Assembly (NCBI GenBank): GCA_010093995.1 | Contig: ML992510.1 | Coordinates: forward strand, 137,504-201,503 | Direction of reading: 5' to 3' | From: Elsinoe ampelina | Lineage: Eukaryota | DNA: 64,000 nucleotides | Shown here: piece after piece, positions 1 to 64,000 of the stretch | How positions within the stretch are numbered: position 1 is the first letter of the stretch | Layout of the letters: the number at the start of each line of letters is the position of its first letter | Program-made: the position numbers and the translations under genes | Notes under the pieces: generated by a model | Databases searched by the model: none | Told to the model about the DNA's origin: nothing | What the model saw: the letters and a program-made list of their open reading frames with translations, nothing else

Positions 1-1
1 A

Positions 2-1036
2 CGATTCCCGGACCGGTGCCCTGTTCTTCACCTAGTGGCTGTCAGTGGGCAACATCAACTCATGGGAAATTTCCCAGGCCCGTGTGTCGACGTTGGATTG
101 GACGGACAGACACCTCTTCTCTTCGCATGTGTAGTAGGCTACGCCAAGATGGTTGCGCTGTTGCTGGATCATGGGGCCGATTGCACCCTCGCCGAATACG
201 ATGGATACGGACTGATAGAAATTGCTATTGAGCACGGTAACGAACAAGTAGCGGTGTTATGTCTCAGGCGAGGCCTTGGAGTTTCGACTGCACCTTACAC
301 AGAAGCTCGATATGGATCTCTCTTAGGATATGCGGCTTTCTGTGCATGCCACACCGTTACTGACGCGATGGTAGAATCTGGTATAGATATTCTGCAGCCA
401 GGACTGAGGGTCCAGCCTTTGGTAGGTCCCATCGCTAGGCCTTATGGATTTGGATCATGGCAAGAGACTCTGAAGCTTCTCCTCGAAGCAGATAAACTCT
501 ATGTCCGAAACGTATTCAACTGTCGAGACTACTGGCATGAGAAGCATGAAGTTCTCGTGGAGTATCTGACGTACCTATTATGTTACTACAATTCGGAGAG
601 ACTGCACAAACTCGCGCACTTCTTCTTTGACACTTTCCTTGGGTACACCACAGAGTCGAGAGATGCATGGTTTGCCGAGAGTTTGTTCCTACTTGCAAAG
701 CGGCAAAACCTGGACTTGGGCAGTGACTACTCCGCACGTGACCTCGGAGTACTGATTGAGCATCTGCTCCACAGAGATGAAGCCAAGGGTCTCACAAGTT
801 GGTCATATCACTGTTACCTACAAGCTGCTGAAGCCAACGAGGATAAAGCTTTGATGGAGATATTTTCAAGCTTAGGTGCTTCCGATCTGTTCCATGGGTT
901 CGACGCATCGCGTTTGACGCCAGAGGAGCGCTTTCAGTCATTCCAGTGTCCACATAGCCCAGGGAAGGTGACTGCTTTTCCACGGCTGCTCTCGGAGGCC
1001 CATTGCAACGAGAAAAGGACAGGTCGTCGTGGATGA
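2..1036 (+). CDS. Ankyrin-repeat protein, 5'-truncated by the window edge
   Basis: The frame is open from base 2 (RFPDRCPVLHLVAVSGQHQLM...). Ankyrin-like repeats: GQTPLLFACVVGYAKMVALLLDHGAD, GYGLIEIAIEHGNEQVAVLCL, GSLLGYAAFCAC. Confidence 0.75.
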   Translation, partial: RFPDRCPVLHLVAVSGQHQLMGNFPGPCVDVGLDGQTPLLFACVVGYAKMVALLLDHGADCTLAEYDGYGLIEIAIEHGNEQVAVLCLRRGLGVSTAPYTEARYGSLLGYAAFCACHTVTDAMVESGIDILQPGLRVQPLVGPIARPYGFGSWQETLKLLLEADKLYVRNVFNCRDYWHEKHEVLVEYLTYLLCYYNSERLHKLAHFFFDTFLGYTTESRDAWFAESLFLLAKRQNLDLGSDYSARDLGVLIEHLLHRDEAKGLTSWSYHCYLQAAEANEDKALMEIFSSLGASDLFHGFDASRLTPEERFQSFQCPHSPGKVTAFPRLLSEAHCNEKRTGRRG

Positions 1037-1655
1037 TTGAAAGCGCTGGCTCATTTCACCACCGGTCAATCCACCGTAGCCCCATCCCTCAGCAGGTCCA
1101 TGACTACAAGGATCCCGTGGAGCCGGCGGGCAGAAATCTGTAGATCAGACTAATTTTCATCCTTTGTTTTGAAATGACTGATGACGGAAGGGTCCACGTT
1201 GGCGACTTAGGTTGAATTGTCATGCTGTCTCGTCTCGTCATCGGAGCATCTGCTCATCGACGAGACCTATCATACTCGGCTCAGTCAAATCTGGTAGAAA
1301 CATGGTCTTTATAGGATCCCGGCGACTTCGTGAGCAAGCCATAGTATACCTACCTCGACACGACATTACCTCGAATAGATGTCTCATGATTTAATCATGC
1401 CCTCAAATGACCAGGACCTTTGCCCATCTCGATTCTTCTTTGTGTGATTTAGAATGAGAGATGATATTGTCCCTATTCTCTCGTGCCCATTTCCCGTAAC
1501 TCAAATCTGGTTGCACTATGGTACTGCACCTGATCCTTCGGCTTCATCATCTGGGACTAGTTTGCGGCTGAGCCTGCCTTGCCTCTCTTTCCTCTATCGC
1601 TCGCTTCTTTGCTGCAATATATCATCGAAAATATCATCGATGAGCGGATCCGGAT

Positions 1656-2785
1656 ATGACGTCTATAGACAGCAGCGCTCCGCTCCTGTCGGACCCGGAT
1701 TATGAGACTGAAGGCGGTGGCGAGATCGATCGCCACGCTCCATACCACGACGACACCTCAGCCCACTCCGACGCCATCAACAACGATAACGACAATAGCT
1801 CCGACTCGCCCACCGGTGACCTCCCTCCGCCATCAAAACAACGCGACCCTCTCTACGTGAAAATATTTTACACCCTCTCCCTCCTCTGCTCCACTACCGC
1901 CCTGATCTCCGCCGGCATCGGCTTCAGCATCGTCCGCCGCAATGTCTTCGACGACTACGCCCAACGGCAGCAATTGGAGAGCTACACCAGCCAACCACTC
2001 GGGATGCTCACTCCGATCATCTTTCTCTTCATAAATGCCCTCTGGACCTTTTACAATCTCATCTGCGCTGTCAAGGGGACTCAACATCGTCTCTGGGTGC
2101 TTAACACGATCTATGACTTCTTGCTGTGGCCTTCGCTGATCGGGTTCGGCGTGCTTAATACCATCATGGCGCTGTGGGATCGAAGACTGTGCGACGGGCA
2201 GCGACGCGAGGGAGTGACCTACGAGGAGTGCGATGCTGCTATGCTGAAGCTGCTGGTTGTGGAACTCGTGGCTGTGAATGTGGGGATGTTGGTTGCGTGA
2301 GTTGATCCCTTTACATTCTCCTTGCTGGATCTGTGCATGGTCAGGTCAAGTACATGGAGGGCCACAGCTGATCCCCTGACAGGATACTGCATTTCATTCT
2401 GTTGATAGGGAGGTGTTGCACTTTCCGCAGACATGTGGATCTGAACGCGGAGATTGAGCTAAGGCAGATGATCGGAGAGGAGAGAGCGATGTTGAGGGAG
2501 CTGGTGCTCAGACGGAGGGAGCTGGAGGAAGAGAACAGGAGGCTCGAGCAGAGGCTGGGGCAGGAGTTGCCTGCGCTACCAGAGGGGGCTGAGAGGGAGT
2601 TACCTGATTTGCCTGATGAGAGGAGCTTGCCGCCGTTGCCGGAGGAGGCTGTTGGGGTAGAAGAGGTCAGCGTAGAGGAGAGAGGGGCGGAACAACAAGA
2701 GGATCTCGTTGACGTGGGAAGGCCGAGTGGAGATAGTCTGGGCGCTCGAGACCTGGCTATTGAAGACTCGGATGAGAGACGGTGA
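1656..2785 (+). CDS. Hypothetical 4-TM membrane protein (MARVEL-like topology) with an acidic/coiled-coil C-tail
   Basis: Exon 1656-2296, intron 2297-2382 (GTGAGT...GCTGAT...ACAG), exon 2383-2785. Splicing joins ORFs 1656 and 2402 in frame (VGMLVA-ILHFILLIGRC). Four hydrophobic segments. Confidence 0.65.
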
Positions 2786-2848
2786 TCTTGATAGTAGGGT
2801 GTATGTACAGATGTGATGCTCGTAATGTAATACAACAACTAGACCCCT

Positions 2849-4261
2849 TCATCCTTTGACATTCCTCCAACCATGTACACCAAGCATCCCTCCATCCTCA
2901 GCGCTAGCATCCAAACTCCATCTTCGGATCGGCTCAATATCAAGCCCGCTCCTATAGCCTGCATTCCACATCTCTACACCAGCCCATGCAATCATTGCGG
3001 CGTTGTCCGTGCAGTACTCTATTGGTGGAAACAGAACTTCAATATCCTCGAAGCCTTGAGCATCCAGCATGGATCTGAAGACATGCCTCATGAATTTATT
3101 CGCAGCAACGCCGCCTGACACCACTAGTGTCTTGACCATCTCTCTGTCTACCTTCTCGAGCGACTTGAGGTACAGCAGTAGCCTCCCAGCCAAGTGCTCG
3201 AAAGCGACTCGCTGTACCTCTTGTGCCATGAAGCGACGCTCGTCCAGCGTGATCTCATCAGCTTGTCGTAACAGCGTCTCAGGTGTGGCGACCCCACCAG
3301 TCGTTCGTTGCACGGCGGTCAATAGTCCAGAGAAGCTGTACTCCATTCGACGAGAGCTGCGACCGCCACGAGATCGAGCGAGTGGGGCCCCGAAGCTCCA
3401 GCCCCATTGAGAGGGACGACGCGCGAGTTCTTGTTCCCGAGACGAGGGTGGAGTGTAATTATAGTCTGCTTCCGAGGAGACAGTGGGAAAGGCGAAAGAC
3501 TCCAAGGCCTTGCCATAGGGTGGTCTGAGAAGCTCAGGCGGGAGGATCATCCGTGCTGCCTTGTCGAGGCAGTCTCCGAGGGCGATGTCGGCTGTGCTGG
3601 CTAGGATAGAGTGGTCGGTCAGGGAGGTACTTGAGATGAGGAGAGTGTGGCCTCCTGAGACCAGCAAGCTCAAGAAGGGAAAGCCAGGGTGATGCGGAGC
3701 TGGTAGCGAAGTGCCGAGTGCGGCAATGAGCCGAGGTGTCAGAGCGTGGGCTTGCATGTGATGCACTCCAAGAAGTGGTATGTTCCACGCCAGAGAAAGA
3801 CCTTTCGCGATGTTCAAGCCGACAGAAAGATTGGATCGCATACCAGGTCCGCGTGTCGCAGAGATGAAGTCAGGCTTCTTCCGTAGTTGTCCATCATGGG
3901 ATGCGAAGAGGATGTCGCCACTTGAAGGGATCGGGTCATTGGGTCCAAAGGTTGGTAGATGCTCGATGGCTTCTTTAAGAAGCGGGGCAAGTGTCTTTTG
4001 ATGCGATTCGAGAGCCACTATCGGATGAATACCACCATATGCCTCATTGTTTGCTGTGACCTTTTTATGAAAGTGCAGCTTCGCTTTTGCGGTCCCACCT
4101 GCATGATGCTGTGTTTCCAGCACAGCTACAGACGTATCATCACAAGATGTCTCAATGGCGACGGTCAGAAGACCTCTACGTCCATCAATAGCTTGGCCAA
4201 CCCATCTCCTTCTCAGTGTGCGACTCGTGACGCGTCTAAAATGTCCCAGACGCGTCGACAT
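2849..4261 (-). CDS. QRI7: Mitochondrial tRNA N6-adenosine threonylcarbamoyltransferase (Kae1/TsaD/Qri7 family)
   Basis: Motifs AIETSCDDT, GGIHP, HHMQAH, LLVSGGHT, GDCLDK, SGGVAAN, CTDNAAMIAW. The Arg-rich presequence-like N-terminus begins at ATG 4261. Confidence 0.93.
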   Translation of the reverse strand: MSTRLGHFRRVTSRTLRRRWVGQAIDGRRGLLTVAIETSCDDTSVAVLETQHHAGGTAKAKLHFHKKVTANNEAYGGIHPIVALESHQKTLAPLLKEAIEHLPTFGPNDPIPSSGDILFASHDGQLRKKPDFISATRGPGMRSNLSVGLNIAKGLSLAWNIPLLGVHHMQAHALTPRLIAALGTSLPAPHHPGFPFLSLLVSGGHTLLISSTSLTDHSILASTADIALGDCLDKAARMILPPELLRPPYGKALESFAFPTVSSEADYNYTPPSSREQELARRPSQWGWSFGAPLARSRGGRSSRRMEYSFSGLLTAVQRTTGGVATPETLLRQADEITLDERRFMAQEVQRVAFEHLAGRLLLYLKSLEKVDREMVKTLVVSGGVAANKFMRHVFRSMLDAQGFEDIEVLFPPIEYCTDNAAMIAWAGVEMWNAGYRSGLDIEPIRRWSLDASAEDGGMLGVHGWRNVKG

Positions 4262-4547
4262 GCAATCTGATGGAGGTGTGAAGGAGGTGAAGGTGGCTGG
4301 CTGACACGTGAAAGAAAGTTCCCCTGTGGATGACGTCGATTGTCCAATCAAGCCCATCAGATCAGTCGTTCGAGCAGCCCTCCCACTCCTGCACCACCTC
4401 ACTGCAATCTACGCCATACTGGTTCTAGATCTGTACCTGCATGGTCACGGCCCGCATCTGGCTTTCTGCTCCTGCAATATAGCTGCCCTTATCGAACCTC
4501 CGCTCCTTCACTCTCTCTACACAGCTATGACCTAACCCATCACACCT

Positions 4548-7046
4548 ATGGCCGACACCAAGAAGTCCACAGATGGGCCCGAACCCTTTGACCAATCTGC
4601 TTGGGACCCGAAGACGCTGCCGGACTTTGACGATGATTTCATCAAGGAAGAGGACATTCGGGAGTTCGAGAAGGCTCTAGCAGTACCCGAGCATTCCCCT
4701 TCGGAAGAGGACTTGCTCAGCCCGAAGCAACCTACCGAATTCATCACGGCACTGAATGATTGGCGACCCATTCATCAACGCGTGCGGGGACGAGCAGGGA
4801 GGAAAAGCAAATCGAAGAAGCCACCTCGACGAGGCAAAGATGAGACTCGCGAAGGATGGACATACAAGTTCTTGAAATGGCCTCTACTCCTGATCGTTAC
4901 TGGATGGCTACTTGGACTCAGTATCGCTTATCTCCTGACACGTTTCTACATCTACGTCTACGAACAGTTTGTCACTTGGCGAGGCACAAGGCAGAGGCTA
5001 CGGAAGAAGATGAGATCACAAACGAATTACCACGACTGGGTCAAGGCTGCTCAAGAGCTAGACAGGTACCTCGGAAACGACAAATGGAAAGAGACGGACG
5101 AGTACGCATACTACGATTGCAAGACTATTAGGAGGGTCACACAACAGCTACATGCACTGAGATTGCGAGTCGAATCGGGAGGCAACACAAATGGTCTTGC
5201 CGAGAAGCATGCAGTTGCCGTGGATGAACTGAGAGGATTAGTAGAGGCCTGCGTGAAGAACAACTTTGCTGGCTACGAGAACCCCCGACTCTATTCTGAG
5301 AGCTACTATGGAACAAAGAATCTGGTTCAGGCATATGTGGATGAGGCATCCAAAGCAGTACAGGCACTATTTGACTCGAAGCAACTATCACTAGATGACA
5401 AGCGCGCGCTTTCGAAACATCTGGTAACCAATTTCGGACGTACGGCTTTGTGTCTGAGTGGTGGAGCGACCTTTGCGTACTATCATTTCGGTATTGCAAA
5501 AGGGCTACTGGATGCAGACTTGATACCATCGATCATCACCGGCACCAGTGGAGGAGCCCTAGTCGCGGCACTACTGGCAACTCGTACGAACGAAGAGCTA
5601 AAGAAACTTCTCGTGCCTGCTCTTGCAGCTCGAATCACTGCCTGCCACGATTCGTTTGCAGTATGGGCGAAACGTTGGTACCAGACTGGTGCCCGATTCG
5701 ACAGTGTAGATTGGGCACGCCGGTGTGGCTGGTTCTGTCGTGGGTCTCTGACCTTTGCGGAAGCATATGAGCGTACTGGTCGTATATTCAATGTTTCTTG
5801 CGTCCCATCGGATCCTCACTCTCCTACCATTCTTGCCAATTATCTCACTGCGCCCGACTGCGTAATCTGGTCAGCAGTCCTAGCCTCAGCGGCTGTACCG
5901 GGCATCTTGAATCCTGTGGTTCTCATGCGGAAGCGTAAGGACGGTACTCTCGAGCCTTTCTCCTTTGGACACAAGTGGAAGGATGGATCTCTGCGTACCG
6001 ACATCCCTCTCAAGTCTCTCAACCTTCACTTCAATGTCAACTTCTCTGTTGTCTCTCAGGTCAACCCACACATATCTCTGTTCTTCTTCTCCTCGCGAGG
6101 TGCGGTCGGTCGACCTGTCACCCATCGCCGTGGTCGTGGCTGGCGAGGCGGCTTCCTCGGCTCTGCGCTTGAGCAATATCTCAAACTAGATCTCACCAAA
6201 TGGCTGAAAGTCCTCCGTCACCTCGAGCTTCTACCACGATGGATGGGCCAAGACTGGTCCGAGGTCTGGCTCCAGCGCTTCTCGGGGACCATCACCATCT
6301 GGCCGAAAACCAAGGTGACAGACTTCTATTACATTCTCGCCGACCCAACGCCCGAGCGCCTTGCCCTTATGATCTACAGCGGTCAACAAGCCGCCTTCCC
6401 CAAACTCAACTTTATCGGCAACCGACTCAAGATTGAAAAAGTCATTGAGAAAGCCCGACGAGAAACACGCGTTGATCCCCGTGCCCTCCCAACACCTAGT
6501 CTGGACAAAGAAAGACTTAAGAACATGTTCAGCGACGAGGACCTCCGCGAGCTCCTCAAGAAAGCCGAGGGTAAATACGCCGCTAACAGCGGTCGTGAAA
6601 GAGAACCTCCGCTCATACCCAAGACACCCCGCGGCCTGACCCGCAACCCGAGCGACGAGACAGGCAGTCCGACCAAGCGCCGAATCCAAGACGGAGAGCA
6701 CGTTAGAAGCGGCAGTCTCAGCAAGAAACTCAGCAGCTGGTTCGGCTCACTCAGCGGCAGTCCGAAGATCGGCGGGCCAGATTTTGACGGAGCGTGGGGC
6801 GATGCGGCCGTCGAGCGAAGGCCGAGTATCAAGGACTTGAACAGTGCTGGTCAGCAGGGTAGGAGAGGGAGTGTGCTTGGGGAGCTGGGGAGGCAGAGTC
6901 GAGTGTTCTTTGATGATAGTGAGACGGAAGGGGAGACGGATGGGGAGGGCAAGGAGGGGGCGAGGAGCATGTCAGGGGAGAGCGAGGAGGGGAGTGTGCC
7001 GATGCAGGCTGTTGAGGCTGGAGAGGAAGCGAGGGAGAAGTTGTAG
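4548..7046 (+). CDS. Patatin-like phospholipase / triacylglycerol lipase (Tgl3/4/5 family)
   Basis: ALCLSGGA oxyanion motif, GTSGG (GxSxG) nucleophile, WKDGS catalytic Asp, an N-terminal TM segment and a DUF3336-like region. Confidence 0.9.
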   Translation: MADTKKSTDGPEPFDQSAWDPKTLPDFDDDFIKEEDIREFEKALAVPEHSPSEEDLLSPKQPTEFITALNDWRPIHQRVRGRAGRKSKSKKPPRRGKDETREGWTYKFLKWPLLLIVTGWLLGLSIAYLLTRFYIYVYEQFVTWRGTRQRLRKKMRSQTNYHDWVKAAQELDRYLGNDKWKETDEYAYYDCKTIRRVTQQLHALRLRVESGGNTNGLAEKHAVAVDELRGLVEACVKNNFAGYENPRLYSESYYGTKNLVQAYVDEASKAVQALFDSKQLSLDDKRALSKHLVTNFGRTALCLSGGATFAYYHFGIAKGLLDADLIPSIITGTSGGALVAALLATRTNEELKKLLVPALAARITACHDSFAVWAKRWYQTGARFDSVDWARRCGWFCRGSLTFAEAYERTGRIFNVSCVPSDPHSPTILANYLTAPDCVIWSAVLASAAVPGILNPVVLMRKRKDGTLEPFSFGHKWKDGSLRTDIPLKSLNLHFNVNFSVVSQVNPHISLFFFSSRGAVGRPVTHRRGRGWRGGFLGSALEQYLKLDLTKWLKVLRHLELLPRWMGQDWSEVWLQRFSGTITIWPKTKVTDFYYILADPTPERLALMIYSGQQAAFPKLNFIGNRLKIEKVIEKARRETRVDPRALPTPSLDKERLKNMFSDEDLRELLKKAEGKYAANSGREREPPLIPKTPRGLTRNPSDETGSPTKRRIQDGEHVRSGSLSKKLSSWFGSLSGSPKIGGPDFDGAWGDAAVERRPSIKDLNSAGQQGRRGSVLGELGRQSRVFFDDSETEGETDGEGKEGARSMSGESEEGSVPMQAVEAGEEAREKL

Positions 7047-7185
7047 GGTAGACTGAAGGGGGAAGGGAGAGTTTACGATGTCATGATCGCACGACCTAGA
7101 TGATACAAAGGATTCCTAAAATGGTAGAATGCATTGGATGTTGGATATCGCTCTACTGGCTCGCATTCCCCTGTTTTCCATGGGT

Positions 7186-7227
7186 ATTCCTGCCCACGGA
7201 TTCCTGCCCACGGATTCCTGCCCACGA
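7186..7227. repeat. Three tandem copies of a 14-bp unit, ATTCCTGCCCACG(G/A)
   Basis: Read directly from the sequence. It lies between the 3' ends of two convergent genes. Confidence 0.9.
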
Positions 7228-7244
7228 AAGGCTGTTGAATCCCA

Positions 7245-7898
7245 CTACCCTTGCAACTGGGCAATCTGCTTCCCCAGCGCAGCAAGGAATGACTGTCCAC
7301 CAGCCATATTGCCTCTCGATCCCGCCGAAGCCGGCTTGGGATTACTCTCCGCCACCCTATACGTCTTGAAAGCCCCCGCCTCTCTCTTCAAGAAATCCTT
7401 CACCTCCCCAGCATTAAACCCATTCACGGACCCATTCCCCTCCTCTCTCCCCACAACCTGCCCCGTCGGCACAGCAACCTCGTTCTTCCTCCCTCCTCCC
7501 TCTCCACTTTCTGCCATGGCCGACGCGCCTTCCTTCGGCGTCACCGTCCCCGTCGATCGCGCCTGCTGCTGCGCCTGCTTCCTCTGATCCCAGAAATTAC
7601 TCGCGGGCGCCGGCGCGGGCGTCGTCTTCGTCTGCTCCACCGGCTTGACAGTCGCGAGGGGCTTGCTCTCGCTGTGCTGCGGTTTGGGCAGGGCAGGGTT
7701 CGGCGTCGTCGCGCCTGATGTCGTGGTGGGTGACGCCGCGGAGGATCTGGGGTGGGGGACTGCTGGGCGCGAGATGCTGGCTGGGCGGTTGGTGCGCCAG
7801 GCGCTAGAGGGGGGAGGTCAGTGGACGGCGGACGGGGAGGGAGGGGAGGATGAGGAGGGGGCGGGGGGAACGTACCGTTGCTCTGATGCCGTGGACAT
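7245..7898 (-). CDS. Hypothetical low-complexity fungal protein
   Basis: ATG 7898 (MSTASEQR). Intron 7875-7804 (GTACGT...CTGAC...CTAG) joins in frame to ORF 7245-7640 (...VNGFNAGEVKDFLKR...). Confidence 0.7.
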
Positions 7899-8251
7899 GG
7901 TGGGTGCCTTTTTTGCTTGCTCGATGGGTGGGGGATCGAGCAGGCTGGGGGATTATGGGGTGCAAGCGCGCATTTCTTGAGAGAGAGCGGCGCAAGTGTT
8001 TGTGGTTGGTCGCGCCCGGAGGTGAGAAGGGGTCACGGGCGAGGGATGAGGGTGTGGTCAAGTGGCAGGGAAATGATTGGGTTTGGGAAGAAATGGGTTT
8101 CAGCTTCGACATGCGGAGGTGCAATTTTTGAGTTTCGGCTTTGAATTTCCGGACGTCATTTCCGCGCTTCATAGGGAGGGATTGTTCCTTTCACTTCACC
8201 ACATGCTGCATTGGAGGTGATGCTAATGGGGATCTCTCGTTCGATTCTCCA

Positions 8252-9350
8252 TCAGTTGGCTTTTGGGGTTGCTGAAGTCTCTGGCTCGACCTTCCTACGC
8301 TTCTCCAGGCCCTCTGCTACACAGGCGGCAATGTCCTCTACGGTAGTGCCTCTCTTTCGCTTCTCTGTTATTTCCTTGCCGAGCTCAGTGTCCTTTGCGA
8401 CTGTGTTGTAGACAGCGGCAATGGCACCGAAAATGCGCTCGTCTTCTCCGAAACCCCCGTCGATAGCAAAAGTCTCACCAATCTCCTTCATCTCCTTCAC
8501 CCAGCGATAAGCTTTTGGTGGCATCTTGGTTAGACTCGCCGTCATCTGTGCAGTGGCAGAACTGGTCTGCTTGAGTTGTTCTTGCAGTTCACAGAGCACA
8601 CCGAGCTTGTGAGCAGTGGTGAAGGATTCGATCGCGATGGCTTGGAACCCCTTTGTTAAGGAGGCGAAGCACATCTTCAAACCAGACGCTGTTCCCACAT
8701 CATCACCGATATGCTTCGAATTGAGAATCTTTGCGAGAGCTTCACCACCTGGGACAGCCTCGGATAGCTTGTGAGGGCCAGACATGGGTATGCTAGGCAC
8801 TCTCCATCTAGCTGTTGGATCGAATGGGTCTGCAGGCGTGGGCGAGCCTCCAATGATACCACCATCAATGAAGCGTACTTGATCAGCTAGTGGCTTGAGG
8901 ATGGCAGCAATCTCGCGGACATGCTGAGGTGATACAGCATTGAGGTCCAGATAGTACAGAGGTGCTTCTCGTCTCGCAAAGTCTGGTGCCGACATGGCGG
9001 TAGCAATTCGCTTCGCTGTGGATAAGGCATCTTTCGGTGGCACAATCGACAAGAAGTAGTCGGCTCGTGACGCTAATTCGCCGTCTGTCTTGACGAGCTC
9101 GATTGATGCTGACTTTGCTCGCTTGTGTGTGTTCTCACTGATGAAATCAATCGCTGTATACGCGTGGCGCAGAAAAGAACAGGACAGACCTGCGTCCTTC
9201 AATGTTTGTGAGCACTTCGTACTTGTGGCTTGTGAGGAGTTTTGCAACCCCTAGTCCCATCTCTCCAATGCTGACCACAGCGACCGACGCCAGAAACGAC
9301 CCCGACTTCGGGTGGTCTCTTGACACGATGTTCTTGAGAAAGGTAGCCAT
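8252..9350 (-). CDS. NAD(P)-binding dehydrogenase, 6-phosphogluconate/3-hydroxyisobutyrate dehydrogenase-like (DUF1932-type C-terminus)
   Basis: Rossmann-like VAVVSIGEMGLGVA; DGGIIG; ASGLKMCFASLTKG; PPKAYRWVKEM. Intron 9189-9138 (GTCTGT...ATCAG) restores the frame EGR-SENT. Confidence 0.85.
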
Positions 9351-9591
9351 GTTGACACTTCCACTGACGGTCAGCCAAATTAGATCGAGAATCAAGGAAG
9401 AAAGGAATGCTTGACAAGTAGAGACTCATGCAGCTAACAACGCAGCTGTCAGTCGATCACGTGCAGGGCGACTTGGTGGGGGTGGGGGTTCTCGACATCT
9501 CACGTCAACGCTTCCGTTGATTGCAACCTTCCATCATCGACGTTCCATCCAATCATATCATCTCTTTACCCTTAATGGCTCAATAAGAAGG

Positions 9592-10723
9592 ATGCTCGTC
9601 TCTTATCGACACCTTGTCTCGCGAGCTGTCCCTGCGCCCCAACTGCGGCTAATTGCTGGATACTGCCGTGCTATGTCCAGCCAATCCACGAGCCATGAGG
9701 AGCGTACTGCGGCTCAAAGAAGGGAAGCTGGCATAGAGACTGTAAATTTGAAACATATTGAGCCAGTCAACGACACAATACGCTTGATGCGGCTCTACTC
9801 GACGGACAAGAATCACTCGATAAAGGTAGGGCCATTTTGACCGTAAAAGGCCATCGGCCTTTGCGTTCAGTATCACATGTTTCCTATGCAGTGTCTTGCC
9901 CGTTATTCTATTCACCAGCTTGTTCTCTCCTGCTTTTGCTGACATTGGCGGGCAGTAGTTCCTACCAGGTCAATGGCTAGATGTCTTTCTGCCAGGCCTT
10001 GACAAGGCCGGCGGATTCACAATTACATCGACACCTAGAGAGGCGACTCCAAATGAACAAGATCCAGCATATCTAGAGCTTGCCATCCAAAAGAGCAAGA
10101 ATCCGCCAGCTCAATGGCTATGGCGTCCGATCAGTGAGATCCTGGAGCAGAGCATCACAGTGCGAGTCGGCGGGGACTTTACATGGCCACCCTCACACAA
10201 GCTACCAGCCCCGGTCAAAAGGCTGGTCTTGATAGCAGGGGGAGTCGGGATCAAGTACATCTTCACTGATGCGCCTACGAACCATTCCTGACAAAGTGAC
10301 AGTCCTCTCATCTCAATCGCGTCGCATCTGATGCAGCAGCAGCCGCAGGACCGACCGCAAGAAATCGTCTTCCTGTATGGTACTAAAGCTTCTGGCTCAC
10401 CGATAGATGCCAGGCATATTCTCTTCTTGCCTAGACTTGAGAAAATGGTGGAACGAATGCAGGGTTCCGGCATGCAGCTGCGACTCTTCCTGACTAGCGT
10501 GACGAAGGGGCAACTATCAGACGCAATTGGGATGCCAGAGAATGTCACACTTGGGCGTATCACAGACCAAGACCTGGATCGTTCATTGGGTGAGATTGAG
10601 AGCAGGAAAGGTACGCTATGCTATGTCTGCGGACCGCAGGTGATGACAGACGCATTTGTGGACTTCTTGAAGAGCCGACCCGGTCTACATCCAGAGAATG
10701 TACTCTGCGAGAAATGGTGGTGA
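9592..10723 (+). CDS. FAD/NAD-binding oxidoreductase (OXNAD1-like, ferredoxin-NADP reductase superfamily)
   Basis: Introns 9826-9958 and 10255-10302 give FLPGQWLDV, GGFTITSTP, LIAGGVGINPL, YVCGP and the C-terminal EKWW. Confidence 0.88.
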
Positions 10724-11052
10724 GCCCTGCAGGTGTTGCAGCGAGTCGAGCAGGAATGTGCTGGTCGACAGCTTCCCTACCAATCGAAGGCCGTGACATC
10801 TTTCAATGAAATAGACCATGCAGCACAGCTTTATGCACCTGACCTCTTGCATTTCTCTGCATACCTCAAACAAAGCCATTGTCAATCTAGACCTGACCGC
10901 CAACCGTCCTGCATCCAAAACCACACCACCCGACCCTCCCTCTTCACCGCTGGCTGTACTTCCCAATCCGGCCTAGCGCCCATCTCACATCTTCAAGATA
11001 TCAAGCAAGCTCCCATCGTCTCTCCTCCCCAAAACACCACAGCAAACCCACA

Positions 11053-11840
11053 ATGCTCCTCCCACTCTTCTTCCTCCCCACCACCCTCGCCGCCTCCCTC
11101 CTCATCACCATCCCCTCCTCCCCGCCCCTCCTCCCCAACCCCTCCACCCTCCCCCCAACAACCCACGCAACCCTCCTCACCTCTTCCGGCTCCCTCCTCA
11201 CCTCCCGCCTCACCCGCCAAAACACAATCCACTTCCCCTCCCTCCCACAAGGCTCGCACCTCCTCAGCCTCTTCACCCGCGACTTCTCCTTCCCGCAATA
11301 CCGCGTCGACGTCGCCCCGTCCTCGGACTCGACCAGCCCCGGCGCAGGCACAGACACAGACACAGGCACCGAAACCATCTCCATCGCCCAGACCTTCCGC
11401 GGGAATGAGTGGTCCAACACGGGCCCGGTGGTAGCAAAAGGCAACGACACACTCACCGTCGCGCTCCCGCCGTTGGGCAAGAAGGAGTTCTACGCGCAAC
11501 GGCAGGGGTTCAGCGCGTTGAGCATACTCAAGAACCCGATGATTCTCATGGCGTTGGTGTCGGGCGGGTTGGTGTTTGGGATGCCGTATTTGGTGGATAA
11601 TAGTAAGTCTTCTCGGTTCGATTGGAGGGTAAAGGATCGGTTGCTGACGGATATGCAGTGGACGAGGAGACCAAGAAGGAGTTTGAGGAGGCGCAGAAGA
11701 GTAATCCCCTTGCTGGCGGAGGGGGCGATGCTGCGGCTGCGATACAGAATTTTGATTTTGCTGGGTGGATGGCTGGGAAGACGACCAAGAGTTCAGACGC
11801 GGTGGAGGAGAGGAAGGAGGGGGGGAAGTCGTTGCGGTGA
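11053..11840 (+). CDS. EMC7: ER membrane protein complex subunit 7-like (DUF2012)
   Basis: Signal peptide; QTFRGNEW; LSILKNPMILMAL TM segment. Intron 11603-11658 (GTAAGT...GCTGAC...GCAG) gives DNMDEETKKEFEE...NFDFAGWMAG. Confidence 0.8.
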
Positions 11841-12064
11841 AAAGTAAGCGTGGAAAGGGCCATGGGATAGAAACAGAGGCATACAGCAGGCATGGCAGAT
11901 TGATTCAATATTTCGATTCGTCTCGAAGCTTGGGATTAGCTGAATGGCTGGAGTGCGGAGGTGATCCTCTAATGCAGCTCAGCGGTTTGAACAGGGCAGC
12001 TCCAGGACCGTGACAAGCTAGCATGGACGTCTAGAGCAGCAGACGTGTTCCACGACTACCTGCC

Positions 12065-12978
12065 TCAGCTATCAACCTCCATGCTCTCCCCCTGCTGCTC
12101 CCCACCCTCCTTGTTCTCAAACGTCGTCTCCAACCACGATGAGATCTCCTGTCCCTCGTACAGCTTGAAGTCCTCCCCTAGTCCAGAGACACCCACGCTC
12201 GTGTTGTCCACCGTCAACTCCTTGTCCTGACTCAAACTCTCCTTCAGTGCCCTCAATGCATGCTTGATCAGCTCCTCCCTGCTGCTGCCCTCAAAGTCAT
12301 CCAAGTGTCTCTCCAGATACGTCCTCGCCATTTGACTCCTCGCGCCGATCGCGCTGGCCGCCATCTCCTGCGTGATGCCCGATGGTGAGAATTCGAAGAG
12401 ATGTACACCGGTAGCGTCTACACCGGCGATCAGGAGACCTACACCGTACGGTCGACGGCCGTAGTTTTGCGTTGATGACTGGGCGCGATCGCCGATGCGG
12501 GAGGTGATTTCGGAGAGGAGGATGGGGCGGTCGTAGGTCAAGCGGGAGGAGAGGGATTGTTGGCGCATGAAGTTGGAGAGGACACGGCCATCTGAGGCGA
12601 GACCTGCTAGGGCAACGCCGTAATGTGCATCGACTGGGATGATCTTCTTTTGGTAGGATGAGAGCTCTTCTGCGTTGCGCTGGGATGTGTCAGTCTATGA
12701 TCAGAGTACCTTCCTCCGCATAAGATGATGGAAGCGCAGTTGGATGCAAAAAGAGCTCGACAGCATCGATAAGACTGACCTTGAGTGCTGCTAATACCGC
12801 GTGTGATTTCGACACTAGTCCGACTACTACTGAGCCCTGCTTGACGGCTTCTTGTGCGTATTCGACCTGGAAGATACGTCCTTGGGGAGAGCTGTGACAG
12901 AGTCAGTAAAGTATCTCTCACCGATGATTGAAGAGCGTACAAGGTCGTTGCTTCATTGTCGTAGTTGTTTCGGAACAT
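12065..12978 (-). CDS. PRE5: 20S proteasome alpha subunit (alpha-6/Pre5, PSMA1-like)
   Basis: [23 protein letters not shown] after splicing introns 12940-12892 and 12779-12680. Also RRPYGVGLL and [13 protein letters not shown]. Confidence 0.95.
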
Positions 12979-13459
12979 GATGAAGAGGAGCGCGGAGGTG
13001 ACGTGTAAGCTGTTCCAGTACCAGCAGATGCCTGTGTGAGTCCAGCGATATGAGCTCAATCTATGTGTAGTTCCGTGATGCGATAGTAAAGTGAACAGCG
13101 CTCAGTCAATGAAGCTCACTCTCAGCAACCCAGGCTTCCACAGCAAACGCGGACAGTGGAAGACCTCAAGCCCGAAGCTCCAAGCTCTCCGACGCACCTC
13201 CCGATCCCGCTCACCGTACTTCCTCTATCGTCACCCAGCCCGCCCGACGACGACCAGCCTCCACCATCAGGCGCGAATCTTCCACGCACCACACGTCCAA
13301 CGACCCTCTCTCCGTCGCGCGACAGTATATATCCTCCCCACCCACCCAGCGCAAACCCCACCCCTCTTCGCCTCAACCACCCTTCCCCGCCAGCAATTTC
13401 GCCCTCCCCAACCCTCAACCGCCATCACGGCCTCTGACGACGCAGACCGACCGCCCACC

Positions 13460-13902
13460 ATGCCGGGCCTAAAGACAATCATAGCGCTCTCCTTCGTACG
13501 CTCCCCCCGCCCATCCTCCCCCCTCCCTGTCCCCCCACTAATCCCCTCCCCCAGGTCCTCGCAATAGGCTTCCTCCTCGTCATCCTCTCTTCCGCCCTCT
13601 TCGCCAACTACCTCCCCCTCCTCGTAGTAGCGACCTACGTCCTCGCGCCGATACCGAATTGGATATGTGGACGGGCTGCGAACCCGGATGATTTCATGGA
13701 GAGCGGGGGCAGCGGGATCGTGGAGCTGGGGAGGTTCATCACGGGGTTTTTGGTGGTCATGGGGGTTGCGTTGCCTGTGGTGTTGGCGCATACCATGATG
13801 ATTAGGTTTGAGGCGATGGTGATGAGTATTATCGGGGGGTTGTTGATTTATGGGACCATAATTAGTTTTACCATGTTTTTTAGGGAGCAGGAGGAGTTTT
13901 AG
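13460..13902 (+). CDS. VPS55: Vacuolar protein sorting 55 (OB-RGRP/Vps55 family)
   Basis: MPGLKTIIALSF, intron 13496-13554, then VLAIGFLLVILSSAL...APIPNWI...ELGRFITGFLVVMG...FFREQEEF. Confidence 0.93.
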
Positions 13903-14106
13903 AAGGGAGCACGGGAGGGGGGAACAAGAGGCGGGTGGAGGAGAGTGCATAGCTAGCGAAGGGGTATTGTATATGATCTGTACTTGATGCTTGGTCTTTA
14001 CAGCGCGCGTGTCATGGAAGAGATCATCTCCAGCAAATCCGGAACACCTTGCTTGAAATTGTTACAGAAGCCGTCCTTCTCGTGACCGTCGTGAATATGC
14101 TGTACA

Positions 14107-16842
14107 TCATTGCTCGAACCGCCTCTTCACGCCCTCTGGCGCACTGGCAAAGGCTCTTTCCGCGTCGTGCTGAGCTTGTCTTGCTTCTTCGTGACATCCA
14201 TGCAATCGGTGCATTTGAGCGAGGTTCTGGCCACTCACGCCCATCCATAGCGGACTTCTCATCTGGCGAGCCAGCTGCCATGATGTAGTGGCACTCTTGT
14301 TCGCCTGCTCCCCTACGATACCTGCAAAGAAGCGGACATTCATAACGTTGAGTAGCAAGGTCTTCAATTGCTGGTTCTTCAACTTCTGGGCGATCTGCAG
14401 GGAGTGGTGCAAGAATTCTTTGAGCTGAATAACCGGCATGGTTGGATTCGGCGTAGCCTGCAGCATCTTCGCCGCCGCTTGGATAGCCTCATTGTGGTGC
14501 TTGGAACACAGTGGCGAAATCTCCTGCAGTAACGCTTGGCCTTCGGCGTTTGTTCCGGCGGACGATTTGAGTATCATAATTCTGTTCATGGTCGCCACAA
14601 GACGAGTTTCAAGATCTGATCCAGAAATCTTGATCGTCGGTTGCGCCGGCACACTGAGATCGGCAGAGCCATAACTAGCCAGAGCCCCGCGGAGATCACC
14701 ACTGCCCTGCTTGATGACACCATCGAGGTATTGGAGGATTTGACCATGTTGCTCAAGGGCCGCGGGCGAGAACTTATCTCGAATCTGCTTGAGCTGAGCG
14801 GTACAGAGTGGCCAATTGGAACGTATGGCATGGGCAATGACCCTGTAGATGTGCAGGGTCAAATTGATGTACTCCTCTCGTGCAACAGATTCGATAGCAG
14901 ACTCGAGCGATTTGCTGCCCTTGCTTGAGCTGATGTCTCCTGTTTCATAGTCAGCATTGCTCCACTGCATGGATACATGAGACACACTCTTTGCATAGCT
15001 GATCCCTTCGCTGATATACTGCTCAGCTCGACTGTCCATGCAATTCTTCTGTAGCTTGGTGACGCCGCACAACAGAAACGCAAGTGTGAAGAGCTCGGTC
15101 TGATTCATCCATCGTAATGAGATCGAAGCCTTTCCATCTGCAGTCGACCGCAAGATACCAGATGTATCCTCCAGGATAGTGCTGCTTGTGTTGACGGAAG
15201 TCGGCAAGTTGAAGTTCCCCGTTGGCCACATCTTCGAATTTGCGCTGACCGCATCGACCAATTCCTGGAGACCATCGATCTTGCTTTCGAGCTGCTCAAG
15301 ACTACCAGTAGCCAGGTCGCAACAAAGATCTTGAAATATGATCATGCATCGTAGTTGAGGAAGCTTCTGGAGGCTTGGATGCAATTGAAATGAGCGTGCA
15401 GCAGCTATGGCGCGTTGAGCATGCTCGGTACTTTCTGCTGATCCGGAGCGAAGGTAGACACATGCCTCGAGCACGTGACCCATTACCAGAACAGGAACAT
15501 CTTTTCGAGCCTCGGCAACATGTATGAGTTGCCTAAGATTCTGCACTGTCGATTGGGTCTCCGTGTTTCGACAAAGCTGCAACGTCAGAGACGTTCGCAA
15601 GAGGCGGAACACATATATCCAGATGACGTTTTTGTAAGCGACCACATCTTCGAGTGCACCATCGATCACCTTGAATGCAGCTTTCGGTTTGGTCTTGAAC
15701 TGAATTCGAGCAAGTAGGTGTTGCATGCTGAATTTCTGATCGAACAGTTTGCTCCTGTCACAAGCTGTTGTGCCTTGACTGAGCTGAGATTGTGCAATGT
15801 CGTCACTATCGGTCTCCTCAAAGAGTAGCGTAGCATACTGCAGACGCAACCTGACAAGGGTGCGTGCATCCCCGACTTTCCACTGCTGAATTGCCGCGTG
15901 CAGGCACTGAAGTCCCGTGGTCATCAAGTTCTGATATTCTTCGTAGCCGCTATCAGACGAGCTTCGAGCTAGCGAGTTGGACATTGATCGAGCCGTTGAA
16001 ATGCACTGGTCTGCCAGAGACAGCAGGATCAGTTTCCGGTCGGCTTCCTCATCAGATACGCCATCAAAGAGTGTAGACGAAGCCTTTGACAGTGATTTTG
16101 AGGTGCCCTGTAACTTTGCGGTACCCTGGGGCTTCGCCGCCGGCTGAGGTTTCCTAGGTCCCGACGCATCTGCAGAGGTTGCCGCAGCCGACTTGTGTTT
16201 CACGGGTATTACTACTTGTGGTACCTTCGTAGGTCGCGGATCTGTCTGCGCTTGCTGTGTAGAAGGAAGTCGAACTGTGGCCTTTGGCGTCGATGCGGAT
16301 ACGACAGGTTGGCTCAAGGGCATACTGTGCCGTTTCATTTGCCCATTGAAAGAGGATACTCGCCGATCATTGGGTTTTCCACCGTAAGTACTTGACTGTG
16401 ATTGCACGAAGTTCCCTTGCGACTGTGATGTGAGTGTGGGTGGGGTTGAAGCATACATGGGAGAAGCATCTTGATGCGTCTGCTGCCTTTGGAACTGCTG
16501 GCTATGCTGTTGGTTGCTTTGAAACATGTGCTGATTGTACTGCATCTGTGATTGTGATTGTGGTGCTGACTGCATATGCTGAAGCTGTGGATGCTGGAAG
16601 CCATAGTCGAAACTTGCCGCTGGCACTTGTTGTTGTGGCGGAAATGGTTGTTGACCTGGGGTTTGATAGTTCGGAGCAGGGCTGTAATTGTTCTGCTGAT
16701 TGTAGTACTGCATCAGCTCCTCCTGCGGCCTCTGTGGAATCACCACCATAGGCTGTCGTGGTTGCTGGTACTGGTCTTGGTAATTATAGCCATACTGGCC
16801 CTGCTGCTGCTGCCAGTTCTGGCCATAGTTCTGATTGCTCAT
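14107..16842 (-). CDS. Cohesin loading factor, Scc4/Ssl3/MAU2-like (helical-repeat protein with a Q/P-rich N-terminus)
   Basis: LLSLADQCI..AR, YQNLMTTGLQCL, RLRLQYATLLFEET, KFSMQHLLARI, FFAGIVGEQA and SPLW match my recollection of fungal cohesin-loader proteins. A probable in-frame 48-nt intron lies at 14987-14940 (GTGTGT...GCTGAC...ACAG). Confidence 0.78.
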   Translation of the reverse strand: MSNQNYGQNWQQQQGQYGYNYQDQYQQPRQPMVVIPQRPQEELMQYYNQQNNYSPAPNYQTPGQQPFPPQQQVPAASFDYGFQHPQLQHMQSAPQSQSQMQYNQHMFQSNQQHSQQFQRQQTHQDASPMYASTPPTLTSQSQGNFVQSQSSTYGGKPNDRRVSSFNGQMKRHSMPLSQPVVSASTPKATVRLPSTQQAQTDPRPTKVPQVVIPVKHKSAAATSADASGPRKPQPAAKPQGTAKLQGTSKSLSKASSTLFDGVSDEEADRKLILLSLADQCISTARSMSNSLARSSSDSGYEEYQNLMTTGLQCLHAAIQQWKVGDARTLVRLRLQYATLLFEETDSDDIAQSQLSQGTTACDRSKLFDQKFSMQHLLARIQFKTKPKAAFKVIDGALEDVVAYKNVIWIYVFRLLRTSLTLQLCRNTETQSTVQNLRQLIHVAEARKDVPVLVMGHVLEACVYLRSGSAESTEHAQRAIAAARSFQLHPSLQKLPQLRCMIIFQDLCCDLATGSLEQLESKIDGLQELVDAVSANSKMWPTGNFNLPTSVNTSSTILEDTSGILRSTADGKASISLRWMNQTELFTLAFLLCGVTKLQKNCMDSRAEQYISEGISYAKSVSHVSMQWSNADYETGDISSSKGSKSLESAIESVAREEYINLTLHIYRVIAHAIRSNWPLCTAQLKQIRDKFSPAALEQHGQILQYLDGVIKQGSGDLRGALASYGSADLSVPAQPTIKISGSDLETRLVATMNRIMILKSSAGTNAEGQALLQEISPLCSKHHNEAIQAAAKMLQATPNPTMPVIQLKEFLHHSLQIAQKLKNQQLKTLLLNVMNVRFFAGIVGEQANKSATTSWQLARQMRSPLWMGVSGQNLAQMHRLHGCHEEARQAQHDAERAFASAPEGVKRRFEQ

Positions 16843-17175
16843 GGTGGAAATGAGGTTGATTCTAGCATACTGAATACAGGCGCTCTCGTTGTAGCCTGCT
16901 CTGCGTACTCATTCTTATTCCCAGTGGCGTTGTGTGGTCATTTCGGACTGTCATCGAATGGGGAAGTCGCGGTTACCGCGTCAAAGATGCGGCTGAATGC
17001 GCGAGTCATGTACACGCAGATCGGCAACCGTCCACCACAGCATGTGAAGAAAGTCGATCACTCATCTGTGCTTGTCTACAATGGTCGGAGTAAAGTTTAT
17101 GGTATCGTGAAGCCCTAGATATACGTGAGATCCGTTCAGACTGTCTCCTCTTTCTTCTCCCAACAGCCTGTCAAT

Positions 17176-18586
17176 ATGGAGTGGCTCGGCCGAGCTCGCA
17201 CAACGTTCCATCATTCCCCGTCCTCACTACCACTGCATCTCCATGATGGAAAGACAAAGACTCTTGCTGCTCTCGTCGAGGAGACTACGCCGCCCTGTCA
17301 GTTAAATCCGCTGCTACTCAATGGTCACTTGCAGACTGCTTGGACATCTGTGAACCATTCTGCCCCACGAATAGCATACAAACGGAAACTTTTCGAGGCT
17401 GAGGACCCGAGGTTCGCCGGAACCTTTGCCGTCGATTTTGTGGTGGATGCACATCCTGAACAGCCAGATACGTCTTTGCCGCCGGACACGACTTTCTACT
17501 CGGATGACGAATTCAATGCTCTTGGCGGTGATGACGACAAGCCCCTGTTGATCACATTACATGGACTGAGTGGCGGATCATATGAGCCCTACCTGCGATA
17601 TGTACTTGCTCCTCTTGTTGGAGAGGGCAGATGGGAAGCGCTTGTCGTCAACTCGAGAGGCTGTGCCATGTCCAAGATCACGACTGGTATTCTGTACAAC
17701 GCGAGAGCCACATGGGACGTACGACAGACCGTGAAGTGGGCAAGGAAGAAGTGGCCGAACCGGAGGCTCTTTGGCATTGGATACAGTTTGGGAGCGAACA
17801 TCCTGACGAATGTGAGTTTGCCTGTCATAAGGATTGGCTCACGTATCTAATCTTCATGTACGCAGTACCTGGGTGAAGAAGGAAGTAACTGTGAGCTTGA
17901 AGCTGCAGTGATTGTATCCAACCCGTGGAAGCTTGAAGTTAGCAACATTGCACTGCAGAGCACATGGATTGGGCTCAACGTGTATTCCAAGGCCATGGGG
18001 ACGAATATGAAGAAATTGTTTGAGCGGTACGTATGACAATACATATTCGATGCATGTCGCTGATTTGGCCAGACACGTAGACCAGATCGCAAAGAATGGC
18101 GATATCGATGTCGAAGCCGTTAGGCGAATCAAATACCTCCACGAGTTTGATCGTTGTATTCAATGTCCGACCTGGGGCTATCCGACTGAAGGAGCTTACT
18201 ACCGCGACGCATCATCTGTGGACTCGATATTTGACATTCGCGTCCCATGCTTGGTGATCCATGCTGAGGATGATCCCATTGCACCCAAGCAGTCTGTGCC
18301 GTACGAGGAAGTCCACCATACCCCTTGGCTGGTGATCTGCTCCACATCTCTCGGTGGCCACCTAGCATGGTATGAGACCGGCGGGGGAAGATGGCATGCG
18401 AAGCCTGCAGCTGCTTTCCTGGATAGAATGGCCAAGGATGTCGATACTCGGGCCACAAAGGCCAACGGCACATCGACTGCGAACGGCCACGTACCGAAGA
18501 CTTCGTTCAAGAGTCCGTTCGTCTTCGAGCCGATGCGACGAAAATTGATCCTTGCCGATAACGAGGACAAGATCAATCCTCTCTAA
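17176..18586 (+). CDS. Alpha/beta hydrolase, Eht1/Eeb1/Mgl2 (AB hydrolase 4) family
   Basis: LNGHLQT, LHGLSGGSYE, NSRGC, GYSLG nucleophile, AEDDP, GGHL. Introns 17812-17865 and 18027-18072. Confidence 0.9.
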
Positions 18587-18649
18587 GGCATCCTTGCAGA
18601 GTAGATGGAAGATAGATCGATAGACATAGACCAATGCCACGAGTTGTTG

Positions 18650-19201
18650 TCAGCCGAAGGATACCCTCTTCTTGGCTTTCTTTGACACATCCTCCATCAC
18701 CGCCTTCTCATCGCCGGCTGATCTCCTCCGCTTCTTATCCTTCTGTCCTTTCCGGACCTCGTTCTTCACCTCCTCTAGCTTTTGCCGTCTACCCTCTTCC
18801 CTCTTCTCAGCCTCCTGCCTCTTCGCTTCTCTGATTTCCTCTAGATGCCGCGCTTTCATCATCTTGCTCTCCAAATCACCTTCCTTCTCTGCTTGTACCA
18901 TGGACAGAATAGCCATCATGCCCTCCTTGTCATCCACAAATGTCTTGCCCTTCTTCATACCTTTTTGCTTGACGACGCCAGCAGGTCGAATACCATTGAG
19001 CGAAGGGATGTTAAGCTCCTTGTCCGTGTAGACTCGCTTTTTCTTCTTTTCCGGCTTGTGAGATATAGGCTTCGTCTTCTGCGCAGTCGTCTTGATTGGA
19101 GTCGACTTTTTCGGTTTCGCACTCGACTTTTGCTTCATGACCTTGCTGCTCGACTTTGGCTTGCCCTTTGCCGGGGCCGACTTGCCTTTTACCGGCGCCA
19201 T
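18650..19201 (-). CDS. LOC1: 60S ribosomal subunit assembly/export protein Loc1
   Basis: Lys-rich; [46 protein letters not shown]-terminal KKRVSFG. ATG 19201. Confidence 0.88.
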
Positions 19202-19497
19202 TTCTTGTGTGTATAGTGGCGGATTGTCTGCGACAGAATGTGAAGACCCATCTCCCACCTCCGAACATTTTCCAAACCCCGCCAAGATTTCACGCGCTCA
19301 CGAGTCATGCACCCATCGGCATCAGCCTCGCTCTGCTCCGACAACGACGACAGCCAAAACCCGCCAGCCATCTCGAGCTTCAAAACGTCTTGCGCCAGCT
19401 ACAAGAACACCGCACGCGCCGCGCTCCACGACCTTCCCATATCCTTCAACCTGCGCAGACACACTCCAGCCATACCACCAACACAACTCACCCCATC

Positions 19498-20079
19498 ATG
19501 TCGTCCAACCGCCTCTTCCGCTTCCCCAAACCCGCCTGGCTCAACAGCGCCCTCACCCGCACAGCAGGCGTCTACATCTCAGGCGGCCTGGTACGTCCCC
19601 CCCCTCCCCCTTCCCCCTCGCCTCTCTTCCCCACTAACCCCCCGCCTCCCCAGTTCGCCATCGCCCTCTTCACCCTCATCGACGCCGCCTCCTTCTCCAA
19701 ATCCCCCCTCAACGGCTCCGACTTCTCCGTCAGCTTCATCGACTGGGTCCCCGGCATCTTCTCCGCGCTCGGCATGTTGATCATCAACAGCATCGACAAG
19801 ACGCGGTTGGCGTCGGATAACAGCTTCAGTTACAGCGGGGATGGCGTGGCGTGGAAGGCGAGGGTGGTGTTGTTCATGGGGTTTGCGGCGCTGGCAGGGG
19901 GGCTGGCGGGCGGCGTTTGTGTGATGGTGTTGAAGTATTTGGTGCCCGGGGCGGAGTGGCCGGCGTTGTGGATGGGCGTGGCGAATGTGGTGGCTAATGC
20001 GTTGGTGAGTTTGAGTTCGGTGGTGTTGTGGGTGAGTCAGAATATGGAGGATGAGTATAGTTATAATTTGCAGTTGTGA
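19498..20079 (+). CDS. VPS68: Vacuolar protein sorting 68 (UPF0220/TMEM50 family)
   Basis: RTAGVYISGGL, in-frame intron 19591-19653, then FAIALF; FIDWVPGIFSALGMLIINSIDK; AWKARVVLFMGFA; EDEYSYNLQL. Confidence 0.92.
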   Translation: MSSNRLFRFPKPAWLNSALTRTAGVYISGGLVRPPPPPSPSPLFPTNPPPPQFAIALFTLIDAASFSKSPLNGSDFSVSFIDWVPGIFSALGMLIINSIDKTRLASDNSFSYSGDGVAWKARVVLFMGFAALAGGLAGGVCVMVLKYLVPGAEWPALWMGVANVVANALVSLSSVVLWVSQNMEDEYSYNLQL

Positions 20080-20254
20080 GGGGAGGAGGGTCAAGGGGTG
20101 GGGATGGTGGTGGCGGGGGAGGAGGGAGGAAGGGGATGGGAGGTATGGTAAGATGGGAGGCCAGGGAGACATAGCGATGTTTATAGCGTTGGTTCATTCA
20201 TGTCATGATACTGTACATGGCTTCGTGTCTTACAGCGTCCCGAGACGTGAACAG

Positions 20255-20760
20255 CTACAATAGTCCTACACGTCGTGCGCACCAGCCAAAATTCATGCCA
20301 AACGCCGTAGCTCCGCTGAAAGCAATGACGCTACTGTATCCACTACCCCAAGCATAATCGAGGCCTCGATGACCATTGCTGCGCACCCAAGGGTCATGAC
20401 TGGCTTGCGGAAAGGAGGGTAGCGGCGCAGGAGTATGTAGACGAAGGGAGCGAGGGAGTATAAGATGCCAGTCGAGGGAGTACAGATGGATGCTGTGAGT
20501 GATAGGTCGTTTGGGAATTGCTGGGTGTAGTACTCGTCGAAGACACTGTATGAGAAGGGAAGCCTGAGAAAGACTCAGCAAGTGAATATCGATATATGAT
20601 GGGCGAGCATACCCCAAACGATGGCCTCTAGCAAGAAGCTGGCAGCGAGAACAGGTTAGGCGCCATTCCCTCTGTCGGGTGGTGGTAATGCGAATACCCA
20701 ATTCTCTTCGATATCATTCCGTGACTGGGGGTTGTCCTCTTCAATGCGGTCGAATGTGGA
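20255..20760 (-). pseudogene. Internally deleted MFS monocarboxylate-transporter-like pseudogene
   Basis: Minus-strand conceptual translation: LPPPDRGNGA*PVLAASFLLEAIVWG [intron] /LPFSYSVFDEYY...TGILYSLAPFVYILLRRYP...LGCAAMVI, jumping to GLDYAWGSGYSSVIAFSGATAFG...ARRVGLL*. There is an in-frame TAA at 20658-20656 and a 1-nt frameshift after the intron. Confidence 0.72.
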
Positions 20761-21454
20761 AACCCTCGTTTGAACGGGAAGCTACTGCAACAGGCGCTGT
20801 ATCGTTATGTAAGCTCACCAGCTCACCAGCGGTATGACATTGACTTGCAACGCAAAAGAGGGTAGATATAGAGATATCGCCTTCATGATCATGAATAGCG
20901 TGTTACTAACCTGATGTGGTCTAGAAATCCGAGGACGACTCGGATGCATGGGATTAGCAGTGCTAGGCAGGGCATGGCAATCATGACGATGGGTTTTTCA
21001 CTTGTCGATATGATTCTGATGGGGACGCGTGCTATTCTTGAGAGAAGGTCAAGGCTAAGGCCGGCGATATCATCCTTGTCCGCGCGTATCCTGGAAAGGA
21101 CATGTCAGGTAGTCGACTGAGGCACAAGCCTCGACGGTTCGATGTTGCTTCGAGACGGATTGATTCATGTCGTGTTGCATGCTTCAGTACCTTGCGGACC
21201 TGTGCCGTCTCTGGGCTCAACTTGGCGCAAACAACGTTGCGGCCCCTTGTGTGGTTCTTCATTTGCCGCTCATCTCTGGATCGCTTGTGGAATTGAGAGT
21301 ACAGTACCTGCGTCTTATCTGCAGAAAAAGTCCGTGTGGGATAGGAGCAAGTGTTTGATTGCGATGGACGAGCAGGGCGTCAAGCCACAGTCCGGATGAA
21401 GAGGCAGAATCGTGGTTGGTTCAATTAATTTGGCAGTGGCCGCAGAGTTCGGAA

Positions 21455-21479
21455 GGCGGCGGCGGCGGCGGCGGCGGGG
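21455..21479. repeat. (GGC)n trinucleotide microsatellite
   Basis: About 7 GGC units, read directly. Intergenic, upstream of the aspartic protease. Confidence 0.85.
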
Positions 21480-22227
21480 GATCTTCGTTTTAACGAAAGC
21501 TCAGCTCTGGTTCGCAACGATTGGTCGTGGCTTCTCCGTTGACTTGCATTCAGAAGCGGATCAGAGATGGTTTCACGGCATCCAACCGTGTGTCTTTCCT
21601 TGTCCATGCAGTAGCAGCAGTGGCAGCGGCTGGGCAAGCACCGCATCTGTAGCTTCCAACCTTGAAAGTGCCATTCGTGGCCCATGCCTCGAGAGAGATT
21701 TGACAGTGTTTCCCCTGCCGCCTCCAGTCTCCCACACACAGCATCGTCATCATCCACCAGCATCACCATTCAGCATCAAGGTTATCGCGGATTTTGACCC
21801 TCCACATTGATACGTCATCTCTTAGAAAACGCAATCCAGATTTCGCTGTCTCGGTGGCGGCCAGGCGGGTTCGGATAGTCGGCCGCTGCATTCGTCTGCG
21901 TTTTCACCTTTTTTCGCTCCAAGCCGCGTAACCAGCACTCGTGGCTTGTCTGACGTGACTGCCTCGAAGCATACTCTTTTAGTCTCTGGGCCTGCCACAC
22001 TCAAGACACCTCCCTGCACGTACCCTGGCACTAGGTATCCACAACAGCCTGTGCACCTCTTGCAGACGCCTCCTGTTATCTATCCATCCCGTCTTGACCT
22101 GCATCTCTTGTTTTTCACTCTTCGGTCAAGCATTTCTGGAGTCGGGCATACATCCGGTATTCAACCTGTAATTAATAATTTCTGGTCCCGACTTGGCTCT
22201 TTGACGACTTTACTGTCGCCATTCACA

Positions 22228-23667
22228 ATGCGGAGCTTCGGACTGCTTGCCCTGGCTTCGGCCCTGATCTCATCCACATCAGCTGTTTCCCTGCAAGAAC
22301 GGAGTGATGCCTTGCCAAAAGTGTTTCACGCTTCGATCGAGAGGCGACATGTATCAAACCCGCTGCGCCGAGACAGATTACGGCGGAGGCAATCAAAGGT
22401 CATTGAACAGGTCCTGGACAACGAGGAGACTCTCTACTACGCAAATGCCTCATTAGGCACGCCAGCACAGTCGGTACGACTTCATCTTGACACCGGTTCT
22501 AGTGACATGTGGGTCAATACACCGGATTCGGAGATCTGTACATATCAAGGCCAAGGCTTGTGCGACTTTGCAGGAACTTACAGCCCGAATTCATCCTCCA
22601 GCTACAGATATCTCAACAGTGCCTTTACCATCCAGTACGCAGATGGCTCCGGAGCTAGCGGCGACTATGTCACGGACACTTTCTCCATCGGTGGTGCCAC
22701 TCTACAAAATCAACAATTCGCTGTAGGCTACAGCTCTAATTCACAGGAAGGCATTCTCGGCATTGGCTACACCACAAATGAAGCAATCCTCTCTGTTAGA
22801 GGGGGCCGATCTTACCCCAACGTGCCTCAAAACATGCTCGACCAAGGCCTCATCAACACAAACGCCTACAGTCTCTGGCTCAACGACCTCGACGCTTCTA
22901 CCGGCGAGATCCTCTTCGGCGGCGTCAACACTGAAAAGTTTGTCGGCAACCTCTCCACCCTCCCCGTCATCCAATCCAACGGCCGCTATACAGCCTTCTA
23001 CATTGCCCTCACTGGCCTCGGCGCCGACGGCCAAGCCGGCAGCATCAACAGCTCCTTCAGCACCGCCGTGCTCCTTGACTCCGGTTCCTCCCTTTCCTAC
23101 CTTCCCGATAACCTCGCCAACGCCGTCTTCTCCGAATTCGGCGTCACCTACGACACCCAACAAGGCGCCGCCTTCATCGACTGCTCGCGGGCCAACGAAG
23201 GCAAATCCCTCCTCTTCACCTTCTCCGAACCCACCATCTCCGTCGACATCTCAGAACTGATCATCACCGTTGGCGTCCGTCGCAACGGCGATGAGATCTG
23301 CATCCTCGGCATCGCGCCCACGGGGGGGTCTACGCCCGTGCTAGGGGACACGTTTCTCCGTTCCGCGTATGTCGTGTATGATATCTCCGGGAATCAGATC
23401 GCTCTCGCGCAGACGAATTTCAATTCCACTACTGACCGGATATTGGAGATCACAAACGCCACGGGGACGCAGTCCGGCATTCCGGATGCGACGGGCGTAG
23501 CCAATGCCGTGACGTCCGTGGCGAATGCTCCGAACGGTGGAGGCGCGAGGAATGGTCTGGGCACAGTGAGCAGTGTAGCTGCTGCACCGACAAAGCCGCC
23601 TAGGGCGTTCATGCCGGGTGTTGGAGTCGCGGCAGCTGCCGCTGGTGTGGCCATGTTTGCGCTCTAG
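22228..23667 (+). CDS. Secreted, probably GPI-anchored aspartic protease (yapsin/OpsB-like, pepsin family A1)
   Basis: Signal peptide MRSFGLLALASALISSTSA; basic pro-site RRDRLRRR; catalytic LDTGSSD and LDSGSS; VLGDTFLRSAYVVYD; hydrophobic C-terminus. Confidence 0.93.
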   Translation: MRSFGLLALASALISSTSAVSLQERSDALPKVFHASIERRHVSNPLRRDRLRRRQSKVIEQVLDNEETLYYANASLGTPAQSVRLHLDTGSSDMWVNTPDSEICTYQGQGLCDFAGTYSPNSSSSYRYLNSAFTIQYADGSGASGDYVTDTFSIGGATLQNQQFAVGYSSNSQEGILGIGYTTNEAILSVRGGRSYPNVPQNMLDQGLINTNAYSLWLNDLDASTGEILFGGVNTEKFVGNLSTLPVIQSNGRYTAFYIALTGLGADGQAGSINSSFSTAVLLDSGSSLSYLPDNLANAVFSEFGVTYDTQQGAAFIDCSRANEGKSLLFTFSEPTISVDISELIITVGVRRNGDEICILGIAPTGGSTPVLGDTFLRSAYVVYDISGNQIALAQTNFNSTTDRILEITNATGTQSGIPDATGVANAVTSVANAPNGGGARNGLGTVSSVAAAPTKPPRAFMPGVGVAAAAAGVAMFAL

Positions 23668-23743
23668 ACACTGGAAAGTCTACGTTGGCATAGGAAACTT
23701 TTATGAGTAACGCTTGCATGGCGTGGGTATTTGTATTTTTCAT

Positions 23744-26700
23744 TCATGACTGGTCGGTCGGGTTAGGCCGGCGCCTGTATTCTTGGGACGCAAGGACGTT
23801 CCGCCACGAGTGTAGTCTATAGATCCATTCCATAACGATGTCTCTTCCAGCAATCATCTGCTTCTCCTCTGTCCATCCCTCAGTCATACCTTCCGACACA
23901 TTCAGCCCCAATTCGCCTCCCCCGCTCCGGACCAACCTTTCCCTCCTCCCCATCTCCTTTCCCCACCTCACCTCCCTAACAGCCCTATCCCTCCTCCAAC
24001 GCCACCCCACCCTCCTCCTCTCCACCCCCCCCCCCCCCCCCCTCCCACCAAGCAACTCATCCATCTGCCTCCCCGCGACCTTACACCGCTCCCTAACATC
24101 CAACTCCCCATCACCCAACAACGCCCTCGTCTTATCCTCGACGCCCAACGCGCGCAACTCCACGGCCCGCTTCCTCGCGTCGTCACGATCGCTCTGGTCC
24201 TCCACCCACGTGAGGTTGATGACCAACCACAGACAGGCGACGCGGATCCTGCCGTCGCGGTGCTGGAAAAAGGGCAGGAGGGAGCGCAGGAGGGTTTTCT
24301 GCGCGATGACGAGTTGGCGGTAGCGTGCGGATGTGGCTGCGATGTGCACTAGGACGTTGATGGACGAGAGGGCGAGGGCGTCGGGCACTGAAGGAGGGGG
24401 ACCGGTGTCGGGACCCGGGGAGAGGGAGAGGGACGTTGTCCCTCTGGCGTTTAGGGAGGCGGAGAGGCGGGTGGGTGGGGAAGGGTCGCGGGGTTCGAGC
24501 TTGGTGTGGAGGAGGTCGAAGATGCGGGTGAGGCCGATGACGGCGTTGAGGTGGTCGAGCATGAGGGTTGAGTCGTCGCCGTTGATGAGGTTGCGGATGA
24601 AGTCGAGGGCTTGTTCTTGGATGTCGAGGTCTTCTTGGCGGGATTGCAGGGCCGGATTATTTTCGCGGTCGCGGAGGATGCGGAGGGTGGTGAGGGTGGA
24701 CATGTTGGGTTTGAGGGTGGAGCGGATGGCTGAGGTGGGTGGGGTGGAGGAGCCGCCGGTTGGGTTGGGGGAGGATGAGCCGGATGACGGGGAGGGCGGG
24801 TCGAGTTCCATTTCTGGGGTGCTTGGAGCGTTGAGGATGTCGACTTGTTCGCCTAGAGCATTACTAGTAGACATGCCGAGAGGTGTGGTCGCGGTTGGTG
24901 CGTCACTGGATGGTGTGCCGCTGATCGCTTGTACGAGCCAGCCAGGTCCAAGTTCTTCTAGAACTTCGACTCGTGTCTCTCTTGGTGCACCGAGGACGAG
25001 ATGCTTCAACGCCCATAAAGACGTCACTCTTAATGACGGATTCGATTGTCGAGCATGCTCCGAGAAGAGCTTGATGGCGCCAGCATCCAACAAGTCCTGG
25101 GAATGATCAGTATTGTCAAGGAACATCGCAAAATCATACACACTGTTCTCATGGGACTGAAGTCCAAGACGAGATTACAGCACACGCTAGTAGCTGCGAC
25201 TTGGACGTCAGGGTCTGCATAGTGCAGTAAAGCAAGGATAGGCTTCGCTATCCCAGCATCGATCAAGCTCGTTCTGAGCAGGCTGACCGATCTTGCAAGC
25301 GACTTTGCAGCTTCACAAGCAGCGACTAGAACCGGTACCGTGTTGAAATTGCAGACGATGCTGGCAGAGGTAAAATTGGACACAGCAGCCTCTGTGATTG
25401 GCGATAGCGAGTCGATAACGTAACTCACCATACCTTGATCTATCAGTGCTTTACGATGCATATCTTCTCTTTGGGCGATCGCTGCCACAGCCCTCAGTGC
25501 TCCTGCTCGGACCTTCATGATGTGAGCGATTTCCGACGGCAAAGCTGCTTCACCCATTTGAGCCGATGGCACTGATGATGATGCTATCGAGTCTTTCTGT
25601 TGTGCCGACCACATGGGCCTAGCTATGTTGACGGGGTCGAACGACTTCCTCAACATAAGTGATACATGCTTGATTGCACCAGCTTCGACTGCCGCCTTCT
25701 GAAGCTCGCTGCTCGTCTTGATCAGAGATGCGAGCACACCACATGCTTCTTCTCGCAGTACGCGTGTGTCTTCCGATGTATCGTTAGGTAAATTGAGGGT
25801 AGTGACAGCATCTTGGACAAGCTTGACAGCGATCGGAAGTGCTAGTAATCCAACCTGTCGTTCTCTGCCGCGGATCGTATTTTGGCTACCAATCATAGAA
25901 GCAGCGGCGAAGTGATGCAGACCGAAGGAGGCGTTAAAGAGTGCCAACAGGCGAAGCGTAGCTAGCCGACATGATGGTATGTCAAGAGTCCTTGCCAGAT
26001 ATATGAGCCAGGAGCAGAAAGGATCGGTAGTCGTCACAGTGCCGGAAAGCTCGTGAGGTAGCTTCTCAAACGTCGAGTGCAGCGTAGGAAATTGAGGTGA
26101 TCCGAAACTAACAGACTTGGACATTGGTGCAAGGATCTTTGGAAGTTGTGCCTCGACCATCGCTCCGTTATCGTTACGCTCCTTGTTGTGCGAGTTGCCG
26201 ATGAATGCTCGTTGCAGAGGAGATGCGACTATCACTCGAAAGCATCGATAATTCGAGTTCCTCACGATTACCGCCAGGGCATTCAGGACCTTGCCTATAG
26301 TCCGGGTGGGCAGGCGAGTTGGCTGTTGCCCATAGACCATGGACTTCAGTGTCCTCGTATCCGTCAACGTCGAGTCCGCTAACAACGCAGCCAAAGCCTC
26401 CAGTGTCCCGGCTTTGGTCAAGGATGCTCGCGAATGATCATCGTTGCAAGCAGTGGCTATGAGACCAGCTGCCAGATCTATACGCTGCTTGCCATCCGAC
26501 GTGCGAGATGAGGCTTTGAGGAGCCGTAATAAGCGCTGGCAGTTCGTCTTGCTGAAGGCCTGGATCGCGAGAGGGGAGGGTCTTGTTGAAGATAGGCTGA
26601 AGTCGCTCAGGGCTGAAGAGGAGGCCAAGCTGTTGAGTGCTCGTAACGATGCTATAGATATCCGGATCGGAACATCCACGATGTTGTTGAACAGGTGCAC

Positions 26701-27024
26701 CACCACATTGCTGAGCAGTATCGGGCTCACGAATGCAGGTCCACCAATCGCTAAAGAATCGATGATCTGTGTAGCCTGTAATTGCACCTCATGGTCTGTG
26801 GTCCATTGATCGGTCCCAGTGTCATCCTGTCTCTTGCCTATCGACTTCTCCGTTGCTGTAAGAATATCCTCGAGCTTTGCCAGTATCCCGTTCGTCACTA
26901 CGAGCTCTTTCCGCAGTCCATGACCGACAACCTCATTCTTGATCCGGCGCAGATGTTGTACTTGCGCATCCAATTCCAGAGCCGCACTGATGTCTCCTAG
27001 ACTCTGAAGAAGGGCTGCATCCAT
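23744..27024 (-). CDS. Armadillo repeat-containing protein 8 (ARMC8 / Vid28-Gid5-like, GID complex)
   Basis: LRRIKNEVVGH..RKE, SLARSVSLLRTSLIDAGIAKPI, CNLVLDFSPMR, intron 25143-25097, DLLDAG, SLWALKHLV, QEQALDFIRNLI, WLVINLTW, LDVRER. The exact stop is uncertain because of a C18 homopolymer at 24025-24042. Confidence 0.87.
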
Positions 27025-27334
27025 GATTTGCCGTGTGCAGGCAATGCGCTGGTCGAGACCGAGGTGTGGCTCGGAGGAGGTGATGTTGGCGTGGGTGTCT
27101 CCGCAAAAGCCGATGGACGACGACCTTGAGGGGGTTGACAATCAGACCGGACGGCGTCACAGTTCGTCCTCATTAATTTCTTCGCTAAAGCTCACTTTTT
27201 GCAAGCACTGATCAAGATGAGGAATCTATGTGGCCATCCGTATTTGGGATCTATCTCATCTCTAATACATGAACACTATGGCCCCCCGTATGCATCCTTC
27301 TTTCCTGCATCCCTGCTGTGTAGGGATATATGCT

Positions 27335-29537
27335 CTACAACTTCGCCTTCGGGGTCTCCTTGCTCTCCTCGTACATCTCATCCAGTAGTGTCCTGTACTT
27401 CTTCGCCGTCTGCGGTCTCTTCAGCTTCAATCTGTTGACTGTCAGTAATTGCAGAAGCAAGCCTTTGGGAGGCACTCACGTGGGCGTCAAGAGCTCATTC
27501 TCCACAGTAAAAGGCTCAACCATGAGTCTAACATTCCGCACCCTCTCGTACGAGTTGAACTTGTTCTTCTTCCCAACCTTATCCAACTCTTTGAGTACCG
27601 CAGCCTTGACCTTAGGGTCCTCCGCAGCGGCTTTGATGCCGGCAATATCGGTCGGCGCGACACTCCTTCCAGTAGCCTTCTGCAAGAATGCAGCGAACAA
27701 ATCCGGTGCGACACCGAAGATGGCGACGAGGAACGCCTTGTCTGAGTCTCCGTGTACGTAAGCCTGTGCAAGGAATGGAAGGTTGCCGAGATAAACATTC
27801 TCAATCCGCTCGGGTGAGATGTACTCTCCTTGAGCCAACTTGAGGACGTTCTTGCGACGATCAATGATCTTGAAGCGGCCAAGCTCGTCAATCGAAGCAA
27901 TATCACCAGTCTTGAACCAGCCATCGGGAAGCATGGCTTTCGAAGTCTCTTCTTCATTCTTGTAGTAGCCAGAGAAGAGAGAGTTGCCACGGATGAGAAG
28001 CTCGCCGCGGGGGTAAGGCTTGTCAGTGACAAGGTAGTCCATGTCTGGCACAGAGAGCAGACAAAGTTCGTTCACAGGAGATACGGCGCCGCAGTTGCCG
28101 GCAGACATGTCGTTTGCGAGCTGGGCGAGAGACACAGCGTATGTCTCTGTGAGCCCGTAACCTTGAAGGAAGTCATTGGCAAAAACAACGCGAAGGAACT
28201 TGTGTAGCGAGGGATCGATCGGAGCAGAACCGGTGATCATACCGCGAGAGCGCTCGAGACCAAACGCTGAGACAACCTTCTTGGACCAGATGCGATCATA
28301 GAAGGCATGGCGATTCGTGGCTTTAGCAGGGTCCGGACTCTCGATGTTGGCCATCTTGGTGGACACAATGTGACGTGACAATGCGCCCTTGAAGCCAGGA
28401 GCCTCGACTGTGGCTCCCTTGATAGCGCCGCCGAAGCGGTTGAAGAGGCGTGGGACGGAGATGAAAGAGGTCGGGCGGAGAGCCTTGAGATCGTCGACCA
28501 GTTCAGCCACGTTGCCGTGGAAGTAGCCAATGCCTGCGCCGGACCAGAGAGCTGCACCCTCAGCCACACGTTCAAAGATGTGTGCGAGTGGGAGGTACGA
28601 CATGTGCACATCGCTAGTATTCTGTGCAATCAGGCAGAGTGAGGATGAGCATGCAGCGACCTGGTTGGCATGGGTGAGCACCACGCCCTTTGGTGCGCCT
28701 GTGGTACCACTCGTGTAGTTGATGGTAGTGATGTCAGAAGGAAGAGGAGCATTGTATGGTCGAGGGTTCGCAGCGCCGATAGCTTCGACGTCGGCCAAAG
28801 AGACAATCTTAATTCCAGACTCGGCAGCCAGGGCGTTCAGAATGTCGCCCTTGGAGTGACCAGCTGGCTCAACACCATGGCTAAGAGAGTCTAGAGACAC
28901 GATGAGTTTGAGAGTAGGGCAGCGGGGAGCAAGTTTGAGTAGTGTCGGGATGTGCGCTAACGATGAAGCAACACAAGTCAAGGTCGCGTGGTTGATGATG
29001 TACTCGGTGGTATCTGGTCCAAGAGTGTCGTATATCGAGACGCTGAACAAAGCTTGCGAGACACAACCAAGGTCGACAATCTGCCATTCTGGACGATTCT
29101 GACACCACAGACCAATGCCGTATTGCTTCCCGACTATGCCCAGCTCTTCATGGAGTATGACCAGACCAACACCAGCGTTGGCTCGCCTCTTTTGTACCTC
29201 GCCATATGTTTGCCAGACGTACTTGCCCCACGTCTTCGTTTGTTGATCATATGGACGGTGTCCGAGACATTTGGCGTTTGGGTTGCGGTTTGCCGCTTGC
29301 TCGAAGATGTCCTGACCGGTGGTGACCTGTGGCACTGATCAGCGAGAGACCAAGAAACACTTGTTGTAGCCTCACCGCCGGATCAACAGTCTTCATGATG
29401 CCATCCTTGAATCTCCAATGCCTGTAAATAGCTGTGCGGTCTTGTTGCTCGGTGCCAGGGACAGGCACGCTATGAGGGGCTCCAGGAGTGGCAGGGACCT
29501 TGATGGCCTCGGCCTGCTTTCTCGCCTCTGCAGACAT
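27335..29537 (-). CDS. Long-chain fatty acyl-CoA synthetase, peroxisomal (Faa2-like)
   Basis: YTSGTTGAPKG AMP-binding motif, QGYGLTET, WFKTGDI, DRRKNVLKLAQGEY. Introns 29375-29327 and 27479-27432. The last exon LTPTLKLKRP...KAKL* ends in a PTS1 tripeptide. Confidence 0.93.
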
Positions 29538-31786
29538 GGTGAACTCTGCAGGATACGGCTGTGAATAGAAGTAGACAGTAAAAGGTAGTGTTCTATAGTT
29601 CTATGCTCGATGTAGGTATGCTGTCGTGATCGGCCTCCGCCGGCTCTGTGACGAAACAAGCTGGGCAATGGTCAGCTGGTACAGTTCAGTATCTTCAACT
29701 GCTTTGCATACACAAGGAAGAGAATTGGGGTACAGCGGATCTACAGCAACTGAGTAGAATGACAGCCAGATGCAACAGAGATAAATTGCTGGGTTTGTAT
29801 GATCGGCAGGGAGCAGAAACCCGAGCTGTGAGCAGGGGGAGGGAAAGTCAAGAGCCAAAGGAATCAGAAAAGGACGCTAGTTCGGCGATACCGAGGCTCA
29901 AGGACTCAATCATGTGTTTAGTGAAATACTTGGCAAGGTCCAAGACGGTCGCCATCGAGCTCTTGAGGTGATGATTTGTAGCTAAATTCGGCGTAGATTT
30001 ATCCTCGATCTACTCCCCTCCTTCCGAAGAATCGTCGCATTTTCAACATATCGTTGTCGATGTACGATGGCATCTAAAGAGTCGAAAGCGAAGCCCTCTC
30101 CATGACTTCGTGTCCAAGCGTTGGTAAGCTGAAAAGCTTCACCTGTCTCGGCGACGTGGGGCCCCAAACTTCTTGTGCGGCCGCTCCGATACACCTCGGT
30201 TCAACGTTATCACATCTGCTGGACTTCGTGCTCGGTCCTAAATGATGGTCCCAGTGACATCCCATATACCAACACTTCTCCTATGACGTTTGAACAAGCA
30301 AAGAGTGGAATCCGATAGCCATGGCTTAGGCAGACCAAAGATTCAGGGTTTCTGTCACAGGCTCGAGGCACTTATCTTGGGTGCAAGGTCATTGCCAGCA
30401 ACTGACGCAGAACAGAGGCCTTCAATCAAGTTTTCTCTACTTGTGAATGCTCGAATAGACGCTCTTCTAGGTGAATGTCTCAAGAATGGCCTTTCTAGGC
30501 TGGTTCAGCGTTCTGGTGCTGTCTGCAGCCATCTCGGTCATTGTCAAATCAACACGATGGCTTGACCAAGCAACTTTACTCTGTAATTCTTCGTTGTCAG
30601 CTCTGGGGTGTGTAGTGCGACATATGGCTTCTGCTTGTTCACGCCGTCCGAGCGAAAACTTACTGTGGAAGCGTTAATCTCGCACCGGAGGTGGTCGGGT
30701 AAAGCTGGTGTCGAGCCATCAAAGTATCACCTCTGGCCATATCAGGCCTCCCTTTGTCGTTTTCCTACATCACCAGCTACCGTGATACTCACTAGCAACG
30801 CTCTACCTCCGCTCCGAGCTGATGTTATAGACCCGAGCTGTGCCATGGTAAGTATACATCATCCTACATCCCCAGACCACATCAGATCGTCTCCACTTCA
30901 CAACGTCCAACATGACAGCCATGACATTGCACAAGCCGAGATAGAGTCCGTGTAAGACCAACATCAGAACGTCGTTCGTTTTCTGGACTACAAACGCAGA
31001 CAAGGCACGCGAGGGATGGAACCCAACAGGGCGGGGGAGAGGGGAGAAGCCTGTCTTCATGATGCAGCACGCGTCTAGAGTGGTGGATGGGAAGGCGAAT
31101 AGGACATTCACAGCGCGACGGCGGGATGGGCCCGAGACCAGGCGGTGAGAGGGAGATGGGAGAGGTAGTCAGGCCGTGTTCGTTGACACCGTCAGGTGAG
31201 GGAAGACCACGCCAGCAACACGACACGAGATGGTCTCGAAGCATATGCGTGAGCTGCACCACCGTTTCCCATGACGTCCCACCTCGAACGAACCCGAACC
31301 CCCGCCTCCGAACCGGTGAACTGCAACGCCGCGGCGCAGCGAGCGGGAGCAGCCAGTCCCGACACCACGACAGCTCGAGCCAGAGGTCAGCGCCAGACAA
31401 CCTATAGTTCTCGCACCACTCCATTTGAATCTGCTGTAGTAATGATGAAATCTCCATTCACAAACCAGCTGACTCTTGGGATATATCCACTTCCACCTGC
31501 AGTCTCTCCAAAGCAATCTGCGACCGTTCCATTGCGCGAAAAGTGAAACAAAACCAAGCTCAGCTGTCAAAGCCCGCCCAGGGCAGTATTGTGGTATCTC
31601 AAAGCAGATTGCAATTTTTCTCTCAAAGATGGTAACAAAGCTCTCAAAGCTTTACTCTTCTCCTGCTGGCGTTGCATGCGTGATTCCAGACGCCGTGATG
31701 TAGAAACGAAAGGAGGTGCTCGGGGCAGAGCGTATTTCATTGCTCGTCAAAGCGTCGGGAAGAATAGGGCTTGCGGCGTGAGGCGT

Positions 31787-32433
31787 CTATGCGCTTGGGT
31801 GAGCGGCCATTTCTGGAGCAGCCTTTGTTTCGCCTGAGTTGCGGGTGCGGAAGACGTGGATGGTGGCCATTGTGGTGGTGATGGCGAAAAATACCCTATT
31901 TATAGGTTAGTGGGAGGTTCTGTGACGGGTGTTTCTCCTGTCCCGGTATTGACGTGTAGGGCAGAAGTAGGAGCTTCACATACCATTCGAATGCAGCGAA
32001 TGCAGCAGCAGCCTTTGCAGAGTTGCAGACATTGCCGAAGCATACGCGGCCGCCGCTAAGGAAGACGGCGAGGGCAATGAAGCCGGCGAACCAGAATAGC
32101 ATGGTGAGAGCCTCGACCCCGAGGATGGCGTACTTGTGGGCGAAGCGCTCGAACCGCCATTGTGAGAGGACGAGGAAGGCAAGTGCCAGGATGGTCCAGA
32201 CGGAGGTGAAGACGACAAAGTTGATCTGGGAAGGGGGCAAGGCGCGCCAGTAGCCTGCCCACCAGTTTGCGACTATGATGTGTTAGTTCTGCCATGCTGA
32301 AGTGAAGCTGGAGTGAGCTGGATTGAGCTGGAGACGTACCATATGCGGTCAGACCGAGGATAATGATGGTGAGCACGGCTTGCACTGCGCGAACTGGCAG
32401 CATGAAGCGGGCGAGAGTATCCATGATGGCCAT
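31787..32433 (-). CDS. MARVEL (membrane-associating) domain protein
   Basis: Introns 32339-32273 and 31983-31896. Translation RAVQAVLTIIILGLTAYV...PSQINFVVFTSVWT...EALTMLFWFAGFIALA...KAAAAFAAFEWVFF; 4 TM segments. Confidence 0.88.
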
Positions 32434-33609
32434 TTTGACTGATATAGCTCGAAGAGTCGAGTATGTACGGTGAATGAGGTGATAGGTATAGTCGATATAC
32501 AGACGTCGAGATCCAGTCGCGGAAGCGTGCAAATCGTCCTCGTCAACAAGGAATGCTGGTCGATCAAAACAGATGGAAGAGTGGATGTGGATGTGGATGC
32601 TGCGGTACGGGCCAGAAGGGTAGTTATGTGGGAATGAAGAAAACAGGCGAGCGCCACGCAAGGGTGTGAACCGTCAACGGTAAGAGTAAGAAGGTTACGG
32701 TAAAAGAGTGACGAGCAGGTGGTAAGATGAGAAACAAAACTACGTAGACGTGCGCATGATCTAGTGACGAACTTGGACCTTGGCCGGCGAAGAGGAAGCC
32801 ACAGTGGTGTTATTTTTTTTTCTGGCTGGCTCCATGGCACCACCGCTTCACACTCTGGTTCTCCGTTCCAATGATCGGTCAGAGATTTCACCATGCTCAT
32901 CCATTCACCAATGTGATCCACTCAATCTCTCTTCCGCATGCAATCTCGCGGCAAACAGGCAGGAATGCCCACGACAGGGCCGAGGACAGCGGGAGATGAA
33001 ACACGCAAGTTCTCGCTCGACATATGAACATGGAGAAGAGCAAATCAAAAACGGCCCGTCGGGAACTCTGCACTGGCCCAATCGTCTAAACCTCCCTGCA
33101 GGGCAGCTGATCAGAGCGGCGGAGCGCGCCCCCGCTCGCCTGTCAGATCGACGTGATTGGCGCTCATCTCCACACCTGCGGCTGGTGCTATCCCTGACAC
33201 CGCACGAGGCTCAAACCTTGATCTGCGACCGTCTTCTCTTTTGTCAAGCTGTGGATGACGTCGCGACAGCTGCCTGTCTCACGCGTGACGGGTAGCAGGA
33301 CTGCTGCCCCACGTGTTGAGGAGGGTATACACGGGCTGTGTTAAGAAACTTTGCCAGCGCGTACGGGCGGACAATGATGTAGTGAAGCGGTAAGATGATT
33401 GCGTGGACTCCATGTGGGAGGGGATTTATTTCAGGTTTTCCGTGGCCCTGCTGCCCGGAAATTAGCAGCAATCAATCTGCGGAATTGCTGGTGCCAGACA
33501 TGGTGGCCTGAATCGCGTGTCTGGGTCGGATCTTGATCGAGTTTACATGACAGTAGGGCACGAAATATTCATTAATGGTATACACATGGTCGTGTCGAGC
33601 GTAGAGACC

Positions 33610-36147
33610 TCATGCAGTCCATTCTGCCGGTCTCGTCCACTGGTCCAGCAATTGCCTCACTCTGTACTCTGTCGCCCAACCCGTCTCCTTTTCGATCCAG
33701 CGCAAATGGTCTACCAGTGTCTGCCTGACACCATCCAGCTCTCTGATTGCTTCTTCACCTCCACTGGCGTCGTGCAACACTTGTCCTGCGGCATACAGGG
33801 GCTGCACGCTGTGGACCAGAACGCCCTCGTCCGACTGCGCCAATCCAATGCTGATGATCTCACGAGCATGCTCCTTGCTTTCCCGCAAAGTTCGAGCATA
33901 GCTCAGATGTCGTTCCGCTAAGCTACCAGGGCCCCGCGCAGACGGCGACGGCATCGTCCCTGTCGGTGGTTGGCCAGTGCTGAGATGTGGCCGATTGTGC
34001 AGCAATTGGATCCGCGCAAAGTGATACCACTGCATCGTCGAGGCACACATGGGTCGCACGAACCATTTCTTCGGGACAAGAAGCTGTCTGCTGTATCGAT
34101 TGTTGGCAGGTCCATCTGTCCAGCTTGTTGATATTGGTCTGAAGCTGTCTGGTAAGCCATCAAACCAGATGTCGAATTGCGATACAAGCCCTTCCCAGTG
34201 GTTTAGAAGTGGTCTTTGTCGCATGCCAAAGCCGAGAGGCGAAAGATCCGAAGGTACATCATCTCCAGCTGCGATGAAATTGACAAGCTGCATGGCTAGC
34301 CAGACCAGTGCGTTGCAGACCATATCATCCTGCATCGGCGTAAATCGTTCTGGGTCATTCGACGGGATGATGTATCCAGAATCAGCAATGTTCAGACCGA
34401 CAGATCGCCACATCGATACGTCGCCAGTGTTCAGCCGTGAAGCAGTGTTGTTGATGAAGGCATCAAGCATATCCTGCCGAGCAATGTTCCAGAAGATTGC
34501 AATGCGGCTATTGACCGATGGTCTCCAGGTCTGACTTCCATTGCTGTGAGTTCTTTCAGCCGGCATGTTAAGTACACCCTCCTTTGCAATGTCGAACAAG
34601 CTCTTTGCGCCGTCGAGATGTCTTGACCATTCATCGCCAGAAGCGTCCAGAAATTCATAGACACACAGAATCGCTGTCGTACCGACTAGCTCGTCCGAAT
34701 CTGTGTGTGGTAGCAAGCCTTTTTTGTCCGGAGGTTCCAGCTCGCCGCTTGCTCCACTCCATCGTCTAGTCGAAGGTACACTTACACGCGCGATTGGGGA
34801 CCTTGTCTCTGCTGCGAGCGCCTGTTGAAGGTAAGTGATGGCCTTGTCGTAGTATGTCCTGGCTTTGTGCAACCATTCGCTACTGCTGAGACCCGTGTTC
34901 CGTAAGTGATCGGTGAGTGGGCTCAGCCGGCCCAATGACTTGGCAGCCAACGCCACCGCAGCATATAGCAGCAGTGGGCATTTAGCTGCTTTGATTGGCA
35001 CGTCCATTTCGAAGAAGCGACCTAGATCGAACAGGTCCATCCAGTGCCCCGGACCTCGCGAGAAGTGGCGAAGTAGAAATGAAATGTCATCGTCGTTCTT
35101 GTATAGCACCTCACTGGAGTATCTGTGGTCATTGCGTCGCCGACCGCTTCCGACGAAGAGAAATTCACCCGTCGGTGGAGATAGCGGATTAAGCTGTGGG
35201 TCGATTGACGGGAGTGATGTGACTGGCGAATTCTGATTCAGGATATAGTTGAGATCCTGGACGGAACCAGAATGCGGGGGCTGAGGGCTTGGTCCTGGCT
35301 GTGAGGACGATGGAGTGAGGTGGTCGCTCGCGGCTGATGGCGTATAGCCGTGGCCCGTTGCCACTGCAGACAAGGTTTCCAGTGCATGATTACTGGTAGT
35401 CCGGTGCGGTCGCACAAAGGTACCAGCTGATACAGATGGATGTCGATGGTAAGGAGCGGATGCGGAGGCGAGACTAGAAGCTGCTTCTTGGGCGGGATCG
35501 ATGCTGTAAGGATTCGAGATATGGACGAAGGTTACTGGGTTGGGTCAGTCTGTGGCTTGGAAGAGCCCCAGGAGTCTTGGTCCCTACGATCTTGAGGTAC
35601 ATCCACCCAGACACTCTCCTTTCCAAAACTCTCCTTGTAGCCATAGAACCTTTCAAGACTACCAGAGCCTTCACTGTTCAGAGAAGCATTCTGTTGATGT
35701 CTGAAGACTATGCCTGGGCTGGGTTTGCATTCCCGACGAGCTTTCTGGCACTGTCCGCAGACAGGCTTCTGCTCGTCACATTTGAGCTGCAGAAGGTCAG
35801 CGTGACGTGTTGAGACGAGACAGTAGAACCAAGAGGGACTTTCGTGGTGATGCACCCGCATGAAAGACCCCACAGGCTGGGAGCAGGGCACGTGATGCAT
35901 ACCTTCCGGTTACGACATGTGAGACTGTAGAAGGCAAGGACGTCCGCGAATCGCAAACAGCCATCTCATACTTGCAGACCCGACGATGGAGAAGATCAGA
36001 TGAGGCCATATCGGTCCCGCCGGATCTGCAGTGGTAGTTGAGATGACTGCTTGCGATAGCGGTTCGTCCAGGGAAAGTCAGCCGAGCTCCTCTCGAAACG
36101 AGCACCTCTTTGGGCTGGCTACTTTACCATCCGGTGCGGGACCTCAT
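33610..36147 (-). CDS. Zn(II)2Cys6 transcription factor with a fungal-specific C-terminal domain
   Basis: Exons 36147-36128, 35924-35903, 35786-35588 and 35534-33610 give [34 protein letters not shown]. Downstream: LLRHF...GHWMDLFD, ILCVYEFL, WSRHLDGA, FWNIARQD. Confidence 0.9.
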
Positions 36148-36563
36148 CGCCCCTGCATGATATGCTTCCTATACTATGCTCAATCTCATCCTGTTCGAAG
36201 TCCACGGCGGAACAAAAGGCACTGTGGGCGATCCGTCGCCCAGCTGAAAGGTGTTGTCGCGGGTGAGGGGTCGGGAGAAGTGGGACACATGGAAGCGCGG
36301 AAGAGGTTCACATCGGAAGCAACCTCGGGCACAAGATTGACCAAAACTTGCTTGCCACTATCTGGACATTTTACACCCAGAAACGAGCATGAATACAAGA
36401 TGGTACCAGCGTTATTAATCAATGCTTTCTTTGAGCAGTCATTTTGGAATAATGCAGCGGAGGCTTCATGCCCGTTGCTCCATGACCCGCGACTTTGCGG
36501 ATAGGTATCTAATGGTACAAGAATGAGGTGTTCGCAAGTCTCTTCAGTCGTACGTACGTGCGA

Positions 36564-38301
36564 TCACTTGGTCTTGGTTTTCTTCTTCGGACGCTCCACC
36601 ATCTCCTCACGATCGCTGTCCCCACCATCAGCATCGCCCATCTCCTCGTCACTGCCGCTGGCGCTCTCATGAGCACTGTCGAATTCTTCCGCCACGTCCG
36701 AGTCGTCTGAGGCATGGAAGTCCTCGTCCACCGATTCGTCGTCTTCGTCCGCGGAGCCACGAGCGACGGCCATGACTTCGTCTTCTGAGGAAGCAAGATC
36801 TTCGTCGTTCATAGCGGCGGCCATCAGCTTGCTCTGCGGAAATTGTTAGTCTGCACCGGTGGCTGGAAGGGTATTGCCTTACCTCTTCGTCCATCTCGTT
36901 CTTAGTCTTGATGCCCTTGAGCTGGAAGAAATCCTCCAGTGGCTTTTGCTCTTCACGATTAATGTTGGAAAACTGATGTTCGCCTCCAGTCTTTAGGACC
37001 ATGCTAATGTCGAAAGTCCTGGATGCTGTCATTGTCGCACCTCCGCCGCCAGCTCTCGAGATTGTGATGCTCGCAATGTTGTCGAATGCAATGTAAGTGG
37101 CAGGCTTGGGCACGAAGAGGAAGGCCTTCTCCAGACAGAAGAGGTGACCTTCGTTGGCCTTGATCGAGCACTTCACGCCCGACTGTTGATGGTGGGAACT
37201 AAAGTCCCTGCTTGGCTGAAGGACCTTCTTTCCTGACAATCCCATGAAGAGCTTGGAGATGACCGTACCGATGGGCGATTCGTAATGAGCTTGTAGCTTG
37301 CCGTTATACTTGTTCTTGATATCATCCTCGGTCATGTTCAGATCGATCGTGACCTCTTCTTCGCGCTTGAATTGCATCACGAGGAAAGGGTACCTAGTCT
37401 GACCTTGACGGAGAGGTGGATCGAGGCCGATAGTGATGAGCGTATGCATGTCGTCCGGCTTTGGTAGAAGGAAGTATTTCTTGATGGAATCATACTGGAT
37501 CTTGTAGTCGTAGGTTTTCCCGCGCAGGCGAAAGGAGGTCTCATACATGTCAATGTCGAAGCGTCCACGAGGTGTGAGATGCAAGATATCCAAGAAAGTA
37601 GCGTATGTGTCTCCGGCAACTTCGCCAATCTCGGCGCGGTCCATCAGATTGTCGTAGAAGACTTGCGCGGCGTTGATCTCCGTTTCCTCTCCATCCTCGA
37701 CCTCTTCCCCATCATCGTTCTTTTCCTTGCCCATCGCAGTTCCTGGCACGTAAAATCTCAACTCCACGAGCTGATCTTCCGCAGCGCCTGTCTTGCGGCC
37801 CTTCGACCTCGCACCTCCAAGAGAACCATTTGTGCCATTCTCATCTCCGTCAGCCGGTAATGAAAGGTCAACCGCAACCTCGTTCTTTCCCGCCAAGTTG
37901 GTGTTGGAGATCTCAGAGTAAGGTATCTCGAAAGCCGGCTGGTTGCGGACGTTGAAGACCAGCTCTGATTTTGCGAAATCGGCCTTGCCCCAATTCCAGC
38001 CCCTCAGCGCATGCTCTTTTGGCTCGAGTGTGACTCCATACCATAGCTTGAAGCACTTTGTGACCCTGTCGAGATCGTCCAGGTTGAACCCGTCGAGCTG
38101 TATTACACCCTGGTTTCGTGATAACAGCTTCACCTCTTGACCTTTCGCAGCCTTGCTCCAGTGTGCAGCGACAATTTCGCCCTTGTCAAGTGTGAAGGTG
38201 TCCCCGCCCCCAGAAGGCTTCCATCCTAGACCAGATTCGGCGAAACGGCAGCGTCCTGACTGCTTGGAGAGATCCAAGTAGATGTTCTCGAAGCTCTCCA
38301 T
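36564..38301 (-). CDS. POB3: FACT complex subunit Pob3/SSRP1
   Basis: GLGWK, HALRGWNWG, TPRGRFDIDMY, PPLRQGQTRYPFLV, VKCSIKANEG, FSNINREEQ. Intron 36882-36834 leads into the acidic tail. Confidence 0.96.
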
Positions 38302-38849
38302 GACTGCAAACTCACCTCAGCTGCCTGGAGTTTTCGCAACTTGGCCGGGGTTCCCTTCAGGAAAGCGCAGGTCGATCTCCGAACGGTCTTGACAGTCCGC
38401 AGGTTGCTTAGTGTATTGCGCGCGAACAGATTCTGGCGGTATGAGGCGTCAAGTTTCCGATGGTTGGTGATGCAGACCTCGCGAATGATGAAGGTGAGGG
38501 AAGCTGTACAGTTCAAGAAAGCTTCACGCCAGAACGCGTCTAAGCTAAATTGATGCCGCGCGGGACAGGCAGAATTTAGAGTTTCGGCAGGCAGGGCCGG
38601 CGGGATGTGATGCAGCTTCACATGTGAAACATCATTGTCCACGGGTGCTCCTCCACCTTTGACAATTCACTGCTCACGTCAAAGAAATATCTGCCTGAAA
38701 TTTCACTTTTCAAATCCTGATCATCCTCCAGAGCAGCTGACCATACCAAAATTCCACGCACAAATATTCCACCAGAATTATCCACACGGCCGCTAAATCT
38801 GGACTCCTGAGATGTGACTGCCCGTCTCCACCCGGGAGGCGAGACCAAA

Positions 38850-41800
38850 ATGACGACCACCATCCGCTATCCTGGCGAAAGCGGCAATGGATCAGGCATC
38901 CAGAAATGGTATCGACGCAATCTAAACAATCTGATGTTTGATCGCGAGCTCCGTGACTATCAGATACCATCACGAAGGGTTCGCGCTGCGTACGGACGTT
39001 CAGAATGGGTAGATAATTTGGACATCGTCAACGAACTCAGTGGTCATACTGGTTGTGTCAACGCGCTCAGCTGGTCAAAGTCTGGCCAGCTCCTCGCTTC
39101 TGGCTCCGATGACAAACATCTCAACATCCAAAAGTATCAACCTGAGGACAAGAACACACAATTCACCCTCGCTACCACCGTGGCCACTGGCCACACCGCC
39201 AATATCTTCTCGGTCAAATTCATGCCGCACTCCAACGATCAAACTGTCATAACATGCGCCGGAGACGGGGAGATTCGTGTGTTTGATCTTGAAGCATCAG
39301 GATCCAGTAGCACGCCTTCTTCCGCAGCCAATGCAGCCAGCAGTGCTCGTCGTCGTGGTCGGGGTGTCATGCAGGAAGGTGTGAGGTATCTGACTGATGG
39401 CAACACCAATTGCAGGGTATATCGCTCTCACGGAGATCGGGTGAAGCGAATTGTCACCGAATCATCTCCTCACTTGTTCCTGAGCTGTTCAGAGGATGGA
39501 GAAGTACGACAATGGGATCTTCGTCTTCCCTCTTCAGCATATCCTAGGCCTCGCAAAGCATACGACCCTGCAGTTCCGCCTCCACTCATATCCTACAAAC
39601 CTTTCCAGATTGACCTTCACACCATTTCCTGCTCGGCAACCCAGCCTTACTACATCGCACTTGGCGGATCACACCTGCATTGCTTCCTGCATGATCGGCG
39701 TATGCTAGGTCGAGACAGAGTTGCCGAATCAGGTCAGAAATCGCCTACTCCAGGTTCAGAGACGGATGATGATTTGATGGGCCGAGCAACACAGTGTGTC
39801 CGTAAGTTTGCGCCTGGTGGGCAGCAAAGGATGCGCCGAGCAGACAACGGTCATATCACAGCCTGCAAGATTAGTGACGCGCATCCAAACGAGCTTATCG
39901 CCAGTTGGTCTGGAGAACATATTTACAGCTTCGACATAATTCGAAGTCCAGATGCATCGGAGGCGGTCAAGGTGGAGAGGAGTCCTGACGCCAAATCCAG
40001 CAAAGTTTCGCAATCAAGTCCTGACCTGAAGCGCAAGAGGGCACCGGGTAGTACTCATTCTCTGTCACAACAAGGAGGACATCGGGCGGAATCTCGACCT
40101 CGTACCGAAAGTCCAGTGTCTGAAGGACATGATATGGCACTCAGAGTGCAATACGGAAACGGGCAGTCCGAAGACATACAGGTGAGGGCAGAGCAGAACC
40201 CTCAATCAGATCGAACGCCCCAACAACGGAGTGCAGACGATCTAGCACGACGAGCGACCAAGCTCGCTTCGATCCTGCTTGATGCTCGCTCTCCGCAACC
40301 ATCATCCATGAAAGATCCTACTGGGTGGGGGTCGTCCTTCACAAGCGTCCTTGGATATTGCGCGTCAACACTCCCCGAGATGTTACAAATCCATTCTGCC
40401 TGGCGCTATCCAGTAGATACATTGTCTCCCACTATCGCTATCCATCGCACGTTGCGAGCACATCGGGAGTCAGCCATTCGCTTTGTGCAGGCAGCTGGCG
40501 TGATCTCGCGAGCACTCGGCGGAAAATTGCAAAGTGCTTCATCGGCAAACCCTGCACAGGTCATGTTTGAACAAATCGGGGTTTCAGAAACAGACGGACC
40601 TGATCTTTCACCATCAGAGCAGTTCCGATACGATTTCTTGAAAGCCATTTTCCTTTGGCTTGACAGTGGTGTAGGCGCTTTGATCCACCACTTTAGCAAA
40701 GACGCGGCTCCCGGCGGAAGGGCTGCACGACGCTACCCGGTACCTACGGATGCTGATATGGATGCCATCGACGATCATCTCATTCCGTACTTGCATAATC
40801 TAGCCAGTGACAAGAGTGTCATAAATGTCGATGTCTCACGCTTCGAGGTTGATGAGAACCGCATTGTTTTCAAGACCGAAAAGGATGCCGTAAGAGAGTT
40901 CGGAAAAGCTCTCAAGAAGCCATTTGCCGATTTATCCGCTGAGTTCACGGGCCACGATCCAGACACGCAGCAGAGATCAATAGCTATCCGATTTTGGGGT
41001 ATGATCGTGGCTCGTGGCGTGCTCGGGAATGCATGGGAAAGTCTGGACTTTACGCTTATCAGTCGTGGTTTCGGAGGCCTGGGCCAGGCAGACCAAGCTA
41101 CGACTTTGCAAGAGCGTCGTTTGCAAGAGCAGATGGGCAATATCGTCCCTGACCAGAACGACGAAGAGAACATGGCGTCGGCGACAGTGCAGCTTCGCAG
41201 CGAAGATGAGCCGATCGCAGTGAGCGATCTGATCGAAACAATTCGCAACGATGCCGACGATGGACCTTCCAGCGGCGATACTGATGAGGATGGCGACGAA
41301 AACGAAGCACTCCACAGCGCTGCAGGAAGTGAGTGGGAGGACGACGACGACGACAACGACGACGATAATGATAACGACGATGGCGAGGAGGAGTCAGTGG
41401 CTGTGGAGGACTCCGACGACGACGAAGAAGACTCTGACTCTGACTCTGACTCTGATGATGAAGAATACGAATTTGGCTTTCCTGGTCGACTACAACGATC
41501 TGCATTTAATCGGCGCAAGCTGTGGTCCACAGTAGAGACCAAGGTACCATGTGTAAATCACACGAGGTCCTATCAGGGTCATTGTAATGTCAAAACGGTC
41601 AAAGATGTCAACTTTTACGGCCTCGACGACGAGTACGTGGTCTCTGGGTCGGATGAAGGCAATCTCTTCATCTGGGATCGCAAGACCTCCAAGCTTCTCA
41701 ACATCCTTGAAGGTGATGGTGAAGTTGTCAACGTCATTCAGGGCCATCCTTATGAGCCTATGCTCGCTGTCAGCGGCATCGATGATACTATCAAGATCTT

Positions 41801-42294
41801 TTCCCCAGATGCCAGAGCACGGCAAGCCGCTCGCCTAGGACAAGATGTCGCTGCTGCCGATTCCTCTACTTTCTCATCGCTTTCTTGGCCTGCTCGAGCT
41901 CGTGGTCGCCGGGTACCTCGGACCGCATCTGATGCTGCAACATCCGAGCCAGCTGTGCCTGGACAAGAACACTACGACGAAGACGATGATTACGTCGCTC
42001 CGTCGGGACTGGCCAGCCGCAAAAGGATCGAACAGGAATACCAGATCAGGAATGAGAACGATCGCACACGGCAAGGGGGAAATCAGGAAGCTTATATCAC
42101 GGCGAGTGATCTTCTAGCTATGATTCTGGGAGGCATGCGCTGATGCTTTACAGAGAAGCATGCTGGCCCAGCTCGCCGCGAGCATAAGAAGACGCAGGGC
42201 CGAGACCGGGCATGATCCCCTCGCTGATGAGGCTGCTGGTCTTGCAGATGAGGAGGGGAGGATTACTTTGACAGACGACTGTGTCGTGCAATAA
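38850..42294 (+). CDS. WD40-repeat protein, DCAF8/Iqw1-like CUL4-DDB1 substrate receptor
   Basis: ELSGHTGCVNALSWS..GQLLASGSDD, TGHTANIFSVKF, YQGHCNVKTVKDVNF, SGSDEGNLFIWD, GDGEVVN, AVSGIDDTIKIF. A probable GC-AG intron at 42102-42153 extends the CDS to TAA 42292-42294. Confidence 0.85.
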
Positions 42295-42567
42295 GTGGTT
42301 TGGGAGGGAAGTGACCGGACCACCAAGCATTCAACAGACTCATCATACTCGCATAGCCGGCAAGGAATTTTTAAACATCGATGGCGCATAGCATATCTGG
42401 AGCACAGCGCCCTGAACATGATGCATAGATTACAGTCATTGTCCCTCCTGTAGTGGTCGATTGCAGGTCCAGGTCTCCGTGTCCTTTCCGTGTCCTTTCC
42501 CCATGCCAAACGCCTGTCGCTGTTGTAGATGATGACTGGCCACTGCAAAAGCCTCTGTCCCACTCGC

Positions 42568-42950
42568 TCATTTTGCCTTTGCTGCTTCCTTTGCCTGTTG
42601 TGCTTTCAATGCCTTCTTCCTGTTGCTTCTAATCATTACCACCGATAGGAAGCTGCCAACAACTGCCCCGCCGAGCAGGATGAGCATGACTGGTATCCGG
42701 ATGGCCCATACTCTCGGGAGGAAGAACGACTGTGAAGGATGCGAGTCATCGACAAATGGCTGGATGTGTGTCAGCCAATGACGGAGATCATTTGAGGGAC
42801 ATCGATTGTGACTAACCATTATGAGTGTCCATACTGTGTAGTACACGAAGACACCTGTCGCGACAAGCAGCATTGAAAGGCCGACGAGTTGGTCGAGCTG
42901 TGGCTGTCAGAAGCTGTATCAATGACCTCTAATAGCAAGCTGACCATCAT
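42568..42950 (-). CDS. DPM2: Dolichol-phosphate mannose synthase regulatory subunit 2
   Basis: MM, intron 42944-42898, LDQLVGLSMLLVATGVFVYYTVWTLIM, intron 42816-42760, PFVDDSHPSQSFFLPRVWAIRIP. Confidence 0.92.
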
Positions 42951-43180
42951 GAAGTCCTCCGAGCACTTCTTCGAATGATTCCCAGAGCCTTGTTGTGAGC
43001 AATTGCGTCCTGAACAAATGTCAAGGGGCATCTTCCAGCTCCGCGGTCGAGGTCGAGGGAGCTCGAGTTGAGCCGAGGTTTCGCCGGCCGCAACTGCCTG
43101 AAAGTTTCTTGCTAACTTGTATGACATTCTCCTGCCTCTGCACGCGATCAGCAATTTGACTTTCACTTTGCTCAGGCATC

Positions 43181-46057
43181 ATGGCCGCAGCAGTCGATCG
43201 CAGTCCTAGACTGCCATCTCCAGGCGCTGCTGAGCCTGAGCAGGCCGGTCCCTCATCTGGTCGGAAACGATCGCCCATCTCACGCTCACCTTCACCTGAG
43301 CGACGAGCCCCCCCACTGCGTCGAAGATCGCGCTCAATATCGCCGCCTCCGCGAAATGGGCCTCTGCCTCGCGATGTCGACCGATCACGTGCCTTCGAGC
43401 GCCAGCGACAAATGGAGGAGCGGCTGAAGGACAAGGAAGTGGAGAATTCGACACCCCTCAGTGCAGCAGAGAAGCAGGCGGCTGCGAAGAAGGAGTATGA
43501 GCGTCTGCTCACCATGCGCTCGGGAGGCACATACATTCCACCTGCGAGGCTAAAGGCACTGCAGGCGGAAATCGGAAACGATCCGCAGTCGAAAGAGTTT
43601 CAGAGGATGGCGTGGGAAGCGCTGAAGAAGTCGATCAATGGTCTGATCAACAAGGTCAACGTGTCGAATATCAAGCACATCGTCCCGGAGCTGTTTGGGG
43701 AAAACCTGGTTAGAGGGAGGGGGCTGTTCTGCAGGAGCATCATGAAGGCACAGGCTGCGTCTCTGCCGTTCACACCAATTTACGCAGCCATGGCGGCGAT
43801 TGTCAACACGAAGCTGCCGCAGGTTGGGGAGCTCTTGGTCAACAGACTTATCATACAGTTCCGGAAGGCTTTCAAGCGAAATGACAAGAGTGTCTGCTTG
43901 AGCAGCACGACTTTTCTGGCGCACCTGATCAACCAGCAAGTCGCTCACGAGATGCTGGCAGCACAGATCTTGCTCCTCCTACTCAACAAGCCAACGGACG
44001 ACAGTGTGGAAATTGCGGTGGGTCTGATGAAGGAAGTCGGGCAACACCTCGAGGAATTCCAGGCAAAGATTGCAATGGCCGTCTACGACCAATTCAGAAA
44101 TATTCTACACGAGGCAGACATCGACAAGCGAGTGCAGTACATGATCGAGGTGCTTTTTCAAATCAGGAAGGACAAGTACAAGGACTACCCGGCTGTAAAA
44201 GACGAGCTGGATTTGGTAGAGGAAGAGGACCAAATTACGCACAACACTGGACTGGACGATCAGGTCGACGTGCAGGACGGGCTCAATATCTTCAAGTTCG
44301 ATGCCGACTGGGAAGAGAACGAAGTGGCATACAAAAAGCTCAAAGCGGAAATCCTTGGCGATGGTGATGACAGCGAAGAGGACGAGAGTGGCTCCGACGT
44401 TAGCAGCGAAGATGAAGAGGAAGAGCAGCGCGAACGGGAGATGGAGATCAAGGATCAGACGAACACAGACCTGGTCAACCTGCGGCGAACGATATACTTG
44501 ACGATCATGTCATCTGGCGGATTCGAAGAATGTACCCACAAACTATTACGGATCAAGCTACCTGAAGGTCTCGAGCATGAGCTGCCTTCTATGCTGATCG
44601 AATGTTCATCGCAAGAGCGTACCTTCAACAAATTCTTTGGCTTGATTGCTGAGCGACTGTGCAAGCTGAACAGGATGTGGATCGGGCTATTCGAGGGGCA
44701 ATTCGCGAAGTACTACGAGACCATACATCGATTCGAGACAAACAGACTCAGGATCATTGCCCAACTTTTCGGTCATCTCTTCACGTCTGATGCGATTGGC
44801 TGGCAAGCCATGGAAGCGATTCGCTTGAATGAAGAGGACACGACTTCGTCTTCTCGTATCTTTATCAAGATTCTCTTCGAGGATCTCGCACAAGGTCTAG
44901 GAATGAAGAAGCTGACCGATCGCATGAGAGACGACTCATTACAACCATACTTTAACGGCGTCTTCCCGACTGACAATCCTCGCAACACCCGCTTCAGCAT
45001 CAATTTCTTCACCGCCATTGGTATGGGTGCTCTGACCGAAGGCATGAGAGAGCATCTCAAGAACATGCCGAAGCCTGCCATCCCAGCTATCGCCCCTACG
45101 GCACGCTCGCCAAGTCCCAGCGAAGGCTCCGTTTCAAGCTACTCGTCCTACTCAAGTTACTCTAGCCGGTCAAGGTCTGTTTCAAGATCGCGGTCACCTT
45201 CACGAGACCGTCGCAGAGGTCGCAGCGTCACTCGCTCTCGCTCACCGCCGCGTCGGAATGGTCGCGCTCGATCTGCTTCGGACTCGCGATCGCCAATCCC
45301 CCGACGCCGGTCAGTTTCTGACTCTCGGTCTCGATCCCGAACACCTCCGCGTCGTAGGAGGACTCCAAGCTATACGCCATCTCGATCACGTAGCCCTGTG
45401 CGCCGTCGGCCCGCGTCCCGGTCACCTCCTCCGAAAGGACGACGGTCGCCGTTGGACTCTCGTTCCCGCTCGCCACCTCCGCGCCGTCGTCGGTCCACTT
45501 CAAGATCGCGCTCGCCGTCTCGATCTCCAACCCGGCGCAGGCGATTGTCTTCCGACTCCCGCTCGCCGCCACCAAGAAGAGCAAGAAGCAGGTCAGGTTC
45601 AATGTCTCGCTCGCCCCCACCTCGTCGTCGAAGATCTCCCAGTGACTCACGTTCTCGCTCGCCACCAAGAAGGCGCAGCTCACCACCGCGTGGGCAGCGA
45701 AGTCGTGGTGGCTTCCGCGGCAACAGCAACCGGCAGCGGTCACCATCATACGACTCCCGTTCCCGATCACCTGCACGATCAGTCGCAGGGTCTCGCAGAA
45801 ATGGTAGGGCACGACCGAGATCTCGGACACCAGATTCGCGATCTCGCAGCCCGCAACCAAGAAGCAATGGCAGGGTCAATGGCGATGCGGCAAGGAAGGT
45901 CAATGGAGCAAAAGATGATAAGGACGATTTGGATGGCATACACCCAAGTCGTAGAGGTCTGATGGGAGGTGAACAGAGGGGCGGTAGAGGAGGGAGAGGA
46001 GGCAGAGGCGGTTTTGGTGCAGGCAGGGGCAGGCCGAGAAGTGATCTGTACTTGTGA
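43181..46057 (+). CDS. CWC22: Pre-mRNA splicing factor Cwc22 (MIF4G + MA3 domains, RS-rich tail)
   Basis: RSGGTYIPPARL, QRMAWEALKKSINGLINKVN, LVNLRRTIYLTIMSS, TTSSSRIFIKILF, RFSINFFTAIGMG. Confidence 0.96.
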   Translation: MAAAVDRSPRLPSPGAAEPEQAGPSSGRKRSPISRSPSPERRAPPLRRRSRSISPPPRNGPLPRDVDRSRAFERQRQMEERLKDKEVENSTPLSAAEKQAAAKKEYERLLTMRSGGTYIPPARLKALQAEIGNDPQSKEFQRMAWEALKKSINGLINKVNVSNIKHIVPELFGENLVRGRGLFCRSIMKAQAASLPFTPIYAAMAAIVNTKLPQVGELLVNRLIIQFRKAFKRNDKSVCLSSTTFLAHLINQQVAHEMLAAQILLLLLNKPTDDSVEIAVGLMKEVGQHLEEFQAKIAMAVYDQFRNILHEADIDKRVQYMIEVLFQIRKDKYKDYPAVKDELDLVEEEDQITHNTGLDDQVDVQDGLNIFKFDADWEENEVAYKKLKAEILGDGDDSEEDESGSDVSSEDEEEEQREREMEIKDQTNTDLVNLRRTIYLTIMSSGGFEECTHKLLRIKLPEGLEHELPSMLIECSSQERTFNKFFGLIAERLCKLNRMWIGLFEGQFAKYYETIHRFETNRLRIIAQLFGHLFTSDAIGWQAMEAIRLNEEDTTSSSRIFIKILFEDLAQGLGMKKLTDRMRDDSLQPYFNGVFPTDNPRNTRFSINFFTAIGMGALTEGMREHLKNMPKPAIPAIAPTARSPSPSEGSVSSYSSYSSYSSRSRSVSRSRSPSRDRRRGRSVTRSRSPPRRNGRARSASDSRSPIPRRRSVSDSRSRSRTPPRRRRTPSYTPSRSRSPVRRRPASRSPPPKGRRSPLDSRSRSPPPRRRRSTSRSRSPSRSPTRRRRLSSDSRSPPPRRARSRSGSMSRSPPPRRRRSPSDSRSRSPPRRRSSPPRGQRSRGGFRGNSNRQRSPSYDSRSRSPARSVAGSRRNGRARPRSRTPDSRSRSPQPRSNGRVNGDAARKVNGAKDDKDDLDGIHPSRRGLMGGEQRGGRGGRGGRGGFGAGRGRPRSDLYL

Positions 46058-47277
46058 TAGGTTGTGTATGTAGAGAGATAGGAGCATGGGGTTCTGCCGT
46101 AAAAAAGTGATCAGGTGACCCGCATTGTCGTCGCAAGTGACACAATTCATGCATGCTGGATGAAGTCAAACACTGCGGTACGTAGTCTTTCATTTATTTG
46201 GTTGAGAATGAAAGCCGTCTACTTGCCCTTTCTTTGTCTGATTGAAAATCGTTCGCTGCTTGACTCACCTAATTAGTGGTCGTTGGATTCACACGCAAAA
46301 TCGTCTCGAACATTGGAGCAGTTAGCCTCACAAATGATTATTTACTCTGCACCAGCCTCTGACAGAGAGCCGCGATGCCATCAGGATATCTGGAGGACGA
46401 CGCCAACTATAGCATGAGCATCGTCAACACGGATGTGGGTTGGACCAATATGCACGATCCAAAATGCATGCCACCGCCATCTTCTCCGTCGTGCGCCACC
46501 TCTTCCCCTCCTGCACAAGTCCCAACCCATCTTTAGCAGACTATATATTTCCACTCACCCCTCCGATACACCAGATCAGTCGCTTAGCCTAGTGGCTACA
46601 GCGCACTACGGATCGCCAATCAAACCAAGCGTTTACGCCGAGTTTGGATTCGCACCTCCGTCGCACACAGTTCGATTCTCGACAACGTCAAGACGACGAC
46701 GTTTACCAGTGTGCACAATTCTCCAAGGGTCGAGTTGCCGATCACCAACTCACTGTCGCAAGACAGGCGCTCCTGTAGAGCAGATTCGGAGCATAGCATA
46801 ATTGTGATAAAGCCTGAGGAAGAAGAACGCGATGAGACGAGTGCGAATTTTTTGCCGTTTCGGTCGCCGAGGTAGGGGAGAGACTGAGCTAGATCCGCTG
46901 AGGTGAGGCATGCGATGAGTTTTTGCATAGCGTTTGAGAGAATAATCACAACAGATGGAGTGTTTGCCACCAATGATGTGTTGTGCCTTATTGCTTGTTT
47001 CATAGAGTGGGATAACAAGCAAGTCCTGCGCAACAAAGTCTGCATAGCTGGACGCACAATTTTCGCCATCACGAACACGCGAACTTCACATTATCTGTAC
47101 ATAACCTCCAAAGACTCTGGTGAAGCACGGAGATCCAACGATGAGCACTTCTGCACTGCCAGATATGGATTACTTCCTACCCAGGATACGCGACGATGAT
47201 GGTCACATTTGGAGATATCGAGCTACTCCCTCAAGCGACAAGGAGCAAGGTCATTCACGTATGTCCTCCAGGACAGC

Positions 47278-47979
47278 ATGCGGTACACTAACCACTTCCC
47301 AGTCCCACGAGGTCCCTTCCAAAACTTCCAACGCATGGTCTTCTCCAAGGACCTCAAAATCTGCGTCTTATACTACAACGACACTCACGCCCCCGACGAA
47401 TGGACCGTCGCCGACTGCATCATCTTCGAGCGCCACCACCTGCTTCCCGTCCTCTGGAGGATGTACTCCGACGACACCATCATCCTTCTTCACGTCAGAG
47501 ACCCTCTCTGCCGCGGCTACGACGCCGGACTGGCCGATATCGTGCGAGAGAACATCGCCAGCAAAGTCCGACTACACCTCATCGCCACAAGCAGGTACAT
47601 GCAACTCGCTGTGCGCTTCGTAGCCTACCGCACTTCCCCTATAGGCAGTCCCAGCCGATACATGGCTCTAGAAGACATGGACACCATACAAGACTCCTTG
47701 GAGCGCGACCGGAAAGTGCGAGCTTCCTTGTTCGACGACGAGCCAATCGCGGGTGCCACGGTGATTGGTGCGAGGAATATACCGGATGGCCAGCTGTGGG
47801 CCGAGTGGAGACGATTGTATGCGAATGAGCGCGACGAGGCGGTGAGACCGGGCTCGACAAATTACAGTGAGGGGAGGAAGTTGGCTGTGTGGCGGCAGGT
47901 GTTTGGGGACGACGATGGGTTGGCGGGTCAGCTGGATGATTTTGTCAAGAAGCGGGATCGTGAGGCGGGGCGTCGATAG
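47278..47979 (+). CDS. Array member 1 of an unassigned paralog family (APDE subtype); start uncertain
   Basis: FSKDLKICVLYYNDTHAPDEW...LLHVRDP. An upstream protein-like frame from ATG 47141 (MSTSALPDMDYFLPRIR...) may join through a frameshift. Confidence 0.7.
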   Translation: MRYTNHFPVPRGPFQNFQRMVFSKDLKICVLYYNDTHAPDEWTVADCIIFERHHLLPVLWRMYSDDTIILLHVRDPLCRGYDAGLADIVRENIASKVRLHLIATSRYMQLAVRFVAYRTSPIGSPSRYMALEDMDTIQDSLERDRKVRASLFDDEPIAGATVIGARNIPDGQLWAEWRRLYANERDEAVRPGSTNYSEGRKLAVWRQVFGDDDGLAGQLDDFVKKRDREAGRR

Positions 47980-48390
47980 GTGCATGCAGAGTGTGTGCTT
48001 CAAACTATGCAGGGGAGCTGGGTAGCTGCTTATCCGGCACATTGAGGATATCCGGTGACACGAAGTTGCTGGTCTTTGAAAGAGTACTCATGCAGCAAAC
48101 CGCAAGCGAGATGGGCTGAGGGGTGTTGTGCGACCCAAGGACTAGTCCGAAAAATCCTACAAGTAGCTTTGCCATCATTTGTGCTATCGCTTCTGCATCG
48201 TCCTATCATTCTCCAGAATTTCTGCCAGTCGATCCTTACATCCAACCTGCCAGATTGTCAGGTCGGACGGACATACCAAGCACTATGGAAGCGCAGAAAG
48301 GGCAAATGATTGCAGTTATGATGCCTCCAGTCCACTATACTGGATCAGCTGGACTGCAATGGAGACTGCCATTTCTTCATCATTGGCAAG

Positions 48391-49061
48391 ATGAGTCACT
48401 CTCTGAGACGACCTTGTCTCCACAGCAGAATCGTACCTGCAGCACTCAAACACTGTGAATTTGGACACCCGATATACACGCTCGTCTCACGTGATGGCAA
48501 GTTCCTCGTACAGTACTACGACGACTGGAGGGCCCCATCGGAACTCACCTGCGCCAATACACTGATTACCAACATGAAAAAAGCTTACTTGACTCGAACG
48601 ACACCACAAAACGGACCACACTACACGGTCGCAACCACCAAGGCGGAGAGCCGAGACCCGTCGCGTTGGAGAAGTACCTCCTGGGCGCGAAAGAATCAGA
48701 GATTTTCTCCTCCCTCGCGGCTGCTTAGTGTTATCGAGAGATCGCTCAACAGTACCGAGAAGCGGAAAAGGCACACCGGGCCCTGATGACGGCCCCTTCA
48801 GGAGGCGTGGAGCAGCTGAACCTACAGCGTCGATTCTGGGTGAAGCACACCATCTGGAACCGTGCGCGGAAGGGAGCTAGGTATTGGCGATACAAGATTG
48901 CAGAGACGGATGAGCAAGAAAACGAAGATCGACAACGTCAGATCGAGCGCATGGGTTTGCGTGTCGCTCGGGATGCCATTGTCTGGTCGAAGGAAGGGCT
49001 TAGGAGATGCAATGATTGCTTATTGAGAGGAGACGTGGATGGATTTCTCAGACTCGTGTAG
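48391..49061 (+). pseudogene. Array member 2 (RxxSE subtype), disabled
   Basis: PIYTLVSRDGKFLVQYYDDWRAPSE, then a frameshift near the A6 run 48577-48582, then RTTLHGRNH. In-frame TAG at 48726-48728, then ...IVWSKEGLRRCNDCLLRGDVDGFLRLV*. Confidence 0.8.
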
Positions 49062-49319
49062 ACGATGAGGTCAAATGCTGCAGTGGCGGAATCTTTTCAT
49101 TGGAATGGTATATACAAGATGGACGCGCGTGTCATACTGGCTGTTGGCACATCACGGTTTTGTTCTCTTCCGAGTCCTCTTCGGGAGAGTCACGTGGTTG
49201 GAGCAAATGCTACATATCCACGTTACTTATCGGTGCTCTGACAGTGTTGAGGTCCACAATGTTCCCTACCTGCTGTCGACATGCCCGTAACGGGAGTGCT
49301 GGACAGTGACTGAGAATCT

Positions 49320-49540
49320 ATGGCGCGTGCAGATGTTCTGCATCAACAACGAAAAAGGGACGATCAAGATCGGCACAAGCTGGAACGTGATAGGCAAGAA
49401 ATACAGGACGTCATCGCCAGAGGAGAGAAGAGCAACTTTGAGTGGACTTTGGAAGAGGCACAATTCGCGACGGCTTGTGCGGATCGGGGCGACCTGCGAT
49501 AATTCTTGACAATGACCGACAAGAAATGTAAAGGAGCAGG
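49320..49540 (+). pseudogene. Array member 3, C-terminal relic
   Basis: ...IQDVIARGEKSNFEWTLEEAQFATACADRGDLR*FLTM matches the family C-terminal motif. In-frame TAA at 49500-49502. No intact N-terminal QYxxD motif was found upstream. Confidence 0.65.
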
Positions 49541-50264
49541 TCTGGAGATCCGACCTAGTGTTGTCAGTTCCAGCAACTTTCTGCCAAAGTCAAGCAGACG
49601 GTATACCCCAAAGCGTAGGAGCCCGCTTGCCCCGAGTATGATGGCTGATGAGGACACTTGCACCCTGCAAAGAACGAGGAGTGCATCTAGAGGACGGGAA
49701 ATACACATACCATTACAAGATACCTATGTCCCTCAAGGGAGACCATTGCGATGACAATAGCCATGATTCATTTCACCATTCTGCGTTGAGCCTCGAGCTG
49801 GCGTTGGCGATGTAGGATCAGAGGTGGTGGTGTTGTTCATCCGAGGTGAACCTTTTAGCCATGGCTTCACTATGGCGAAAGAAGCCTAGCGTCCTTGGTC
49901 TTTGTAAGCACACCTTGAGATGTCCTTGGCTGCTTCCTGGGCGTGAGATTATGGCGTCGGGGAGGGGGGTGGTCTGGCCAATCACAAGCCTTGCTTACTT
50001 TATCCCCTTCCATCACCACAAAAGTTGCGGTCCTCCATCTACTTGCAATTCCAAATGTCGAAGGCTGGTTCATCATTGGATAGTCTTGGCTGATGTTGCT
50101 AGGTAATTGAGAGCTGAAATGTAATCAGTGCATGGTAGGTATTACTCCGCACGGGCAGAGCATCCCAGAGGTATAAAATGGATCCATTGTCCTTCGAGAT
50201 GACAGCGCCAAAGTGAACCACACTACTCAAGAAGGACTTCAAACACACTACATCGCTAAAAAAA

Positions 50265-50894
50265 ATGCTCTACGTACTGTTCACGGCCACAGTGCGAGAG
50301 GAACAGAGTACTCTGTCCGATCAATACTACAGCACACTGCAACCAATAGTTCGGCGAATCGAGGGGTTCGTTGACGAGACGCCCTTTGCAGATCCCTCTC
50401 GACCAAATGGCCAACTCCTACTGGCACGATTCGACGATGAAGATGCAATCGCAAGGTGGAGGAACAGTCCAACACATCTGAGGATCATGCATCACGCACG
50501 CCACGACATCTTCGAAGACTTCAGGGTAACCATTGGCACCGATCTGCCTGACGCTTCCGCCGAGTCGTATCAAGACGCCCGGATGATCGTTGTACATCAA
50601 ACGCCATCACTTGGGGTTCCAAGTACGGATCCGGAGCAAGAAGCACCCTCTTTGGTAACGACGGATAGGCAGATGGAGACTTCGGAGTCATTCATTGGAG
50701 CATCATCTGCCTTGAAAGTTTGGCGACTGAAGACCAAGGCGGAGGTGCAGCACTTGGAAGCCTCGCTCGCGCGTTTGCCCAACGACAGTGTCTATAAAAT
50801 TCATGTGGTTCGAGAGTACGGCAAGAACGAGCGTAAGGAGGCGCCAGCGGGGGTCGATGAAGCAGAGGCTGCTGCCGCTAGCAGGAAAGCATGA
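50265..50894 (+). CDS. Dimeric alpha-beta barrel protein, antibiotic biosynthesis monooxygenase (ABM)-like
   Basis: IEGFV...LLARFDDEDAIARWRNSPTHLRIMHHARHDIFEDFRV and VVREYGKNERKEAP resemble ABM-family proteins. TATAAA lies about 90 nt upstream of the ATG. Confidence 0.7.
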   Translation: MLYVLFTATVREEQSTLSDQYYSTLQPIVRRIEGFVDETPFADPSRPNGQLLLARFDDEDAIARWRNSPTHLRIMHHARHDIFEDFRVTIGTDLPDASAESYQDARMIVVHQTPSLGVPSTDPEQEAPSLVTTDRQMETSESFIGASSALKVWRLKTKAEVQHLEASLARLPNDSVYKIHVVREYGKNERKEAPAGVDEAEAAAASRKA

Positions 50895-51373
50895 TTGGCA
50901 ATCTAGGATATGCAAGTATGCGTGACCTACGAGTAAATGGATCGGAATATCATGCATTTTCGCTGCAGGATCTGAGATACATCCCCGAAAAAGTTCGTCT
51001 CTGTATTTATCCATTCATCTATCGTCCCGAGCTGACCGACTGCATGTATCTTCTCGTTTATGCATATACCCGAGCACATTTCATCCTGCTTCTTCGGTAC
51101 GACACATGAGGTTGGCTGGCTCGCGCCGGTCACATGGAAGGTAGCAGCAAGTGAACGTGCAATGCGGGACGTCAAAGTGCATGTTGACCGCCGTGAATGT
51201 GCCTTTACGGCGCTTGTAGCTTGATGTGATAGGGTGCGGCTCCATACAACAGGTATGGATGGCCAACGAAATCGCTTGAAGCAACAATGCCGACTCCTCG
51301 AAGCACGACAGCTATCGTTCATAAGAGCAGCATCGGGTGTCTAGAATCCGGAAGCAGAAAACCCATTCCCATC

Positions 51374-52192
51374 ATGTCTCAACTCCCAGCACTCCACCTG
51401 ACCCCTTCTCATCAAGCGCCCCAAATCCACCTCGGCGCTCTCGGTGCCACCGACCTCACCCTCTCCTCCCCCACCTTCGCCACCCAAACATCCGACGCCC
51501 AATTCGCAATCCAATACTACCACGACTGGCGCGCCATATCCGAAGAACTTGCGATCGAGGACTGGCTCCTCACCCACACCGACACCCCCTGGCCACCCAC
51601 CACTCCCACCTCTCACCCCTCCACCCTCCACTGCCGCGACCCCCGCCTCGACGACGGCTCACTCCACCTCTACACCCACCTCCCCACCCTCACCGCCTCC
51701 ACCCTCCGCCCCTCCCTCGCCGACCTCCCCCACTTCACCCCCCTGCTCCACGCCCAAAACACGCTCCTCTCGCAACGCCAACTCCTCTCCGACGCCCGTG
51801 CGACCTCCGACGCGAACACAGCGCAATCCGCCATCCAAGACGCGTGGAGCACAATCACGAAGCTGGAATCGCGAGCGAAGAGGTTCAGAGAAGCGGATGA
51901 GGAGACGCGGAGAGTCAAGATCGCGAGAAGGAAAGAGGAGGCGTTGGCGCTGTTTACGGCTTCGTTGGAGGAGGGCATTTATTGGAGCGAGGGGGAGGTG
52001 GGGGAGATGGTGGGGTGTCATGGTCGGGGGGATTTGGAGAGGGTGGGGGAGATGATGAGGGGGAGGGGGTTGAGGGGGGGTTCGCTGGGGAGGGGGGGGG
52101 GATGTTGTGGGGGGTGCATAGGGGGGAGTGCGTGTGGGCTGTGTTTGGCAAATTTTGCGTGGGGGTTGGGAGAAAGGGTTTGGCTTGTGTGA
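51374..52192 (+). CDS. Array member 4 (RxxSE subtype)
   Basis: MSQLPALH...PTFATQTSDAQFAIQYYHDWRAISEE...TLHCRDPRLDDGSLHLY...EGIYWSEGEVGEMVGCHGRGDL. The 3' end lies in G-homopolymers, so the stop is uncertain. Confidence 0.85.
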   Translation: MSQLPALHLTPSHQAPQIHLGALGATDLTLSSPTFATQTSDAQFAIQYYHDWRAISEELAIEDWLLTHTDTPWPPTTPTSHPSTLHCRDPRLDDGSLHLYTHLPTLTASTLRPSLADLPHFTPLLHAQNTLLSQRQLLSDARATSDANTAQSAIQDAWSTITKLESRAKRFREADEETRRVKIARRKEEALALFTASLEEGIYWSEGEVGEMVGCHGRGDLERVGEMMRGRGLRGGSLGRGGGCCGGCIGGSACGLCLANFAWGLGERVWLV

Positions 52193-52516
52193 CGCGATTG
52201 GTGTTTGTGCTCAGGCGGTTGGATGAAGTGGTGAGTGGCTCGGGAAGGTGGTACGGCTTGTGAGTATGTTGGGTTTGTGGTCACTTGTACGACGGAGAGC
52301 TGCATGGCCGCTTCGCCAGCCCAGATGACTGGAGTGTCCGGTCCACCCATCCACATTGATGTGATTTGTGCCATTGCAGGCAGAAGTTGGGCAGCTCAAA
52401 GGAACTTTGGTCAGCAGGTCTGATCTGTTACCATGTCTATAGCGACCATATATACTTACAATCGGCTTCTTACCTCTCTTTAAAGCGTTATCTAGCCCTT
52501 CTTCGATCACGTGAAC

Positions 52517-53254
52517 ATGTCGTCCCTCCCAGCGCTACAGCCAGTACCCGAGGTTCCTGAAGGGCAGCCGGCCGGTCAAGTCATCCAAGGATGTCTGTAT
52601 CCAGCCTTTTCGGCACCTACCTTTATCTTCATCACACACGACGGCAAGTTTGCGATTCAGTACTGGCACGACTGGCGAGCATCGTCTGAAGCCACCCAAA
52701 TGGACTCGTATCTCAGCGGTATCATGCGTACAGCCCGCACCTTTATCGATCAGCCCCAACGAATAATACTCCACTGTCGTGATCCCCGCATCGGGACCGG
52801 ATCACTGCATCTTTACGTGACGCTGTTTAAGAGTACTTTGCAAGAAATCAGGCAAACAATGCGACAGTTACCACGCTACTCCGGTCTGCTGAGATTACAG
52901 GAGTCGATCCGGGAGAAGAGGGACCTGTACAACCTTTTGATTCCGGACACCGCTGAGCAACAAGCTGTAAAGGCCGAGGCGTTGGCTGAGATCGATGAGC
53001 TGAAAATTGTGCATGAGCGGTTCCGAAGAGATAGGCAGGATGCCGAAAAGGATGCCGAGAGGACGATCAGGACGCGGAATGAGAAGATTCAGGAGTTGTA
53101 TGCTTGGTCGGTGATCAATGAGGGGAATTGGTCTGTTGAGGAGAATGCTGAGGTGACAGCCTGTGAGCATCGAGGCGATTTGGCGCGTATGAAGGAGATC
53201 ATACAGGAGCGAAAGGCAAGGAAGGAAGCATTGATAGGGGCTTTGATAGCTTAA
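52517..53254 (+). CDS. Array member 5 (RxxSE subtype)
   Basis: MSSLPALQ...PTFIFITHDGKFAIQYWHDWRASSE...ILHCRDPRIGTGSLHLY...EGNWSVEENAEVTACEHRGDL. Confidence 0.88.
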   Translation: MSSLPALQPVPEVPEGQPAGQVIQGCLYPAFSAPTFIFITHDGKFAIQYWHDWRASSEATQMDSYLSGIMRTARTFIDQPQRIILHCRDPRIGTGSLHLYVTLFKSTLQEIRQTMRQLPRYSGLLRLQESIREKRDLYNLLIPDTAEQQAVKAEALAEIDELKIVHERFRRDRQDAEKDAERTIRTRNEKIQELYAWSVINEGNWSVEENAEVTACEHRGDLARMKEIIQERKARKEALIGALIA

Positions 53255-54149
53255 CCTTGAATTCTACCATCAAGGCCCATGTCGGCAATGTCGGTGCGGA
53301 CGAGAAACGCGTCATTCTGCGGTGGGCCTTGACGATAATTTGTGCATAAGCTTTAACTGTGGCGTGCTAGAAGACGACCCGAAAATGTGACACTGGCCAT
53401 GTCATCGATGATGGTGTTGTGAGCTTGGGACGCTCTGCTGAGCAAGGCAGGTACCTTTCCAGATCATGTGCTGATCTTGCAGGTACTTGTCACGTTGCTC
53501 CAACGGATGCCGGTATCCAGGGAGACATATCGGCAGGATTGTACATACATGCCACAGACAAGATCAACCAGATACTGGCTATCCTATTGTGGTCAACGCA
53601 GACGAGAACCTGTAGTCTGAATCCACGAAGCCAATCATCCCCTTGTGATGGCTTGAGATGGCCTCAGGCAAGCGTTTCACAGTAAATTCTCGTGATCGCA
53701 ATCCGGCCTTGTGCACAACCTTGAGCAAACCAGAACTTCAGGTCGTACCAAATGTCGTGTCCTACGGAACGACTGGCGCGCCTTGACAAGACAATTGACA
53801 TTTGATCTCAGGATTTATCCATATTGTTGTCGACTGAAGTGCTTGTATGTTGACTGACACAATGCGATACGTGCGGAAGAAGCTGATCCAATGCTTGCCA
53901 AAAGTCATGCTTCGTACCACTATGATTGTGGTACAGCTTACACAACTTCGTGAGGCAGGTCGAGTGCGCTCGCTGTGCTCAATTCACTGTAAAGAGCATC
54001 ACTAGCCAGTCGGCGGTTTGCTGGACGTGGAAATATAAGCGGGTTCAAGGAAGGGCTATGGTCTGGTTCAGAGTGCAGAACGAGTCCTCCCACGTCCTAC
54101 GACCGCCTCGACAACGCATCTCTGACTTCTTCCAACCAAGTCAATCACT

Positions 54150-54854
54150 ATGTCGGCGACTGATATCAGCGGTTTCGAATGTCCAACACATAAAATCCAG
54201 ACGCAGGACGGACTGGTGGTCGTCCAGTACTGGAACGATCTTCGAGTGCCATCAGAACTTGTCAACATCGACAATTACCTCTTGGACGATGAGAAGGTCG
54301 TCTGGTCGCCGGACTCCAGCGGGACAAAGATCATCATCCATTGTCGCGATCCGGATTTCATTCCAGAGCGGCGTCCCTTAGGCGTCAGAGCAGTGTTGGA
54401 GAGGGCAGCGGCAGTGGATGCAAAGGCCGCTTTCGAGCATCTCGGTCGATACTTCGATTTGCGGACCTGCAGGCATCAGATCCACAATTGCCAACAGGAG
54501 ATCGCTAACACCACCGACCCGGTCAAAAGGGATGAATGGGTCAGGAATCTCGAGAAGGCAAGAGATCAGCTAAGAAGTATTATGGACGACTTGGCCACCC
54601 AACGGAGCCGAAAAGAAGGTAGCGATGCCGCTTTGCTCCATAGCAGGAGGGACAGTATTAATCAAGGTCTGAATCAGCTCGCGCAAGAAGGCATTCAATG
54701 GGCTGCGGACGAGCTCGAGCTCATCAATTCCTGGCTAAGGCGTGGAGATTTACCCTCATTCCGTCGCTTGGTTCAAAGAAGGAGATTACAGATGCGCGGC
54801 GGTCGACTAACTCGAAGGGGGTCCCAAGAAGCCCGCAGGGGCGGACGACGATAG
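54150..54854 (+). CDS. Array member 6 (RxxSE subtype)
   Basis: PTHKIQTQDGLVVVQYWNDLRVPSE...IIHCRDPDF...EGIQWAADELELINSWLRRGDL. Confidence 0.88.
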   Translation: MSATDISGFECPTHKIQTQDGLVVVQYWNDLRVPSELVNIDNYLLDDEKVVWSPDSSGTKIIIHCRDPDFIPERRPLGVRAVLERAAAVDAKAAFEHLGRYFDLRTCRHQIHNCQQEIANTTDPVKRDEWVRNLEKARDQLRSIMDDLATQRSRKEGSDAALLHSRRDSINQGLNQLAQEGIQWAADELELINSWLRRGDLPSFRRLVQRRRLQMRGGRLTRRGSQEARRGGRR

Positions 54855-55293
54855 AGTCGGTCGGTCGTCGACAGGCTCGTGTCAGATTCAGGAGAAGTGA
54901 TTGCGAGTGCTTGAGGATGAGGCAGCTGCGGGCTCAGCTTTGTCGAAATCGTTAGCGCCTTCCTATATACGTTGTGGAGGTCAAAGCGGGAAGTTGGGGG
55001 TTGCTTGAGCAAGACATCAGCTTCTCTTCTCATACCTGCCCCTCTACTATAGCCCGCTCACATGCATAGTTCTACTTCCACATTACTATATTGATTCACC
55101 GTCGTTTGAGATTATGTTGCCAGCGGGACGACCTACCCATATATTTACTCACAGTCCTGAGGTAGAACATAGATATTAGAACTACTTGGCAGCATCAACG
55201 TTTCCTTCGTTGAACCCACACAACCCAGCGTCCTATCGCCACAACGCAGAAATGAGTCGTCGAGAACAGACCATGGGTCCTTAGCTCGGCCAA

Positions 55294-56556
55294 ATGTCTC
55301 CACGGCCATGGACTCGACCGGGGCAGCATCGGAGCGCGTATCTTGTGTTACCTCCCATCCAGTCTCAGGGCCGACCTGACCGCCAGGAATCGATTTCGAG
55401 CGGCTCGAAGACCCCAAGTACGCTCGTAGAGTCACACAAGTCAGAGGGTAGCAACGACTCTCAAGCCGACAGGCAAGACGAATCAGCAATCTCGGACCGC
55501 AGCACGCTCCCATGGAGCGCAACTTGGCAATGGCCACAGGATCTATCAACAGGATCGGCGGCCTTCAGACACACTGCTCAACCAGCAGGTGGAAGAGAGC
55601 AGGAAAATACTGCACAGTCACGACCCATATCCGAAGTGTCCGGCAATGATATGCCAATCCAAGGTCGGCCAGAACAAGACGAAGGTAATGTTCAGCAGCG
55701 AGGTGGAGTCGACCCAAGAAGCTTTCTTCCACAACCGAGAGTGCCGCAGAGTCACCGCATTCCCCAATCTGTCACACGGCCGACAGAATCTGCGAACTGG
55801 CAGCGAACGGAGCGGGTAGCATCAACCCCTCGCATGGCCACGGTTCAAGCCGGCCAGCTTGTTTCCCACAAACTGTACACTTGTCCGACATTCTACTTCG
55901 AATCTCATGGCGGGAGGATCGTGATACAATACTGGGCTGATTTCAGAGCGCCGTCCGAAATGGTAGAAGCCATCAGGATCATGCTTGAGTCAGACGACGA
56001 CACATCGTGCTCGAATCGGCGTACACTCCACTGCCGAGATCCGAAATGGAGGCACGTGGACATATATGAGCCTGACGAAAAGACCAGGAACTGGTTCTCC
56101 CTTCCCCCGATCTTGGCCACAGTGAGAACACCTTGTCAAATGCGAACAATCCTTGGAAGGCATCGAAAGTTCATCAGGCTGACCGAGATCCGAATGGAGA
56201 ATACCAGGATCGACATGGAGCTCAATGATAGCCCTGTTGCCGGCAATCGATTCCAGGAGCAACGGGATTATAACCAGGTTCAAGAGGATAAAATTACGAG
56301 ATCCTGGCTACAGGAGGTACTGAAAGCGTGGTTCTCTGTTGACGTCTTCATCCGCAATACCAACGACGAGATCAATCTGTTCATCAGGCGGGCTGAAGCT
56401 CGCGGTGTGGTGGTGACGCCCGAGATGAAGGCCGTGATTGACGACTGTCGGAGGAGGGGCGACGATGACACTGTCTTTAAGCTTCTGAGGCAGGAGGGGC
56501 TCGGAGTCGTGAGCGCGAACGAGTTGGCAGGAGTCTTTGCCGGAATGAGAGCGTAG
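55294..56556 (+). CDS. Array member 7 (RxxSE subtype) with a ~180-aa low-complexity N-terminal extension; alternative start 55834
   Basis: PTFYFESHGGRIVIQYWADFRAPSE...TLHCRDPKW...RGVVVTPEMKAVIDDCRRRGDD. Confidence 0.85.
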   Translation: MSPRPWTRPGQHRSAYLVLPPIQSQGRPDRQESISSGSKTPSTLVESHKSEGSNDSQADRQDESAISDRSTLPWSATWQWPQDLSTGSAAFRHTAQPAGGREQENTAQSRPISEVSGNDMPIQGRPEQDEGNVQQRGGVDPRSFLPQPRVPQSHRIPQSVTRPTESANWQRTERVASTPRMATVQAGQLVSHKLYTCPTFYFESHGGRIVIQYWADFRAPSEMVEAIRIMLESDDDTSCSNRRTLHCRDPKWRHVDIYEPDEKTRNWFSLPPILATVRTPCQMRTILGRHRKFIRLTEIRMENTRIDMELNDSPVAGNRFQEQRDYNQVQEDKITRSWLQEVLKAWFSVDVFIRNTNDEINLFIRRAEARGVVVTPEMKAVIDDCRRRGDDDTVFKLLRQEGLGVVSANELAGVFAGMRA

Positions 56557-57008
56557 TCATCACCAATGTTGGAAATTCTTCCTTGCCTGCTCTTCTTGAA
56601 GTGCTGTGCCAATCAATGTGATTGATGATTGGCTTGTCCAGAATGGTCCGACGTGGCGATTTCCAACTCTGTTAAGCAGCCCTTGATACTGCGATAGCTC
56701 GGACATGATTCGAAAAGTAAGTCGACACTTGGGGGACAGTGATGTTAAAGGTGTAATCAGCCGTACATGGAGGAAGGCGAGATTGGTATACGGCGGTCTG
56801 ATGGAGGTGAGGAACTATTCGAGCAGTCACCTCATCCTTGAGCTTCACACGGTCTTTCACATGCTACTTCACATTCACATAGCCACACTCTCGTGATCCC
56901 AAGCAGCATGCCTCACGCCCCCCCTCACATGCATCTCTTCATCTCTACACCATCCTCTCACACACTCACATCACCAACATCTTCATTCATGCACTCACAC
57001 CACCAACC

Positions 57009-57938
57009 ATGACCTCCACAATCACTTACGTCAACCCCACCTTCTCCCTCCTCACGCCCTGCAACCGCCTCAAAGTGCAATACTACGCCGACATCCTCGC
57101 CCCCGACGAAGAGACCGTGACCGACGACTTGGCCCTCCACACCACCCTCACCCTGACCCACACCCACCGCGAGCCCCAAGTCCTGCACATCTGCGACCCG
57201 GACCTCGACGGCTTCCCCGTCCCCGAACTCCGATCCCTGGTCACCACCACCCCTCTCGCCTCCCTCAGATCCGCCCTCCGCTCCCTCCCGCGCTACGAAG
57301 AGACACGCCGCCTCGAAGCCGACTACGACAAGGAGATGCGCCTCGTTCGCCTCAAGGGACAGTTCCCCACCGGCGAGGAAAGGTGGGTGCGTGACCTCAA
57401 GGAGGCACAGGAGAGGCGACAGCGGTACCGTACCCTGCGAGCGGAGAGGAAGTTGGAGGTCGTGAAAGATCGGACGTGGGAGGGGTTTGTGGAGGAGGTA
57501 GCGGTGCCGGAAGCGAGGAAGAAGGCGGAGAGGAAGGCGAGGAGGGAGGCGGCGAGGGAGGAGGAGGAGAGGAGGTGGGATGAGGGGAGGAGGGCGAGGT
57601 TGGGTGCTGCTGTGGAGAGGAGGGCGAGGAGGATGGAGGCGGAGAGGGAGGCGGAGAGGGAGGCGGAGAGGGAGGCGGAGAGGGAGAGGGAGGCGAAGGG
57701 GAGGGAGAAGGGGAGGGTGGATTCGCCGATGCAGGATGTGAGGAGGACGTTGGCGGATTTGAATGTCTGGGAGAGGTTGGAGTGGGATGAGATTCGTGAG
57801 AGGAGGAGGGTGAGTAGGGAGGGGCCGAAGGTGGAGAAGAAGGAGAATTGGTATATGTTGAGTGCGGAGGCGAAGGGGAGGATTGTGGCCAGTGGAGGGT
57901 GGGCGGAGGTGCAGAGGAGGTATAAGCGGCAGGCGTGA
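57009..57938 (+). CDS. Array member 8 (APDE subtype) with an E/R-rich helical region
   Basis: PTFSLLTPCNRLKVQYYADILAPDEE...VLHICDPDL...LRSALRSLPRY. Confidence 0.82.
   Translation: MTSTITYVNPTFSLLTPCNRLKVQYYADILAPDEETVTDDLALHTTLTLTHTHREPQVLHICDPDLDGFPVPELRSLVTTTPLASLRSALRSLPRYEETRRLEADYDKEMRLVRLKGQFPTGEERWVRDLKEAQERRQRYRTLRAERKLEVVKDRTWEGFVEEVAVPEARKKAERKARREAAREEEERRWDEGRRARLGAAVERRARRMEAEREAEREAEREAEREREAKGREKGRVDSPMQDVRRTLADLNVWERLEWDEIRERRRVSREGPKVEKKENWYMLSAEAKGRIVASGGWAEVQRRYKRQA
57636..57683 (+). repeat. Four copies of the 12-bp coding repeat GAGGCGGAGAGG (EAER)
   Basis: Read directly from the sequence, inside array member 8. Confidence 0.9.
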
Positions 57939-58703
57939 TTGAATGTGCGGAATGGGTAGATCGGGAGAAAAATACCTATGCGTCGTGGTCGAAATCGGTA
58001 GCTGGCACGAGCAATTGCGAGAGAAGATGAGTAGACAGCCCGGGAATGGTTCAGGATGCTCTGACGAGCTGTGCAAGGCCAAATTTGCGCTGGTAGAAAA
58101 GGCAGCCAGGAGATTGTGGTGAACAAAGGGGCCACTTAATACGCAGCTCGAATGAATACCTCCAGCTGCCAATAAGGAGCAGAAACTTGTCGTCCTCATT
58201 TTGCGGTCTCTGAAGTTGTTCAATACCATGCACCTCCACGGGTATGCTTCACGAAGTCCGGTCTTCGGCATGCTGCTCCTGTCGGACGCCGGCATGAACT
58301 TGAGCACAGTCTCAAGATGTTTTTGATCTTTCTCAGCGAAAGACAGATCATGTCGTCGAGGATAAGGCACCAGAGCCATGGTTCGGAGGCCCGCTCGTGT
58401 TTGTGTTCATCTGAATGATTGGCACAACTCGAACTGGACATATGTAAAGAATTTTCCGCTGTCATACAGCCTGTCTCACATGTTTTGACGCCCAGTAAGG
58501 GCTTGCGGCGATTCGTAGGGGATGATGTCGTTGCTGCTGCTACGCTGTTGTACAAGCATGTTGGTCGCGTGAGAGGTCATAAAACGGAGTGCCTTCCTTG
58601 GGGTGTCGGCGATGCTGCTCATCACAGTCTTGCAACGCTCTCACCACCTCCATCAGCTGCGAGAGAATTGGCATACCCTGTCGACACCCGGGAACACCCA
58701 AGC

Positions 58704-59429
58704 ATGACTGACAGAGCGCCACAGAACAGGCCATTCGTCAACCTGGTCGAGATTGTCAAGTCTCCTTGTGGTCAGATGGAGCTGCAATATTACGATGATG
58801 CCTTGGCGCCTGACGAGCTTACCGCCATGGAATTCATTGTTTTTGGTGCCGGGCTGAGTTCTGTACCTGGAACCCAAGGATGGGCATTGGCAGTTTGCAG
58901 TCCCGAGACTGACGGCAATGGCTGTGGTCTGAAAGAAATCGTCCGGTCAACGCCAGTCGCCCAGCTCCGCGAGCGACTATGGAGACTAGATGAATTCCAT
59001 GGCGACAGGGAGGCTCAGGACATGTACTGCGCGGAATTAAGGATGCTGCAGACTCGGGGTATTGTCCGGACTGGATTCGAGCCTGGCGTTGCTCGGTATG
59101 GTCTGACATTACAACGACGCCAGAATGCCCAGTACTGGCGGAAGTATGCGAAGGACCCTCGCTGGGACGTACCCGACGCTCGACCGCTTGCGATCGCACA
59201 AGGGCCGGCTGCGGATGAAGAGAAACGTAGGCGGAGATTCCAGCATGCCATGACCGGCCTCAGAGAGGAGCTGTTGCAGGCCACGCGGCAGGGTGATGTG
59301 CTCGCTGAAATCGCAGCCAGCCGCCAGATGAGGCGTGAGCAATTGGATTGGGGGTTTGACCTGGGCGGCAACCGTCTCGACCAGGCAACGCGGAATGCCC
59401 TGACGAGGTCGCTCGGCTTGAGTGGCTGA
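58704..59429 (+). CDS. Array member 9 (APDE subtype, most diverged)
   Basis: VKSPCGQMELQYYDDALAPDEL...LAVCSPET...LKEIVRSTPVAQLRERLWRL aligns with member 8 (TPCNRLKVQYYADILAPDE...LRSLVTTTPLASLRSALRSL). First in-frame ATG at 58704. Confidence 0.75.
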   Translation: MTDRAPQNRPFVNLVEIVKSPCGQMELQYYDDALAPDELTAMEFIVFGAGLSSVPGTQGWALAVCSPETDGNGCGLKEIVRSTPVAQLRERLWRLDEFHGDREAQDMYCAELRMLQTRGIVRTGFEPGVARYGLTLQRRQNAQYWRKYAKDPRWDVPDARPLAIAQGPAADEEKRRRRFQHAMTGLREELLQATRQGDVLAEIAASRQMRREQLDWGFDLGGNRLDQATRNALTRSLGLSG

Positions 59430-62400
59430 GTGAGGCTCGGTGGTAAGGGGCGAGGGTAAAGAGGCGTAGAGCAAGAAATCGCCAGTGGCGGGAAACGTCC
59501 ATTTTTGAAGGGAGCGACATCATCAAGATGATAGAACGCTAGGAGATCCTTCCATGAACAAGCGGTCTGGTCGGAAGGATAGAGCAGACATAGGCGCTTT
59601 GGTTACCAGCTGTAGATTTGTAAAGAGGAGTCGTTCTGCTTACTCGATGCATAGTCAAGAAAAGTAACATCATTTACCGCCCATATCAAGAGATGTGTTC
59701 GTTCCGACCTTCCTGTGGCAGACCACTCGTTCCTAATGCAGGCATGGCTGTTGTTATGGCCATGTGTTCTCTTCGGCCGACATGGCTATAGCAAAGATAG
59801 CGGTAGTCGGGTACTGATCCAAGGCGTCTATACGGACTATCGATTTGGATTGAACGCGGCGCGCGTGCAGGCAGCCGACATGTTCGAGAGTAATGCATCA
59901 GGATGCCCTCGGCGACATTGTTGATACGGCCATTGAGTAAGTAGGTCAGACACGAAGAGTGCTATTTTGCGAAGCCTTAGCAACATGGACGATCGACTCA
60001 GACTGGAGTAATCATGTGACGCATCACTAGATGGCTAAGAGGGCTTGTGTGCCTCCGAATCAATTCTCCAGGATTGTTGTCGTATCGAAATGACACCGGC
60101 GGGACCGGTCCATCGTTTGCGCCAAAAGTCGCGATGAGCCAGTACACCACAGACGGTTGGGAGAACGCATCGATCAAGCTGTACGTCGTACAGTAGCTTG
60201 TCAACGGTCACATGTTCCGTGTTGCAGATGGAATGGAGGAAAGATCCGGAGATGCTCATCAACGATCAACGTGAAGATCTGGAGATCTGGTGGCAGGGGT
60301 GTGGGACCGTCACATTGGACAACTCAGCACATCACGCGAAGTACACCCGAAGTCGTCTGGCGGCCGCTGGGTATCAGTGTCGGAGTGGTGAAGCGCAGGT
60401 GAGAAGAGGGGGTTTTAGGCCGTGGTCATGCTCTCAAAGTGTGCATGAAGAGGATGCAGCCACGCAGCGTCCAGACAAAGCGCCGTCCCCCCACGCACGA
60501 GTAGCTAGCTGCATGAGATTGCGTGTTTGCTCGGAAAAGCTCCTTTGAGCTATCCATCTGCAAGGGGCTTGTGCGACGACGTTGCTCGGGTGTGTAGATA
60601 GGTCACGTGGTGGCTGCGGAGGGTCCAGGGCTTGTTTGGGGGCAAAGCAACAACTCCTGCAATTCACGCGACCGTGGATCGCGAGTGACAGCTGGGCAGC
60701 CACCGTGCTTCATCACAACAAGCCCGAAATAGGTCTTTAGGATTTTCGTAGAGGTGGTAGAAGGGAAATTTTTCCTTCTCAACAAGTCGCGGTCCGAATA
60801 GCATAATGCTGGTGAAAGGGAATCTCAACAACGCGAGACGTGACCATGGCCGAAAATGCGGCCGGAACCAATAAATGTTATGTGAAAGCTGTGACGATTG
60901 AAATTTGAAAATTGGACAAATCGGGAAAGCCATTGAAGAACAACACAGAGCGTGGGGATTTTACTCTACTGTCGCGTCTCTAGCGTGCGGTATTTACGGA
61001 GACGTGGTAACGTTACCTCGCAGCGAGTCGCAGGTCATGTCACAGCGATCCGAAAAGTGCCCTGAGATGCGAAAATTCAATAGCATCTGCGACGGCCAAA
61101 GCCATGCATCAGAGACGATGCACCGCGGCCAAAGTCGGATGCACAGCATGCCCGCAATGACGATGTGCTGCTTCCAACCCTGTTTTGTGCACGGGGACAC
61201 ACAAGCAAGCCATGGACAAGCCATGCTGTCACTTGGACGGCCTCAAGGGCAACGCAAGCCGACATCATCGGTTCTGCCAGTTGACTCGTCGACGACCAAA
61301 GAGACCCTGGTAGTTTCCCTAGTTTCCACAGGTCCGACGGGCAAGCGCGGGATTATCCTGCAAGAGATCTCGAGTGTTAAGAGCATGTGATGGAGATACA
61401 GGCCGAAATGAACAAGTTCAGCGTGGGGACGCGGAAGCGGTACACGAACGGACAAGACAGATGAAAGGAACGTCGCGGTGAAATTGATATTGCTAGGCGA
61501 CTTGCTTACCGTGGGCGTGACATGAGGTGTAGCCCGAGACGAAGGGTCGTGTTCGAGGTCTCTGGTCAACAACAATAGTGCTGCAACGGGGCGAACTGTC
61601 CAGACCAGACCTGGGCTGCAGCTCGGCCAGCTGCCGAACAGTTGCAGCTACCGAAATTTGTGTGGGAGCGGTGAGCTGCAAGCAATCGCAGGAGGGTGGG
61701 TTGTGTGTGAGTGTGTGTGAGCCAGTGTGGGAGGCTTCTGAGCTTCTGAGTCGCGGACCAGACCAGCAGAGGCTCACCCAGATCGTGTACTGTGCTAGTT
61801 CGTATGCAAGAGAAAAGACCAGCCCGCCCATCGCCTTCGGAACTGTACATCTCTCTGGTATCCCGTCAGCACGACGTGGAAGACCACCTCTCTTGCTTAC
61901 ACGACCATTATTCCAGCATCTTCATTTCGAAACCTGTTGCTCGAAGCCTCTCTCGTCGATCCCTGTATGACGCTGATCTGAAATTCGAGTTCAGGGTTGC
62001 ACCGCCGCCATTCCCGTGACACATTTTTGGACTTGAGACGAACCAGAGGCAACGGAGAAAAACCCAGTTTCCCTGTCTCCAAAAGACTTGCCTTCGAAGC
62101 CGCCATCCCGGGTCCCCGTCAAAATACCGCACCACCCACCACCCCTCTGCCACTGCAAAATTCTCAATTTACTCCCTGCTAATTTCACAACAACACGTAC
62201 AAGCCTTCCACCACTTGCTGCATCCGTTACAGGATCACATCCAACACCGTAAAGGCCAGCGCCTCGAATCCTAGATCCCCCTGGCTCTGAAACCTAACAC
62301 GAACAACTGTCTGGCTGCCTCAGCTCGCGCGTCATAGCCACAGCCCACCACATCTACCTCTACCTCACTCGCCTCACATTACCCTTTCACTGCTGTACCT

Positions 62401-62659
62401 CTTCTGCGACCGTAACCAAAAGACCCTGTGTCGACCCTCGAATAACTCAAATCGGTCAACAACAGAGCATTCGTTTTCCGCGCTCCTATTCCTCACATCA
62501 CGTCACAAGATGCCTGGCTTGATATTATAACACGAGCTGGCCTTCGGGTCCAAGTTTTGCGCCGAGTAATACTCTGCAAGGACTGTCAATTCATACACCG
62601 CCTGTGTGCAAGAGCGCGCAGTCAATCACCCACCAATCTCATATACACACTTCGCAGCC

Positions 62660-64000
62660 ATGTTTGCGACACCACACACATCGAGTCAGGTCGCGGATGA
62701 CCTGACCCATGAGTCGGAAGAGCCTCCTGACGAAAAGCTGCACAGTATAGCAGGTCAACCTTTGGAACCCAACTTCGCCAAGGCAATCCCAAGGCGCGCC
62801 CTCTACACTAGGAGAGAGTCATTGCTCACGAAGCAACTGCACGCCAGCGAAGGCGAGTCGCATACTGAAGATGAGCGTTCGGAGTATCGCTCTACTGGTC
62901 GCGCCCTCTCTACTTCCAGCATGGCCGACCTCACCAGCGACAACGACATGACAAGCCCTGGTACTCGAGGCAGTTCTCCTAGTCCTACACTGCCACCGGC
63001 CCGGCTCACACTTGCAGTCCCGACGCTAGAGAAGCAAATTGTCAAGGAGCCAACCATTGTTGAACAAGACGAGAATTCGCCGGCCACTGCGGTCACGGAG
63101 AAGGCTGTCGAGACTGGTCTGGGCCGACGCCGCTGTATAACGTTCGCATGTGGAAGAAAGGCGTCAGAAACCAAAGAACCCATCAAGGCACCAGAGCTTT
63201 CGTCGCAAAACAAGACGCCTACTCCACCCAAACGCAAGTGCGCCATCACCTTTGCTTGCCCCACCAGAACCAAGCCTGCGACTGAGAAGCTCACTCTCAC
63301 CACTCGCCATGTCAGCCCGGCACCCAAGTCTCCAAGATCACCACGTGTGTTTAAGCAGCACCGCGGCTCTGAAAGCACTGTCACCAACTCATCTCCATCG
63401 ACACTCAAGAAGGTTCCGTCTGTCATCAGACGTCGCAACAAGTATGTTGACGATGCCGATGAAGACAAGCGCGAGGCAAAGCGCTTCCACGAATTTGCTA
63501 TCGATGCTCATGCCGACGATGAATGGACCGAGGAGATCACTTGCCATCGTAAGCGTTTGACAGTCAAGGACACCCTCTACAAAGAGAACGTCATTCGCCA
63601 AATCGGCGAAGAGTTTGAAGAGGAAGAGGGAGCAGAAGATGAGATCGATGAAGAGGCTATTCTGGACGAATTGGACGAGGAAGAGGGCGACTTGGACGAC
63701 GATGAAGACGATGAGGATGAGGACGACGAAGATGATGATCTGGACGACGGCGAAAGTGCTCGGGCTTCAGTCATGGCACAGGCCGGCGACACTATATCCG
63801 ATGGGGGTTTCGACACCGATGATGAGGAAGGTTTCGCCAACACATCCGAGAGTGAGGGCGACGACAGCGATTTCGAATGGTGGGCTCCTGGCCGCTCTAC
63901 TGCAGCTACCTCCACGGATGCTCTGGAACACATTCGTCCCGCCCACCACCGAAAGCTTTCCGACTCATCACTCGAGTCTGCTCGTGAAGCTAATGGTGCT
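62660..64000 (+). CDS. Conserved fungal protein, probably DUF2457 family; 3'-truncated by the window edge
   Basis: The frame is open from ATG 62660 to the end of the window (absent from the ORF track, presumably because it has no stop). RRESLLT, ITFAC twice, KRFHEFA...DDEW...LTVKDTLYKENVIRQIGEEFEEE, a long acidic tract, SDGGFDTDDEEGFA. Confidence 0.72.
   Translation, partial: MFATPHTSSQVADDLTHESEEPPDEKLHSIAGQPLEPNFAKAIPRRALYTRRESLLTKQLHASEGESHTEDERSEYRSTGRALSTSSMADLTSDNDMTSPGTRGSSPSPTLPPARLTLAVPTLEKQIVKEPTIVEQDENSPATAVTEKAVETGLGRRRCITFACGRKASETKEPIKAPELSSQNKTPTPPKRKCAITFACPTRTKPATEKLTLTTRHVSPAPKSPRSPRVFKQHRGSESTVTNSSPSTLKKVPSVIRRRNKYVDDADEDKREAKRFHEFAIDAHADDEWTEEITCHRKRLTVKDTLYKENVIRQIGEEFEEEEGAEDEIDEEAILDELDEEEGDLDDDEDDEDEDDEDDDLDDGESARASVMAQAGDTISDGGFDTDDEEGFANTSESEGDDSDFEWWAPGRSTAATSTDALEHIRPAHHRKLSDSSLESAREANGA

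What the first reader, a model, noticed from the sequence alone, without database searches (positions are those of the whole stretch)
47141..59429. Tandem array of ~9 highly diverged paralogs of an unrecognised protein family (QY[YW]xD...[SD]E / HCRDP)
Seen in sequence: between CWC22 and a DUF2457-type gene lie about 9 same-strand, apparently intronless copies (intact ORFs ~230-420 aa). Eight share a compact N-terminal block: m1 FSKDLKICVLYYNDTHAPDE..LHVRDP; m2 VSRDGKFLVQYYDDWRAPSE..LHGRNH; m4 QTSDAQFAIQYYHDWRAISE..LHCRDP; m5 ITHDGKFAIQYWHDWRASSE..LHCRDP; m6 QTQDGLVVVQYWNDLRVPSE..IHCRDP; m7 ESHGGRIVIQYWADFRAPSE..LHCRDP; m8 LTPCNRLKVQYYADILAPDE..LHICDP; m9 KSPCGQMELQYYDDALAPDE..LAVCSP. A long charged helical/coiled-coil segment follows. 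Y, D and E are invariant and H/C/D/P are strongly conserved, while the rest is very divergent and no nucleotide-level repeat is obvious by eye. I do not recognise the domain. Inference: an old local expansion under birth-and-death evolution. The conserved D/E/H/C residues could form a catalytic or metal site. Fast-evolving tandem families in fungi often turn out to be conflict systems (allorecognition/cell death, meiotic drive, antiviral defence), but nothing here proves that function.
Basis: partly seen in the sequence, partly recalled or inferred. Interest (0 to 1): 0.92.

Follow-up and report, generated by a model that had tools for sequence, protein, structure and literature searches.

The report
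Elsinoe-only tandem orphan gene family
A row of seven intact and two decayed copies of a protein family found only in Elsinoe scab fungi; it is real and undescribed, but nothing yet shows what it does.

Summary
The array is real. Between CWC22 and a DUF2457 gene lie seven intact same-strand genes (m1, m4-m9). There is also one pseudogene with a frameshift and an in-frame stop (m2), and one C-terminal relic (m3). An unrelated ABM-domain gene sits inside the array. Pairwise and leave-out profile tests give significant homology, and nothing else in the window matches. No member reaches any Pfam cut-off.

A profile search of 1.84 billion representatives found 19 proteins: 15 named Elsinoe or Sphaceloma, one from the window, and three unnamed. 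The tree groups genes by array position, not by species. E. fawcettii locus tags run in the reverse of the window order. So the array predates the sampled Elsinoe species and is inherited mostly as 1:1 orthologues. These diverge strongly (40-50% identity to E. fawcettii).

Only Y, E and P are invariant, and D is kept in 24 of 25. H and C are not conserved, so a catalytic or metal site is not supported. A D42-R88 to C42-C88 switch points to a structural contact.

AlphaFold gives a small sheet-plus-helix module on a helical rod. A crude hydropathy check found no signal peptide or membrane segment.

Best reading: soluble, non-enzymatic binding proteins restricted to this genus, function unknown. 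The conflict-system idea is unsupported but not excluded. Spliced antisense transcripts cross the array.

The parts
47141..47979 (+). m1: intact member with two exons, join(47141..47249, 47303..47979). The intron is 53 nt.
   Evidence: ORFs. tblastn of E. batatas P0004 matches in two pieces, 75% and 91% identity. GT..AG ends and a CTAAC branch site are visible. Profile E 4e-67.
48391..49061 (+). m2: pseudogene. It has a frameshift near the A6 run at 48577-48582 and an in-frame TAG at 48726-48728. Its motif has decayed to LHGRNH, so the otherwise invariant P is lost.
   Evidence: Frames and sequence. Profile hits: N-part 9e-12 and C-part 0.0019, in different frames. The P0015 tblastn match is split over two frames.
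49314..49652 (+). m3: C-terminal relic that keeps the RGDL block. It has an in-frame stop at 49500-49502, and no N-terminal domain was detected.
   Evidence: Profile E 1.6e-5 and 1e-5 with the leave-out profile. 36% identity to residues 157-266 of E. batatas P0015, aligned through the stop.
50265..50894 (+). Embedded gene that is not a family member: an ABM (antibiotic biosynthesis monooxygenase) domain protein of 209 aa.
   Evidence: Pfam PF03992, E 7e-8. blastp to family members gives E 0.36 or worse. The E. batatas orthologue is 82% identical.
51374..52192 (+). m4: intact member. An in-frame ATG also lies upstream at 51287. The Gly/Cys-rich C-terminal tail differs from the E. batatas orthologue.
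   Evidence: P0006 aligns from 51374 at 79% identity. Profile E 7.5e-77.
52517..53254 (+). m5: intact member of 245 aa. This is the copy that was modelled.
   Evidence: 92% identical to E. batatas P0001 and 50% to E. fawcettii P0002. AlphaFold2 model: pLDDT 82.5, pTM 0.70.
54150..54854 (+). m6: intact member of 234 aa with a basic C-terminal tail.
   Evidence: Groups with E. fawcettii 070030 at support 99/97. 44% identity to it. Basic runs.
55294..56556 (+). m7: intact member of 420 aa. The family core starts near 55846. It is preceded by an N-terminal extension of about 185 residues with no counterpart in the other members.
   Evidence: The exact protein is in public collections as P0005. Long branch in the tree.
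57009..57938 (+). m8: intact member of 309 aa. It has the TPC...HICDP variant and an Arg/Glu-rich repeat.
   Evidence: A 12-nt tandem repeat lies at 57635-57686. Groups with E. fawcettii 070010 at support 94/93.
58704..59429 (+). m9: intact member of 241 aa with the SPC...AVCSP variant.
   Evidence: The exact protein is in public collections as P0003. Its orthogroup with E. batatas, E. fawcettii and E. australis has support 100/100.
55004..55061 (-). Intron of a spliced minus-strand transcript, lying between the m6 stop and the m7 start.
   Evidence: A joint 55003->55062 in one contig of run X6 has ends CT..AC on the + strand, which is GT..AG on the - strand. The sequence shows GTGAGC at the minus-strand 5' splice site.
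58762..58822 (-). Intron of a spliced minus-strand (antisense) transcript, lying inside the conserved N-terminal block of m9.
   Evidence: A joint 58761->58823 in one contig of run X6 has ends CT..AC on the + strand. The sequence shows GTAAGC at the minus-strand 5' splice site.
43181..46057 (+). Upstream flank: a CWC22-like gene with MIF4G and MA3 domains.
   Evidence: Pfam MA3 2.7e-20 and MIF4G 5.7e-13.
62570..64000 (+). Downstream flank: a DUF2457 gene that runs off the end of the window.
   Evidence: Pfam DUF2457 1.4e-34.

Best explanation
This is a protein family restricted to the genus Elsinoe and its Sphaceloma forms. It is encoded by an old, collinear tandem array. In this genome the array holds seven intact genes, one pseudogene and one relic.

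Each protein is soluble. A crude hydropathy check found no signal peptide and no membrane segment. The predicted structure has three parts: a small N-terminal sheet-plus-helix module, a long helical hairpin or rod, and a two-helix C-terminal cap.

The few invariant residues (Y, D, E, P) hold the N-terminal module together. They are not a catalytic or metal centre.

Inference: the proteins act as non-enzymatic binding or scaffold proteins. The conserved module is the common core, and the fast-changing helical surfaces give each paralogue its own partners. The basic tails of m6, m8 and m9 hint at nuclear or nucleic-acid-associated roles.

Shown: the array, the homology, the taxonomic restriction, the positional orthology and the conservation pattern. 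Inferred: the non-enzymatic binding role and the cellular location.
For: Array and homology.

Taxonomic restriction: 19 of 1.84 billion representatives reach E<=0.001. Of these, 15 clusters carry Elsinoe or Sphaceloma names, one is the window's own, and three are unnamed. No member reaches a Pfam cut-off: 0 of 8 and 0 of 25.

Age and orthology:
- The tree of 26 rows groups by array position. Support values: m9 group 100/100, m8+m9 clade 96/95, m6 with faw_070030 99/97, m5 with faw_070050 100/99.
- E. fawcettii tags 070000, 010, 030, 050, 060 and 070 correspond to m9, m8, m6, m5, the E. batatas 8893 type and (weakly) m1. That is the window order reversed.
- Members are adjacent in E. australis and S. 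murrayae, and on one unnamed 2566-nt contig.

Structural role of the conserved residues:
- Y 25/25, E 25/25, P 25/25, D 24/25, but H 19/25 and C 15/25.
- D42 pairs with R88 in 16 of 17 rows. All 7 rows of the m8/m9 clade have C42 with C88.
- In the models, AP[SD]E precedes helix 58-67 and DP follows strand 83-88.

Fold: pLDDT 82.5 and pTM 0.70 for the whole protein, 79.7 and 0.70 for the N-module.

Soluble and coding: the maximum 19-residue hydropathy is 0.59-1.39. The GC1/GC2/GC3 pattern matches CWC22 and ABM.

Core-genome setting: the neighbours are TsaD, a patatin lipase, a cohesin loader, POB3/SSRP1, a WD40 protein and CWC22.
Against: There are no functional data of any kind.

The only strand-specific transcript evidence is antisense: two minus-strand introns. 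Sense expression is therefore not shown.

The models rest on shallow alignments of 10 and 25 rows. I could not inspect coordinates, so the D42-R88 contact and the clustering of Y, D, E and P are inferred from covariation and secondary structure only. The D/R to C/C switch is a single evolutionary event in one clade.

Strong divergence (40-50% identity to E. fawcettii) would also fit an arms race. An enzymatic role using the invariant Y, D and E cannot be ruled out by sequence alone.

The only rate baseline is one neighbour, the ABM gene at 82% identity to E. batatas. Family members are at 78-92%. On that comparison the family is not shown to evolve unusually fast between close species.
Confidence: 0.5

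Rival explanations
1. A genetic-conflict module (allorecognition or cell death, meiotic drive, or toxin-antidote). The paralogues diversify under an arms race.
For: The family is tandem and lineage-restricted. It diverges strongly between species (40-50% identity to E. fawcettii). Two copies have decayed, and one orthogroup (E. batatas 8893 with E. fawcettii 070060) has no intact copy here. Antisense transcripts cross the array.
Against: Members are kept as positional orthologues in collinear order across species, not turned over. No HET, NACHT or other death or defence domain appears in Pfam for 25 members. PADLOC gives one match in 1 of 10 members (PbeC, E 0.0013) and none in the other nine. 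There are no membrane segments. The locus lies among housekeeping genes. Identity to E. batatas (78-92%) is no lower than that of the neighbouring ABM gene (82%).
Confidence: 0.12
2. Host-interaction proteins (effectors) of these plant scab fungi, delivered without a classical signal peptide.
For: Homologues were found only in Elsinoe/Sphaceloma records and three unnamed records. All named Elsinoe and Sphaceloma species are plant pathogens (my own knowledge). The genes are clustered, carry no Pfam domain and diverge quickly. The E. fawcettii genome preprint lists these features as typical of effectors (10.1101/2019.12.19.882142, passages seen).
Against: The N-termini are not hydrophobic; the 10-residue hydropathy maximum within the first ~35 residues is 0.67-1.28, by a crude test. 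The proteins are 233-420 aa, poor in cysteine (2-7 Cys) and predicted to be helical rods. The locus lies among housekeeping genes, and GC stays at 0.50-0.63 per kb across the array. The 5g070 locus tags are not mentioned in the main text of that preprint; its supplements were not seen.
Confidence: 0.1
3. A nucleic-acid-binding family whose N-module is a degenerate PD-(D/E)XK-like or KH/RbfA-like fold, with basic tails that bind RNA or DNA.
For: The strand-strand-strand-helix-strand order of the N-module matches the core order of PD-(D/E)XK proteins (my own knowledge). Weak rows recur: VRR-NUC 4qbn E 2.7; a viral PD-(D/E)XK protein E 0.5 and VRR-NUC E 0.97; RbfA E 1.3-1.6 and Z 2.1. Basic runs occur in m6, m8 and m9.
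Against: All these scores are at noise level. The positions that would carry the nuclease D and (D/E)xK are P/T and Q-Y-[YW], with no conserved lysine. No nuclease or KH family appears in Pfam for 25 members.
Confidence: 0.08
4. An enzyme or metal-binding protein whose D, E, H and C residues form the active site.
For: Y, E and P are invariant and D nearly so. The m8 group carries C42, H86 and C88 together.
Against: H is replaced by A, P, Y, F or L in 6 of 25 sequences. The C of HCRDP is I or V in 10 of 25. The second C exists only in the m8/m9 clade. No enzyme family matched by sequence.
Confidence: 0.05
5. The ORFs are not genes. The functional products are the antisense or non-coding transcripts.
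For: The only splice junctions seen are on the minus strand. Only m7 and m9 of the window's ORFs are found as exact proteins in the public collection.
Against: Seven open frames of 233-420 codons are kept. Amino-acid-level conservation holds across at least four species, with an invariant motif and a covarying residue pair. The AlphaFold models are confident. The codon-position GC pattern looks coding. Orthologues are annotated in four other genomes.
Confidence: 0.02

Closest known systems
Taxonomically restricted (orphan) tandem gene families of filamentous fungi
   Same: It has no Pfam domain, a narrow taxonomic range, local duplication and rapid divergence. The E. fawcettii genome preprint reports on average 25.4% species-unique genes across ten comparison fungi (10.1101/2019.12.19.882142, passage seen). 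Such genes are therefore common.
   Different: Here the whole array is retained in collinear order across several species of a genus. It keeps a sharply conserved 60-residue core and a confidently predicted fold. This argues for a maintained function and against transient orphan genes.
Fungal conflict gene families: wtf (Schizosaccharomyces), Spok (Podospora), HET-domain allorecognition genes (features recalled from my own knowledge)
   Same: Multi-copy, fast-diverging, lineage-restricted genes with pseudogenised copies.
   Different: There are no membrane helices, unlike wtf. There are no large nuclease or kinase domains, unlike Spok, and no HET or NACHT domain. Copies are positional orthologues in a housekeeping region, not mobile or strain-variable.
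Helical hairpins such as the Hsp104/ClpB middle domain, the MICAL bMERB domain and the PKN HR1 domain
   Same: Residues 115-222 of the m5 model superpose on these antiparallel coiled-coil hairpins. Values: Z 8.5, rmsd 6.3, 99 aligned for 6azy; Z 8.0, rmsd 1.6, 61 aligned for 4nkg_D; Z 7.9, rmsd 1.3, 58 aligned for 9g0c_A.
   Different: Scores in this range are usual for any long helical hairpin, as the tool's own note says. There is no sequence similarity. None of these proteins carries the N-terminal module.
RbfA / type-II KH-like and PD-(D/E)XK (VRR-NUC) small alpha/beta folds
   Same: The best, though noise-level, rows for the N-module are RbfA (Foldseek E 1.3-1.6; Z 2.1, rmsd 4.1, 63 aligned) and VRR-NUC or PD-(D/E)XK (E 0.5-2.7). 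The order of strands and helix is similar.
   Different: Nothing is significant, and the nuclease catalytic positions are not conserved.

Membership tests
Tandem paralogue array | Adjacent same-strand genes with statistically significant mutual similarity | tested here: met
   There are seven intact and two decayed copies. The control protein and all ORFs outside the array are non-significant.
Taxonomically restricted gene family | No homologue outside a narrow clade in an exhaustive profile search | tested here: met
   One search gave 19 hits in 1.84 billion representatives. Searches show 15 named Elsinoe or Sphaceloma, one from the window and three unnamed. The search is limited to a single HMMER profile pass over predicted proteins.
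Any Pfam-A family | Score at or above the curated gathering cut-off | tested here: not met
   0 of 8 members; 0 of 25. The most frequent weak family, HOATZ-like, matched 2 of 25 with best E 0.0013, and the window member m4 scored 18.6 bits against a cut-off of 25.
PD-(D/E)XK / VRR-NUC nucleases | Conserved acidic residue at the start of the second core strand and (D/E)xK in the third (definition recalled) | tested here: not met
   The corresponding columns are P (15/25) and T (18/25), then Q (20/25), Y (25/25) and Y/W. There is no conserved K.
PD-(D/E)XK / VRR-NUC nucleases | Shared alpha-beta-beta-beta-alpha-beta core fold | tested here: inconclusive
   Foldseek E 2.7 and 0.5-0.97. The family is not among the 4 rows with Z>=2 for the N-module.
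RbfA / type-II KH | Fold match covering the domain | tested here: inconclusive
   Z 2.1, rmsd 4.1, 63 aligned. Foldseek E 1.3-1.6, TM 0.27-0.30.
HET-domain or NLR allorecognition proteins | HET, NACHT or NB-ARC domain detectable by Pfam | tested here: not met
   None is listed for 25 members at E<=1.
wtf-type poison-antidote drivers | Several transmembrane helices (definition recalled) | tested here: not met
   The maximum 19-residue Kyte-Doolittle mean is 0.59-1.39 in the seven intact members. This is a crude test.
wtf-type poison-antidote drivers | Two sense transcripts from alternative starts encoding poison and antidote | not testable with these tools
   The runs are held only as contigs, which cannot show starts or strand.
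Classically secreted fungal effectors | N-terminal signal peptide | tested here: not met
   The 10-residue hydropathy maximum within the first ~35 residues is 0.67-1.28. This is a crude test; no dedicated predictor was available.
   H 19/25; C87 15/25; C88 7/25.
Known anti-phage or defence protein families (PADLOC) | Consistent match to a defence-system model | tested here: not met
   1 of 10 members matched one model (PbeC, E 0.0013). The other 9 matched none.

The most novel reading that the evidence does not exclude
The array encodes a previously unseen, genus-specific intracellular system built on a new small fold. For example, it could be a set of hetero-oligomerising paralogues that act in self/non-self recognition, genome defence or host manipulation, with antisense transcription controlling which copies are expressed.
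Probability: 0.12. Interest if true: 0.75.

Novelty: new variant of a known kind. Interest (0 to 1): 0.4.

Why it matters
It adds an undescribed protein domain and a well-defined, syntenic nine-slot locus that is specific to the Elsinoe scab pathogens. Because the array is kept in order across the genus while its sequences drift to 40-50% identity, it offers a clean natural series for two questions. The first is how a young family holds a fold with only four fixed residues. The second is whether genus-restricted genes contribute to the biology of these fungi.

As it stands it is one of many fungal orphan families, with no functional lead. Its value is mainly as a candidate for annotation (a new domain model) and for a targeted deletion and expression study.

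Tried and rejected
- **Whole genome:** none is held for this window. Paralogues elsewhere in the genome could not be sought.
- **ESM Atlas:** two queries gave no usable hit. This says nothing about novelty.
- **Fold searches found nothing above noise:**
  - Foldseek PDB with the full model: best E 0.43.
  - VIA wide with the full model: best Z 8.6, rmsd 1.0, 58 aligned, helical hairpins only.
  - VIA wide with the N-module: 4 chains with Z>=2, best 2.2.
  - Foldseek PDB with the N-module: best E 1.3.
  - BFVD viral library: best E 0.19.
  - pdb_via: best Z 8.5.
  - These do not show that the fold is new.
- **PDB sequence profile:** best E 0.14, to designed helical proteins.
- **NCBIfam:** 0 of 10 members matched.
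- **Homodimer prediction for m5:** no verdict. ESMFold2 did not use the alignment, and its own fold of the partner chain was uncertain.
- **Sequencing runs:** no RNA holder was listed. In the four runs laid, no contig lay on m1, m2 or m3 apart from one weak bin in X6, and almost none on m5. That is no evidence on their expression.
- **Shared upstream motifs:** the commonest 7-, 8- and 9-mers in eight upstream regions were no more frequent than in shuffles.
- **SANT/Myb-like reading of the C-terminal W..EE..RGD block:** considered from memory, but no such Pfam family appears in 25 members.
- **Literature:**
  - Searches found nothing on this family.
  - The locus-tag search led to the E. fawcettii genome preprint. 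Its main text does not mention the 5g070 tags.
  - Its supplements were not seen and might list these genes.
- **Earlier findings of this scan:** three look-ups returned nothing.
- **dN/dS:** could not be computed because no orthologous DNA was reachable.

Full report
**Observation**

Eight of them align over a compact N-terminal block, with Y, D, E and P invariant. The similarity is not chance.
- In an 11-sequence blastp database, m4-m5 scores 6e-34, m8-m9 8e-18 and the m4/m5/m6/m7 pairs about 1e-10 to 1e-11. The embedded ABM protein, used as a negative control, never scores better than 0.36.
- A profile trained only on m4-m7 recovers m8 (4e-17), the m2 N-block (4e-11), the m3 relic (1e-5), m1 (4e-5) and the m2 C-part (7e-4) among 1284 six-frame ORFs of the window.
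- That profile finds m9 only at E 0.15. m9 is tied in through m8, and the m8+m9 profile in turn finds m1, m5, m4 and m2. No ORF outside the array scores better than 0.67 or 0.053.
- Tandem Repeats Finder reports only short repeats inside m4 and m8, with no gene-length DNA repeat.

**Corrections to the anatomy**

Seven copies are intact: m1 and m4-m9.
- m2 (48391-49061) is a pseudogene. Its QYYDDWRAPSE block and its LHGRNH block lie in different frames, with the shift next to an A6 run at 48577-48582. An in-frame TAG sits at 48726-48728, and the otherwise invariant P of the second block is lost.
- m3 (49314-49652) is only a C-terminal relic that keeps the RGDL block. It has an in-frame stop at 49500-49502.
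- m1 has a 5' exon (47141-47249) and a 53-nt intron with GT..AG ends and a CTAAC branch site. This matches the annotated E. batatas orthologue.
- m4 most likely starts at 51374.
- m7 carries an N-terminal extension of about 185 residues that has no counterpart in the other members.
- A second conserved block, W..E......C..RGD, lies near the C-terminus of m2-m7.
- The gene at 50265-50894 is unrelated. It is an ABM-domain protein.

**Taxonomic range**

The word-indexed search with m5 found only E. batatas (92% identity) and E. fawcettii (50%). With a seven-member alignment it found four proteins.

The exhaustive HMMER profile search of 1.84 billion representatives found 19 proteins with E<=0.001, of which 17 were at E<=1e-10. 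Cluster look-ups sort the 19 as follows:
- 15 are named: E. batatas 5, E. fawcettii 5, E. australis 3, Sphaceloma murrayae 2.
- One is the window's own m7.
- Three are known only from unnamed assemblies.

So the window comes from an Elsinoe species whose closest named relative among the hits is E. batatas. To the sensitivity of one profile pass, the family is confined to this genus.

**Evolution**

I built a maximum-likelihood tree of 26 rows. Left out were near-identical cluster members, the window's exact database copies P0003 and P0005, and the two broken copies. The tree groups proteins by array position, not by species:
- m9 with E. batatas 8267, E. fawcettii 070000 and E. australis 9028 (support 100/100).
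- m8 with E. fawcettii 070010 (94/93), inside an m8+m9 clade (96/95).
- m6 with 070030 (99/97).
- m5 with E. batatas 9069 and 070050 (100/99).
- m4 with E. batatas 8271 (100/100).
- m1 with E. batatas 8364. E. fawcettii 070070 joins on a long branch, so this placement is unsure.

The E. fawcettii tags 070000, 010, 030, 050, 060 and 070 thus read m9, m8, m6, m5, the '8893 type' and (weakly) m1. That is the window order reversed. This assumes that tag numbers follow gene order, which I could not check against coordinates.

Members are also adjacent in other records. In E. australis the tags are 9024, 9026 and 9028. In S. murrayae the accessions are consecutive. One unnamed 2566-nt contig holds two members.

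The duplications are therefore older than the split of these species, and the copies are inherited mainly as 1:1 orthologues. There is some turnover:
- m2 and m3 have decayed.
- The E. batatas 8893 / E. fawcettii 070060 type has no intact copy here. It matches m2 and m3 at only 31-36%.
- In one search, m4 groups only with its E. batatas orthologue (8271).
- E. australis 9024 and the unnamed protein P0008 form a sister pair (99/95).

Divergence is large. Identity to E. batatas is 78-92%. Identity to E. fawcettii is 40-50%, with the N-module at 48-54% and the rest at 35-46%. Identity to E. australis is 35-41%. The only baseline I could get is the embedded ABM gene, at 82% to E. batatas. Between the two closest species, the family is therefore not shown to be faster than its neighbour.

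**What the conserved residues are**

Over 25 sequences, Y49, E58 and P90 (m5 numbering) are invariant and D52 is kept in 24. H86 is kept in only 19 and C87 in 15.

The 'conserved cysteine' is really two columns. HCRDP has C87 and R88, while the m8/m9 clade has H[IV]CDP or AVCSP, with C88. Column 42 covaries with column 88:
- D42 goes with R88 in 16 of 17 rows; the other row has Q88.
- C42 goes with C88 in all 7 rows of the m8/m9 clade.
- m7 has G42 with R88.

This is one evolutionary switch, so it is suggestive and not statistical. It fits a direct contact between the hairpin turn and the end of the last strand.

In the models, AP[SD]E leads into helix 58-67 and DP ends strand 83-88. I read the invariant residues as fold-holding. 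The catalytic or metal-site idea is not supported.

**Structure**

AlphaFold2 on m5 with 10 sequences gives pLDDT 82.5 and pTM 0.70. It predicts strands 21-24, 34-39 and 45-50, helix 58-67, strand 83-88, and then helices 119-140, 146-202, 207-219 and 222-244. The RGD block lies at the break between the last two helices. The N-module alone, with 25 sequences, gives pLDDT 79.7 and pTM 0.70.

The best structural rows are generic helical hairpins for residues 115-222 (Z 8.5-8.6) and noise-level rows for the N-module (Z 2.2, E 1.3). I could not read model coordinates, so the spatial clustering of the invariant residues was not tested.

**Other properties and setting**

The seven intact proteins have no hydrophobic N-terminus and no membrane-length hydrophobic stretch, by a crude hydropathy test. 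They carry 2-7 cysteines, and m6, m8 and m9 have basic runs. Their codon-position GC pattern matches the neighbouring CWC22 and ABM genes.

The flanks are ordinary core genes: a TsaD-family protein, a patatin lipase, a cohesin loader, POB3/SSRP1, a WD40 protein, CWC22 and DUF2457. GC stays at 0.50-0.63 per kb across the array.

**Transcripts**

Four runs held as contigs, with RNA status only guessed, lie on the window at 99% identity or more.
- Cover over CWC22 spans 43150-46109, and cover over the downstream gene starts at 61865.
- Contigs also lie on parts of the array from the 3' end of m4 through m9.
- One run shows two joints, 55003->55062 and 58761->58823. Both have CT..AC ends on the + strand, which are GT..AG introns of the minus strand, with GTGAGC and GTAAGC donor sites.
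- The second intron lies inside the conserved block of m9.

Spliced antisense transcripts therefore cross the array. Sense expression is not shown by these data.

**Verdict**

The family is real and undescribed, and homologues were found only in Elsinoe/Sphaceloma records.
- 'Old local expansion' is supported, and in fact the expansion predates the species sampled.
- 'Catalytic or metal site' is not supported.
It is not excluded, because divergence is high and selection could not be measured.

My best reading, at moderate confidence, is a set of soluble, non-enzymatic binding or scaffold proteins. They share a small structural module and differ on their helical surfaces.

Orphan families are common in fungi. 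The E. fawcettii genome preprint reports on average 25.4% species-unique genes in ten comparison fungi (passage seen). The finding is therefore solid but only moderately surprising.

Noticed in passing
window 55004-55061 and 58762-58822, minus strand: Two canonical GT..AG introns of minus-strand transcripts appear in contigs of run X6. One lies between m6 and m7. The other lies inside the conserved N-terminal block of m9, so it belongs to an antisense transcript.
   Followed up: partly
window 50265-50894: An ABM-domain gene sits inside the array. It is itself narrowly distributed. It is 82% identical to E. batatas KVT40_008026, and the only other hits at E<=1e-10 are two unnamed proteins at 47% and 41%.
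   Followed up: partly
window 56958-58379, minus strand: A 473-codon ORF lies antisense to m8. It is Pro/Leu/Arg-rich, low in complexity and has no Pfam match. It is probably a by-product of the GC3-rich (0.85), purine-rich coding strand of m8 (my inference).
   Followed up: partly
window 57635-57686 (m8): A perfect 12-nt tandem repeat, GGAGGCGGAGAG x4.3, encodes the Arg/Glu/Ala repeat of m8. Contigs of runs X2 and X4 have loose ends at 57646-57692. This may reflect repeat-length differences or assembly breaks.
   Followed up: no
m5 residues 42 and 88 (alignment A4): There is complete covariation. D42 pairs with R88 in most members, and C42 pairs with C88 in all seven sequences of the m8/m9 clade.
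   Followed up: yes
window 52050-52192 (m4 C-terminus): m4 ends in a Gly/Cys-rich tail that the 79%-identical E. batatas orthologue P0006 lacks. P0006 ends about 25 residues earlier.
   Followed up: no
window 45453 and 58527: The window reads T at 45453, inside CWC22, where all four laid runs read C. At 58527 two runs read T for G. Otherwise the runs are 99% or more identical to the window.
   Followed up: no
protein P0011 (Sphaceloma murrayae PNS13850): This family member is named 'Conserved oligomeric Golgi complex subunit 5' in its source. No COG5 match appeared for any member in Pfam. One member had a weak COG7 row at E 0.045. The name looks like an annotation error.
   Followed up: partly
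window 59430-62570: A 3.1-kb stretch between m9 and the DUF2457 gene has no ORF over 162 codons. Contigs lie on 59556-60062 in three runs. This may be an unannotated small or non-coding transcript.
   Followed up: no
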